A stretch of 62,876 bases of DNA, filler included, from Sphacelaria rigidula (taxonomy: Eukaryota): NCBI GenBank assembly GCA_964200075.2. It is 11 parts of 11 records of this genome, joined end to end, with 100 filler letters (N's around TTAATTAATTAA, not from the genome) between each part and the next. Parts side by side here need not be neighbours in the genome. Positions count along the whole stretch, not along the records: positions 28,629 to 34,253 come from CAXNAA020025761.1; 10 more parts are not named here. One strand, 5' to 3'. Of this stretch, positions 1 through 62,876 are shown in pieces; positions within the stretch are counted from its first letter, which is position 1, and every line of letters starts with the position of its first letter. Under the pieces are notes generated by a model that saw only the letters and a list, made by a program, of their open reading frames with translations, searched no databases and had not been told where the DNA came from. Both the position numbers and the translations under genes were made by a program.

Positions 1-117
1 TTATTGATCCAAAACAAGCTTGTTCGAACAACCGTTGCTGCTTTCAACGAAGATCTGACTCGAAATTTCGAGCAACAAGTGGCCCAAAATACCCCCCCCC
101 CTATCGTAGGATGACTC
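1..117. mobile_element. Terminal fragment of a GAG-terminated (Sola-like) DNA transposon
   Basis: Near-identical to 17179-17286. Both end in CCCCTATCGTAGGATGACTC, the same TIR type as the TSD-flanked MITEs at 58282-58536 and 13794-14073. Confidence 0.7.
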
Positions 118-3100
118 ATAGGACAACGCGAAATCAATGCAGGACAGGGATAGGCTGAGGATGTGACGTCTTGCGGTACGCTTTGTCACCCTACACCCTG
201 TCGCTGTGCAGTGAGCAGGTGATACCGGCGAACGCGTCACGCTGCGGGTGGTACACAGTGTCGAACACTGAAGCAATCAGTATATTTCATGTACCTACTT
301 GTACATATATCTGTGCTTTGAATATCGATGCGCACACACACAGCAACTACTATCGCCATTATTAATCGATCAGGGGGGTCCCCCCCTACCCCCCCCCCCT
401 CAAATAGGGTACCCAGGGGTCCCCGCCTACAGCCCCGGAATGAGGTTTAGGCGACCTGGGGGTGGTGGTGCCGTCATTTCCCCATATAGGGCCCCTCGAC
501 CCAGCGTGCAGCTGCTTGACGCTTGACACTGTCTCCTGTCTGCCCGAGAAACAGCAGTTTGCTACTTAAAGTCTATGGCATACCGGGAAGCAAGTCCTGT
601 ACGTGTAGTTGAGAACAGGAATGGTAGTAGCTGGGACTGGTGCGGGACGGCCTAGCGGGAATTTGCCGGGAAACGGTCCGCGCCTCAGCGCCGGCTTGCT
701 GCGGACCCTTGCGAATGTAGGGCGACGGCGAGAACACGAACACGATATATGCTTCAATACAACTTCACGCTTCCGTGCAACGACTCATCAACATACCCCG
801 GGTGCGTGCGACAGACCTTCAGTTCAGAGTAGAAGAGCCCGGCCGAGATCACGCCGGCTTCACCGCCGAAATCTGAGACCGCAACGTCACAAACACCGAA
901 ATAAAATTGAAATTTGAAGCGCCCTAGACACAGGGCAATCCATCAATATGAATACTATATACTTTTGGCAACGTCCAAGTGAGGTGCATGACGCAAGTGC
1001 AGAGAGCAGGTATGCATAATTTATGCATGTTGTCCAAACGTTAAATCAAGCGACAACTCCTATGTGCATGCCATGCGATTTCTGGGTAAACGGGTTGACT
1101 CCAGATATATACTCGGAAACGGGTGGGGAGCGCGCGCGGGGGGGGGGGGTATTCCAGACTTAGTCCACAAACTTCGTGTGAGGATTGGACAGGATAAGGA
1201 CTTCATATAGTCCTGTACACGTTTCGAATGACGTCCATCCGACCTCGACGCTCGCTCATTTTGCGTTCGATTCAAGAGTAATGGACAAGAAGGGGGTAAA
1301 AGACGCCCAACAACTGTAGCCAAAACAGAGTGCACCAAATTCATGGGGGAGGAGGATGAGGACGTGCGCTCTCGTCTTCACTGTGGACGTCTTGCTCCAC
1401 GTCGCTCTCCGTCCCTGGACGCTGTGGAATGGAACAACCAGACAAGAATCGCAGCATTGAGCACACATACCTCTCGTTTCATCCATCGTTCTTCATTCCG
1501 TTCGACCCTCTTTTTCACCGCTCTCTACTCAACCGCACTTCATTGCCTCCCTGCCTACACTGTTGAAGCATATTCCACACGGGAAATGGTAACCCTCTAC
1601 AGTGACGCGCGTACTGCAGAATAATGCCCCGGTCCATCGCATGATGATACTACTTTTCCTTCCTCCAAAGCGCGGCGCATGTGTTTCCGCGACCGAGTTT
1701 TGCGACAACAGTGTACCCTCGCTGGCTCTCACACATGAGCACCTGATATTCTGCTTTACAAAAAAAAAAAAGAGTGAATTTCAACACACATCCGCTCCCA
1801 CCAACCCCGACCACAACTCGTCACAACATGCACTATTTTCACCATACACGAACACAACCATCACCAACGCTTGAACATGCCACAAGTCATCGCCACGAAA
1901 AAAGCAAAGTAAGCTCATACTGCCCACGGCAAAACTTCATGTACTGTTTTGTTGTGCTGATCTTCTGAGCCCTGTCAAGTCACAAGGAGCAAAAATCATC
2001 CATCTGCCTCTAATAAGCCGATGTACCAGGATACTTTCTGTTGACATTAAGCTCCGAACCGCTACATGTCCCAGTCACCATCCACGGTCTGGTTCGTGCC
2101 TTTCATAATATGGTCAACGATACATGATTCGGAAGACCGAGGGTACTTGTACGAGGCAAGTACGGCACACTTGATACGTGATACAAGTATGAGAAAACCC
2201 GTCCCGCCGCACGCGCACGCTCTCCGCCCTCCCCCCTCCCGGAACCCAAGATGAACTTTCGAAGGAGAAACTCGTCACACAAGGTCGTACTTTGCGGTAA
2301 GAAAGACAAAACAGAACACAACGCAAACCGCCTCGCCGTCGCTGTACCGCAAAAAGATTCTTCACCACACAATGCAACGAGAACGGTATCGCGAAACCCG
2401 TGAATCTCTACAGAAGCTAAACCTTTTGTTACGGCGTAATACAAGAAAGTGCAAAAATATAAGAATGCAACGATTCGCAGAAAGTGCAGAGTTACGTTTC
2501 TCCTGATCGATCAGCAGTCATCGTCCATTGCTGTCCTGCCTGACATTCACATTCATGCACACACCTATACACAAATCTACACACTCAACAACAAAAACAC
2601 AACACTCCATGATAAGGGTAAAATCGGGGGAGAAGCAAGGGGGGCATTTTGAAAGCGAAATAATGCAGACAGCAGCGAACAACGCAGTGCGTGTTTTGTT
2701 TGATCTGTAGTCACTGGATCTTCGAAATTTGTGACAAACTGCGTGCTGCGCTGTGCTGTAGTTGCTCACCGCAGTAGTACTATACAACTGCCCGATGATG
2801 CCACACCAACAGACAGAAGACCGTTACCAAAGCTGTGGTTGAAAAGCGGGCACGGCACTCCCGCACAAGACCACCATTCTACTTTGCTCCTGATTTTTTT
2901 TCGATACCAAGAGAAACTCACGCACGCATGCACACACATGCACACCAGCGTATGGCATACACACTCTGGAATATGACGCACGTCGGCTCGCGCCCAAAGG
3001 GCGGCCCACGCAAACCACTGCCTAGCGCAGAAAGCAGCATAACGGTACCCACGTATTGGAACCGTGATCATCAGTGTGTCGCCTACAAGCAAGTACACAA

Positions 3101-5626
3101 TAAGTGCGTGCCGTGTCGGTCGCACTGTATTTACATTTCCCGCGAGGAGTGGACGGCAACCAAGCACACCCCGACACCCAAGATATGTTTCTACTGCAAC
3201 ACCAGCGCACATACCAGCCTGCCACGTTCGAGCGGTACAACATCTGAAGAAGACCGTCGACCTTGTCCCAACACTATTTCAACATTTTCCTTCTTGTTGT
3301 GACGCTCCTTCCCTCTCCGTGCCGCTATCCTTCCCTCTCACGCACACGCACATGCACATGCACCACTTGGAGGCAAGTGAGCAGTCCCCCCCCTCGGCAT
3401 CCTTGCATATATTTCAAGTCATTTTTCAGTGCTTCATTTGGTGCCTTGTAGGTTCATTCGTGTGTGCTTGTCGCCGTGATCTTGTGTTGCTCCACGACTT
3501 TTCTCCACCATCTCTCCGAAGTACTCTCCTCGCAACTTCCTCCGTGTATGCTCATGCTCGTTGTTGTTCACTCGTTTCATGGCGCGTTGCCCACGATGAT
3601 TACGCGCCTGCTGCCTCCGCCACCGCTTCCACTCTTCCCTCCCCGGCCACCCTGTTCCTCACGAGTAACGTGAGTTTTGATGCACAACACGTCAAAGAGG
3701 CCGTCAAGAAGGAGCGCTCTGCATGAGATAGATATACATAATAGGTCGACTGATTTATTGATTGGCTCGAACGTTTCCTGATTGATTCATTGCTTGACTC
3801 ACGACAAAAGTGGTTAGCTTTACGAATTCGTAATATGCAAAAACCGAATCGCACACCAAGTCAAAATCCGGACGAATACTCAAGCGACATTTGCATAGCA
3901 AATGCGCACTCATCATGAGGGTAATGAAAATCATGCTGGGGGTTAACGTGATGTTCTCACCAGCAAAACGGCCGTAGTTCATATTGTTGACATCAAATGA
4001 AAGTCACAATCACAGGGAATAAAAACAAACGTTGTGTGAAGTACGCGCGCGCACGTTTCCAACCTTCCGAAATGTGAGCTCCGGTATCCTACAAGAGCTC
4101 CGGCGTAATGTGGCGGCAGAATTGAACCGCACCCTGGACAATACATGGTCAATAGGTGCGAAAGACGGAGGTGTACTGGGTAAAGTATAGACATATTGCA
4201 ACTATTGTCCGCCCGGACAATAGTTGCAATAATAGGCCTATACTTACCCCGTTCATTTTTGTCCATTGCATCTACAGACAATATATTCTTGTCTAGGGTG
4301 TAAACTAAACTCAACACCCGAGAAGTTGTGGCAACAATGTTTTCACGTGAGCCCAGCTCGTGATGCCATCAAAATGGGGCAAGCAGCCGGATCCACCCCC
4401 CTTCTCACCCCCTCCTTCCCCCCGGATGAAAATTGAAGGATTCACATTTCCTCGTTCACCGTACGTACATGCCTGGACTCGCAGCAACGTCGGTTCCCAT
4501 TGGTCACGGAGTACAGTACTGTACAATACTCTGCGACAATCCCGACAGCTCCCGGTATACGAAGTATAACAAGAGCAGCCCGGCTGCTTCGCCATTCTCC
4601 CTCCGCACGCAGCCAAAAACACAACAAGATAAAAACCAATGCATTGCCGGTACATCCTGCACACAACACAACACTTGTCTCGAAATTCCGTCCACACGGT
4701 ACTCTTGCCGTAGGGGGGGGGGGGTTCCCTCCACTTTTTTCAACCCCTCCCCTTCTTTGGGAGGAGACTGTAGTCTTAGTGAATTAACCCATCTCTTCTC
4801 CTCATAGTATATAAATCGTGTATGTCATGGGTGAAAGCTTCACATCCACAAAATAGCGAGGTAAAAATAGACGAACCGCAGTCTGCTCCCACGGCTTTTT
4901 GTTTCCTAGGATTGGGTATGACTGTGGTTTCTGCGCAAGACCTCTCCCATCGACGCCAAGTGGCAGCGGCCGGTCATTTCTAGTTCTTTTTTTTTCATCA
5001 TCCACTATTTTCTCTTCTCAAACCTACTCTGCCTGTCCTATCTTCCTGTTTCTTCAGCGAGTGTTTCCATTATGTTCTCATCTCGGGCACGCGTACTACC
5101 TGACAATGGCTGGATCCCTGGGGAGGGGAGAGAAAGTGCGACAATCAAATCAAGCAATCAAATATGCATGCAGATAAATGATGAACGACGCACACGCTAC
5201 AGGCTTGTTCATTCGCACACGACTAAGAACAAAGTAGCTGCAGCTACGTCCACGGAAAGAAACACTTGGTATTATAGTACTATACACAGTGGTGCACTTT
5301 TTTTTTCTCCACTTCAATTATATGTTTTCAACCTGTTTGCTGTTCCTCTTGGCGCCTAGAGCTCCCGCTCTTGCCTTCTTTCCGGCGGTGACCTGACGCA
5401 CACATCCATGAACATAGCGCAATGTACAAGCAGGTGTGACAAGGAGAGAAAAATACGACGCGATGAAAGGCAGTGCGCAAAAGATCAAACCTGTAACATC
5501 GTGCCACCACCGTTATCGCGCGCGCGTCTTTAGAAATGTCACCAAAAAAAAAAAAGTACCAAAATCTAACGTCCAGCCGACACGGAAGGTAAAAATCTCC
5601 ACATCCCATGATATTTGAAATTGGGG

Positions 5627-5726
5627 NNNNNNNNNNNNNNNNNNNNNNNNNNNNNNNNNNNNNNNNNNNNTTAATTAATTAANNNNNNNNNNNNNNNNNN
5701 NNNNNNNNNNNNNNNNNNNNNNNNNN
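5627..5726. other. Artificial contig-joining spacer (N44-TTAATTAATTAA-N44). Identical spacers at 11353-11452, 17079-17178, 22804-22903, 28529-28628, 34254-34353, 39979-40078, 45704-45803, 51429-51528, 57153-57252
   Basis: Identical 100-bp block with a six-frame stop linker recurring every ~5.7 kb. The intervening contigs decrease from 5626 to 5624 bp. Confidence 0.98.
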
Positions 5727-5814
5727 CCATATTCTTGTGCGTCTAGAATCGTTGGGAGCCCCTGAACCAGACAGAATTTCGCGAAAAAAATGCACCCCTG
5801 CCGTGGCACTGCTC
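5727..5814. mobile_element. Terminal fragment of Sola-like element
   Basis: Matches ~23021-23108. Ends GTGCACCCCT(G/A)CCGT(G/A)GCA(C/T)TGCTC-like, the reverse complement of the GAGCAATGCTACGGTAGG TIR. Confidence 0.7.
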
Positions 5815-6078
5815 TGGAGCAAGAACGCCTGAGTCCAACGCCGTAGACTGTACAACCAGCTGTCTTCCTTCAATCGCAAAACACGCACCCTCCGACCACA
5901 ACTCGGAATACCCGGAGCTGTGAGACCCACGCGCCAATGTCATGTCATGGCTCAAGCGACGTTGTGCTCTCACAGCTCCGGGTAATCCGAGTTGTGGTCG
6001 GAGGGTGCGTGTTTTGCTATTAGAAGAAGACAGCTGATTGTACAGTCTACGGCGTTGGATTCAGGCGTTCTTGCTCCA
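5815..6078. repeat. Hairpin/foldback MITE-like element with ~110-bp inverted arms
   Basis: 5815-5925 (TGGAGCAAGAACGCCTGA...CGGAGCTGTGAGA) is a near-perfect reverse complement of 5968-6078. Confidence 0.85.
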
Positions 6079-6761
6079 ATCCGAAATCCGGTCGGTGTCC
6101 ATCTCCGTTTCCGAGCCGCAAACTGCAGATCCGGTAACGGTCTGACGTTGCCGCCCTCGCGTGGTGCCGTTCGGGCTGGTGTGCCGGCAAGATGCTCACC
6201 CGTGTTCGTTGAATCTTCGTGAGGTCCGGCGCACAAGGGACCTGTATGCATCGTTGGATCTTCCGGGTCTTCGGGCCGACCAACAGGGGGGCTACACTCT
6301 TTTGGTCGTTGTGTTTCGGCCTTCTTTGGCGGGGTGTAGTTTTACCGAAAATGGCTATGGTTGTGACTGCTCGGCGTATCTTGCGCTGAGACCGCGGTCA
6401 CCACTTCACAAAAAAGGGGCACCACTTGACAGAAAAGGGACAACAGTATACCAAAAACGGGTAGATATAAATTTTTAGCAGAGGGCAGGGTGTACTCTCC
6501 TGTTTTGCTTACATAAAAGGGTACTTTCACGGGCTCTCATTCGGCGCGGTCGTTCAGCCCAGTAACACTTGTGAAAGTGAAAACAAATGGTCGGGTATGC
6601 TGCCCAGGGACCTTGGGCGTGGGGCTGAGGTGCTGGAACGTGTTTTCGAGGTGTTCGGCCAGCGTGCAGCGCCCCAAAGCGAAAAATGCGCCACCCTTCT
6701 TTGCTCCAAAAGCATAAGGGTGTACCCTTTTTTGTATATTGCCCTTTTTTTTATTATCTGT

Positions 6762-6992
6762 TTTTAGTACCCCACCTTCCTTCTGCGGTGCTTGCCTTTT
6801 TTTTATCGCGAGAGGGGTTTAGCGATCCCTTTCCCTCGTCGACCGTTAAGTCGAATTTTGTGTACCCAAGACATAGTCGCTCTCCACTGTTGGGCATGGT
6901 GTGAGAAAAACCCAGATCGCTCCGAGAATTGAACCCACGACACAACCGCCAGGAGGTTACAAGGTTATTAACTGAGGCACCGGGGCGACCGG
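6762..6992 (-). mobile_element. tRNA-derived SINE, 3'-truncated and diverged copy
   Basis: Homologous to 41341-41573. The minus strand begins CCGGTCGCCCCGGTGCCTCAG with degenerate A and B boxes. Confidence 0.75.
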
Positions 6993-7384
6993 TGTGTGTG
7001 GGCATTCATCGTGCCCTATGGTTCCATGACTGTTGATGTTTTGCTGGGGGCGAGGCGAGACGAAGTTCTTTGAAGTACTAAAACCTGGTTTGGAATCAAG
7101 GAGTATTATATACATGGTGCAGTGTTTGCAACTTCGCATTCAACTTTTAGACCTCTCGGGGACGGTGATCACCTGTCCCCGATCCCCAATACGCACACTA
7201 CACGTGTACACAGACGATTGGAGCAATGATATAAAATGAACAACACACCAGTAAAAACAGAAAGTTGGCAGCATAGACAAATCGATAAACGAGGAAAAAC
7301 AAAGGCAACACCAAGAGGAACAGGAGGAGAAAAATACGAACCCCGATCGAACATGGCTTGCTAGACAAAGCAAAGACAAACATC

Positions 7385-7425
7385 GAAACAAGAAACAAGA
7401 AACAAGAAACAAGAAACAAGAAACA
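7385..7425. repeat. (AAGAAAC)n microsatellite
   Basis: 7-bp tandem units. Confidence 0.85.
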
Positions 7426-7699
7426 ACGCCAGATCGCACCGAAAAACAAAAACCACAGACTTGATGCTCTGTTGTTGGTTTTCTCATTTTGACGTGCGAA
7501 GGATTCCCAAACGACGTTCATCCCGATGGACCAGACCGGGGGAAGTGAAGGCGCAGCGATTAGCTCGGCGCACGCTCCAGTGGTAATGCCTCGAAGGTGC
7601 GCTGATATGAGGTGGCAGTAGACAGCTCTGTTGAAATATTTGTGTTTCAGTGTGATATGAAGCATGCATTGCAACGTGGTTGCGATTAACTACTTGCCG

Positions 7700-7778
7700 T
7701 GGGTACTGTGTACTGGGTACTGTGTACTGTGTACTGTGTACTGTGTACTGTGTACTGTGTACTGTGTACTGGGTACTG
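7700..7778. repeat. (GTACTGT)n microsatellite
   Basis: About 11 tandem 7-bp units. Confidence 0.9.
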
Positions 7779-10593
7779 GCAGAGTACAAGAGAAAGGGTA
7801 ACACCGACAGAGGGTAGACGGTAGACGGTAGACGGTACGTGTACAACCGAAAAAAGGAGCTGAAATAGGATCGAATAGAATATCCCAAGATTTGATTGTG
7901 GAGTTCCGTTTGATTCCACACGAAAAATATTTTTCAAGACAGCGCGAAAACGGTAATCACTCAATGTGAGTCCAAAAGGCAGAATGGATATATGCTCGTT
8001 ATGCTTGCTATTCTTGTTATGCTTGTTATGCCTGTTCGTGACGCAAACAGGCTTCATATTATTCATAGCACAAGCAGGTCAAGTCATCTCATTGCAAGGT
8101 GCACCATCACGTCTGGCCAACCAGTGTGTTCTGAACACAGCCTGTATATTCATGGGACTTCATACGATTGGCAGAGATGTTGAGTGCATACATAGGTCAT
8201 GCGGTAAAATATGAAGCCTGCAACGTTGACAGAGGTCTAGCATCAACTCGTGTGACTGACGACTATGAAGAGTGTTGAGTGAGCTTTTCGTGTTCGGTAT
8301 GTGGAACGATCAATCAAAGTATGGTTCTGACTGTCTTGATGTTCATCGTAAGAGTTTCAAAATATTGGGTTTCTCTATATTCTTAACTTTGAGAATAAGT
8401 TTGGTTATTTCTTAATGGCCGCACTGCGAGCAAAGTTTTGTCGCGCACAAACAGTGAGTATGCTTCTTCCCCGTGAACGGGGAACAGCATGGGGCTTAAT
8501 GAAATATGAACCTCAACTTCATCGGCACCTTTGTTGAAGCTCATTAGGGTAACGTTTGACCTAATCTGAAGTAGTTTTTGACGCAGCGAGAGCATCACAC
8601 TGCCTGCGCACACGCCTACATCCAGTTTGCATCGCTGTTGTATTTCGCTCGCTGTTTCAACGTCCTTGAATCCATGCAACCAGCTTTGATGAAAAAAATG
8701 CATGCAATAATCGATATCATGGTCGCCGTGTGATGATATCATGATTGATCATGCGCTTACAAATATTCTTCTCCGATTATTGGGAGCATGAAGTATAGCC
8801 AATCGAGTAAACGTGTAGAGTGCGTCGCAAAAGAGCTTACATTGTACCGTGGACGCGTCCAGGTAAGGTGCCTACAATACCTGATGGACAATTCGTTTTT
8901 GCAACTCCGTCACGAATCGGTGGTTACGTTTATTTTGCGCACACTGGTTGCACGATTCAGATGTACTCTTTCCCGTGTTCGACCCAACTACAGTGCACAA
9001 TTTGATGAAGATACTTTGCGGTGGAGTGGCTGCCCGCTCTTGTATGATTGAGATTTACATTGGTCGAGCTTCTTCCCGTGTGAGTGCCGTCTTCATTGGT
9101 CGATCTTCACCGCGTTCGATCCGTTGTGCCACTGCAAAGGCATTCCAACTTTCTTCTTTCTGACATGAATTTTCATTGTTTGTCCTGAGATGTATCCAGA
9201 GCCGCTGTGTCAAACAGTCAGCGCTGACTGAGTAAGTATTATCTCCGTGGTTATTTTGACATCTTGCCACGAGCTAACCTCGGGTTTGGCTCCGCCTCGT
9301 GCGCTGTCATTCCTGTTAACAACGCTGCTATGATGATACGTGCGGTTTATCGTCCCTACTGTAGCCTAGCGCGTTTGCACCGGGTTACCGCGGTGTGCTC
9401 TTTCATATTTCGTACACAAAGATATCGGCCAGAAAAACCCTTGGGGCGATAGGGAGAGTTCGATCCTCCATGTGTTCAACACGTTGGATGAACACGGGAA
9501 GTAACTGTGGTCAAGAAGTCACGGTAAGCATCGACCTACTCAGTGGGCGCTGACGGAGGAACTGACTCAGAGCATCGTTGTGAAACCTCAACAATTTCAG
9601 CCGAGATTCGAACGCCCCCACTTCAACGTTCGAACGAGAAACAATTCGGGGAATAGTGAGAGCCTATCTCGATCAGCTGTTGAGCTCAGCTGCTACGGTG
9701 AGCGTGTTGTTGGGATTGCGTTAACCGTCCATGCTCATGGCATAGGGATCGATATTGGGACTTGGAACCTTGCTTTTCTATTTCGTGAAAAATTATCCTG
9801 GAGTAACATATACTATGTACCTGTAATGCGGAACAAGAGGCTTTGTTGTGGAGGCTTGACCCGCCACCATATTATGGCTCTTGCTTGGTGTTGTAGATGA
9901 ATCGCTTGAGTGAGTCGAGCAGAAAAATACACAGAGGCAGGCATACACCCGCTTTTTAAAGAATTGCGCGTTTTCCAGGTAGATGTGGGTGCGTGGCAGG
10001 AGTTTCTCAACAAGGTGCTCTGAAGAAGTCCCCCAAGACGCACGTACGCAGGAATACTGTAGTTAGTATACATCCACCATCGCTTCGGTGTCGCAAATTG
10101 CAGTATTACTCCGGGCATTCGACGGTAAATGTATAACATGCACTAATGTAGTATAGAAAAGGGTATCTGATAGCCGTCACGAGCGTGGGTACCTACCACC
10201 AATCACTTGACCCCTCTACTATAATAGAATCTAAAATGGTGAGTTATTCTGGAAGGTATTGGCTGTTCGATTTCACAGGGTGACTCCTTTCCACCACCTG
10301 GGATCTATTTATTTGCTGAATTTCCTGCATCCAAGCTAACTGATTCCTGTGGTTTATAGATGGGACTTATATTTCGTGTCCCTGGTTGTCCCTGGTGGTC
10401 GCCACCGCAGCACTGCGGACATGGACTTGGACATGGAGTCGAAACTGGAGTCTTTCGCTCCGGAGTTGCTGCCCCTCTGGCTGCAGCACCGCCATCAAAT
10501 CCCGAAGGAGCTCGCGGCGGACCTAGGCGTGGGAGGGGTGAGTAATCTGACGACTTGCTGCGCTTTGGGGATATCACTTTCACGGGTTTGTGT

Positions 10594-10968
10594 TATGGCG
10601 CAATCTCCAACTGGGATATGGATATGTCGAAGGTGGACATCGCAGATCGATATCCATCTGGGACATGTACATTCGTCTATCTGGGATATAGGATGTCCAT
10701 ATTCGAGATATCCCCCATTGAATTCTCAGATGGACAACTCAGATGGACAACTCAGATGGACAGCCCAGATGGACAGCCCAGATGGACAGCCCAGATGGAC
10801 AGCCCAGATGGGCTGGGATGTGGATATTCCAAATTGACGTACATCTCTCACATGGGTATCCCAGAGGGATGTCTGCATCCCAGATGGGTATGATGTCCCA
10901 GATGGATCTGATATCTCATTTGGGTATTCATCTGGGATATCCACATCCCAAATGGAGGTTGCACACTA
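10594..10968. mobile_element. MITE-like element with internal 13-bp tandem repeats (AGATGGACAGCCC / AGATGGACAACTC)
   Basis: Left GCAATCTCCAACTGGGATATGGATAT is an imperfect inverse of right GATATCCACATCCCAAATGGAGGTTGC. Tandem 13-mers at ~10728-10810. Confidence 0.55.
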
Positions 10969-11452
10969 ATGCATCACTCCCATCATATCAACCTTCACAA
11001 TGAAATCTACAATTGTATGCAGCGGTTATCTAAAACTGTCGGTAGGGAGACGCGTCGGACCCTGATTTATTTTTTTTGCTCGTGGTACTCGTTGTTCTAC
11101 AAGAAAGAGTGCGCTGACGCAGCGCCATTATGGATCTGCAAAGCAAGTACAGATGGACGCTTGCCAGAGGCAAGAACAAATCATGACCTCAACGCGGACA
11201 CGTTAAGACAACGGACTCGACAGGGTATACGTGCCGTAATACCCGGGTTTTCGTATTCCCCTCAGTCGTGGTACCCTCCCCCCCCCGGTGAGACACCCAT
11301 GAGGCAGTGTATAAGCTGTGGCTGTCTCAGGAAGTGGCGATACCAGAAAATANNNNNNNNNNNNNNNNNNNNNNNNNNNNNNNNNNNNNNNNNNNNTTAA
11401 TTAATTAANNNNNNNNNNNNNNNNNNNNNNNNNNNNNNNNNNNNNNNNNNNN

Positions 11453-11483
11453 GGCGGGGGGGGGGGGGGGGGGGGGCGGGGCG

Positions 11484-11531
<48 letters not shown>

Positions 11532-11630
11532 ACTCATTTGTTGCTTGCCTCAGTCGATTGATTGACCACGCATCCCTTTCGAGGCGGAGCACCGTTCCTA
11601 CTCCTAATAAAGACACCTCCAGCATTCCAA
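11453..11630 (-). mobile_element. 5'-truncated 3' end of the poly(C)-tailed LINE family
   Basis: Reverse complement GGAGTAGGAACGGTGCTCCGCCTCGAAAGGGATGCGTGGTCAAT...GGCAAGCAACAAATGAGTAC-(C)n aligns with 31690-31780. The G-rich run spans 11453-11530. Confidence 0.85.
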
Positions 11631-13390
11631 AGATTCATATCGCGGGGGAGGGAAGAGGGGGGGAGGGGGGGTGCCAATTTTTTACGCTTGGAGTTTAACC
11701 GCGGGTCGATGAAGGTAATTTGTAGTGCTGAGAGAGATGAGCCTACATATTTTCGAAAATGTCTTGATTGTTGCACATTAAGCCATCCTCTAGGGATCCA
11801 GCCGTGGTCATTACCCAGAAGATAAGACGTTTCTTCCCAAGGTGAACAAAACGGAAGTGCCTGCTGAGGACAACTCGACAATGGGAGCAGACAAAGAAAA
11901 AACATGACGTACGGGAAGGGTCGGAACAAACGGAGTAGAATGAGCAAGAACGAGAGGTTTGAAATATATATATATATATATTACTGTTGCGGTGTTTTTT
12001 TTCTCAAGTCACTTACTTCCTTGCAAATAGGTGTCATTTGGTGACAGTAGAGTTAACCGGCGTTGGGCTAAAATATGTTCGTGGTAGATATTACTTGATT
12101 TGAGGGTGTGAACAAGGAGAATCGGATATTTTTAGTGGCGCTGACATTCCCGTGTGCTCCTCGCGTGCGCAGAACGCTTTTTCGCTCAAATTGGTGTCAC
12201 AGGCACCGATTTGGGGTCTACCAAGGCTGCACTTTGCCTAGAATGCTCTATGTACCTCCCTCGTCCGACGGTTCTCGGTATGCCTTGGGTTGGCGTTAGG
12301 GTTAGGGGTAGCGATAGTTGTAGAGTGTGGGAACCATGAACATATCGTAGCCCAACGCCGGTCAACCTACCTCTGTTGTGACGCACGACAGCGTAGTATT
12401 TCATTCTTCCGTTTTTTGTGCTTAACCGCACCGCGGAATATCTCCCGCTTCCCTCGTAAGAGTTTCACGCAACCTGTCACTTTCGGCACCAACGACGTTC
12501 CGAGCGGTTTGCCCCCATTTCGCGCCCGTGACAGCCCTCCAGCACCTGCCGGTGACTTCCCGAACCGTTGACAAAACTACAGCCCCGGCGACCCCCGCAC
12601 CTTTTGCTTAGGCGCATGTTCCTTTTCTCTAAAGAGCGCAGACAGGTGTTGTTTTGCGAATTGCAGTATTTCCACGGACACCGGCGACCCCAGCGCCTGT
12701 CACGCACCAGTCACTACTCTTCACCAGTGACTTTCCGAGTCATGTGACCTCCCAATCCTCCGTTTTGGCCTGTTTCACCATCTGTCCTCCTCGCGGTTCA
12801 CCACACCCAAACAAATCGCATGTGACTTCCCGATCCTTCAATTTTCCGGTTCGCAGCCACTGCTTATCCATGTTACTGCTTGTCCCACACCTCACCACGG
12901 TCCCTCACGTCATCACATTCTCTCGCTCCTTCTCTATGACCGCTCATCGCTGCCCACTGACATCGCCTGTGGGAGTCCTGTTCGTGTTCCAGTCCGATGT
13001 CACTCCATATTTTCGACGACTTACGTTGCAGCTCTTCTCCTTAGGTTGGGAGATGAACGGGCAGGGGAGTCGTCGAAAAGACGGCTTGACATCGGGATGG
13101 AACACGGACAGGACTCCCATAGGCGATGGCTGTGGGCAGTGATGAATGGTCATAGAGCAGGAGCGAGAGAGTGTGATGAGTGAGGGAGGGTGGTGAGGTG
13201 TGAGACAAGCAGCAAAATGGAAAATCAGTTACGGCGGACCGGAGAGTTGGAGGATGGGGAAGTCACATGGGAATTTTTGGGGTGTGGTGAACAGAGAGGA
13301 AGACAGACGGCGAAACCGACAAACGGAAGATCGGAAAGTCACTGGTGAAGAGTAGGGACTGGTACGTGACAGGTGGCCGGAGAAATGCTG

Positions 13391-13595
13391 CAAGGTTAGG
13401 TCAAGTAGAGTGTTCACAATTGCGGGGTATTTTGAAAGTCATACTTGAAGTACACAAACTGGGGGTAGAATTTCAGGAATCGCTTCCCAGCTATTTTTGG
13501 AGTACGTCTCCCAACACTCTACCCTAACTTGAGTACCCCAAGTACGTCTTTCAAAATACCCCGCAATTGAGTATACTCTACTCGACCTGCCCTTG
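13391..13595. mobile_element. 205-bp MITE with 8-bp TSD (hAT or P superfamily)
   Basis: ~48-bp imperfect TIRs CAAGG..AGGTC(G/A)AGTAGAGT..CAATTGCGGGGTATTTTGAAAG. Perfect TSD AAATGCTG at 13383-13390 and 13596-13603. Confidence 0.88.
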
Positions 13596-13793
13596 AAATG
13601 CTGCATTTGTGCGAAATAACACTTGTCTGCATTTTTTGGAGAAAATGATACGCGACGGGCGAGTCGAGGATCGTGAGAGAACGTGCACCGGAGTGAAAGG
13701 TGCTGAGGTCGGTGCTGCTGAAGTCTCATCAATGGTTCGGGAAGTCCACTTGCGGGTGCTGGAGGGCTGTCACTGGCGCGAAATGGGGGCAGA

Positions 13794-14073
13794 GAGCAAT
13801 GCTACGGTAGGAGTTGCACGTTTTGTTTCTGCGGGTGTCCTTCTGGTAGGAGCACAAATTTATATGTGGGGCTTCCTGTGCAACCCAAATCTCCGGGGAC
13901 CAGACTCACACAAACATGGTGTTTGCACGCATGGGCCTTTCCGTAAATCGGCATCATTTTCAGTCTTTTTCGAGTAAAAATGATGCCGATTCACGAAATA
14001 ACCCGTCCAACACCCCGAGAAGCCCCGAGAAACATTTCGCTGAAAAAGTGGAGCCCCCACCGTAGCAGCGCTC
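13794..14073. mobile_element. 280-bp Sola-like MITE (GAG...CTC termini, 4-bp TSD)
   Basis: TIRs GAGCAATGCTACGGTAGG / CCCACCGTAGCAGCGCTC. TSD CAGA at 13790-13793 and 14074-14077. The empty site is visible in the opposite foldback arm (~12500-12530). Confidence 0.85.
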
Positions 14074-14869
14074 CAGACGGATCGGGAAGTCACTGGTGCC
14101 GGAGGGAAACGTACGATATTCTGCGGTGCGGTTAATCACAGAAAACGGAAGAATGCAATGCTGCGCTATCGTGCGTCCCAGAATGACGCTGCAGAGAAGC
14201 GGTTGGAGAAAAAAGATAACCCGTAGGAATAGTTCAGTAAGTTTCTTTGCCTTGGGAACGTTCGATTTGAGCGTTGGTGCGAAGCCCCAAAAACATTGTA
14301 ACGCTATCAACCATTTTCCTTTTTTCTCTGACGACTTCCCTGCATACAGGTGTCGTTTTGCTCTAGACGTCTGAGAGGCCGCCATTCCGTCTTTACTTGA
14401 TTTTAGAGTACATGCTTTTCGCTGATAGTCGTCTCTCTAGCATTTCACTGAACACTGTAGACCCTTCGACCGCATGTGCGTTATGGCGTGGCGTGGCTGC
14501 CTTCGGAATCGGCATCATATCATGCGAGTATCACATATGCTCATCTCACACTAATTGTGGCACAAGTTAAGCGTGTGACGGTTGTGACGTTCATTCAGAC
14601 GTCACAAACGTATAATGTGACGTGTAGCGTATGAATACGTTACACGTTACAGTAAACAATTCAAAATACGTGAATGTGTCGTATAAAAAAGAACACTTCA
14701 CGTCACGTCACATTTTTTCACCGGTACGTTACGTCACGTCACATTTGTGACGTATCGTGTAAAGTACGTGTGAGGTATACCGCAGAGAGCCCTAATTCAT
14801 TTGAAAATGCAAATTGAAGAGGATGAAACGAGATAGCGATGTGTGAGACGATCAGCGTGCCATTGCTCT

Positions 14870-15670
14870 CGACTGAACACAGTCTACTCTCGGGGGCAAA
14901 GCTTGGGCACACCTCAAGCGTGTTCTGATCTCGCATGCATGTCTCTTCCTTTCTGTTTAGCTGTTGCAGCGGTTTGTTTTTTATTTATTTCGTGAGATCG
15001 GTACTGTCTTCGCTTGAAAATTGAATCGGCATCATATTCAAATGAGAAATACGTTGACGGTATGAAGCTGTCAGCGCGCCATTGCTCTCTATTGAACGCC
15101 GTCCATCTCTCGGGGCAAAGACTCGCACACCTCGAGCGTGTTTTGATATTGCACGTATATAGTATCGTCTCAATATATTTTCCTTTTTTTCTGTCCCTGC
15201 GCTGCTGCTGCTACTCTACAATGGCGGGGCTTATGTAGTGCCGGTACGTGCTTAAGCAATCTCACCAGCAGTATTACGGCAATCGAGAACATATAAATAT
15301 GGATATCTAGGTTATTTCTGTTCCGAGTGATTTCATCGCACACACTGTATATCGGCAACCGGAACTATATAGGGAGCCCCGCTGTATCGCCATGCGTTTT
15401 TTTCATCATGAGTTACTGGATGTAACAATTTCTACGACTACTCCTCTCTGTTAGATTCGAGTCGGCATCCGATCAACGGGGGTGCTGACCCTTGGCGTTT
15501 GGCATGCGTCTGCTGTGCGCACGTCTCACCCAAAAATATCGTGTTCTCCACTTAACTCTCGGGGCAGGGCTGACACACCTCGAGCGTGCTTTGATCTTGC
15601 ACGCGTGTCGCGTCTTCTCCACTGCACTTCCTTTTCTACTGTCTCTTCTGTACTGCTGCTGCAGCTGTTG
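14870..15670. repeat. Three diverged direct copies of a repeat (core TCTCGGGGCA...CACACCTCGAGCGTG..TGAT.T.GCA)
   Basis: Cores at ~14888, ~15108 and ~15557. Confidence 0.6.
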
Positions 15671-15897
15671 GTGGTATTTACTCCCCCGCACATGTCATTT
15701 TTTCAAGGGTCGGACAAATAATGATTCGTCTGTAAATTACTTGGTTCTAGTGTAACTGATTCGACTCGTACGAATCAATCCCGAGGCTTTATTTTCAGCG
15801 TTGCAACCCAGGTACACGCAGCCCAGACAGGTGGAATGGCGCAAAAGTTGCGTGGATACCCCTTGAACCAGCGGTCAACTTTTTTCTCCCTCATGGA

Positions 15898-17078
15898 CAA
15901 TCAGGCCGAAAAAATCGTGGATTTGGTGATTCTTAGTCGTGATAATTCGTCCAAACCGTACATTTTTTCATCGTGAGTCGCTGATGAACACAACCCTTTT
16001 TTCTTTCACCACCGTAAGTCGCCACTGTTTCAAAGTTGAATCGGCACCATTTTCAGATCGTTTCTCATTGAACTCTGAACGGACTTGTGCGATCTCACGC
16101 ACAAAGAGCGCTCAGCTGATGAGCAGCTGCGGATTTTTCTCCAAACAGTGGCATGTGTCCTTGCGGAATCCAAACAATTGTCACCCGTTCGCGCGGGGGG
16201 ACTCGCGCAAGTTATCGCTTCTTATTGAAATCTGAATAGGTTTGAGCAAGGTCATGCACAACGTGCTTGGCTGATGAATAGCTAAGGCTCGAGCCGTGTG
16301 TCTTCGGTTTTTGCGGGGGCAATGAGTTCCTCAGGTTCAGCTCTGATTGTGTTGGGTTGTGTGTCAAACCTTTTGCGTGTGCCCCTGTCAAGAGGACATC
16401 TGCGCTCTTCTTTGCGTTCAAAATTTGATGCAAATATATTCATTTTTGGAATTGGTATGTTTTCAAGGGCAGGTCGAGAAGAGTACACTTATTTGCGGGG
16501 CATTTTGAAAGACGTACTAGAGGTACTCAAATTAGGGTAGAGTGTTGGGAGTCGTACCCAAAAATAAGTGGAAAGCGATCCCTAAAACCCTACCCCAAAT
16601 TTGTATGCTTCAGGTACGACTTTCAAATTACCCCGCAATTGAGTATGCTCTAGTCGACCTGCCCTTGCATATTTTCACTTGAAATAATGTCTAGTTGAGA
16701 ATCGCAGAGGGTATGAAACCGTCGGCGTGCTTTTGGTTTGCGGGGGCGATGAGTTCCCGAGGTTCACCCCAGATTGCGTTGGGTTGTATGCCTTACCTTT
16801 TTTTTTATGGGCCCCTGACAAAGGGACATGCATGTTGAGGCGTGCTCAGCTGATGAGCAGCTACGGCTCGAGCTGTGTGAATTTTGTTTTGCGAGGCAAT
16901 GAGTTGGCAATGAGTTCCTGAAGTTCACCTTTGATTTGTGTCGTTGTGTATTATCAAGCCTTCGAATATGCTCTCGTCAAAAGTGACGAGAACAATAATA
17001 CATATACTTTGTTTCACGGTTAGGACAAATCATCACGACTCAAAATCACCAAATTCACGATTTCTTCTGCCTGATTGC
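15898..17078. mobile_element. TIR element remnant with internal degenerate direct repeats, truncated at contig end
   Basis: 15898-15965 is an inverted match of 17012-17078. Internal repeats GCTGATGAGCAGCT...GGCAATGAGTTCC occur at ~16110, ~16270, ~16740 and ~16845. Confidence 0.5.
16464..16667. mobile_element. Second copy (opposite orientation) of the 8-bp-TSD MITE at 13391-13595
   Basis: TIRs CAAGGGCAGGTCGA...TCGACCTGCCCTTG. Degenerate TSD TATGTTTT / CATATTTT. Confidence 0.82.
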
Positions 17079-17178
17079 NNNNNNNNNNNNNNNNNNNNNN
17101 NNNNNNNNNNNNNNNNNNNNNNTTAATTAATTAANNNNNNNNNNNNNNNNNNNNNNNNNNNNNNNNNNNNNNNNNNNN

Positions 17179-17286
17179 ATCCACAACAAGCTTGTTCGAA
17201 CAGCCGTTGCTGCGTTCAACGACGATCTGACTCGAAATTTCGAGTAACAAATGGCCCCAAATACCCCCCCTATCGTAGGATGACTC
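17179..17286. mobile_element. Sola-like element end interrupting the gag-like ORF
   Basis: Same sequence as 7-117. It supplies the spurious 'ESSYDRGG...' tail shared by ORFs 1..276 and 17131..17868. Confidence 0.75.
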
Positions 17287-17868
17287 TTGCACAAGCACGG
17301 TTTGTTTGAATTCCGCCGGTGCCAGACCCTCCACCATCGCTTTTGTGATCACCGCAGCGGGCCCTGGACGAAAGTTCCCATCGGAGGGACGATAAACCAT
17401 CTCGACGTTGGGATTTTCCGAAAAACATGTCTCCAACTTTCCCATGATTGGCTCCACCCTCTTACGCATGGTCTTCCCCTTGTGGTTCATGGCGACAGCC
17501 TTCGCCACGGCCGCGGACGCCTGGGGTAGCTCTACCTCAGCGCCCGCCGCAGGGCCTGCATGGTTCTTGATCGCTGCAGCCAATTGCAGCGGCGTTATTG
17601 TGTTCTTCTCATGGAATCTTCTCGCAAAAACGCGTTGGAGGGGGGTAGGCACGAGTTGCGCCATGGATACCAGCTGATGCCTTACCGCACCCCCCGGGTT
17701 CGCCCGCTCCACCCGCTTCTTGTACTCCACATATTCCGTATTAAACGAACGAGAACCGCACTCAGAATGAAAATTCCCGTAACTGGGAGGCCGCAACTCT
17801 TCTCTCAGAACAAGTGGGGTTACGGTCGTCTCCGCTGGCTCTTCGGTCGGTACTTTTGTAGTCGACAT
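17287..17868 (-). pseudogene. Intronless ORF, probably the N-terminus of an LTR-retrotransposon Gag, truncated by a DNA transposon
   Basis: 194 open codons from ATG (MSTTKVPTEE...FNTEYVEYKKRVERAN...). It lies downstream of a tentative LTR (18204-18555, TGCCGC...ACAGCA on minus, AATAAA near 18268). No diagnostic motif is present, so the call is inference. Confidence 0.45.
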
Positions 17869-18699
17869 TTCCGAGCGGACCTAATCGAAGGCTTCTGAAC
17901 CTTCTCGAACTCCACAATTCACACCTGCCTTCGTCGACGCACCACACAGCCGTGGGGCCCTATAAACACCCGCTGCACGCAGCTCCAGCACGTCTCCAGC
18001 CTGGATCAATCATGGGCCAGCCGCCTTTGCAGCTACATCAGCTTGAACCCTCCTCACGCGTCCGTGAAGTAATATGCCCGAAGCTATCCAGACTCCTCTT
18101 TACTGAAAAAATTCCAGCAGACACTAACGATAGCACTACTAGCACGACTAGCACTAATACCGATATTGTGACGCCAGCAGGTTGCTAGTACTACAGCATC
18201 TAATGCTGTTGAGGGACGCCCCAGTTCCACTGGCCTCAGGTTTCAGTTGTTAGCCTTCACAACACCTTTTATTATACTGGAGTACCACACAGGCACATGC
18301 TCCATAAAACACATCAGGGTATCACCCCTGTGTCCATGTCATCATCCATATCATCACCACAGATCCCAAGTCATCATCCATATCATCACTATATACTCAA
18401 CGTGGCGGCGTGGTTTCGTCACAGGCCACAAGCGCAACCCGCTCCGCCATAGCTCGAGTATGACTCGAGTCTCCGCCTCACGAGAAAGAGTGCTATGTCC
18501 CGACTGGGCCATGGGGAGACCGACGGAGACTTTCAATACTGTCAATGGTGCGGCATAAGGAGTTCGATATTACTGTAGTTACGAGAGTAACGCAATGGGT
18601 GGCGGAGGGTGACGGCATTAAAAAACGACGAGGAGTCTATACAGAAACGTTTACGCTTTCCATCGCAGCGTCAGCCTCAGCAAAGAGACATAATTCTAC

Positions 18700-19426
18700 A
18701 ACATAACTATTTAATAGATTCTTAGCTTCACGACCCGCGCGGGCTCGGCCCCAAATATTGGACAGCAGCGCAACCGACCGACATTGCAGCCTTTTTGTGC
18801 TGGCTTGATGCATGTGGGAAAGGACGTACGCCAGTACATGCTAGACACTGCGCTGCAGTAGGTACCCCCGGACTCATCGACTGCTCAACGAAACAGGGGG
18901 AACGTACCTAAAGATACGCACACGATTCCTTACGGACGAATTATACGTCGAAACTAGCGATGGCCTTCGAGAACGAGCTCGGAACGAACTCCGACTGGAG
19001 AGACGCACTACGGGTAGGAAACCCAGTCCGCAGCAACCTCGTGGCACAATATACGATCTTCACCGGGTAAGAACAGAAGAAAGCAGGAGTGCTAGTAAAA
19101 CAAGCACCGGTTCTACTACACAGCTACCTCCTTGAACCGATCACCCCATTGAGGTCAGCTCTACAATGCACTAGAGATGCTACGGAGCAGGTACTCCTGG
19201 CCCGAGACATCGCCCTGTTCACAGTAGCATTTAGCACCACTAAGCGTGGCGACGAGCTCACGAGGACCCTCATCCAACACATTCTCAGACTCCCCAACCA
19301 CAGTGGTTTCATGTTCAACCTCCAATGGGGGAAAACACTACGAGGAGGCGCAGACCATCTATTCACTGTACCGTACGATGAGCTCTACCCCGCGACATGC
19401 CCTGTCCGAGCGGTGGAGCAATGGGT
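18700..19426 (+). pseudogene. ALOG domain + tyrosine recombinase of a DIRS-type (YR) retroelement, degraded and truncated
   Basis: One frame from 18759 reads WTAAQPTDIAAFLCWLDACGKGRTPVHARHCAAVG...RYAHDSL...KLAMAFE...GNPVRSNLVAQY...EQKKAG (ALOG-like). It continues RDIALFTVAFSTTKRGDEL...WGKT...CPVRA (YR catalytic R/K region). TAA stops at 18909 and 19068. Confidence 0.8.
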
Positions 19427-19678
19427 TGTTCATGTGAACAGGTACACTGAGTGAACATGCACATGTGCGGATATATTGATACGGACGTGCGGGTACTGGT
19501 AGTCGAGTGTGTATGACTACAGTACCCCGCTCATGGTAGCTACCACGCTGCCTGCTGAGCTCACCTCAACATCTGATCCCTCTGTCATAGGGTCGACTCA
19601 GCCTAGGCACTCTCCAATAATACAAAAGATAAAACTATCTATCCTTCGCCACGGGCCACGGAATACACTAGTGTTACA
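19427..19678 (+). repeat. Putative 5' LTR of the copia element
   Basis: Starts TGTT where YR similarity stops and ends ...TTACA just before the gag ATG (19693). The right boundary is uncertain and the partner LTR is not in the contig. Confidence 0.5.
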
Positions 19679-19692
19679 ACCGGTTGGGCAGA

Positions 19693-22600
19693 ATGGCAGA
19701 ACAGGGTGGCAGGCCTGCAACAGAAATCGGTGAGCAGGGTGTTATGGAGCAGTTGCGGGAAGTAAGTAGTCAGATGGTTTCCATGGCTCAGCTCATGCGT
19801 GATATGCAGCTAAGCCAAGCTACATTACAGAGTAACATGGACAATATGAGGGCAGAAAGAGAGGCCGGGGGCGCAGAAAACAACGGCGTCCTCGATAGTG
19901 AAGGTTCCCATAGTCAACAGGGGGAATTCAACATAAATAGAACAGCGGAGCGACGTGGTGCTGGAGTTCGAAGAGAGCGACGGTACATCGGGAGCCAAGC
20001 TGTTCCAGAGGACGGAGCGCGCGACGCAATGGACAACGAGCCCACCAATGACGAAGCTAGGGGATTTGTCCCCGCACGTGAGTCAATCCAAATAAACGAT
20101 ACAAGTGGAAATGTGTCAGGGGTTCACGTTTTTCGACAGAACTTCCCAAAATTTTCAGGGAAGAGCGCTGATTATGCTCGGTACAGGCATGAACTGGTCA
20201 ACTTCGCAAGGGGCGAAGGGATTGGCTGGGTGTTCACCATGGCCGGCGATAGCTCTTACGATGTAGATGTCGGTAATCCTGAAATAGAAATGGGGTATCT
20301 GGAGAGTAGACATGGGAAGGACACAGTGGCGGCCAACGTGAGGGCTGGACGAATGTTTGTAGCGAGTTTAGAAGGAAGGAGGGAGTATGATATTTTGCTT
20401 ATAATCCACTCACCTACTGCGGTTTGGAGAAATCTCGAGGATGTCTTTCGCCCCTAAGCAAATGGGGCGAGAACCGCTTTGTTGGAAAAGTTCGATGGAG
20501 TCAAGATTGGTGTTCGTGATGATCCAGAGCAGAAGCTTCTCGAGATGGAGGAGCTTGCACGTAACCTGAATTCAAACGAGGAGCATGAACGACTAAGCGA
20601 AAACAATATTCTCTTGAAATTCCTCAACGCGTTGCCCTCCGAGTATCACATCCAGAAGCAACTTCTGGAGGATCAAGAGGGACCGCTGACACGAGAGTTT
20701 ATGTTGACTTCGATCCGAAAGCGCTTCGAATCAACATCTTTAAAGCAGGAACTTGCCCGGGGAAAGAAATCATCCCCGGGCGACCAGGCTCTCCTTGCCG
20801 GGGGTGGGACCGGAAAACCGAGCGGTGCACACCGCAAAGGGGAACCGGGAAAATCCCAGGGCACTGGTCAGAAAAATGGCGGGAGCCAGAGCTCAAGTAG
20901 CTCTGGGTCGGCATCGTCGGACGGCAGACCGACGACTGGGCAGCTGCTCCGCTGCCACGTTTGCAACGAGGACACGACACATCGGACCAGGAACTGCCCG
21001 AAGAGATACTGCGGGAGGTGCGGTCAGCAGGGGCACACGTTCTGGGACTGTCCGAGATCGACAGCGAAGAAAGAAGACGTGGTAATGGCGATGGTAATGG
21101 CGATGGGCGCGGCCGACGACAGCGACAGCTTCTCCGTCTGATTGGTGGCGGATGGGGAGGCTTTCACCTCTCTCGACAGCACCATCACGACACGGACGAG
21201 TATGCATTGAGTGTTGAGCGGGGGAGTGATAGTCAGCAGGGCGAGGGCGAACCGTGGGTATTTGACACGGGGGCTACCCAGCATTTCTCCGACGATTCTC
21301 ATGGGATGACGGAGTACAGAGAGTTCAAGGGTAGAGTAGTACGGTGCGCGGGAGGCGATACTTTCCCGATCGTAAGCAGAGGAAATTTGTCCCTTGCCTT
21401 TAGATCTGACGGACAGGATGTAATCCCAAAATTAGTGGAGATGTTGACCATGTACCTGGTGTCCGTCATCACCTCTTGTCACTCACGAGGGTCCAACACA
21501 TGGGACACACCTACACTGGTTTTCGTAGAGGTTTCAGGGTAGATCTCAATTCAGGCAATACACTGATAATACCCGGACAACCACGTCAACTCAAAATGTA
21601 CGCCCGCCACCTCGATCAAAGTGGTAGTGACAAGTGTGCTTCGGCATATGCTGTTATTGCCTTGGGGGCTCCGCCTAGCCCCCAGACCGCTGACATCAAC
21701 GAATTCCACTGTTCCCACGCTCACGTCCACGAGAATTTACTGAGGAAGACGGCGAAGCAGCAGGGAAAGCAGCTGGCTGGGGAGCTGCAGCCCTGCCGCG
21801 GCTGCTCAGAGGCGAAGGGACTGCGGGCACCGATTCCAAGATCGACACACACGAGAGCAGCTAAGTCAGCGTCTAGGGTGTTTGTAGGTCTTTCCGGGCC
21901 GAAACCAGTCAAGTCTTACGGGGGAAAGTCGTACACGATGATAGCCCGAGATGATCACTCACGGCACACAAAGCTGTATTTCCTCCGGAAGAAGGATGAG
22001 GCAGAGAGACTCTTCGCGAAATACATTGCATGGGTCTCTCCGAGAAAAAATGAGATAGTCCGTAGCGATGACGAGGGTGAATTCTCGGAGGGTGCATTTG
22101 GTGAACTGTGCGGCAGGGAAAAGATCAAGCAGGAGAAGACAACTGCCGACTCACCCCAGATCAATGGTGTTGCAGAGCGAGCGTTAGGTATCATCGAAAC
22201 AGCAGGCCTTGCGGCCAGAACCCAAGCGTCTGAGCTGTACCCAGATGAGCGCATCCCAAATGGTGCCAGCCTGTGGGCTAAACAGGCAAACTGGGCGTGT
22301 CACGCGATGAACTGTACCGCTACCTCGGCTAACCCGCACCACAAATCACCGCGTGAGATATGGTATGGATCGCCACCAGAAGGTGATCTCATTCCGTTCT
22401 TGAAGCCTGGTTTTTGTAGGAGGAAGCGGAAAAAGAAATTACAACCGAAGGCCGAAAAATGCTGGTACTTGAGCCCAGCCCCAGGCTACCCACGTGACGC
22501 GATGCGAGTTTTAACTGTACGAGGAATTATCTCCGTGACAAGACATGTAAGATGGGCACGTACGTCCGCTGCCCCCCCCCCCGCACACTACAGCAAGCGA

Positions 22601-22803
22601 TCCAGACGCCGGGCGAGCTGAAAGATTCCAGCGTCGATCAAGGCCAGGGTGTGAGTGAAGACAGGACGGGAAGCCCGACAGTGGACACTTTGTCCAGCGG
22701 TTCCTCAAGCGCGCCGTCCTCCCCGCCGAGTTCCGTTGGTGGGAGGAGCGGAGCAGCACCGCAGATCCCCGTCAGTAGTGGAGGGGGCGAAGTGCCTTCA
22801 CCG
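19693..22803 (+). mobile_element. Ty1/copia LTR retrotransposon gag-protease-integrase, inactivated, truncated before RT
   Basis: Gag ...KFLNALPSEY..., zinc knuckles CHVCNEDTTHRTRNC and CGRCGQQGHTFWDC, protease WVFDTGATQH, integrase HCSHAH...CRGC, VGLSGP (D lost), RSDDEGEF, NGVAER. Copia order PR-IN. Stop at 20455 plus frameshifts. Confidence 0.93.
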
Positions 22804-22903
22804 NNNNNNNNNNNNNNNNNNNNNNNNNNNNNNNNNNNNNNNNNNNNTTAATTAATTAANNNNNNNNNNNNNNNNNNNNNNNNNNNNNNNNNNNNNNNNN
22901 NNN

Positions 22904-23108
22904 CTGATTGACCGCTTTTCACTCTCAATCGTATCATCTACTCTCAATCTCACGAAAACACTGTTTATTCCAATGTGCTGGGGATAGTCCGAATAATTCT
23001 GCAAACCGGGATGCCCTGACCCATACTCTTGCGCGTCTAGAAGCGTGAGGAGCCCCTGAACCAGACAAAATTTCGCGAAAAAAGTGCACCCCTACCGTAG
23101 CATTGCTC
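22904..23108. mobile_element. Terminal part of Sola-like element
   Basis: Ends CCCCTACCGTAGCATTGCTC, the exact inverse of the TIR at 13794. Homologous to 5727-5814 and, inverted, to 46462-46600. Confidence 0.75.
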
Positions 23109-23330
23109 AGTTTCTCTATCGCGATGCTATCGCGATGGACAGAAATGGCCAGGATTGGCATCGCGATAGAGAAAATCAAAGTAAGATAAATTGTCGGGTC
23201 CTACGTATTTCCTCGTTAAAATCTTTAATGTCGCCAGTGGTCGTTGCAAGAAACTGTGTGATCCTGTGGCAGATATTATCGCGATAAAAAAATGCAGTTT
23301 CTCTCTATCGCGATAGGAAAATTTAGCCTA
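23109..23330. mobile_element. Possible hAT-type MITE end with repeated ATCGCGAT subterminal motifs
   Basis: Several ATCGCGAT palindromes ending in TTTAGCCTA. Similar subterminal motifs lie in the hAT end at 44195-44300. Confidence 0.35.
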
Positions 23331-24121
23331 AAGGGGCCGTTCCAGAATATGTAGGGGTCCCCTCCCGGAGGGCATTTTTTCGAAATTGTCATGATTTTGC
23401 GGGGTTTTTTTGTCAAGTTTGTCGCAAGGAATTGATCAATAAACACTGTTTTGTTTCTTTCTGATAATTTTGTGACAAGAAATTGATCAATAAACGCCGA
23501 CAAAAACCGAAAAGTCTGGTGGGCCTTGTGGGGTTCGTATATCTGCTTCTGCTCCTTGCCCGTTCTGTCCCGATGACCTCAGATGCCGGAGGGCATTTTT
23601 TCGACAGTTAAAATGATCCTGATTTTTTTTATTTGTTTTGGTAACTTTGTTGCAAGAAATTGATTAATGTACACTGACAAAATCCAAAACGTTTGGTTGG
23701 CGTTGCGGGGTGTATGTTTGCTTCTGCTCCTTCATATTTATTCTGGTAATGTGTCTGGTAAGGAATAGCAGGGACAGTATTGGAAAGGCAAGCCTACGTC
23801 TGTGACCACGGGTTCGCGAGATCGGACTAATGTGCGGAAATAATACATACATACATACATACATACATACACACATACTTACATACAATATATAACATAA
23901 GGATCATATATATTATAAAGCATACATATTCATATACAATTATATATTATATTATATCGGAAAATCCTGATTTCCTGATAACTTCCGGTGATCGGAAAAT
24001 GTTTTCAGAAAAAATTCTATCAGAAAACGCCTTTTTTCTGATCACATTAAAATTGAGTTTTTGGTCATTTATCAGAAAACACGTTTTTTTTAGTTTGTTT
24101 TGTACATGAGAAGTAGCTTAA

Positions 24122-26418
24122 GGCTGTGTCTAGCACATCATTTTTCGATCGAAAATCTGCGGTGAAAAGTTAATGTTTCAAGACACGCCCTGAGACATGA
24201 CCATGAAAGAGGATGCTCGAGTTTTCGCCAACAAAGAAAAAACAAAGCATACCCGACTTTTGCGGTGCATCTATCCCTTTGCTCACTCGTGCCCTGTGCT
24301 GCAGGGTTGAGATGGTAGCTGATAATAAGTTGTATGGAATTTGCACGGTTCCGTGAACCGGTGGTAACTGGCGTGGCAGTTTTGCACCAAAAAAAAGAAA
24401 TCGTTTTTTTCCGGAACATAATCTGACCACTTTTCCCTCCAGTGCGCACTCCTGCAGCGTACAATGCCAGATATAGCGACGTGAAGCTGTTGACTGTGGT
24501 TCGTACAACATATGAGCAAAATTGTAGTGCCTCGCAGCGACTACAGCGCGCGTAGGGCCGTGCGTCATGAACTGCGCACCTCTGCAGACAATATGCCGAT
24601 CGGTACACTGCTGATGGCCATGATCCAGAAAGGGTCATCGGTGTCAGTTTGCTACAATATCGCCCGCCCAACCGCGCTAAATGTCCACTTTTGTGCATCT
24701 GCGCGTGCAAATATGCATTCACCTGTGGTGCGCAAAGTCTGGGCAGCTGCATGACCGATTTGAGAGCGCATGAACAGCATTCCCCACAATCGGCTGGGGC
24801 CATGTTGTACGGTGTTCCCCGGCCCGATCTCGCGGATGCTTTGGACATATGCTGTGTTGTGCCCACCTGGTGTGAAAAGTTTCATGACGGAAAACGCAGT
24901 CACAGGCGAAAAATTCACACCTCAAGTCACACTGGAAAATGGTGGTTCATCGTAGGAAAATACTCAAACAAACATGAGAAGATGCGGTTACGCCCTGATT
25001 ACGCCGCATATCATATGCGGTGACGTAGTATCAACGTACGGGTACTGTCTGTAGACCGCACATTGCATCAGCGTATTATAGTGCACTTTATACAGTGATC
25101 ATGACGGAATTTTCGAATTTCAAACCCATCAGCTGCGCCGTCAGACATGCATGCAAACGATTGTGCCGTTCTCCAGTGCGACAAAAGCAATTGAAATGCT
25201 TCTTTTCCAAGCGGATTATGCACTCTATATACTACGCCGCGGGCGCGGTGGTGCGCTGGAACACCAAGCGTGGTCGCCACCTATCGTCGTACAATGGGGC
25301 CCGCGAGGCACCCGTACCGAGCAACACCATGCACACCACCGAACGCGGCACATGATCATCACGTTCTCAGCCTGCAACTTGAGCCGACGACCCAGCACAT
25401 AGCTTTTTTCAGATATGCCGTGTGGTGGGCCGGAGGTTGTCCTTCTGGGGCACCTCGCTCGTGTGAACTACACCTACTTTGCGGATGATCCAAGCTGGTA
25501 ATTTATACGATGATTTTTGCATGCGAAAGTCCGCATACATTTGACTTTTTTTTCTTTTGGCGCAACACTGGTGGTAGTCTGTAAAAGAGGAGTCAAGTGC
25601 CGCTTCGTGCACATCGACCGCATGTTTTTGATCGCAAAAGCTTAGCGCTATTTTTTCAAGTTTTTTTCCGCGCGACATTAGTTGTACAAATGAGTTGAAG
25701 CCTTCTATAAACAGAAATATGGTGAACCTATCAGATCGAAAAAAATCGACCGCACTTTTTCGATCGAAAACAAATAGCCAAGGGCGTGCCTCAGGTCAAC
25801 TCCAACGGGAGCCGGTCAAAATTCCTGTCGACAACTGTCTCTTGGGCCCTTCTCTGTCGATTTACGCCCGAAAAGAGGGCTAGGCAGATGTTGACGCCTT
25901 GGAATGACTTTCTCTACTTTGTTGAGACCGTTCTAGGGCAACTTTGCATTTCCCCCTGGCCGCACTTTTATTTTTGGCTGAGCACGGATGTTCGGTAAAA
26001 AGCGGTCAGGTGATCAAAATTTCCTCCCTGACCGTTTTTCATTGAAAATCCGTGTTTGGCCAAAACCAAAAGTGCGGCCAGCGGGAAATGCAAAGTTGCC
26101 CTGAAACGGTTTGAGTAGCGCAAGTCGTTCGAAAACGTCAACATCCTCCTGGACCTCTTTTCAGGCGTAAAACGACGAAAAAGGACCAAAAAATCAGTTT
26201 TGAATAGAACTTTTGAACGGCTCCCATTAGAATCGGTCTTGGCATATTAGTTTTCGATCAAGAATGTGCGGCAGGAAACGAAAATCCCGATTCGATAGGT
26301 CTTAGGTTCAACCATCGTCGAAAATTTCGAAGATGGTTGAAATGACGACCTATCAAATCAGGATTTTCGTTTTCCATCGCACTTTTTCGATTGGAAATGG
26401 ATGTGCTACGACACGGCC
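24122..26418. mobile_element. Non-autonomous PIF/Harbinger-type element (~2.3 kb)
   Basis: TIRs GGCTGTGTCTAGCACATCATTTTTCGATCGAAAA / TTTTTCGATTGGAAATGGATGTGCTACGACACGGCC. TAA TSD at 24119-24121 and 26419-26421. No transposase ORF is recognisable. Confidence 0.72.
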
Positions 26419-28628
26419 TAAGACACGCCCTGATAAGGAAGGCCCCTGTCTTATCGAGACAAGGAAAAAAAACATGAAAATGAACAAACACACCTTACAA
26501 AACTGGCTTCCTGGGAAGAGCGGTGATTTTTTCCGCACTGGACGCAGTAGGAGACAGGTCTGGAAATCTCAACGAGCGTCACCTAAACAATGACTAAACC
26601 ACGTGACACCGTGACAACACAGCCTGAGCAAACACACACAGACATCCACCGCACAAGTGCAGCACGCCTGGTGCTAGCTCTTGCCCATCTATGCACCATG
26701 CTCTTTGTTTCACGGCAATCCATTCGGTATTGGAAAAGAGCCGGCCGTGTTTGTGCAACAGATGGAGTCGTTGACTGTTTGTGGGTGTGTTGAACGATGC
26801 CTGTCTAGCAAAAATCATTGTGGCTCATTCGATTTTGAACCGATTTTTCTCGAGCTTGAAATATTCTACTCAGTCGATCAGTAGCTCGAGCTATTCATTT
26901 AATATGCTGAGCTGGTGAGACTAGAAGTTTATGTGAGCTTATCCCTGAAGGAGCGACCCCCCGCAGGTAAACTGAGATAGAGAGTGTCAAGTTTGGGGTT
27001 CAGAACAGCTCTTTTCTCGCCACACAGAACGCCTTACTTCATTTGTAGTGATGTGGGTGACAGGCATATATGTAGAAAAGAGTTCCGGAGAGCCCCCGAT
27101 TGGTTTTGGCCAGGCAGTCTGTAGCGCGCAGAGTTGGTATGTGTGTGATATATCTCCGCTGGATACAACGGCAAGTAATAGTCAGCGTGCCATCGCTCTC
27201 CGCTGAACGCAAATTTCTGCATCCGGTTCGGTTTTCCATCAAGTTTAGTTCAGTCCGTCTATTTTGTGTGTCATTTTGGCTGAAGTACGGCACATATGTT
27301 TAGTACACATTATCAGTCCGCATGTGTCGTTATGCATGATTAGGTTGATCAGACAGGTGGCAGATTCCAAACGAGTCGCAACCGCAACACGAGCACCAGA
27401 CGTTTTCAACAATTTTGAATTTGCTTCCAGGCCTTGATCTCCGATACCCAATTGCGCTAGCTCGACGACTTGAGATTATCGAAGTGGAGGTGACAAGAAA
27501 AAGTTACAGTAGAGCGCGCCCCCTTCTCGTGAGTTCAATGTCTGAAGAGCACAATGCCTCTAGGGTGGGCGCAAAGCCCACGAACGGTCGATTTCAAAGG
27601 GTTACGCTGATGGGCGTGGCCCATGCATACTCATACACCCTCACGGGTTTTCACGAACGCCCATGGGTCAACACATGCGTATTCGTGAACTCGAGGTGAT
27701 CATGGTTGCCTAAGGGTTGCTTGTACGGCAGCCCGTTCATTTCTCCCTCTGTGGATGTAAGATAGCGACAACACCATATGCGCTCCTGGGTATACCTGGT
27801 ACACAAGTCGATGTGCACACTCAGATCATGACACATGACAACATGACAACTCTCTTTGAACTTGCGGTCATTTTCCCGCCTTTTTTCCCGTTGGCGTTAT
27901 CGTAAGCCGGCACTGGCGACCACAGCGCGGAACCGTTACTGCAATGTGTATTAGGGGACGCGAAGATACAATCCCAGCGAATAGGATGACGTCGATATAT
28001 CGCAACAATTCATTTCGTGTTGATTGTTACAGGCCAATGTTGATGCTTATTATGGAGGACTTCGTGATACTTGACTTCTTCTTAGTGATGGATAGATGTA
28101 CTTCGTGTATAAACGAAAAGAAAAAGGTCCATTTTGAAGCCTGACACACATCTTCGCTGACGAGACTCGAATGGATTAGATGTGTTGGCGAGCTTTTCTT
28201 CAGTCAGCAACGTCGGCGAGCCCTGATGCTGGAAACGGTAATACCGGTCGTGTGTTTCCAGAGGGATGGTATTCAGCGTACAAACATCCCACCGATGAAA
28301 AATGTGCCCCTCCGGTATTGGTCGTAATATCAGCAAGAATCCTTCCGCCGATGGGTCTGTGAGAGTATGGGTCGCTCGCCAGGGGGTAAGACACTAACAG
28401 AAAATCGATAGATCAGGGGTTGTGATTGTAACTCATGGATTAGATGTGTCGGCCGTCGACCATGGGTTGGCATAGGTGACAAATAACAGCCGATTTTCGA
28501 AAATGGGGTTGAAAAAAAAAATGAGGTTNNNNNNNNNNNNNNNNNNNNNNNNNNNNNNNNNNNNNNNNNNNNTTAATTAATTAANNNNNNNNNNNNNNNN
28601 NNNNNNNNNNNNNNNNNNNNNNNNNNNN

Positions 28629-31600
28629 AAGTTAAACCTCAATTCTCACAATTTGTTGTTATTGGGCAATACGGGGGAAATAAGACGAAGACGAATGGGG
28701 TGGAATTGCCGGAGTTTCTTGAGCATAACGAGATGAAGACGCTGAACAATAGAGCACAAAAGCCAGAGGCGCAATGGACATGGACTAGAAAATACAAAGA
28801 CGAGAGAGAACGCTCCGCTTTTGACCATATAGTGGTAGAGCATGGGAATGGTGAAGAAATGGAAGTGCATGTGTGCGCGGAGGACGTAAAAACTACAGAT
28901 CATTGCCTCACATGGACAGAAAGCCAACAGTCGAGAGCTGAAAGAAATAGGCGGGGTAGGAAGTTGTACAAATGGAGAGACGATGAACTAGAAATGAAAA
29001 AAAACACAGCAGGAGTTTGGAGAAAAGATGATCCGAAGTGAAGCGAAACTTTCCAAGCTGTTGCACAGCGTAGGTATAGTTCATACTTGAATGGAAAGAA
29101 ATCGGGCAGGAGCGAAGAATATAGAAGGATGGGGGCAGTTGGTCAAGAACACAGCAAGTAAAGTCATAGGGAAGAAACTGATCGTATGCAACAGAGCAGT
29201 GAACTGGTGGGATGGCAAAATAAATGAGGCTATAAGGGTAAGAAGAGGTGCCCGCGAAAGGTACACAAAGAGTAAAACTACGGCAGGATGGGAGGAATAT
29301 ACTAAAGCTCAAAAGGAAGTCAAAAGGACGGCATGTAGGAGAAGAAGAAGGGAGTATGGGAAGATGTAGTGAAAAAAGCAATTAAAGATTTCGATGGCGG
29401 GATGAAAGAAATGTGGGGAGGTATTAAAAGGATCAAGGGAAAACAGGCAGGAACAATGGGCAAGGGGATAGTCACACCACGAGCACACAGCGGTACGAAG
29501 GTTGAGAGTTAAAAGGGGAAGAGAGAAGTGCTGGTCGAGCTCGACCGTAAACGAGGAACACCAAACCATAACACGGAATTCGCCAAGCAATTCGAGAAAG
29601 AGATCAACGAGTGGGCAGTGCCAAATGTAGATGCTTCAAAACGGGTCGATAGTGGCTCGAAAGAATGGCAAAAAGAGTTTATCAGGGATGAAGTGAAGGA
29701 TTGTGTAGCTAACTTCAACAACAAAAAAGGCAGCAGAGGCAAACGAAATAGTGAATGAATGTCTACAATGCGGGGGAGAGGGAATGATTACCATGATGAT
29801 TATGCTGTGAAACTGAATCTGGGACAGCGAGTACACACCCAAGAGGTAGAGAGAAGGAGTGGTTGTCAGTCATTTGAAAAATAAGACACGAAGCTTACGC
29901 ACTAAATTATAAAGAGATAACGCTACTGAGCACGGTAGGGAAACCATTCTGTAAGAACCTGAGTGCTAGGGTAAGAACGATGCCAGAAACAAAAAAAGAA
30001 CTCAGCGAGGAACAAGCAGGTCTCAGACCGAACCGTATTTGCGTAGACCATGTGTACACATTTGGTAAGATCATTCAAGGTAGAAAAAAAAACGGGCTGA
30101 CAACGTACTGTTTCTTTCTGGACGTGCAAAAGGCTTATGACACAGTATGGAGAAATGAGTTGTGGAAAACGTTGTGGGAAACCGGGATCAGAGGAAAGAT
30201 GTGGAGAATGGTGAAGAAGATGACAGAAAGTGCCAAAAGTGTCATGATGTTAGACGGGGGAATATCGAAATATTTTGATATTTTGTAAGAAGTTGAACAA
30301 GGATGTAGGTTACCACCCACTTTATTAGAGGTATTTATCAATGACCTGATATTAGCAATAGAACCAAGAAAGCAAGGAGTCAAGGTGGGTGAAGATATGG
30401 TATCAGGATTGATGTTCGCGGATGATCTTGGGGGGATTTCAGGAAAAGCAAAAGGATGACAGAAACAGATAGACAAGGCGCTAGAATACACTAAGAAATG
30501 GAAAATGACAGCGAACGTTGACAAATGCACGGGACTCGTCTGTAACGAAGATGAGGGAACTTGAGTAGACTTCGAATGGAAGTGGGGAGAAGAGGAATTG
30601 CCGATCGTAGATCAGTATACATACCTTGGCGTAGAGATCTCAAAACCCTGTTCTTGAGATGCACACATAAACAAAACAATAAAACGGGTAAGGAACACAT
30701 AGGCAGAATGAACGTGATCCTCAGAGACCCGCACCTAGACCCTAGGATAAGGAAATGTATCCTTATGAACATGAACGTACCGAAGCTGGAATATGCAGGA
30801 GAACTATGGGAGGGGAACATGAAGTGGGTGAAGAAGTTGGAGACAGTACAGATGGTAGCAGCTAAAAAATACTTGGATGCTCGAAAACGACGAATAATAA
30901 TACTCGTACAGCATTGAGAGCAGAGTTGGCAATGTACCCACTTAAAACAAAGAGAAACATGAGAGAAGTGAGGTGGTAATAAAGCGTCAAGAACGTGCAG
31001 AGTAAGGTTTTGCCAGCCATAGTTGATAGGGCTATATGGAAGAAAGCAACGAAAGGGCAGCCTAGAGTAAGTTGGGGTAAGGAAGTCGAGAAAGTATGGA
31101 AAGAGGTAAGAGGAAATCAAGCCAAAACACTGCCTATAGGGGAAGGTGAGGGGTACAAGACAAGAGCACGAGACATGATAAAAATAAGGGGAAAAGGAGC
31201 ACTCAGACGCAAAGTAGATGAGGAAGAGCTCGTGGAGACATACGGGGGGTTGAGGGTGGGGATAGGGATGGAAACGTATCTACATGGCCCAATGGACGCG
31301 GCGAAAACATCGAAGCTGTGACTTCGGGTGGGGGACCTGGACCTGTCAGAAAGAAGAAAGGGATATACCAGTAGCCGTGTGGAGGAGGAAGCAGATGCAC
31401 AGGATTGCCCCTGTGGCAAAGCAATGGAGAGCAGCACTCTCATACCGTGGCAGATTGTGAACTATACGAGGAGGAAAGGGGCGTGCTTGAGGGAGAAATG
31501 CAGGACGTGAACGAGAGTGGCATGAAATCATTTGGTGCATTAGACAGTAGCGACAAAACGACGGCTATACTAGGAGATCGATAGTGGCCACAGACGGCGA

Positions 31601-31789
31601 AACAGGACGGGGATAAGGTACGGAAAAGATTTTGTGTAGTGCATGGAAAAAACATAATGAGCATCTAAGTGTTGTGGGTGTCTCTACCAGGAGTAGGAAC
31701 GATGCTCCGTTTCGAAAGGGATGCGTGGCCAATGGCCAAACGACTAAGGCAAGCCACGACTGAGTACGCCCCCCCCCCCCTTCCCCCCC
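28629..31789 (+). mobile_element. Degraded non-LTR retrotransposon (LINE) ORF2: AP endonuclease C-terminus, RT, C-terminal Cys motif, 3' UTR and poly(C) tail
   Basis: WTW...SAFDHIVV...TTDHCL (APE), EEQAGLRPNR...FFLDVQKAYDTVWR, EQGCRLPPTL...FINDL, GLMFADDL (RT), CPCGKAMES. Many stops and frameshifts. Ends TGAGTACG-(C)12TT(C)7. Confidence 0.93.
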
Positions 31790-32127
31790 TCACCTCTAGA
31801 CTCTTAGCTTGGCGTCGGGTGGAAACGGCGCTGTAAAACAAGCCATGAGAACCTAGACATAAAATGTTTGGACTTGCATCGTAAATTTAGTAGAGGCCGC
31901 CACTAGACGAAATAAATCCCCGGATCAACAGACACAGTAGGCATGCAAAAACCACAAGAACCGATTTTGTTTCCCCCAATGAAAACACAAAATTGATATG
32001 GATATGATATATCAATAGCTGACCCTTTTTTCTGATTTTATTCCCTCCTTTTCCTTATTTTATTGTTTTCCCTTTCTTCCATTTCTTCTCTCCCTTTCTC
32101 TCTTCTTTCTTCAAGTTTGATCTCCCC

Positions 32128-32755
32128 CGCCATGACACAGCCCAAACAGGCATAGACATGGTCATAAAAAAAAACTAAATATTCTCGTCCTTTTCTTAAA
32201 CCGCCGAAGCACAGCCCGGACATAGACATGAAATAAAGAAGTAAATCATCATTTTTCTTCGATCTACCATAACACAGCCCAGGCATAGACATGGGGTAAC
32301 GAAGCTCATTATCCTATTCTTTAGCCCATCATCACGCAGCCTGGACATAGACATGAAATGAATAGCTAATCATCCTTTTTCTTTCACCTAACATAACACA
32401 GCCCAGGCAGAGACATGAAATGAAGCAGCTAACTCTCCTTTTTCTTTAACCTACCATGACACAGCCCAGACATAGACATGGAATAACGAAGATAACCATC
32501 AATTTTCTTTAACGAACCATAACACAGCTCGGACATAGACATGAAACAACAAAGCTAATCATCCCTCTTTTTTAACCTACCATAATAGAGCCCAGACATA
32601 TACATAGAATGACGAAGCTAATCTTATTTTTTCTTCGGCCTACCATAACACAACCCGGACATGGAAATGAAATAAGAGGCTAACCATCCTTGTTTTGAAC
32701 CTACCAAAACACAGCCCGGACATGGACATGGTATAACGAAGCTAACCATCTTTGT
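32128..32755. repeat. Minisatellite, ~10 diverged units of ~62 bp
   Basis: Consensus approx. CCATAACACAGCCCAGACATAGACATGAAATAACGAAGCTAATCATCCTTTTTCTTTAACCTA. Confidence 0.92.
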
Positions 32756-34353
32756 TGCAGAAATCACAACACAGTCCGAATGTAGGCATGAAATAGCGAG
32801 AACAAACAGTTATGTTTTTCCCTATCAAAAAAGGAAAACAACCGAAATTCTTCCTTGATGTCATAACAAACAGAAGACAAAAATAAAACCAACACCTAGA
32901 CATGTAAGTAATAGTGTGAAGGTTGACCACCTTGCATGCGAATCGAGAATACCAAATACATAACAAATACGCATAGGGTAGGGTCATCACCCCCGTCATG
33001 TGAAATTCGTGTGGAGGTTGGGGTCTCATGGAAAGATACTCGTGAAACCTTCTTTGTTTCCAGTGAGCGGTGAAAATCTGGTCCGATGTTTTCCTGAAAT
33101 TTCCGATATTGGGTGCAAAAGGTGCCTAATGAAGGAAAGGGGTGGTTAACGCATGACATAAACGTCAAGACCTACAACACTCACGATGAAACAAACACCT
33201 TACCAATGACAGACCACATGACCAACGAGAAGGAGCACCAAGCGGTACGTAGACTTCTTTGTGATGTGATCAGACAAGTAGTGCGAAATTACTTTTGTCA
33301 TTTTCTGATATGCACAGACAAGATATGGCTGGAGGATGAGAAACGTAGATTTGAGGCGACTATTTACACATGCACAGTGCAGCTTCTGCAGAAACTAGTT
33401 ACATTTGGAAAGCAAGTACGTATTGATCGCTACCGGGTGTTGAATGATGTGGATTTGTAGGCATACAGTCATCGTTTTCGGCTGAGTAACGACCAATAGC
33501 TGCTGTTGAAGGATCGAGGTCTGCGTGTACGTTTACATAGCTTGGAGTAAGTCATGACGTGTTGGATTCCGCGTGATGACTTGAGTATTTTTTAGGTCGG
33601 GAACAGTTGTGTCTAGGCGCTCCACCTGGCGTCACTCAGTTCCTCACCGCTGATTTGGGAGTCAGCATTACGGTAGAGACTAATTGAACACGTCTTCGAG
33701 GGTGTAACACATCTGTTGTGTATCCAGCCGCCATCTGCTTGGTGGCTGAGTCCTCAAAAACGAGCTATCCAGGGGGTGAAAGCTTGATTTCGAGTGTAAC
33801 ATACGAAGTAGTACAGCTTGGTTTGTTTCGGTTTTACATTGTGTCGAGGGAGATAGATTGTGAGCGCACCCAAGATGAGCAACTCACTGAAGCAATCAGT
33901 CAAGGCCGATCCTGGGTAAATATATCGCTCCACTGTTCCTTTTCCGGTTGTGTGACACCTTTGCATATTGCATGTTGAGATTGTGAAGGATAGAAGCTGA
34001 TACAATTTGTGAGTGGATCCTCGTCAAAGTTCTCGGCAGCGAAGGTCTACTCAGAAGCATCAGTGGAGTAGCGACCTATGGTGGACCGTACACGGAGTGG
34101 GAAGAAGTGACGTACGGGACATCCCGATGTGAGTAAGACCTTGTGTTATGCAAGCCACCCTTCAGCCTTACACGGTGAAAATAACCTCCCTGGAGAAAGG
34201 TAACCAGTACAGCAGCGGGGCAAGAAGATAGAAGATACGATCGTGGGACGCCTNNNNNNNNNNNNNNNNNNNNNNNNNNNNNNNNNNNNNNNNNNNNTTA
34301 ATTAATTAANNNNNNNNNNNNNNNNNNNNNNNNNNNNNNNNNNNNNNNNNNNN

Positions 34354-34419
34354 GGCTTTGTAGGGATGCGAGGTCAATGGTCTGATGACTATGGCAGGCA
34401 TGATCATGAGTACACCCCC
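34354..34419 (+). mobile_element. 3'-end fragment of poly(C)-tailed LINE-related family
   Basis: AGGGATGCGAGGTCAATGGTCTGATGACTATGGCAGGCATGATCATGAGTACACCCCC aligns with 31717-31775. Confidence 0.7.
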
Positions 34420-34634
34420 AGAACCAGCTAAAAGTGTCACGAAAACAATGGCCATACAGTGCCTGATTTTTGGGTTTAGACTGCATGAAGCGCCTCATAT
34501 TGGCGACATTGGCTAGAGCGAAGCCAAGCGTGGGAATTCCCAGCTTCTCGTTGAGCTCCGCCTTTTCCATTCCGATTTTCGTGAAGATTTTGCTGCCAAA
34601 CCATGCACTTTTGGGGGGGGGGCTATCTTTAAAA

Positions 34635-37600
34635 GTGTCATGTGAAACTCAACGTGGTATGCACACAAAAAGGGGACACGTCATTACCGATCCTGAAGGA
34701 GGAGGCGGTATGCGTGTATGGAGCGGTTGGGCGAAAGCTCAATTATTCAAGACCGGAAGGTCAGGTATATCTAGCGCTCGCTCCTAAAACTCTCGACCGA
34801 AAAGACAAAAAAAATAAAAAACAACAACATACTACACAAAAAACGAAAGGTGTGTACAACGAAAAAAAAAATGAAGGAAGACATAACTTGTGGCAACTGT
34901 TCCAGTAGGTGGAATGGTTGTGAATGTACGGTGCGGAGGACGGAAGTTCAAGGTTCCAGACTCGGGGTCAGGAATGGAACGGTCGTCATTTATACTCTGC
35001 CAGATGAACCCAGAATTAACCAAGAAAATTACCCATTGAACACAAAAAAATCGAAGGCAAAACACGAGGCGAAAAGCGAAGAAAAGAAGAGAAGGAAAAC
35101 AAGAAAAAACAAAGACAAAAACAAATTAAAACAGATGACGCAAAGGCAAAGAAAACCGAATCACAAAACCAGGTTCAAAGCAACAAAGAACAAAAAACAA
35201 CACAAAAAAAATAAAAAATACAAAAAAAATAAAAAATACAGAATTCAAAGAACAACATCAAGCACTACAAGTACGGCGCTGATCAGTACGAAACAAAATG
35301 AAGGGGGGGGGGGAATACATGGTTTCCCAATGGTGCTACGGTGCAAGACAAGCAACTCGAACGCGGCACATTACGCAAGGTGAATGGGGAAGCAGACTGG
35401 GATGCGGCATCATGAGTCATCTGCATCCCAAGCGGTGTCCGTGTTCCGTAGAACGGCTGTTTCGAGTTCCCTTGGTCGTGTCGTTGGAGGCACCAGGATC
35501 CCCTCCGAGCGGTCGGCTCCTCGGTGTAATAGGCATCATCCAAGCGAATCTTGAGGGGGCTCGGGTCATCGAGGAAACGGATAAAGTAGGAGTGGTCAGA
35601 CGCAGGATCGACCAAGTTAATTTTACCCAACCAGCACAGTGAGTCCAAAATTCTACGAAACATACGCCTCTTTCGGCAATCGTTTTCCGTGAAAACACTG
35701 CATGTATTGTGAACGCGAAAGAAGACTATAGCCTGTCACAACAAACCGCGCTGAGTGTTCACGTGTCAGTTCCCGAGCGGCAGCTCCCTTGCGCATCGGT
35801 CGAAACCTTTTATTCAACGGGCGGTGTTGGACGGTATCTCCTACCCTGTACAGCAATATTTCCCGACGAAAATGACGCAAATCAACTTCACGCTCCCATG
35901 TAACACGCATGATACCCTTCCAATGTGTTTGATACATAACCGCTGTCTTACCTCCACGACCGCGAACCAGTTGATGGCCCGAAATCCTATATACCTCAAT
36001 GCGTTCCAGGGGTGCGTCCGCATCCTTGACCATCATATGATACGGCGGAGTTTTGATCGCATACTTGGTCAACACATACTGGCTAAGCCCTAGCGGCAGT
36101 TGTTTGGGCATTTCGGAGGAGTCATGAGGGGGGATACACGGTTTGCATCGTAGCATCAATATGCGATTTTTCGGTTTCAAACCAAGTTTATCCGTGGGAA
36201 AATCTAAATACAAGATTTTCGCTCCTACCGGACTCTTGTCGGGTGCGGTAGCGCTTGGACCAACAGCTAAGATTTCCCAAGGACCAGTCCGATTCAGGGA
36301 TAGTTTCGTCTTCAACACTTTGTTCAAAGATGATGATTTCGAGCTAGCCCCTTGATTGATGGTCTTCACATCGTTACACACCCATGCCCATTGGCCTACC
36401 TTCCACACCGAGCGGTTATGTACCACATCATCCAACATCGAGTTCGCCCTCGCCACCTTAGCCAAATTGATTTGGTTCTGTTCTCGTACCACTTCATATG
36501 CAGAATGAAGGCGATTGCTAATCGACAAACGATGCTCTACAACATCACGATCTAGGCTCTGATGTCCACCTGTATTTTTGCGTTCGAATACCCTTAAAGG
36601 TAACCTAGGCATGCGTCTAATATGAATTTCATTCGGCGACAATCCCGTAGCGGCATTGACTGAAATGTTGTAGTTCATCTGGACGAGGGGCAGGTGCAGG
36701 TCCTAGTCCATATGTTTCTCATTTGCTACAGCAGCAAGCATCTGTGCCATCGTATGGTTCACGCGTTCCGTTCCACCATTGGTGAAAGGGTGATATGAAC
36801 TAATAAAAATGCGATGGGCACCCAAATTGACGGCGGCTGAAAGTTTGCCTGAAAAATGCGGGCCCTTGTCAGACAGTAAGCGTTTGGGCACATCCCATAG
36901 TGGAATGTACTTGTAGATAAGAATGTTCGCGGTGCCTTCCGCGGTATAACTACTGAGGTGGGCGGCGTGCATCACCGCATGTCGACTAAATCTATCCGTA
37001 AACAAAAGAATATACTTATTTCCACTATCCGTCAGGGGCAAAGGACCAAAATAGTCTCACGAAACTACTTCACCACGCCCGTTTGGGGGTGGCATGGAAA
37101 CAATCGGCCAACTGTTTGACGAGAATGTTTTCGCGCCTCACACAAAAGACAACGCCTCACCCACCAACAACACTGATCCATACAAATCCACCAACAAAAA
37201 CGTTCCAACATCTGGGAGATCCTCATGGCGCCTAAATGAGTCGATGCCTGTGGATGGTATTCGTGTAGAACCCATGGGCGCAGGAGCATCGGGACGTAGA
37301 TGCCGATGGGCTCATCACCTAGCAAGCGGGCATGTCGACTTGTAGGCTTCCCCCTGGGGAGGGCTGCTGTGGGCCGGCGAACTAACAGAACTATACCATC
37401 ATCATCCGTATGTAGCATACCTTTCCTTGAAAGTTCAGTATCTTCATCCTGTGTAGGCGCTTTGAGATTCTCGACTGGCAATAGGAATTCGGTTTCTGAG
37501 AATGGACATGGACAACCTTTAGATAGATGATGGATAGCTGATTTACAAGCAGGTTCTGCCTGTTGTTCCCGGGCCCAATCGGCGTGGGAGAAGAGAGTCA

Positions 37601-39978
37601 AACGTTCCTTGAATACACCATCTGTTGAAGCGTCTACTTCATGTTGGGTCGGTTCGGGGCGGGGTTGGCACGAAGCGGTGATTTCGGAATCAAGGGTGAG
37701 CCTACCAGTTGGTGCACTCTCAGACGGAACGTTAACGTCTACTCCTGCGTCGATTAGCGTGGAGGGTGTTGTGGTGGTGTTTGCAATATCATCACCACTG
37801 GAGGGGGGCACAGCCGTGGTTTCGGCTATGGTTAGCAGGGGCGGCACGGTCGGGGTTGATTTCCTGGGGGCCTTGCGTCGCGGAGGTTGCGGAGGCGCAA
37901 GGAAACTGCCGGGGACCGGGGTGGGGGCATGGGGGGGAAGGTCAAGACCTGATACGGCTAATTTGGTGGCCGTTTCGGCGGTCCGCCGTCCACGAGTCCT
38001 ACTCGAAATCAAATATCGAACTTGAACTGGTAAGACGGAGTCAGCAAAGGACGGTTCTACACCTGCTGTGAAAACCATACGCTGGTCAGTTGTACGAAAA
38101 TGATCATAGCCAACAGTATTCGTAGACAGTCCATGCCAAACTGAGTACAACGATTGAGGTTGCAAGCTGCCTAGAACTGATGCGTGGGCTGTGGTCGGCA
38201 GCCCACCCATGCCTAAAACCGGCGTTTCTCTCAGTGAAAGTGGTGTGTAGAGACCTCTATGTTCATTCCTGCTTATGAAATATACAATGTCTTCGGTGGG
38301 ATCGGTGATACGTCCCATGGCGGATTCATCGATACGTTGAGTTGGTGTGGGCAAGCGTGACAGGAACTCGGCGTTTGCATTCTGGGGACCTGTGCGGTAC
38401 TTCAGTTGAAAGTTGTAAGACGACAGGATTTCGAACCAGCGTTGGACCCTAGAGTTGTGTTCCGCCATTTTGGCAAGGCTTTCCAAAGACTTGTGATCGG
38501 TATAAATAAAAAACGGGATGTCATACAAATACTGACGCAGACGTCGCACGCCCCAATCAACTGCGCCGCCGTCTTGTTCCATAACAGACCAATTCTGTTC
38601 ATTCGGAAAAGTGGTGCGACTCAGATAGACAATGGGACGAACAGTAGCATCGACTTGCTCTTGTTTTAATGTGCAGCCAAACTCAATTTTGGAAGAATCT
38701 GTGTGAAGCCGGAAAGGGCGGGAGCCCTGGCCGCGGCCGACCAGTCGGGGAAGACGAGAATCGGCGGGCGCTAAAGGGTGTCGAGGAGGCGGCGGACGGT
38801 TTTTTCCATTTCCAATGTGAACACAAATTTCACCCCTTTTTGAGGAGGGTGGTGAGGGGTTTTGCCTTTTGGACAAGGTTCGGCAAGCATTGTCTATAGT
38901 AGCTTAGACCTCCCAACAAGGAACGCCGTTGAGAAATGTCCCGTGGCATGGGCATATAGGAGAGTGCGGCGACCTTGTCGAGGTTTGGGCTACGACCTTC
39001 GGGAGTGATGCAATGACCCAAGAACTCAATCTTCGTGGCGCCAATGCGGGATTTGGAGGGTGCGAGTTTCAAGTTGTGTTATTCAAACCGATTGAAGAAT
39101 GATGCCAACTGTTCGACGTGTTCGGCCGGTGTGGAGTCGTGGCACACCGCATCATCAAGGTACATATGACATTTCGGCAATCCATCAGTTACATGGAACA
39201 TTACACGTTGAAACGCACCTGGAACTCCGGCGACACCTTGTGGTGTAACCAACCACTCGTACAAACCTGATGGCGTGCAAAACGCCGTCAGTTCGATGGA
39301 ATTTGGATCCATCACGAGCTGGTGGTAGCCGGACTGCATGTCAAAGTTCGAAAAAACTTTACCCCCGCCAAGAGTCAATAATTTCATCAATCCGTGGAAG
39401 TGCCAGCCGGGCGATTTTGGTGACAGCGTTCAATCGTTGATAATTGACCGTCAGTCTGATTTTGCCATTCTTCTTACGGGCGACTACTAAAGGCGAGGCC
39501 CACGGAGACATCGAGTGCCGAATCAAACCGGCAGATAAGTAACCATCGAGAATTACCTGGATCTTATCCGCTAAAAGGGGGTTCGTACGGTACGGACGTA
39601 TAGCGATAGGCGGAGTGCCATCAGCAATCTTGATCTTAAACGGTGTCGTGGTACATCGACCTAACTGCAAGGGTGCAGTAGAAAGCCGTTCAGAGTATCT
39701 AATCAAGATGGATCTCAATCTATCGATTACAGTGGGTGTCCAACCATCGCCAGATAGATCAAAAACAATATGCCGTAAGTGAGGGGGAATGTCATGCCAC
39801 AACTTTTGAAAACTGGCGCGTTGTTCTGGAGAAAATCTATCCAGTAATGGAGTTGGGGGTTGAGGGTCAGGCGCATCCGGTGGATTTGTCACCACCGTGG
39901 GGTCAGACATGTGTAGCGGAGGGGGGCTCGTGGATTTCGGGGGGCTGGTCGGCGAGTTGTTGTTCGCCGGGGGGCACA
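34635..39978 (-). mobile_element. Ty3/gypsy LTR retrotransposon pol (RT-RNase H-integrase-chromodomain-like) plus 3' UTR, inactivated copy A
   Basis: SPWASPLVV...RLTVNYQRLN, GYHQL...TAFCTPSGLYEW...YLDD (RT), FRLHTDSS...IYTDHKSL (RNase H), H-H-C-C finger, TDRFSR...SDKGPHF...NGGTERVN (integrase). Gypsy order. Multiple frameshifts and stops. Confidence 0.95.
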
Positions 39979-41204
39979 NNNNNNNNNNNNNNNNNNNNNN
40001 NNNNNNNNNNNNNNNNNNNNNNTTAATTAATTAANNNNNNNNNNNNNNNNNNNNNNNNNNNNNNNNNNNNNNNNNNNNGTGGTGTTTACTGTTTTGTGGT
40101 GGGGGGGGGGGGGGGGGGGGGGGGGGGACTTTCGTAGAAAGTATCGACGGCGGAACATAGCGTGTTGGAAAACCCGAAACCTCTGGCCTGATCACGAGTT
40201 CTGTACTGCTGCGTAGCTTGTTATTTTGACAACAGCAAGAAAAAATAAGAAGGTATCGCCGTTCGGTTAATTTTGAACGTATGAAAAGCTCAGGATAAGA
40301 CCAACTTGTATGGAAGCCAATCCCGAATCGGGCGGGACCCGAATCTGTGCCAAGTCGGGGGGACCCAGATTCATGAAACTCAGATGCGTGTGTACCCCTG
40401 TATGACTTCACAGATTTGTTGAAGTTGTTCTGTACACGAGCGGTCATTTTCTGGGCGGGTGTGGTATCACAGAGAAGTCTAAGAACAGGCAGGCAGGGAA
40501 TCATCCCTCAAGAGCAGCGTCGTATCGTGGTACCCTCGGGTATGATGCAGTGCAGTACACTGAATAATCGCACAGTACACGATAATGCCGTGTGGTAATA
40601 CATGATGGTACAGTTTGTATTGCGAGAACAGTGCACAGTGTGCGGCAAGAGTTGACGAGTCCAGTGTCACTCATCACCCTGCAACAACCGCGACAGCGGA
40701 GTGTAGGATAGTGCAGTACCGTTCGTTATGATTACACGTACAGCAGCACAGTGCAGCATAAAAAATTGCCATCATCGCAGGGTACGGCGTCAACACTTCT
40801 TATCCGCTTGTCAAACCCCGTGCGGAGCTGCTTCAGCAGCCGGCGGTCGCAGGCACTGCCTGTGCTGTCACTAGACTGTCTGCTGCTGCTGTTGTTGCAA
40901 AAAAACCAAACGCCTGTTGCCCCATCACTGTACGTCAACATACGTACGTCAGTTGCTACAGATTCGGGGGACCTCGATTTCTCACGGATATGAGCTCAAC
41001 ATTGTGTCAAACCGTTCTCAAATCGTGACAAACGAATTTGAGCTTTCCCGATTTGTGCCAAATTGGGGTCTATACTATGCGTTTCCGGATCTGAGGTCCC
41101 CTGCACTGCGTACAGATCCGTTTTGTCGACCACCATACAAGTCGGTCTAAGAACTGCCAGGTGACTTATCCGTACAGTACCACCATTTTTTTGTATCTTA
41201 TGTG

Positions 41205-41573
41205 GCATGTGTTGTCGTGTGTCGTCGTTCCATGTATTGTGGACGCCGGTCTACACCTTTTGATATATATGGGCGCACCAACCGGGGTTACATAAGAGGA
41301 AGGCCAACACAGGACTTTTTTTTCTCTCTTGTTTGTTTTTTAGTACTCCGCCTTCCTTCTGCGGTGCTTGCCCTTTTTTTTGTCATCACGAGAGGGGTCC
41401 AGCAGTCCCTTTTCCTTGTCGAGAATTAAGTCGAATTTCTGTACCCACGATATGGTCGCGCTCAACTTTTGGCCATTGTGTGAGATGAAATCCCAGATCG
41501 CTCCGAGATTCGAACCCACGACCCAAGCGTCAGAAAGTTTCGAGGTTACCGACTGAGCCACCGGGGCGACCGG
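41205..41573 (-). mobile_element. tRNA-derived SINE, near full length
   Basis: Minus strand 5' CCGGTCGCCCCGG-TGGCTCAGTCGG (A box)...GGTTCGAATCTC (B box), followed by a tRNA-unrelated body shared with 6762-6992. The 3' boundary is approximate. Confidence 0.8.
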
Positions 41574-42960
41574 CTTCATACAAAGATAATCCGGCTCACG
41601 TTTTATGTGACGCTTGATTCTCACCTTCCGGCAAAGCCTCATAATTATATCGTGTGATGAATGCAGATCTTCAATATTGTCTCTCCCTTGTTCCAAGAAA
41701 CCCCCAGAACCCCACCCCACCCCACCACAAACTCCCACATCCCGATTAATGATTTTTTTTGTTTCCAACTCGGGCAATGATGTCAATACAACACAAGAGG
41801 GTATGTTGATGTCTGATGAAGGAACAGCGCGTTGCGTGTCATGTCTGTCTGTGCAACTGATGGTCCAGGTCGGCTTGATCGATACCGTGTTGTTTGCTAT
41901 ACATAGTGCGGTGTAGTATTGTATATATATATATATTTATATCGTATCGTATCACGGTTGCTCAGTAGTTCAAAAGTGGGAATTTGTATATATATTTATA
42001 TGTGTACTGCGTCTCTCCTAGATGTGGTGTGCGCAGTCAACCGTGCCTCTCCTTGCTGTAACACACGTGCGTGTTAATGTCATGGACGGGAACGGGGGGC
42101 ATGGCGATGTCAACATATGACCTCATTAATAAACCCTGTTGGGACGGGACGCCCCACTAATCAGAGGTGATGACCTGGTGTGCACGCAGGGTCCATTTGT
42201 GAATCGGCATCATTTACGGTCGTTTACAAGTGAAAATCATGCCGGTTGACAATGGACCCTTACCCGCGGTTAGTCCGCTCCGGTCCCGAAAGGGTTGATA
42301 CTAGTAATACACATCCTTCGAACATATATCGCGAAGGGGGGCAAGGCCTGGTCTGAAACCGTACAGTATGACAGCAAGTTTGTGTCTTCCGATTTTATTT
42401 CCGGTACAGTATTTCTGTGTTGAGGAAAGCTGCCGTTCAACTGTCGAATAATGCATGGAATTCCTGTTGTCAGTGACAAACGTGATGATTCTGGGGAACA
42501 GAAAGGTAGGATGAGCTGTCTATCTTTGTCGTGGCCGTGTGATCACGTCAGTCACTATCCACGGTGTTGTTACGTACCCCTCGCGTGAACGATAATGCCT
42601 CCGTCGGAACCCCCGGAGAATAAACAAATGCCCGGAGGTGCAGGGTACCGAGGGAAAACCAGTTCTTGTACGGCTTGTAGAAAAATAAGTCGTTTTGAGA
42701 TGAGATTCACGTAGTGCTGCAGATGAGGAGCGTTTCATTGTTTCCGCGAGTGATGGGTAACTCTGTGATCGTACTGTAGAAGGAGTAGAAGGTTTTCTGT
42801 CTGTTGTCTCTTCCTTCGTCGCTTCGTGGCTGCCCTTCCTCGAATTTCCCTCAGCCTTTTTTTTTCATGATGTACCTTCGGTACGTTCATCTTGAATCTG
42901 ATGACCACGGCCGGGTTCGTGTCGTGTCTGTTAATGTACGACACTCACATCAATCATGAT

Positions 42961-43047
42961 GGGGGGGAAGGGGGGGGGTACTACTGACCACGCATTGCCG
43001 TAGTGATGTGACCATTGACCTCGCATCCATGCCGGGTTTTCGCCGGA
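42961..43047 (-). mobile_element. 3'-end fragment of poly(C)-tailed LINE-related family
   Basis: Reverse complement GGATGCGAGGTCAATGGTCACATCACTACGGCAATGCGTGGTCAGTAGTA-(C)9TT(C)7. Confidence 0.7.
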
Positions 43048-43394
43048 CCACGCTCGCAATGAATCACCAAGCGCAAAACACCGTGATGTGTTCGGCGAGT
43101 TGCATCAAAAATGAGGATTCATGGGCTTGTATGCGCGTGAGTTACACGCGTTGCGAAAGCGGTGTGAAATGATGTGTAACATCCACGCAGCATTCAAAAT
43201 GAAATTTCCCGCCTCCAGCGACGCTCAAAAGTGGCTCTTCAAGGTGGCAAGAAGTGCCTCAAAACCTCCCCTTCCCCCTCCCCGTCCCCCTCACTCGTAG
43301 AATCACTCTCGCTACGATGCACACCATTCATGAGTTCCCCGCGCCGCCCGAACCCGTCCCTGTATGTGCCGTTTTTGTTTTCCCATTCTCTCTT

Positions 43395-43443
<49 letters not shown>

Positions 43444-43473
43444 TGCTGTTTGTTGCCCACACCCCAAGCGCAG

Positions 43474-43600
43474 GTCGTTCAGCAACCTGCAGTGCTTCCC
43501 GTCCTTGCAGACGCTGGTGTTGGATAAGAACGGTCTCTCTGGTATCAAGGACTGTCCCGCCATCCCCACGCTGACCACGCTGTGGTTCAACAATAACAGG
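43474..43600 (+). CDS. Internal exon of a leucine-rich-repeat protein (LRMDA/U2A'-like LRR type)
   Basis: SFSNLQCFPSLQTLVLDKNGLSGIKDCPAIPTLTTLWFNNNR contains two LxxLxLxxN repeats. A (CTGT)n pyrimidine tract and CAG acceptor precede it, and a GTGGGT donor follows. Confidence 0.75.
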
Positions 43601-44194
43601 GTGGGTGGCACAGGCAGCACATGGGCATAAGCACACTCGCGCACGGCCGAAGGGCCTAACCGACCACGCATGAATTAAAACAAACGGGATGTTTTGTATT
43701 TGTCCATGATCGATAGAGTGACAGATTGATTAATTGATTGTCGCACCCTAACTGGTCCCCCGGGGATTCAGCCGTGGTGGAGTGATGTACGTATGTATCC
43801 GAGTAAAAAAAAGAAAAACAGCACGAAAACAGTCGCTGAAAACAAAACAAAACAGAAAGGTATAATAGGCAAACGGAGTAGAGACAAAAAAAAAGGAGAA
43901 ATAAGAAAATAAGTGCAGGAAATTGGAGAAAAAAACAAAACAAAGCAAGGACCGATGATAAAAGAAAGGAAAAAAAATAGGAATGATCGCACTCTCGATA
44001 TACATACATGAATATATGTCTACAATGTCCACATACACCTTATATTCGGAGCTTTTTTTTCCCTCCTCTTTTCTTCTTCCTATCGATAGGCAGATGTTGC
44101 CATTTTTGCACACCCTGAACAATGGATTATGTTGGGTCAGAAAGAGTACTGCGTAAAGTATCGAGTACTGCGTCTATTGCAATAGGCAGTAGGT

Positions 44195-45703
44195 CAGGGT
44201 TTAAAGTCGAAGCAAAAAAACTTCGATTTCACATCGCGATTAATTGAAGATTCCAGATATCGCGAAATCGCGATACTCGCGATCTCCGATGTTCGATTTC
44301 GGAGGATCCTGGGGGCAAAAAAGGCGCCAAAGTCGAGTCTCTTTCACTGAGATGGTAGTTCTCTCGGCGAGGGATTCGTTACTCACCTCTAATTTGGCCA
44401 TTTCGGGGTATTACTTATCGATATTTGCCTCCTTTCACTTGAATTTAGTATAGACCTGCGCCGAGATGAAAAATTCATTCCCGGTTGAAAAAGTGAAATA
44501 CCAGAAAACTATTCACTATCACTGGTTTGTTTTACCTTGATCAAATGAGGTCGACACAGTTGCATGCTGGGAGCGTGTCACATGTCATCATTTCACAGTC
44601 AGTATAGTCGGCTGCTTTTGGTAAGGTGTCACACTCAACCTCGCCGGTTGAGACATGTGTGGAAGCTGAGACCCTGCTGTTCGCCTTTCGTCCTTCAACC
44701 AAAAACGGATGCCTGAGGAAGTGGAAATAACTCGAAGTGCTCATCGTCAACTGCCACCAACCTCTGGATGAACTACATACGCCCACGTACGAGAAAAGAC
44801 AGCCCATAGGACACAAGGTAGAGCAAAGCGCAAAGAGCACCGACCACACGAAGCCCCCAACGGAGTAGCGAAGCCGGTGCTTGCTCGGTTCTGCCGCAGT
44901 GTGTTGATACACTTCGCGCAACTACTCGAAAAGCTGCTGTTTGCCCGACAAAAGCCAAAATCTATGTTGCTCAGTGAAAGCTGCGACCCCGAGGCAATCA
45001 ACGAGCGCAACCGTATCACTTCCGCGTCTCCCCCATCTTCCACCCTACACCGTGACATCTGTACAAGGAGAAAATATCAGCGTGTCCACCATCTCCGTTC
45101 CCAGCCTGTTGCGCAGCTTGGTCACGGTATGGCCGGCAATGCTGAACACCCTCTCGGACCCGGCAGATGAGGCTGGCTGGCACTACCAGATAGATACACG
45201 CCGTCTTGAATAGCATGAGGTAGGTCGCCTTGCGACTGAACCACCAATCCAACACCTCCTGGGATGAAGCGCGCCCTGGCAGCCCCTCTCCATCCTCGTC
45301 CCTGCAGAGCTCATATTCCACCATATCTTCATATTTATTTTGACGGCTCGCCGGGTCCCTGACACGATTATTTTTGGACGTCTTCGACACGCCAGCCTCG
45401 TGCTTTTTGGGTATTCTTACGAGGACGAGGTTGCTCTCGGTGTGGAGCCGCTGGCGATTGTCTAAGAGAGCTGCCGCCGCTGGCGATGCTTTTTGTTCGG
45501 CCTCTCCCGCCGATTCCCCCATCGGCTTCGCTCCGATCGGCGTCGGCCGCGAGCTCTTGCGTCACCCTGGATTCCACCCAGTTCGAAATACGGCAATTTT
45601 CACGATCGACCGGAGCGCCTTCTGCTCGACGTATCCGATTTGGTCTCCGCGCTCGTCAAGATCGGGTGTGGCCCACTCCGTCTCTTTGGTGCGGGGGGGG
45701 TGC
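44195..45703 (-). mobile_element. hAT DNA transposon 3' part: transposase C-terminal dimerisation domain (pseudogene, ~45060-45703) and terminus
   Basis: VLDWW...TYLMLFKTACIYLVVPA/SSAGSERVFSIAGHTVTKLRNRL (hAT dimerisation motif, one frameshift). CAGGGTTTAAAG terminus at 44195 with subterminal TCGA/TCGCGA repeats. Confidence 0.85.
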
Positions 45704-45803
45704 NNNNNNNNNNNNNNNNNNNNNNNNNNNNNNNNNNNNNNNNNNNNTTAATTAATTAANNNNNNNNNNNNNNNNNNNNNNNNNNNNNNNNNNNNNNNNN
45801 NNN

Positions 45804-46054
45804 GGATGCGAGGTCAATGGTCTGATGAATATAGCACGCATGATCATGAGTACACCCCCCCCTGCCCTCCCTCGCTCACCCTTAATGGTCTGATGACTAC
45901 GGCATACAAGATCATGAGTACACCCCTCCCCTTCCCTCCCCAAGCCTGTTTCCGCAAAAACCCGGTGTGCCCCATCCCGGCTTTGTAGGGATGTGAGGTC
46001 GACGGTCATATGACTTCGACATGCAAAATCATGAGTAAACCCTCCCCCGCCCCC
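45804..46054 (+). mobile_element. Three head-to-tail 3'-end fragments of the poly(C)-tailed LINE-related family
   Basis: Units end ATCATGAGTA(C/A)ACCC... at ~45853, ~45921 and ~46038, each followed by a C-rich tract. Confidence 0.75.
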
Positions 46055-46461
46055 TTCGTAGCACACTCGAACTCAATTTTACCGAAGCGCACAGCCAGCA
46101 TTGCTGGAGGAGAAGCTCATCTATCTACGAGCAAGACAGTTGAAATCCACGATAGATCCCCGACGATAGAGTTATGCATCGGTGTCATGAGGGCACCATC
46201 GCTGTCGAGTTAGTCAAGTTTCGAAAAAGTGACGCTGAGGAATATAGTAACAAAAAACGGGTGTTACGGTGTGCAACTCGTCCAACCATGATCCAGGCAA
46301 GAGAACGCAAAGTGCCTGCATTTAACCTGATACTTACTTGGTAAAGGATACGGGTGGTAGTACCAAATCGCCTCCCTCCGATAATGCACAGGCTCGGGAT
46401 TTGTGCCGTAGTCGGCATTGAATATCCACGAAATCAATAGATATGAATGTCTACAGCACAA

Positions 46462-46600
46462 GATTCATGCTGCGGTAGGGGGCTGCACATTCGGGCCCAA
46501 ATCTTTCTCATTCAGGGGGCTCCTACAGCTAGGAGCTACACAAGAATAAGGGTTATGGCATTCCCCGTTTTCTGATTAGTTCAGGATATCCTGAGCAGGA
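46462..46600. mobile_element. Degenerate Sola-like element end
   Basis: GATTCATGCTGCGGTAGGGGGCTGCAC...TTCAGGGGGCTCCT...CAAGAATAAGGGTTATGGCATTCC resembles the reverse complement of 22975-23108. Confidence 0.5.
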
Positions 46601-46827
46601 GCGTTGATACTAATGCGTCGTAATTGTAATGGGAATCCTCAGAAATTTACGTCCTTGCGATTCCCAAAAGCCAGTTCTGACTCTGCGATTGGTAGCAGGC
46701 AAGATAATAAGAATATTCAGGAGAGATAAAAGAGAAAAAAGGAGGAGGGGAAGGAGAATGGCAATAACAGAAATGTGGATGAGTAATCAATCTTTATAAC
46801 ATCAATTATTTTCCGAGATGTGCGCAG

Positions 46828-47043
46828 CTTCGACAAATGAGGATCAACGAACTGGGCAAGAAGGTGGCGGACTGGGAAGTGAAACTGAAGCAGCAGCAGC
46901 AGCTCTACGAGAGCGTAAGGAGCGACCGCAACCTGTACAGCAAAAACCTCATCGAGGCGCAGGACGAGATAGCCGAGATGAAACGGAAGCTCAAAATCAT
47001 GAACCATCAGATAGAGCAGCTAAAGGAGGACGTCACCGCGAAG
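46828..47043 (+). CDS. CFAP58: Cilia- and flagella-associated protein 58, internal exon (1 of 3 seen)
   Basis: KLKQQQQLYESVRSDRNLYSKNLIEAQDEIAEMKRKLKIMNHQIEQLKED is the conserved CFAP58/CCDC147 segment. CAG acceptor, GC donor. Confidence 0.92.
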
Positions 47044-47322
47044 GCGAGCATTTGCTAAAGTGGCTACGGTAATCGAATCTTTGGATCGATCACACGTGTT
47101 GTTTGGAGCAGTGGCCTTTGGGACTTTTATGTAAAGCAAACGAACAAGAACCACCAGCCTCTCGAATCGATAACCTATTATTTGAGAAATTTAGAGACGT
47201 TTCTCCCGGGCGTGTTCCCCCGAGCCGATGGTGGCATTCACCGTATGCTTGTGCTACCGGGGGAGAGATGGGTTGGTCCCCACGGGCTCATCCCGAGGAA
47301 GGGGGGAGTTCAAAGTGCGACA

Positions 47323-47368
47323 AATAATAATAATAATAATAATAACAATAATAACCATAATAATAACC

Positions 47369-47429
<61 letters not shown>
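47323..47429. repeat. (AAT)n microsatellite in CFAP58 intron
   Basis: About 35 trinucleotide units with a few variants. Confidence 0.95.
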
Positions 47430-47433
<4 letters not shown>

Positions 47434-47781
47434 CGTGCTACCTTTGAAAGAAACAAAATGACAGACACTGTCGTCGCCTGTTCCCGTTGGTTTTTGTTCT
47501 AAAGGCATTTGTAGTACATGCCGCTCACATTTTGAGCTTTAATACTGTGCAGCGGTTCTTGTCGTTCGCGCGGACTTCTTACCCGAAGCTCTGGTGTGCC
47601 CGAAGTTTTATGGCGCGCGATACCACTAGGTTTTCAGACAGACTGGCGTTCCTACTCTCATGCCTTCAGTTTCTCTCCCTATCTAAGGAATACATGTTCA
47701 TGCATTTCACAAAGAATGACGTTCGCTCATTGCGTGCCTTGGTTTCTCCCGAAATAATGTTGGGTATCACTCAATGAGCAG

Positions 47782-47907
47782 GACCATGCGCTGGTGAAGG
47801 AGCATTTCGACCACCAGAAAGCGGAGACGCAGAGGGAGCAGATGCGCAACGAAATCGACCGCATGAAGCGACTGCTCGAGAGCAACGATAATGTAGTGCA
47901 CAAGCAG
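47782..47907 (+). CDS. CFAP58: CFAP58 internal exon (2 of 3 seen)
   Basis: DHALVKEHFDHQKAETQREQMRNEIDRMKRLLESNDNVVHKQ. CAG acceptor and GTACGA donor, phase 0/0, continuing the coiled coil. Confidence 0.88.
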
Positions 47908-49752
47908 GTACGAGCACCACCAGTACTGGAAAGTAAAGGAGATAAGACGTCGACACATCGTGCCAGTAACTGTTTTGTCGCCGGCTGGAAGAGGAGTTGC
48001 TGTATCCCGTCGTCAGAAACTAAGCGCATCTCACCTGAAAAATGGGTATTGTCATATTTAAATCAATCCTGTGTGTGTGTATGCGCTCGTCTTTTTTCGT
48101 GACGTGTGGGGTTTCATCTGTGCTATCCGTGTATGCAACCGCTCATGGAGAGACCGACTGGTTGTCGCAGATTTATTGATTCGTGTGAGATTGAGCGTCG
48201 CACATCGGCTGATTCGCGGCTAATCCAACCGTAGTTCTCAGGTAGGCGGACCCAAGAGGAAGTGAAGTGAAACGTTCGCCGAAGAGAAAACACTCGAAAA
48301 TGAACGGGGGAATGGTGAACGATGAGCAGAAATAATAGAAGAGGAGACAAATTGTTGTGAGTGAAGCGGAAGGGGAAATTATTCAGAAGAAGAAAGCAAG
48401 AACACCGCCAGGCGAGGATCTGGTACACGTCGCGGGAAAACCCGGCGTGGGCCCCGACCAGAGCTTCTCTTAAGCAGGTCGTAGAGAAGCGACGCCGTGG
48501 AAGTAGGTGGCGACTGAGCTACCTGGAGACTACACCGCCTGAGCAGAAAGTCTCACCCGCCGGCTCTGGCGGAACGATACACAACCACCTATCTTCCTCA
48601 GAGAAGAAGAAAAAAACGAAAAAGTAAAGGCTATCTATGTACAGTAGAGGTAAATATCTCAGCGAAAGTACGCCCAAGGCAAACCTACGCGATCGTAAAA
48701 AATTCTGCTCTTGGGGTATCCATGACATGTGGAACGGTGCCCGAGGGTATGCAGAGATGAAAAATCCGTTAGTGAATTCCGCAAGCTTTGACATATGGAA
48801 GAAAATTAAATAATCCAGATCCATTGCTTGAGCGCAAGTGGAATATATGGCCCGGCCGATATGTGGAAAGCAGCTACAAAAAAAACAACGTTCCGCGCAA
48901 TATATATATACTCTACCTAAGTGATCGATATCAAGCAAACTCTTGGGAGATTTCAAAATTCCTCCTTGGGCCTGAATATCCCAAAAACTCAAACAAACAA
49001 ATAAACAAGGATTCACTCCGAGGGTAAACTTCCTGCGTTCCCGCATATTCAGAGTAAGCCTCGGTTGATCTTCTGTGATGGACCGCGACGTACTCGACAA
49101 AAGCGAGCTTGTCACCCACGGCTATTTCATCAGAGTTGTTTCGAGGCTCTGGTTAGCCTACATGCCAGGTTTCAGAACGATCGCATCTGATCTCCGTGCG
49201 ACATGGTCGGGGGGGGGGGTTCTCCGAACGCTCGACATGTTGCACTTTTCCGCCGCGCCAAAAACGCAGTCATTTGTCCAGCGTAGCGGCACGTGCAGTG
49301 CTCTCGATACGGAGATTAAGAGAGTATGACCTTCTTCAGGGTACGTGAAAGCCAAGACGTCGAACATTGTAGCGAACATTCCCGCGACTCCAGCAGCCCA
49401 AAAAAACGTGACTGCGCCGTACCATTCGCGGTGTGAACCTTAGCAAGAGTACGTGTTCCCTTTTTCTCCTCCTCCGCCCCGGAGGGCGGCGTATCGGCCT
49501 CGCGCGTCACCGTGGCAGTTCCTGAGCACTTGTAGCGTCCTTGAAACGTGGAGGCCCCTGATTGCACCGCGTGGGCCCCGTGCCCCAAGCCATTAGGAAT
49601 CGAGGAGATGAAAAAGACCTATTTTTCATGAACCTATGTTCTCCAGTACATCGCCACCGGCAGGCGGGGCCCCCCTCCCCTAAGCTAGAAAAACTCGCGC
49701 TCAAGATGAATCTCCTCAGGCGGGTTACGAAAACCTCGAGCAGCGACCGTCA

Positions 49753-49899
49753 GAGCAATGCCACGGTAAGGGGTGCACTTATTTCATTCTGAGGCTCTTT
49801 GTTGTACGAGCCCCTCGGTGACAAATATCTGGGCCTTATCAGTGTGCGGCCTCAGATTAACCTTTGGACTGAAGTGCACCCCCGGCCGTGGCATTACTC
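49753..49899. mobile_element. 147-bp Sola-like MITE in CFAP58 intron
   Basis: TIRs GAGCAATGCCACGGTAAGGGGTGCAC / GTGCACCCCCGGCCGTGGCATTACTC. 4-bp flanks GTCA / TTCA (one mismatch). Confidence 0.78.
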
Positions 49900-50188
49900 T
49901 TCACCCGGGACATTCACGCAGCGTGTGTTCCGTTAGATCAAAGGGAATGACCAAAGGGTTGACGTGCGTGTCGGTAGTGACTCTATATGTATCGGTACGT
50001 GACAAAAAAAAACGGTATTCCCGTCGAAATGATGCGCTACATAAGCGAATGTCTCCGTTACAGATCTAGTGCAATTCCCCGCGCATTTTCCCCCTCTCTC
50101 TTCCTGCGCGATACACGTTCTCTTTTGTCTGCCCCCTCGCCCCCACCCTCCTCCTCTCTCTCAATTCAAAAATACCCGTCAAACTTAG

Positions 50189-50269
50189 GACGCCGAAGTT
50201 CGAAGGTTAGCCGGTATGCTGAGCAGAATGGACGAGGATGCCCTCAAGCAGAGGAAGGAGTACGACCAG
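50189..50269 (+). CDS. CFAP58: CFAP58 internal exon (3 of 3 seen)
   Basis: DAEVRRLAGMLSRMDEDALKQRKEYDQ. TAG acceptor after a pyrimidine tract, GTATCT donor, phase 0/0. Confidence 0.85.
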
Positions 50270-53169
50270 GTATCTATGCACAAGTTGTTTTTCGTCGACT
50301 CTTCAAGCCTCTTACTCGCTGTACACGGGAGGGGGAGCCAACGAGACAAAATGACTGGAACGAACGGCAGCGCCTCGCTCGAAAATAAATGGTCAGGATA
50401 TACAAACTAGTAAGTCGTGCCCCTCATCCGTCAGTGAGAAACGTCAGGGAGCAGAATTCTGACTCTCCGGGTAGTAAAAAACTACATACTCGCTTGCTTG
50501 CTTGCTTCAAAGACTGCAGGTGAAAACAAGGGCCAGAACCGTGGGAATCAAAAGCAGCAACATATTTTCTCCCCCGATGAAACCACGCCCGGTAGTCATG
50601 CGATCAAACATTCTCGCTAACCAGCAGAAGCCGAGCCCTGCTCGCATCGCTTCCGAAGATCAGGCTGCGCTTCTGCTTGTAAGACTGTTAATGGGACTTC
50701 GATCTGCATCCAAAGCGGTCGACTTTGTAGTGGAAGTTAACGATCTAATACGTGTGAGGCGTACACGACATGTGTACCCCCCTCAACCCCCCAACCCCCC
50801 AATCCCACTTTTATTTTCTTTTTTCATATTCGTCGTACTTGCACGTCCCGCTCCCCTTCTCCCTCCTCAAGACGAGTCTATAGTCTCGGAAGATGAACCC
50901 ATCTCTCTTCCCCGGTAATGTACTTGCCCCACCCCATGGGATTGCAAAAATAAAGCGACACATAGCTGTGCTGGGCGATCGAAAATGACCCAAGCGAGGC
51001 CCTACTATATTTCAGCAAACGTAAGAATTAGAGGAGGAGAACACTAGCTGCTTACTGTCGGCAACCCATCGCTCCATTGAAATCAGAAACCTCCCTTTGT
51101 GGTCTTTGTCGAGGCGCGTGATCGATGCTATGCCAGTGCTGACACACGCCAGGACACGAGGAGGAGAAGCAACGCCTGTTCCCGGGCGCCCCGCCCTTTG
51201 GCGAAGCAGGAAAAAGAGAAGGGTTCGGCCGTTGGCGACCACTTCATCGATAGAACACCGCGTTGTGTATCCCCTCTCGAGGACGCATTGTGTATGATAG
51301 TCTCGTCGCCAACGCATGCAAGTCGAAGAGTAGATCCCACATTAATTTTAAAAATTTATCATCACGATTCCCCCCCCCCCTGGCCCGCTCCGTCGGGACA
51401 CCCCCGCGTTTTATATTTCTGTCTATCTNNNNNNNNNNNNNNNNNNNNNNNNNNNNNNNNNNNNNNNNNNNNTTAATTAATTAANNNNNNNNNNNNNNNN
51501 NNNNNNNNNNNNNNNNNNNNNNNNNNNNAGAAGGGACGAACTTGCATCGAGCCACACCTCTCCCACACCACAGAATATTGAGACTCCATATGAAGATCGA
51601 GTCCTCTTGGGTACGGGCAACGGCAAGGAGCGATCAACACAAAAAAATCAGTAACTGGCAAACACAAGCACAAAGCAAAGAGGAAAAAAAAATCGAACCG
51701 ATACAAGGATTCGGTGTCCTCATGTTCCGTGAGTCTTCAGACGGCGTCATGGGAAAGAAAAACAAGAAGAAAAATATATAAGAAAAATAAGACCCAAAAA
51801 CAACAATGAAACCATATCCATAAAATGCAGTGTCTCCAGAATGTCGTAATCATTTCCGTGATAGGTACAGGAAATCAGAGATAAATCAATCCTACCCTGC
51901 CACAACTATATCATGAATAAGTACTTAGCTCTTTTCCGAATGTCCGATGTGTTTTGGGTCATTGGTAGAAAATCAAGCAAGCCCGCCAAGGCATTATATC
52001 ACTTCGATAAGCAAGTCTATGCTAATCACTCGTCCCAGTCAATCAGTAAAAGCAAACAACGTGCAGCCGAGTTCGTCGCGGAAATGGTAGTTTTCCGCGA
52101 AAACCATACGTTGATAAATAAATAAAATAGAATGATACGGACAATCAACTCGTTTGACGTGAGATAATTGTCGGTACCTGTTTGTGAGACGACTTGCTGG
52201 GGACGTCTGGTTGATGATCCAGTCGTACAGCATTTGTTTTTTTTCTCACACGACGATACGAGAACAACTGACCGGTTTGCGAGGTCAGATGTCCGTACAC
52301 GTCAAAAGAAACGTGGTGGGCAATACACATTCTTCGGGCCTACCGCGTAGTTCCGAGGCGGATCACCCAACACATTTCTGAACCACGACAAATACACCGG
52401 AACGAGAGGACCAACGCAGCCCACTCCTCACAGTATTTCCCCGTTCGGACTAAAATGAGACTGGCCCGAACACAAACTGGAGTAAAACCCACAGCCGGTC
52501 GTACCGTCACGTTACTTCGTCCAATAATCCCTGATGAAAAACAAAACACCACCGACCAATTTCAGGGGCGGGTAATTGTACGCAAAAACTGGTAAAAGCG
52601 ACAGAAAAAATAGCGAGTGGCGGACTCTGAGCCTGTAGGCTGTACCAACGGTCGAATATCGACATGGCGGAACGGACAGTTCTGAAAGAGCGACCTACCT
52701 CATCATGATACGTGATGGTCCTGTATGAGGAGACGTATGCAACCGATCTTACTGCGACTTCAATAACAATTCTTCAACACCAATATGTACGACGCGGCCA
52801 GTGGTGGCCTCGTTGTAACTTATCAATCACCAAGGTACAAATCATCGCCTCGTATTACCCGTGGCCCTCCTATAAACAAGGTGGGTCACATGCGGCAGGA
52901 CTCGCAAAAAAAAGTAGGCCAAGTGTTCTAGACTCGAGGGTCAGAAACATTGAGACACTCGTGCCGGAATTCCCGACATCGACGCAGAAACCAAAACCAA
53001 AAAATAAATAACCAGGGGCACGCTGGGCAACAGCGAAAACGAAAATCCGCAACACAAGGCAGGAAAACAACACGTGGCATCCGTCCTTGAAAACGGAAGC
53101 GTTTATCGTGTGTATGAAGCAAGCAGGTCAAAAAGTTGCAGCCAATAAAGTCAAAACATTTCAGGCAAC

Positions 53170-56100
53170 CCATGTCAAATATAAAACCAACGTGGTACGC
53201 ACACAAAAAGGGGACACGTCATTACCGATCCTGCAGGGGGAAGCGGTATGCGTGTACGGAGCGGGTGGGCAAGAATGCAATTATTCCAGACGGGGAGGTC
53301 AGGTATATGCAGTGCTCGCTCCTAAAACTCTCAACCGAAAAGGCAGAAAAAATCAAGAAACATACCGACAACATATATATCACACAAAGAAAAAAGACAC
53401 GTCATGACCGGTCCCGAAGAGGGAGGCGGCACTCGCGTGCAGAGCGACTGAACAAAAGCGCAAATATTCCAGACGGAGAGGTCAGGTATATGCAGCGCTC
53501 GCTCCTAACTCTCCATCGAAACAAAAAAATCAACGATAAAGACCATGTAATAACAAAGCAAGACAACATGGGCGTACCACAAAAAACAATTGCAGAGATA
53601 ATCAACTCGTGGCAACTGTTCCGGTGGACGGAATGGTTGTGAATGTACGGCGCGGAGGACGGAGGTTCAAGGTTCCAGACTCAGGGTCAGGAATGGAACA
53701 ATCGTCACTTGTACTTCGCCAGATGAACCCAGAAATACCCAAGAAAAGTACCCAGAAATACCCAAGAAAAATACCCATTGGACACGAAATATCGAACACA
53801 AAGGGCGAGGCGAGGCGAAAAGAAGACGAAACAAAATATATGAAACAAAGAGAACAAGGGCAAAATAAATCGAAGCAAAAAAAACAGGGTCCCAAGCAAC
53901 AAAAAAAACAAGACGCAACACAAAAGCAAAGAACATAAAATACAAAAACGAAAGACCAAATACCAAACACGACACACCGGTACAGATCAACCGCTACAAG
54001 TGCAGGGCTAATCAGTACGAAAAAAAAATGAAGTGGGGGAAAGGGGGAAACACATGGTTGTCCAACGGCGCTACAATGCAAGACAAGCGACTCGAATGCG
54101 GTACACCACGCAAGGTGAATGGGGAAGCAGACTCCGATGCGGCATCATGAGTCATCTGCCTCCCAAGCGGTGTCCGTGTTCCGTAGAACGGCTGTTTCGA
54201 GTTCGCCTTGGTCGTGTCGTTGGAGGCACCAGGATCCCCTCCGAGCGGTCGGCTCCTCGGTGTAGTACGCATCATCCAAGCGAATCTTAAGGGGGCTCGG
54301 GTCATCAAGGAAACGGATAAAGTAGGAGTGGTCAGATGCAGGGTCGACCAAATGAATTTTTCCCCACCACCACAGTGAATCCAAAGCCTTATACCAAAAA
54401 TACGCCCCTTTCGGTAATCGTTTCCCGTGGAAACACTGCATGTATTGTGAACGCGAAATAAGACTATATCCTGTCACAACAAACCGCGCTGAGTGTTCAC
54501 GTGCCAGTTCTCGAGCGGCGGCTCCCTTGCGCATCGACCGATATCTCTTGATCAGCGGGCGGTGTTGGACGGTATCTCCTACCCAGTACAGCAATATTTC
54601 CCGACGAAAATAGCGCAAATCAACTTCACGCTCCCACGTAACACGCATGATACCCTCCCAATGTGTTTGATACATTACCGCTATCTTACCTCCACGACCA
54701 CGAACCAGTTGATGACCCGAAATCCTATCTACCTCAACGCGTTCCAGGGGTGCGTCCGCATCCTCGACCGTCATATGATACGGCGGAGTTTTGATCGCAT
54801 ACTTGGTCAACACATACTGGCTAAGCCCTACCGGTAATTGTTTGGGCATGTCAGAAGAGTCATGAGGGGGGATGCACGGTTTGCATCGTAGCATCGAGAC
54901 GCGATTTTTCGGTTTCAAACCAGGTTCATCCGTGGGAAAATCTAAATACAAAAGTTTCGCTCCCACCGGACTCTTGTCTGGTGCGGTAGCGCTCGGACCA
55001 ACAGCTAAACTTTCCCAAGGACCAGTCCAATTCAAGGATAGTTTCGCCTTCAACACCTTATCCAAAGATGATGATTTCGAGCTAGCCCCTTGATTGATGG
55101 TCTTCACATCGTTATACACCCATGCCCATTGGCCTACCTTCCACACCGGGCGGTTATGCACCACATCATCCAACATCGAGTTCGCCCTGGCCACCTTGGC
55201 CAAATTGATTTGGTTCTGTTCTCGAACTACTTCATATGCAAGACGGAGACGATTGCTAACCGACAAATGATACTCTGCAACGTCACGATCCAGACTCTGA
55301 TGCCCACCTGTATTTTTGCGTTCGAATACGGTTAGAGGTAACCGAGGCATGCGTCCAATATGAATTTCATTCGGCGACAATCCCGTAGCGGCATTGACTG
55401 AATTGTTGTAGTTCATCTGAACAAGGGGCAGGTACAGATCCTAGTCCATCTGTCTCTCATTCGCCACAGCAGCAAGCATCTGCGCCATCGTATGGTTCAC
55501 TCGTTCCGTTCCACCATTGGTGGAAGGGTGATATGAACGAGGGAAAATGAGATGGGCACCCAAAAGGTCACTGACGGCGGCAGAAGGTTTGCCTGAAAAA
55601 TGCGGGCCGTTGTCAGATGATGAGCGTTTGGGCACACCCCACAGTGGGATGTACATGTAGACAAGAACATTGGCGGTACCTTCCGCGGTATACCTGCTGG
55701 GGGGGACGGCGTGCATCACCGCATGTGGACTAAATCTATCCGTAGACAACAAAATATACGTATTCCCACTATCCGTCAGGGGCAAAGGACCAAAATAGTC
55801 CCACGTTACGAATTCACCAGGTCCGTTTGGGAGCGGCATGGAAACAATCGGCCAACGAACTGTTTAACGAGAAGTGTTTCGCGCCTGACACAAAAGACAA
55901 CGCCTCACCCACCAGCGACAACACTGATCCATACAAATCCACCAATGAAAACGTTCCAACATCTGGGAGGTCCTAATGGCGCCTAAATGAGTCGATGCCT
56001 GTGAATGGCATTCGTGTAGAACCCATGGGCGCAGTAGCATCGGGACATAGATGCAGACGGGTTCATCACCTAGCAAGCGGGCATGTCGACTTGTAGGTTT

Positions 56101-57152
56101 CCCCCTGGGGAGGGCTGCTGTGGGCCGGCGAACTAACAGAACTATACCATCATCATCCGTATGTAGCATACCTTTCCTTGAAAGTTCAGTAACTTCATCC
56201 TGGGTGGGTGCTTTGAGATTCCCGACTGGCAAAAGGGATTCAGTTTCTGAGAATGGACATGGACAACCTTTCGATAGATAACGGAGAGCTGGTTTACAAG
56301 CAGGTCCTGCCTGTTGTTCCCGGGCCCCATCGGCGTGGGAGAAGAGATTCAAACGTTCCTTGAATACACCATCTGTTGAAGCGTCTACTTCGTGTTGGGT
56401 TGGTTCGGAGCGGGGTTGGCACAAAGCGGTAATTTCGGAATCAAGGGTGAGCCTACCAGTTGGTGCACTCTCAGACGGAACGTTAACATCTACTCCTGCG
56501 TCGATTAGCGTGGAGGGTGTTGTGGTGGTGTTTGCAATATCATCACCACTGAGGGGGGGCACAGCCGTGGTTTCGGCTATGGTTGGCAGGGGCGGCACGG
56601 TCGGGGTCGATTTCCTGGGGGCCTTGCGTCGCGGAGGTTGCGGGGGCGCAAGGAAACTATCGGGGACCGGGGTGGGGGCAGGGGGGGGGAAGGTCAGGAC
56701 CGGATACGGCTAATTTGGTGACCGTTTCGGCGGTCCGCCGTCCACGAGTCCTACTCGAAATCAAATCTTTAACTTGAACTGGTAAGACGGAGGAAGCAAA
56801 GGACGGTTCTACACCTGCTGCGAAAACCATGCGTTGGTCAGTTGCAGGAAAATAATCATAGCCAACAGTATTCGTAGACAGCCCATTCCAAACTGGGTGC
56901 AACGGTTGAGGTTGCAAGCTGCCTAGAACTGATGCGTGGGCTGTGGTCGTCAGCCCACCCATGCCTAAAGACGGCGTTTCTCTCAGTGAAAGTGGTGTGT
57001 AGAGACCCTTATGTCCATTCCTGCCTATGAAATATACAATGTCTTCGGTGGGATCGGTGATACGTCCCATGGCGGATTCATCGATAGGTTGAGCTGGTGT
57101 GGGCAAGCGTGACAGGAAGTCGGCGTTTGCATTCTGGGGACCTGTGCGGTAC
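53170..57152 (-). mobile_element. Ty3/gypsy copy B of the same family as 34635-39978 (RNase H end, spacer, integrase, chromodomain-like and PWWP-like tail, 3' UTR)
   Basis: Colinear with copy A throughout. WDYFGPLP...TDRFS...SDNGPHF...NGGTERVNHT, and the 423-aa ORF 54145..55416. The 3' UTR may extend to ~51557 (weak PPT GGGAGAGG then TGT). Confidence 0.94.
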
Positions 57153-57252
57153 NNNNNNNNNNNNNNNNNNNNNNNNNNNNNNNNNNNNNNNNNNNNTTAA
57201 TTAATTAANNNNNNNNNNNNNNNNNNNNNNNNNNNNNNNNNNNNNNNNNNNN

Positions 57253-57320
57253 TTCCACCGTTCAGCCCCCTAGAAAAAAAACCCCCCCCCCCCCCCCCCC
57301 CCTTATCGTAAGCATGACTC
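57253..57320. mobile_element. Sola-like element end in helicase intron
   Basis: Ends (C)n-TTATCGTAAGCATGACTC, a variant of the TIR at 117 and 17286. Confidence 0.55.
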
Positions 57321-57335
57321 TGATGCCGACCTTAC

Positions 57336-57403
57336 CTTGCCAGCACCTCAGGGTGTGATATCAACAGCTGCTTCGCCATCATGCACAAGTCACCGAAATC
57401 CAC
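57336..57403 (-). CDS. UvrD/PcrA-type SF1A DNA helicase, exon 5 of 5 seen
   Basis: VDFGDLCMMAKQLLISHPEVLA (UvrD 'DFDDL...LL...PEVL'). CAG acceptor, GTAAG donor. Confidence 0.85.
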
Positions 57404-58145
57404 CTGCGGCGGGTTACGATAGCAGCGCCAGGTAGTCCATGAGCTCTTCCTTGTCATGGAGTATTACACACGCCAGATAGCTCCTGAGCTATCTAAAACA
57501 ACTAATCAAAAATGACTCTCAGATCGGTGGTCCATAACACACACACAATATGTGACAGCAGGGTCCGAGAAGCCAAGGCGCAACCATTGTGCTACTCAGC
57601 GTGCTCAGCGTCCAACGCCGCTCTAGGAGGCAAGTATGGAAATAAAGGGGCCAAATGAGCAAGCTTATGACCCGGAACAGTACATTAACAATATGTAGTA
57701 CTCAGGCAGCTCATGAGCCGTACGACGTGTGGAATATGACATTCGTGGAGGACTATTGATTACAGTAGAGCGTATACACCTCGACGCTTTTTTCTTCGTC
57801 AGTATCTACACACGAATCATCTTGTAACGCTGTTTGATCGTGACGCCTGTACGGCTTCTTCTTGTTACCAATTCATGAGATACAAAACCGCAGCAACTAC
57901 GCACAGTACGTCCATTATCCCTCACCCAACTAATGACCCGTATTACCATATTTTGACCCACACTCATTCTCCCCAGAATAACTGGAAATCACTGGATATT
58001 TCGAACGTTTTGATTCGAGTACATGCATCACACCGAGAAAAACTGCGGAAAGTCTTATGGTCATCCCACCCCTCTTGTATTGTTTCCTGTTGTACTTCAA
58101 GAACCAGAAGCGAAGGTCAGAAGCACGGCTACACACTGTCCACAC

Positions 58146-58226
58146 CTGTCTGCGGCTTCGCAGGAGTTGCTGGTATTCACGATAGACCGTTATCGCCACT
58201 CGGTCTCGTTCGTCGGCCGCCTTGGA
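58146..58226 (-). CDS. UvrD/PcrA-type helicase, exon 4 of 5 seen
   Basis: SKAADERDRVAITVYREYQQLLRSRRQ (UvrD 'Y..YQ..L'). CAG/GT boundaries, phase 0/0. Confidence 0.82.
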
Positions 58227-58281
58227 CTGCATGCATTATGCGAACGCAATCATAATCGACAGCAAAAAACAACAATGAACA

Positions 58282-58536
58282 GAGTAATGCCACGGTGAGG
58301 GTGCACAACTCGTTTCTGAGGTTTGAATTTGTAGGAGCCCTTCATCTCATTCAATAAAAAAATCATGCAAAATATGACAGCACGCCACAATTAGCACTCC
58401 CGTGGGCCATGGATGTCTCGAATGGATTTTAAAACGGGAATTTCCTGATCCATATTTGGCGTACCTCCAATATGTAGGAGCCCCAGAATGAGAACGATAT
58501 GGACCCAAATGCGCAACCCCTATCGTGGCGTGACTC
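58282..58536. mobile_element. 255-bp Sola-like MITE in helicase intron
   Basis: TIRs GAGTAATGCCACGGTGAGGG / CCCCTATCGTGGCGTGACTC. Perfect TSD AACA at 58278-58281 and 58537-58540. Confidence 0.85.
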
Positions 58537-59593
58537 AACAGGCAAAAAATAATATTTTTACGTGAGTGTTACCGTTTTGTCAACCTTGAGATACGTACGT
58601 CGATGTTGTGGATAATGACCACGACCGGATCAATCGGGGATCCGTTTATGTGCGACAAGCAATCAATCGATCAACCAATCAACGTGAAGAGGATCAAATG
58701 GAGGAAGAGAGCCGAGAGACAAAAATGCGCTGATTCGCAGTGTAGAAACGCATGGACTGAGCGAGTACCTGTCGAGGCACAAAACGATGCGAAAAACTTC
58801 ACACGTCAGACAGCTCACGAGCTATTAATACCGAAACTATCTGGTCGAATAGAACTCTCAGATCTGTTGTTGAAGAACATGGAATACATCACAGCAGGGT
58901 CCGAGAAGAAGCCGAAGCGCTACCTTTGCGCTACTCTGCGTGTAGCGCTGCAGAGACCAAATATTGAAAAGGGACCAAACGAGCTAGCTCATGCTCCGGG
59001 TCAATACGCTAGTAAAACAAACATTCGGACACGACTCGTAGCCCATGAGCTGTTCCACGTGTGGAAAACTTGATCCTCATCATCAACTACAATATGACGG
59101 TCACAGTCCACCCCATGCCCCACGACTTGATGTGCTGCTCCAGTAGATGTGTCGGTGCGTCATGCAAAGGAGCTTAGCTGACTCTAATCGTCATGTGTTG
59201 GGAGTTGCGGGTTGTGAGGATGTGAGCTGTGGCCTATCGGCATGAGAACACAGAAAAATCGGCACATGCGCCGATCGTTTTTTCAACATCAAATCTTATC
59301 ACGAAAAAGTAGCCTGAGCCTTTTTTTCATCCTCAAAAATGAAGAATATTCCGTCAAAACAGGGGCTAATCTGAAGGCCGCACGCCAGTCATTCCTCCTC
59401 CACCACATCGGGGAAAACAAAAGGTACACTTCACTAGCATCTCCATTACCAAGGGAGACACTCAAGCTGTGGACCAAATGCATGTTTCCTGATCTCGAAC
59501 CGCGTCCATCCGGACTCAACTACTGTCCTCCTTGCGCGTCCTTCATCTTCGACTAAAATGCAACCAACGTCAACGCACACGCGCTAATCTCAC

Positions 59594-60080
59594 CGCACGA
59601 TCACGTAGGTCCTCCGGCGTCAGCCCCTGTTCCTTCCACAGCTTCACCTTCGACCTCACGTCCTTCGCTTCGATCACCGGCGCCTTATTGCCCACTTCCG
59701 GCACTTGCTCCTGCATCTCAGAAGGTGTTGGCATCCCCCATGATCCACTGAAAGGACGGGATGCCCATGTACCAGCCCCGCCTTCCGTAACGCCTGCCCC
59801 CACGTTTCCACCAATGACACTAGCCCTCGTCTCACCTCTGCTACTACCACCACTACTAATGCTAACTCTACTACTACCACTAATACTACCACCAATACTA
59901 CCGGCGCTATCTCGTGTTTTGCTGTTGGCGCTAACAGAGAGTCGAGATGACAACGTTGGCAATACCCGCTCCAGGACCTGAGATATCAGGTGCAGCTGGT
60001 CCCGCTCGTTGATTATAGCCAACACCGGGGAGCTCGGGTCGTCTGCCGGGGGTATACGTTGACTCTCGGCGGGCCGCGAC
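59594..60080 (-). CDS. UvrD/PcrA-type helicase, exon 3 of 5 seen
   Basis: LAIINERDQLHLISQVLE...VRSKVKLWKEQGLTPEDL (1B domain) with a Gly/Ser-rich insert. CAG/GTGAG boundaries, phase 2/0. Confidence 0.78.
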
Positions 60081-60730
60081 CTGTTTTGATCCAACGGGCG
60101 GTTGCACGCCAAAAGAAGCAACAACAGCAACAACAACAGCAACAGCAACAACAATAAGGCCCTCGGAATAAAAGGGGAAGGGTTGGGGTCAAGTGTAGTC
60201 TGCGTCCTCTCCTAGCAAAAACAAGGTGAGAGTCAACCGGATCTTGCACAATTCCCTGTCGGCATCATACAACACACATCAAAGCTGACCAAAAATGACT
60301 TCAAGTGAGTCAGAGTCATTGGTTCCCGACGCCACGAAGGTAAGGGGGGCCGGGAAGGGGGCATGCGGGGCGGCAGGATTAGATGGCAAGGGAGGGAGGG
60401 GGCGGGAGAAGAGTGACGGCTGGACACGTACGTGGTACATATCCATGGAGATGAGTTCGCGAATGTCGCACACCGACACTCGTAACTTTCACCAGCGCTG
60501 CCACCAGCAAGAGCAAGCAAGCACTGACGACCACATTCACCGCCGCCGCTGCCACAATCAACACCAACATCAATGCCAACAACATCACCACCGAGAAAAT
60601 CAAACGGGAAGAACCAACACAACCAATTAACAAGCGAACGCCAAATGCTGACGGGAAGAAGAAGCAACAAAGAAGCAGAGAAAGACATCACCACACACAC
60701 ATACATACACACATACACACAGGCACGCAC

Positions 60731-60858
60731 CAGATGAGGTCTCCGTTCTGCCTGAGCACGTCCGCAGCGAAGGCATGAAACGTCGTTGCCTGCACTCGGT
60801 CACCCACACTTCGTGACAGTCCCATCGCCACAGCCCTATCAGGTACATCTCTGGTGCG
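60731..60858 (-). CDS. UvrD/PcrA-type helicase, exon 2 of 5 seen
   Basis: VQATTFHAFAADVLRQNG (motif Ib TFH). CAG/GTGCGT boundaries, phase 0/2. Confidence 0.85.
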
Positions 60859-61183
60859 CTGCGAAAAACGGACGCGAAAACGAACGCGTAGCGTGCGCTC
60901 GAGAAAGTCATGAACCCCGATTTTTCTCCTTGTCACGCAAATCAATTATTTCCGCCATATTACTGCAGTGCACGTGGTGCATCAGTCATCACAACAACCT
61001 AACCTCGATGTTTCCACCGCCCTTGAGTTGAACTGTTCTGGTCGATATCTCGACAGCTCTTTCGTCTACGACAGACCGACGGTCGGAAGACTGCAATCTT
61101 CGCGGGTACTCGACCAACTCTATACCCTGACCCCCCGATCACATACGCTGACGCCACATGCTTTTTGCATCTTCGCATTGTCA

Positions 61184-61217
<34 letters not shown>

Positions 61218-61979
61218 CGTATGTGTGTACTCCGTCTTCGAATACAACGATAAATCGTTTCTCCCTGGACACGCGACATATGACCACGTGTTCTTGCGAT
61301 CTTTTTACGCCTGCAACCCCGTTCTAACGCGTCGCAGATCGTCCGACACTTCATACTACCGTGGCTGGAAGTAAGCTCTGTACAAGGAGGCCAATTATTC
61401 AACGAAACAATTCCGAGTGTTCGGCTCCAAATCTCTTGACTATGTGGTGATTCATATGTAAACCGCCTTTCATGGATAGATCGACCTCACCTTTTTGGGC
61501 GCCCATCTACGCAAATAGAGAAAAATCACGTGCTGGTTATACGAACATACATACATACATACATACATACATACATTGGACAAAATATTCGTGTATTTCA
61601 AAGGCGGTACACGCAACTCTTCCTGTAACCTCCTTGATAAGTGGGCAAGCTCTCCTTCTGGAGACCGGGCGATCACCCACACACATGCACACGCACCCAT
61701 CAGTGTCCGCGTACGTTCCACCCGTGAGCTGCCTGCTTGAACACACTTCGCGACTCAAAACGCAACGCTTTCCATTCCTCAGCAACCGCTGATGCGCACA
61801 ACAAATCCCAACTAGACGGCAGCGGCAGCGTCAACAGTGCACACGTACATCTGATTTGACCAAGACCACATAGCATCGCCACCAATAACACGCTATAGAA
61901 TTCAAGCAAAGGAAAACAATGCGATAAATATACCTCCTTCGAGAAATGAAGAGGTTCGTTCGTTCACACCACTCTGTAC

Positions 61980-62389
61980 CTGACTCGAGAAAGTTAGCAC
62001 CAAAACGCTCTCAGGAGGTGCAGCACCATACCCCCACCCATTCCCACCCATTCCTCCCACGCCCCAATCCTGAGACCCAGCGTTCGGCAGAGCCACAGCA
62101 GCAGGACCATACAACGTTCCCGTGCAAGATTCTGATGCCCCGAGAACCTCATGACGAGGTCCCGAGTCGTTCTGAATTTGCCTGTTCGGCTTCGAACCAT
62201 CACCCGCAGGTTTGGCCGACGCTGGCGACGACAGCGGCGGGGGCGTTCGGGTTTGTACACCTAGGAGACGAGCTAGTCTAGCTGCCAGGGTGTGAGTTTT
62301 TCCTGTTCCCGCCCCGGCAGTCAGCAGGATTGCTGGCGTTTCCGGATCTAGCGATACGCACGCCTCCTGTCCTGGATCTAGTACAAACC
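61980..62389 (-). CDS. UvrD/PcrA-type helicase, exon 1 of 5 seen (Q motif, Walker A, motif Ia)
   Basis: LDPGQEACV...LLTAGAGTGKTHTLAARLARLL...PPESVLVLTFS. CAG acceptor, GTACAG donor. Confidence 0.88.
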
Positions 62390-62876
62390 CTGTGCCGGGA
62401 GAAAGGCAGGGGGGGGGGATGTCGGCAGGAGAGGAGGTCCAGGTTGATTCAACCGCGAAAAACATGTGTGGCTTCCGTCCCAGTGGTGGGCCAAATTAAA
62501 CTGGTACACGGAACGATATGCGTACCTCGAAACTACCGCGCCTCGGTGCTCAACGTGGCAGACATACCAAGGCAAAATTTGAGGTTGGACGCGTTATGTG
62601 GATTCGCATCCCGACAGCGCTGACAAGGGGCGTCTTTGATTCTGTTTCGTTTATTTCTGCTCCATGAGCGTGAGCAACGACATTTGGCACAAGAAAAAAA
62701 AAAGTGGGCGGGTTGTCGGCGTGCTAATAGTTATCATCTGATGTTTCACGACAAAGTGCAAGGCAGGTACCGGCGGGGGAAAGTTCAAATGGGTTGGTCA
62801 CCCAGCTTCAAGACTACGGACCCGTGCCGAGCACGAAGGGGGGAGGGGGGAGGGGGGAGGGGGGGGGGGCGTACTC

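Follow-up and report, generated by a model that had tools for sequence, protein, structure and literature searches.

A C-tailed LINE family, probably of the RTE-X kind, and its short non-autonomous partners in contigs of Sphacelaria rigidula

The Sphacelaria rigidula DNA analyzed here (hereafter, the window; 62,876 nt) comprises 11 contigs of about 5,625 nt each, joined through N44-TTAATTAATTAA-N44 spacers. The contigs are rich in transposable elements (TEs), with Copia-like, Gypsy-like, and hAT-like ORFs, and C/G homopolymers of at least 10 nt outnumber those of A/T in the window as a whole (16 vs. 5; G+C content about 48%). The sixth contig contains a decayed autonomous LINE (28661..31757, plus strand) that retains the C-terminal part of an APE endonuclease, a reverse transcriptase (RT), and a C-terminal CCHC-like domain; its 5' end was removed by the contig start at 28629. 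Compared to a full-length relative (protein P0003, 1360 aa), the window LINE matched residues 334–1359 in nine pieces with shifting frames (tblastn), and is therefore a dead copy. An RVT_1 match was found (E-value 5e-11), APE motifs are readable in the frame translation, and the nearest named relatives of the RT fragment come from Ectocarpus (47–76% identity).

An intact version of this coding region is present in L183, a public contig of 5,259 nt (the whole contig, extending locus L164), which encodes a 1382-aa ORF with an Exo_endo_phos domain (residues 193–437) followed by RVT_1 (residues 763–1012). An N-terminal APE-type endonuclease followed by RT, as found in the L183 ORF and in the P0003 alignment, identifies a non-LTR element (LINE), and the nearest solved structures are those of L1 ORF2p and R2 (E-values 7e-21 to 6e-10). 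A CRE or R2-type LINE, in which RT precedes a C-terminal REL endonuclease, was considered and ruled out by this domain order.

The 3' end of the window LINE (31718–31768) reads ...GGGATGCGTGGCCAATGGCCAAACGACTAAGGCAAGCCACGACTGAGTACG (also quoted as ...GGATGCGTGGCCAATGGCC...GACTGAGTACG, with 31768 as its last base) and includes the remnant of a TGA stop codon at 31761–31763. Alignment of copies delimits within it a conserved 3' core, GGATGCGTGG..GAGTAC(G) (31719..31768, plus strand), which encodes the last ORF residues in intact relatives. The core is followed by a C-rich tail, C12 TT C7 T CACCTC (31769..31796, plus strand), in agreement with the original prediction, made from the sequence alone, that this LINE ends in a run of C rather than A.

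Repeat searches, blastn, and alignment found the last ~50 nt a further seven times in the window, including the homologous 3' ends that had been predicted on four other contigs. One of these is a 5'-truncated LINE 3' end of 113 nt (11531..11643, minus strand; 84% identity to 31677–31789; tblastn match to P0003 residues 1320–1360), whose tail (C46 GCGCCCCG C21 GCC; 11453..11530, minus strand) reaches the contig end. Immediately 5' of this copy, on its target or target-site-duplication (TSD) side, lies another C-rich tract (C7 T C7 TCTT CCC T C5; 11644..11671, minus strand). Five copies are of a non-coding kind (hereafter, N-type) that has only the last ~50 nt in common with the LINE and lacks an ORF. 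They include a 3' end that is cut by the contig start and carries the short tail ACCCCC (34354..34419, plus strand; 3' end at 34354–34413), a minus-strand copy at 42961..43058 (3' end at 42979–43058; tail C9 TT C7 at 42961–42978), and three head-to-tail 3' ends at 45804..46054 (plus strand; 45804–45853, 45882–45921, and 45942–46038). Every member of this array has its own C-rich tract, and the later members begin inside the preceding tail. The last bases of the window were likewise correctly suspected to be another 3' end: a core represented by its last 7 nt (GAGTACG, 62870–62876) stands at the contig end together with its tail, C11 T C6 T C6 T C6 (62838..62876, minus strand). Five of the contig ends fall within such 3'-end repeats or tails. 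Three copies, 113, 97, and 40 nt long, stop at GTA(C/A), showing the constant 3' end and variable 5' truncation of a LINE.

Relatives of the core are also present in public data. Scanning metagenomes with a 20-nt degenerate core gave 120 loci, three of which are true relatives (L016, L050, and L106) and the rest chance matches. A scan of prokaryote-genome contigs with a 19-nt core returned 61 loci with a single true relative (L164), located on a contig that was binned with a bacterial MAG; a search of the genome behind L164 found no other copy. Another candidate, L172, was rejected as a bacterial gene that encodes GCVVNG by chance, and two scans of viral contigs, one for the core and one for the motif TCGTAGGATGACTC described below, returned nothing.

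In all 12 copies (eight from the window and four from public data: L016, L050, L106, and L164/L183), GTA(C/A) plus 0–1 nt leads straight into C-rich sequence, which spans between 6 and at least 78 nt, and in none of them does an A run follow the core. This bears out the prediction of AGTA(C/A) followed by C-rich sequence without an A tail, and corresponds to the (C)n 3' terminus curated for RTE-X elements of Ectocarpus (see below). The same junction was found in four public sequencing runs, where 35–69 contigs per run diverge from the window copy at 31754 and, in all four runs, agree on AACAAATGAGTAC(G/C) and then at least 16 C as their consensus. Over the core, the summed contig depth exceeds that of the unique flank by several orders of magnitude, a figure that is not a copy number. 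The original prediction had named shared sequence beyond the C-run as the outcome that would make the run internal. Instead, the flanks past the tract are unrelated in all eight copies that have at least 60 nt of flank (28 pairwise local alignments, scores 6–12; shuffled controls, mean 8, maximum 12), and the C-run is therefore terminal. The flank of L183, which was outside this pairwise test, is G-rich and unrelated by eye.

The ~90 nt right after the tail of the window LINE (31799–31892) are also high-copy in the four runs, with a summed depth of ~3x10^5, then 4x10^4, compared to 40–120 over the next 280 nt; blastn found no second copy of this segment in the window.

The conserved 3' signal of the original prediction is real as a ~50-nt core, and this core is largely the coding sequence of the last codons (...GCVVNGQMTKASNK / ...SRNGAPSRKGCVVNGQMTKASNK). 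In L016, L050, and L106, the ORF is open up to a TGA located 4 nt ahead of the tail (...AAA TGA GTAC (G) Cn), so that the 3' signal is the end of the ORF and a 3' UTR is essentially absent. Translations of these three loci finish in ...GCVVNGQ(M/T)TKASNK* and the L183 ORF terminates alike; the C-terminus ...ASNK is common to P0002, P0003, P0007, and P0020, and the same C-terminus occurs in an Ectocarpus gene model with 71% identity to P0003 over 455 aa. More distant relatives retain ...GCVVNG... close to their ends.

The core probably also has a role at the RNA level, because the ORF-less N-type elements keep just these ~50 nt and because invariant columns concentrate in the last three 30-nt bins (25–29 of 30 columns vs. 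12–26 upstream, a modest effect based on four intact copies only). Two hairpins had been predicted ahead of the core, and both are present as inverted repeats, but they did not stand as RNA structure: RNAalifold kept neither of them, none of its 11 predicted pairs in the 3' core has a compensatory change, and single-sequence folds of the core (n = 5; z from -1.13 to +2.37) gave no support for structure.

At the other end of the element, all three visible 5' junctions (the 113-nt copy at 11531–11643 and the array members of 40 and 97 nt) start right after a C-rich tract, which in the 45804–46054 array is the tail of the preceding copy. TSD limits are indefinable within such low-complexity C tracts. 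The 11531–11643 copy is the sole case in which both tracts are measurable, with a 3' run of at least 78 nt vs. a 5' tract of 28 nt.

Past the tail of the window LINE, another LINE copy with the same orientation is represented by its 5' region (32130..34252, plus strand), which runs off the contig end. Tandem Repeats Finder identified an array of 63-nt monomers at 32210–32750, followed by 5' UTR-like sequence. Two segments match the region upstream of the L183 ORF (32991–33259, 74% identity; 33972–34252, 83% identity; blastn), and the monomers match as well: positions 1–817 of L183 (reverse strand) contain 63-nt monomers and ~700 nt upstream of the intact ORF. A G-rich stretch of L183 that had been taken for a TSD belongs to this shared 5' region and was dropped. 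Judged from these matches, the full-length element seems to have a monomeric 5' region, possibly promoter-like, and the sixth contig seems to contain two LINE copies head to tail, the second beginning a few hundred bases past the first tail.

A C-tailed family with these properties is already on record in a curated Ectocarpus TE library (PMC12477816, Genome Biol 2025). There, RTEX-1_Ec32 is annotated as 'single EN-RT ORF; (C)n 3'' with a 'C-rich' TSD and RTEX-2_Ec32 as '(C)n termini/TSD', whereas other Ectocarpus LINEs end in (CAA)n (RTE-1/2) or (CA)n (CRE-1). The library also lists the non-autonomous RTEX-N1_Ec32 (607 bp; '60 bp 3' end 83% RTEX-1/RTEX-2') and RTEX-N2_Ec32 (188 bp), which share the 60–100-bp 3' end, are flanked by TSDs that are C-rich, and 'can be present in tandem'; the RTE-X group as a whole accounts for 16,418 copies and 3.4% of the Ectocarpus genome (PMC12477816). 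As far as these annotations go, the window family resembles RTEX-1/2 in its single EN-RT ORF, (C)n 3' end, length of >5 kb, and brown-algal host, and its N-type copies (five, three of them in tandem) resemble RTEX-N1/N2 as short non-autonomous partners with a common 3' end of ~60 bp. The Ectocarpus elements are annotated with C-rich TSDs; in the window family, C-rich tracts abut all three visible 5' junctions, and the limits of a TSD are indefinable within them. The window family differs in coming from another assembly and probably another species or subfamily (RT 47–76% identical to Ectocarpus models), and it was matched to the published entries by description, not DNA. The provisional assignment to RTE-X thus rests on features that match the published notes and on the resemblance of the proteins to Ectocarpus models. 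Of the possible novelty that the original prediction had allowed for, the C tail itself cannot be claimed, because the C-tailed RTEX family of Ectocarpus was described in 2025 (PMC12477816), and the window family is a further example. The main text of PMC12477816 contains no discussion of the C tail or its mechanism, and we found no mention in that paper of a stop codon 4 nt from the tail or, in its text and Supplementary file 1, of a 5' region with 63-nt monomers in LINEs. A full-text literature search returned no paper on poly-C tails of LINEs, and a search for RTE-X gave no text on tails. The window contributes confirmation in another assembly and three anatomical details: a stop codon placed 4 nt ahead of the tail, a 5' region with 63-nt monomers, and tandem tail-in-tail insertions.

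LINE/SINE pairs with a common 3' end include eel UnaL2/UnaSINE1 and RTE/Bov-B with their SINEs, and the I factor has a (TAA)n tail. The likeness of the window family to these elements, and to RTE-1/2 and CRE-1 of Ectocarpus, would lie in an RT that recognises a specific 3' end borrowed by non-autonomous elements and in a tail copied from the RNA as a simple repeat instead of poly(A); the very short 3' UTR is shared with RTE-type elements. The differences are that the repeat unit here is a single C and that no stem-loop is supported. With regard to the target, the R1-clade elements Waldo, Mino, Kibi, and Koshi insert into a simple repeat that matches their own tail, and human L1 combines a poly(A) tail with a T-rich nick site. 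By analogy, complementarity between tail and target would cause copies to land in repeats or older tails and to be flanked by TSDs of the repeat. These elements belong to other clades, and in the window family a homopolymeric C/G target, for which the specificity is putative, would replace microsatellites or A/T.

Taken together, these features very probably belong to a brown-algal non-LTR family of the type labelled RTE-X in the Ectocarpus library, a family that is C-tailed, is accompanied by short non-autonomous dependants, and would use its C tail for priming at a G tract. A full-length element consists of a 5' region that seems to contain 63-nt monomers, one ORF of ~1380 aa (APE endonuclease, RT, and a C-terminal Cys/His motif), TGA-GTAC, and a (C)n tail. 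Its transcript would carry the C-run, and the element protein would recognise the last ~50–95 nt of its own RNA, exactly the part that the N-type elements appear to copy. The endonuclease is predicted to nick the G strand of a C/G tract, after which the exposed 3' G-run could anneal to the C tail of the RNA and prime its reverse transcription (i.e., target-primed reverse transcription, TPRT). On this model, TSDs would be C-rich, 5' truncation would be extensive, and new copies would enter older tails. Arrays of copies placed head to tail and numerous long C/G runs across the genome would result, with C-to-T decay converting pure C-runs into C/T-rich tracts. The original prediction had offered a C tail and a preference of the endonuclease for C/G tracts as alternatives, and both fit the data, given the terminal C-run (eight of eight flanks, 12 of 12 copies), the three 5' junctions, and the '(C)n 3'' and 'C-rich' TSD entries seen for Ectocarpus.

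The most serious alternative is an element without a tail of its own, which would end at GAGTAC(G) and insert precisely into existing C/G tracts, so that the C-run is split target DNA. In favor of this explanation, which we consider improbable, C-rich tracts flank both sides in all three copies with a visible 5' junction, and long C/G runs are common even at a distance from recognisable elements: of the 31 window C-runs of at least 7 nt, 18 are not next to a recognised 3' end, and 13 border such an end or the accompanying 5' tract. A tail brought by the RNA is nonetheless favored over a tract that pre-existed at the target, because in all 12 copies the run begins no more than one base after GTAC and because the 3' run usually far exceeds the 5' tract in length and purity, as in the 11531–11643 copy. 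Moreover, known LINEs with a target-matching tail carry the repeat in their RNA. The tail-borne reading is further favored because (C)n forms part of the consensus 3' end in the Ectocarpus curation (PMC12477816).

One observation is not explained by a simple C-tail model. A motif of 14–16 nt, TCGTAGGATGACTC (TCGTAG(G/A)AT(G/C)ACTC), follows C-runs after 1–4 nt at five window sites (102–117, 17271–17286, 43291–43310, 46056–46070, and 57303–57320) and in L050, where it lies right after an intact LINE tail; in two of the 12 copies (L050 and 46056–46070), it is thus shared sequence beyond the tail. For the TCGTAR part, ~0.9 sites would be expected by chance. The sequences before the C-run and after the motif vary between sites. 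At 17271–17286, the motif abuts a gag-like ORF on the opposite strand (17287–17880, minus strand) of a brown-algal retroelement family with 43 relatives, including Sphacelaria and Scytosiphon proteins and some with a CCHC zinc knuckle. This ORF is cut off by the insertion that carries the motif and loses homology to its family exactly there, so the motif belongs to the inserted DNA.

These sites could mean that the C-run is internal to a bipartite end consisting of the core, (C)n, and TCGTAGGATGACTC as a terminal motif, which most copies would lack since priming began inside the C-run. The position of the motif in L050, the small number of sites expected by chance, and its place in inserted rather than target DNA at 17271–17286 all speak for such an end, but we regard it as very unlikely, given that the motif follows just two of the 12 LINE or N-type copies, that the other four motif sites follow C-runs preceded by unrelated sequence, and that a repeat upstream of the first site (7–91) is not significantly similar to the LINE 3' end (z = 1.6), a homology that was therefore dropped. 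The motif can equally well be taken for the terminus of another element with a C/G-run that drew LINE insertions; it may be such a terminus or an optional terminal module. That the C/G runs arose as artefacts of sequencing or assembly, with poly-G reads of two-colour chemistry extending contig ends, is hardly credible: several of the longest runs do lie at contig ends (11453–11530, 40101–40127, 57282–57302, and 62838–62869), but those at 31769–31796, 42961–42978, and 45854–46054 are inside contigs, which refutes this reading for the internal copies, and the contigs of the four runs (same GAGTAC and C-run consensus), the four independent public contigs, and the Ectocarpus curation (PMC12477816) all record the same feature.

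Homopolymeric C tails are unusual among LINEs and provide a natural test of tail-target pairing vs. endonuclease specificity in directing TPRT. In brown algae, the repeats with the highest abundance are those of the C-tailed family and its dependants, and they probably give rise to many of the long C/G tracts at which short-read assemblies break, as seen at several of the present contig ends. More speculatively, C-tailed LINEs might be self-seeding, each insertion providing a C/G landing pad that gives rise to head-to-tail arrays and to an excess of long C/G runs in brown-algal genomes. In addition, TCGTAGGATGACTC might be a second, hitherto undescribed module at the end of these elements, or of a partner element, and act in priming or in synthesis of the second strand; we put this forward as a tentative idea that is more likely to fail than to hold.

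A 111-nt repeat with 91% identity opens two contigs (7–117 and 17179–17286), ends in ...CAAGTGGCCCAAAATA-(C)7-10-TATCGTAGGATGACTC, and may represent the end of a second C-run-bearing family. Several contigs start or finish in long C/G homopolymers (e.g., 40101–40127 and 57282–57302), which suggests that such runs break the assembly of these contigs; the assembly may also have cut or inflated long runs at contig ends, such as the one of at least 78 nt at 11453–11530.

Two Gypsy-like elements with RNase H and integrase (34662–38400 and 53381–57152, minus strand) share 88% identity across 3.8 kb on different contigs, and a Copia-like pol (20901–22618, plus strand) and a hAT dimerisation domain (45019–45561, minus strand) were also identified. 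A 238-nt repeat (6761–6992 and 41337–41573; 82% identity) was considered as a tRNA-derived SINE, an identity that is unsupported, with ARAGORN predicting no tRNA gene in the window. Beside the LINE tail that ends the last contig, an ORF with a UvrD/REP helicase N-terminal motif (61905–62495, minus strand; E-value 9e-7) may be a fragment of a Helitron-type or host helicase.
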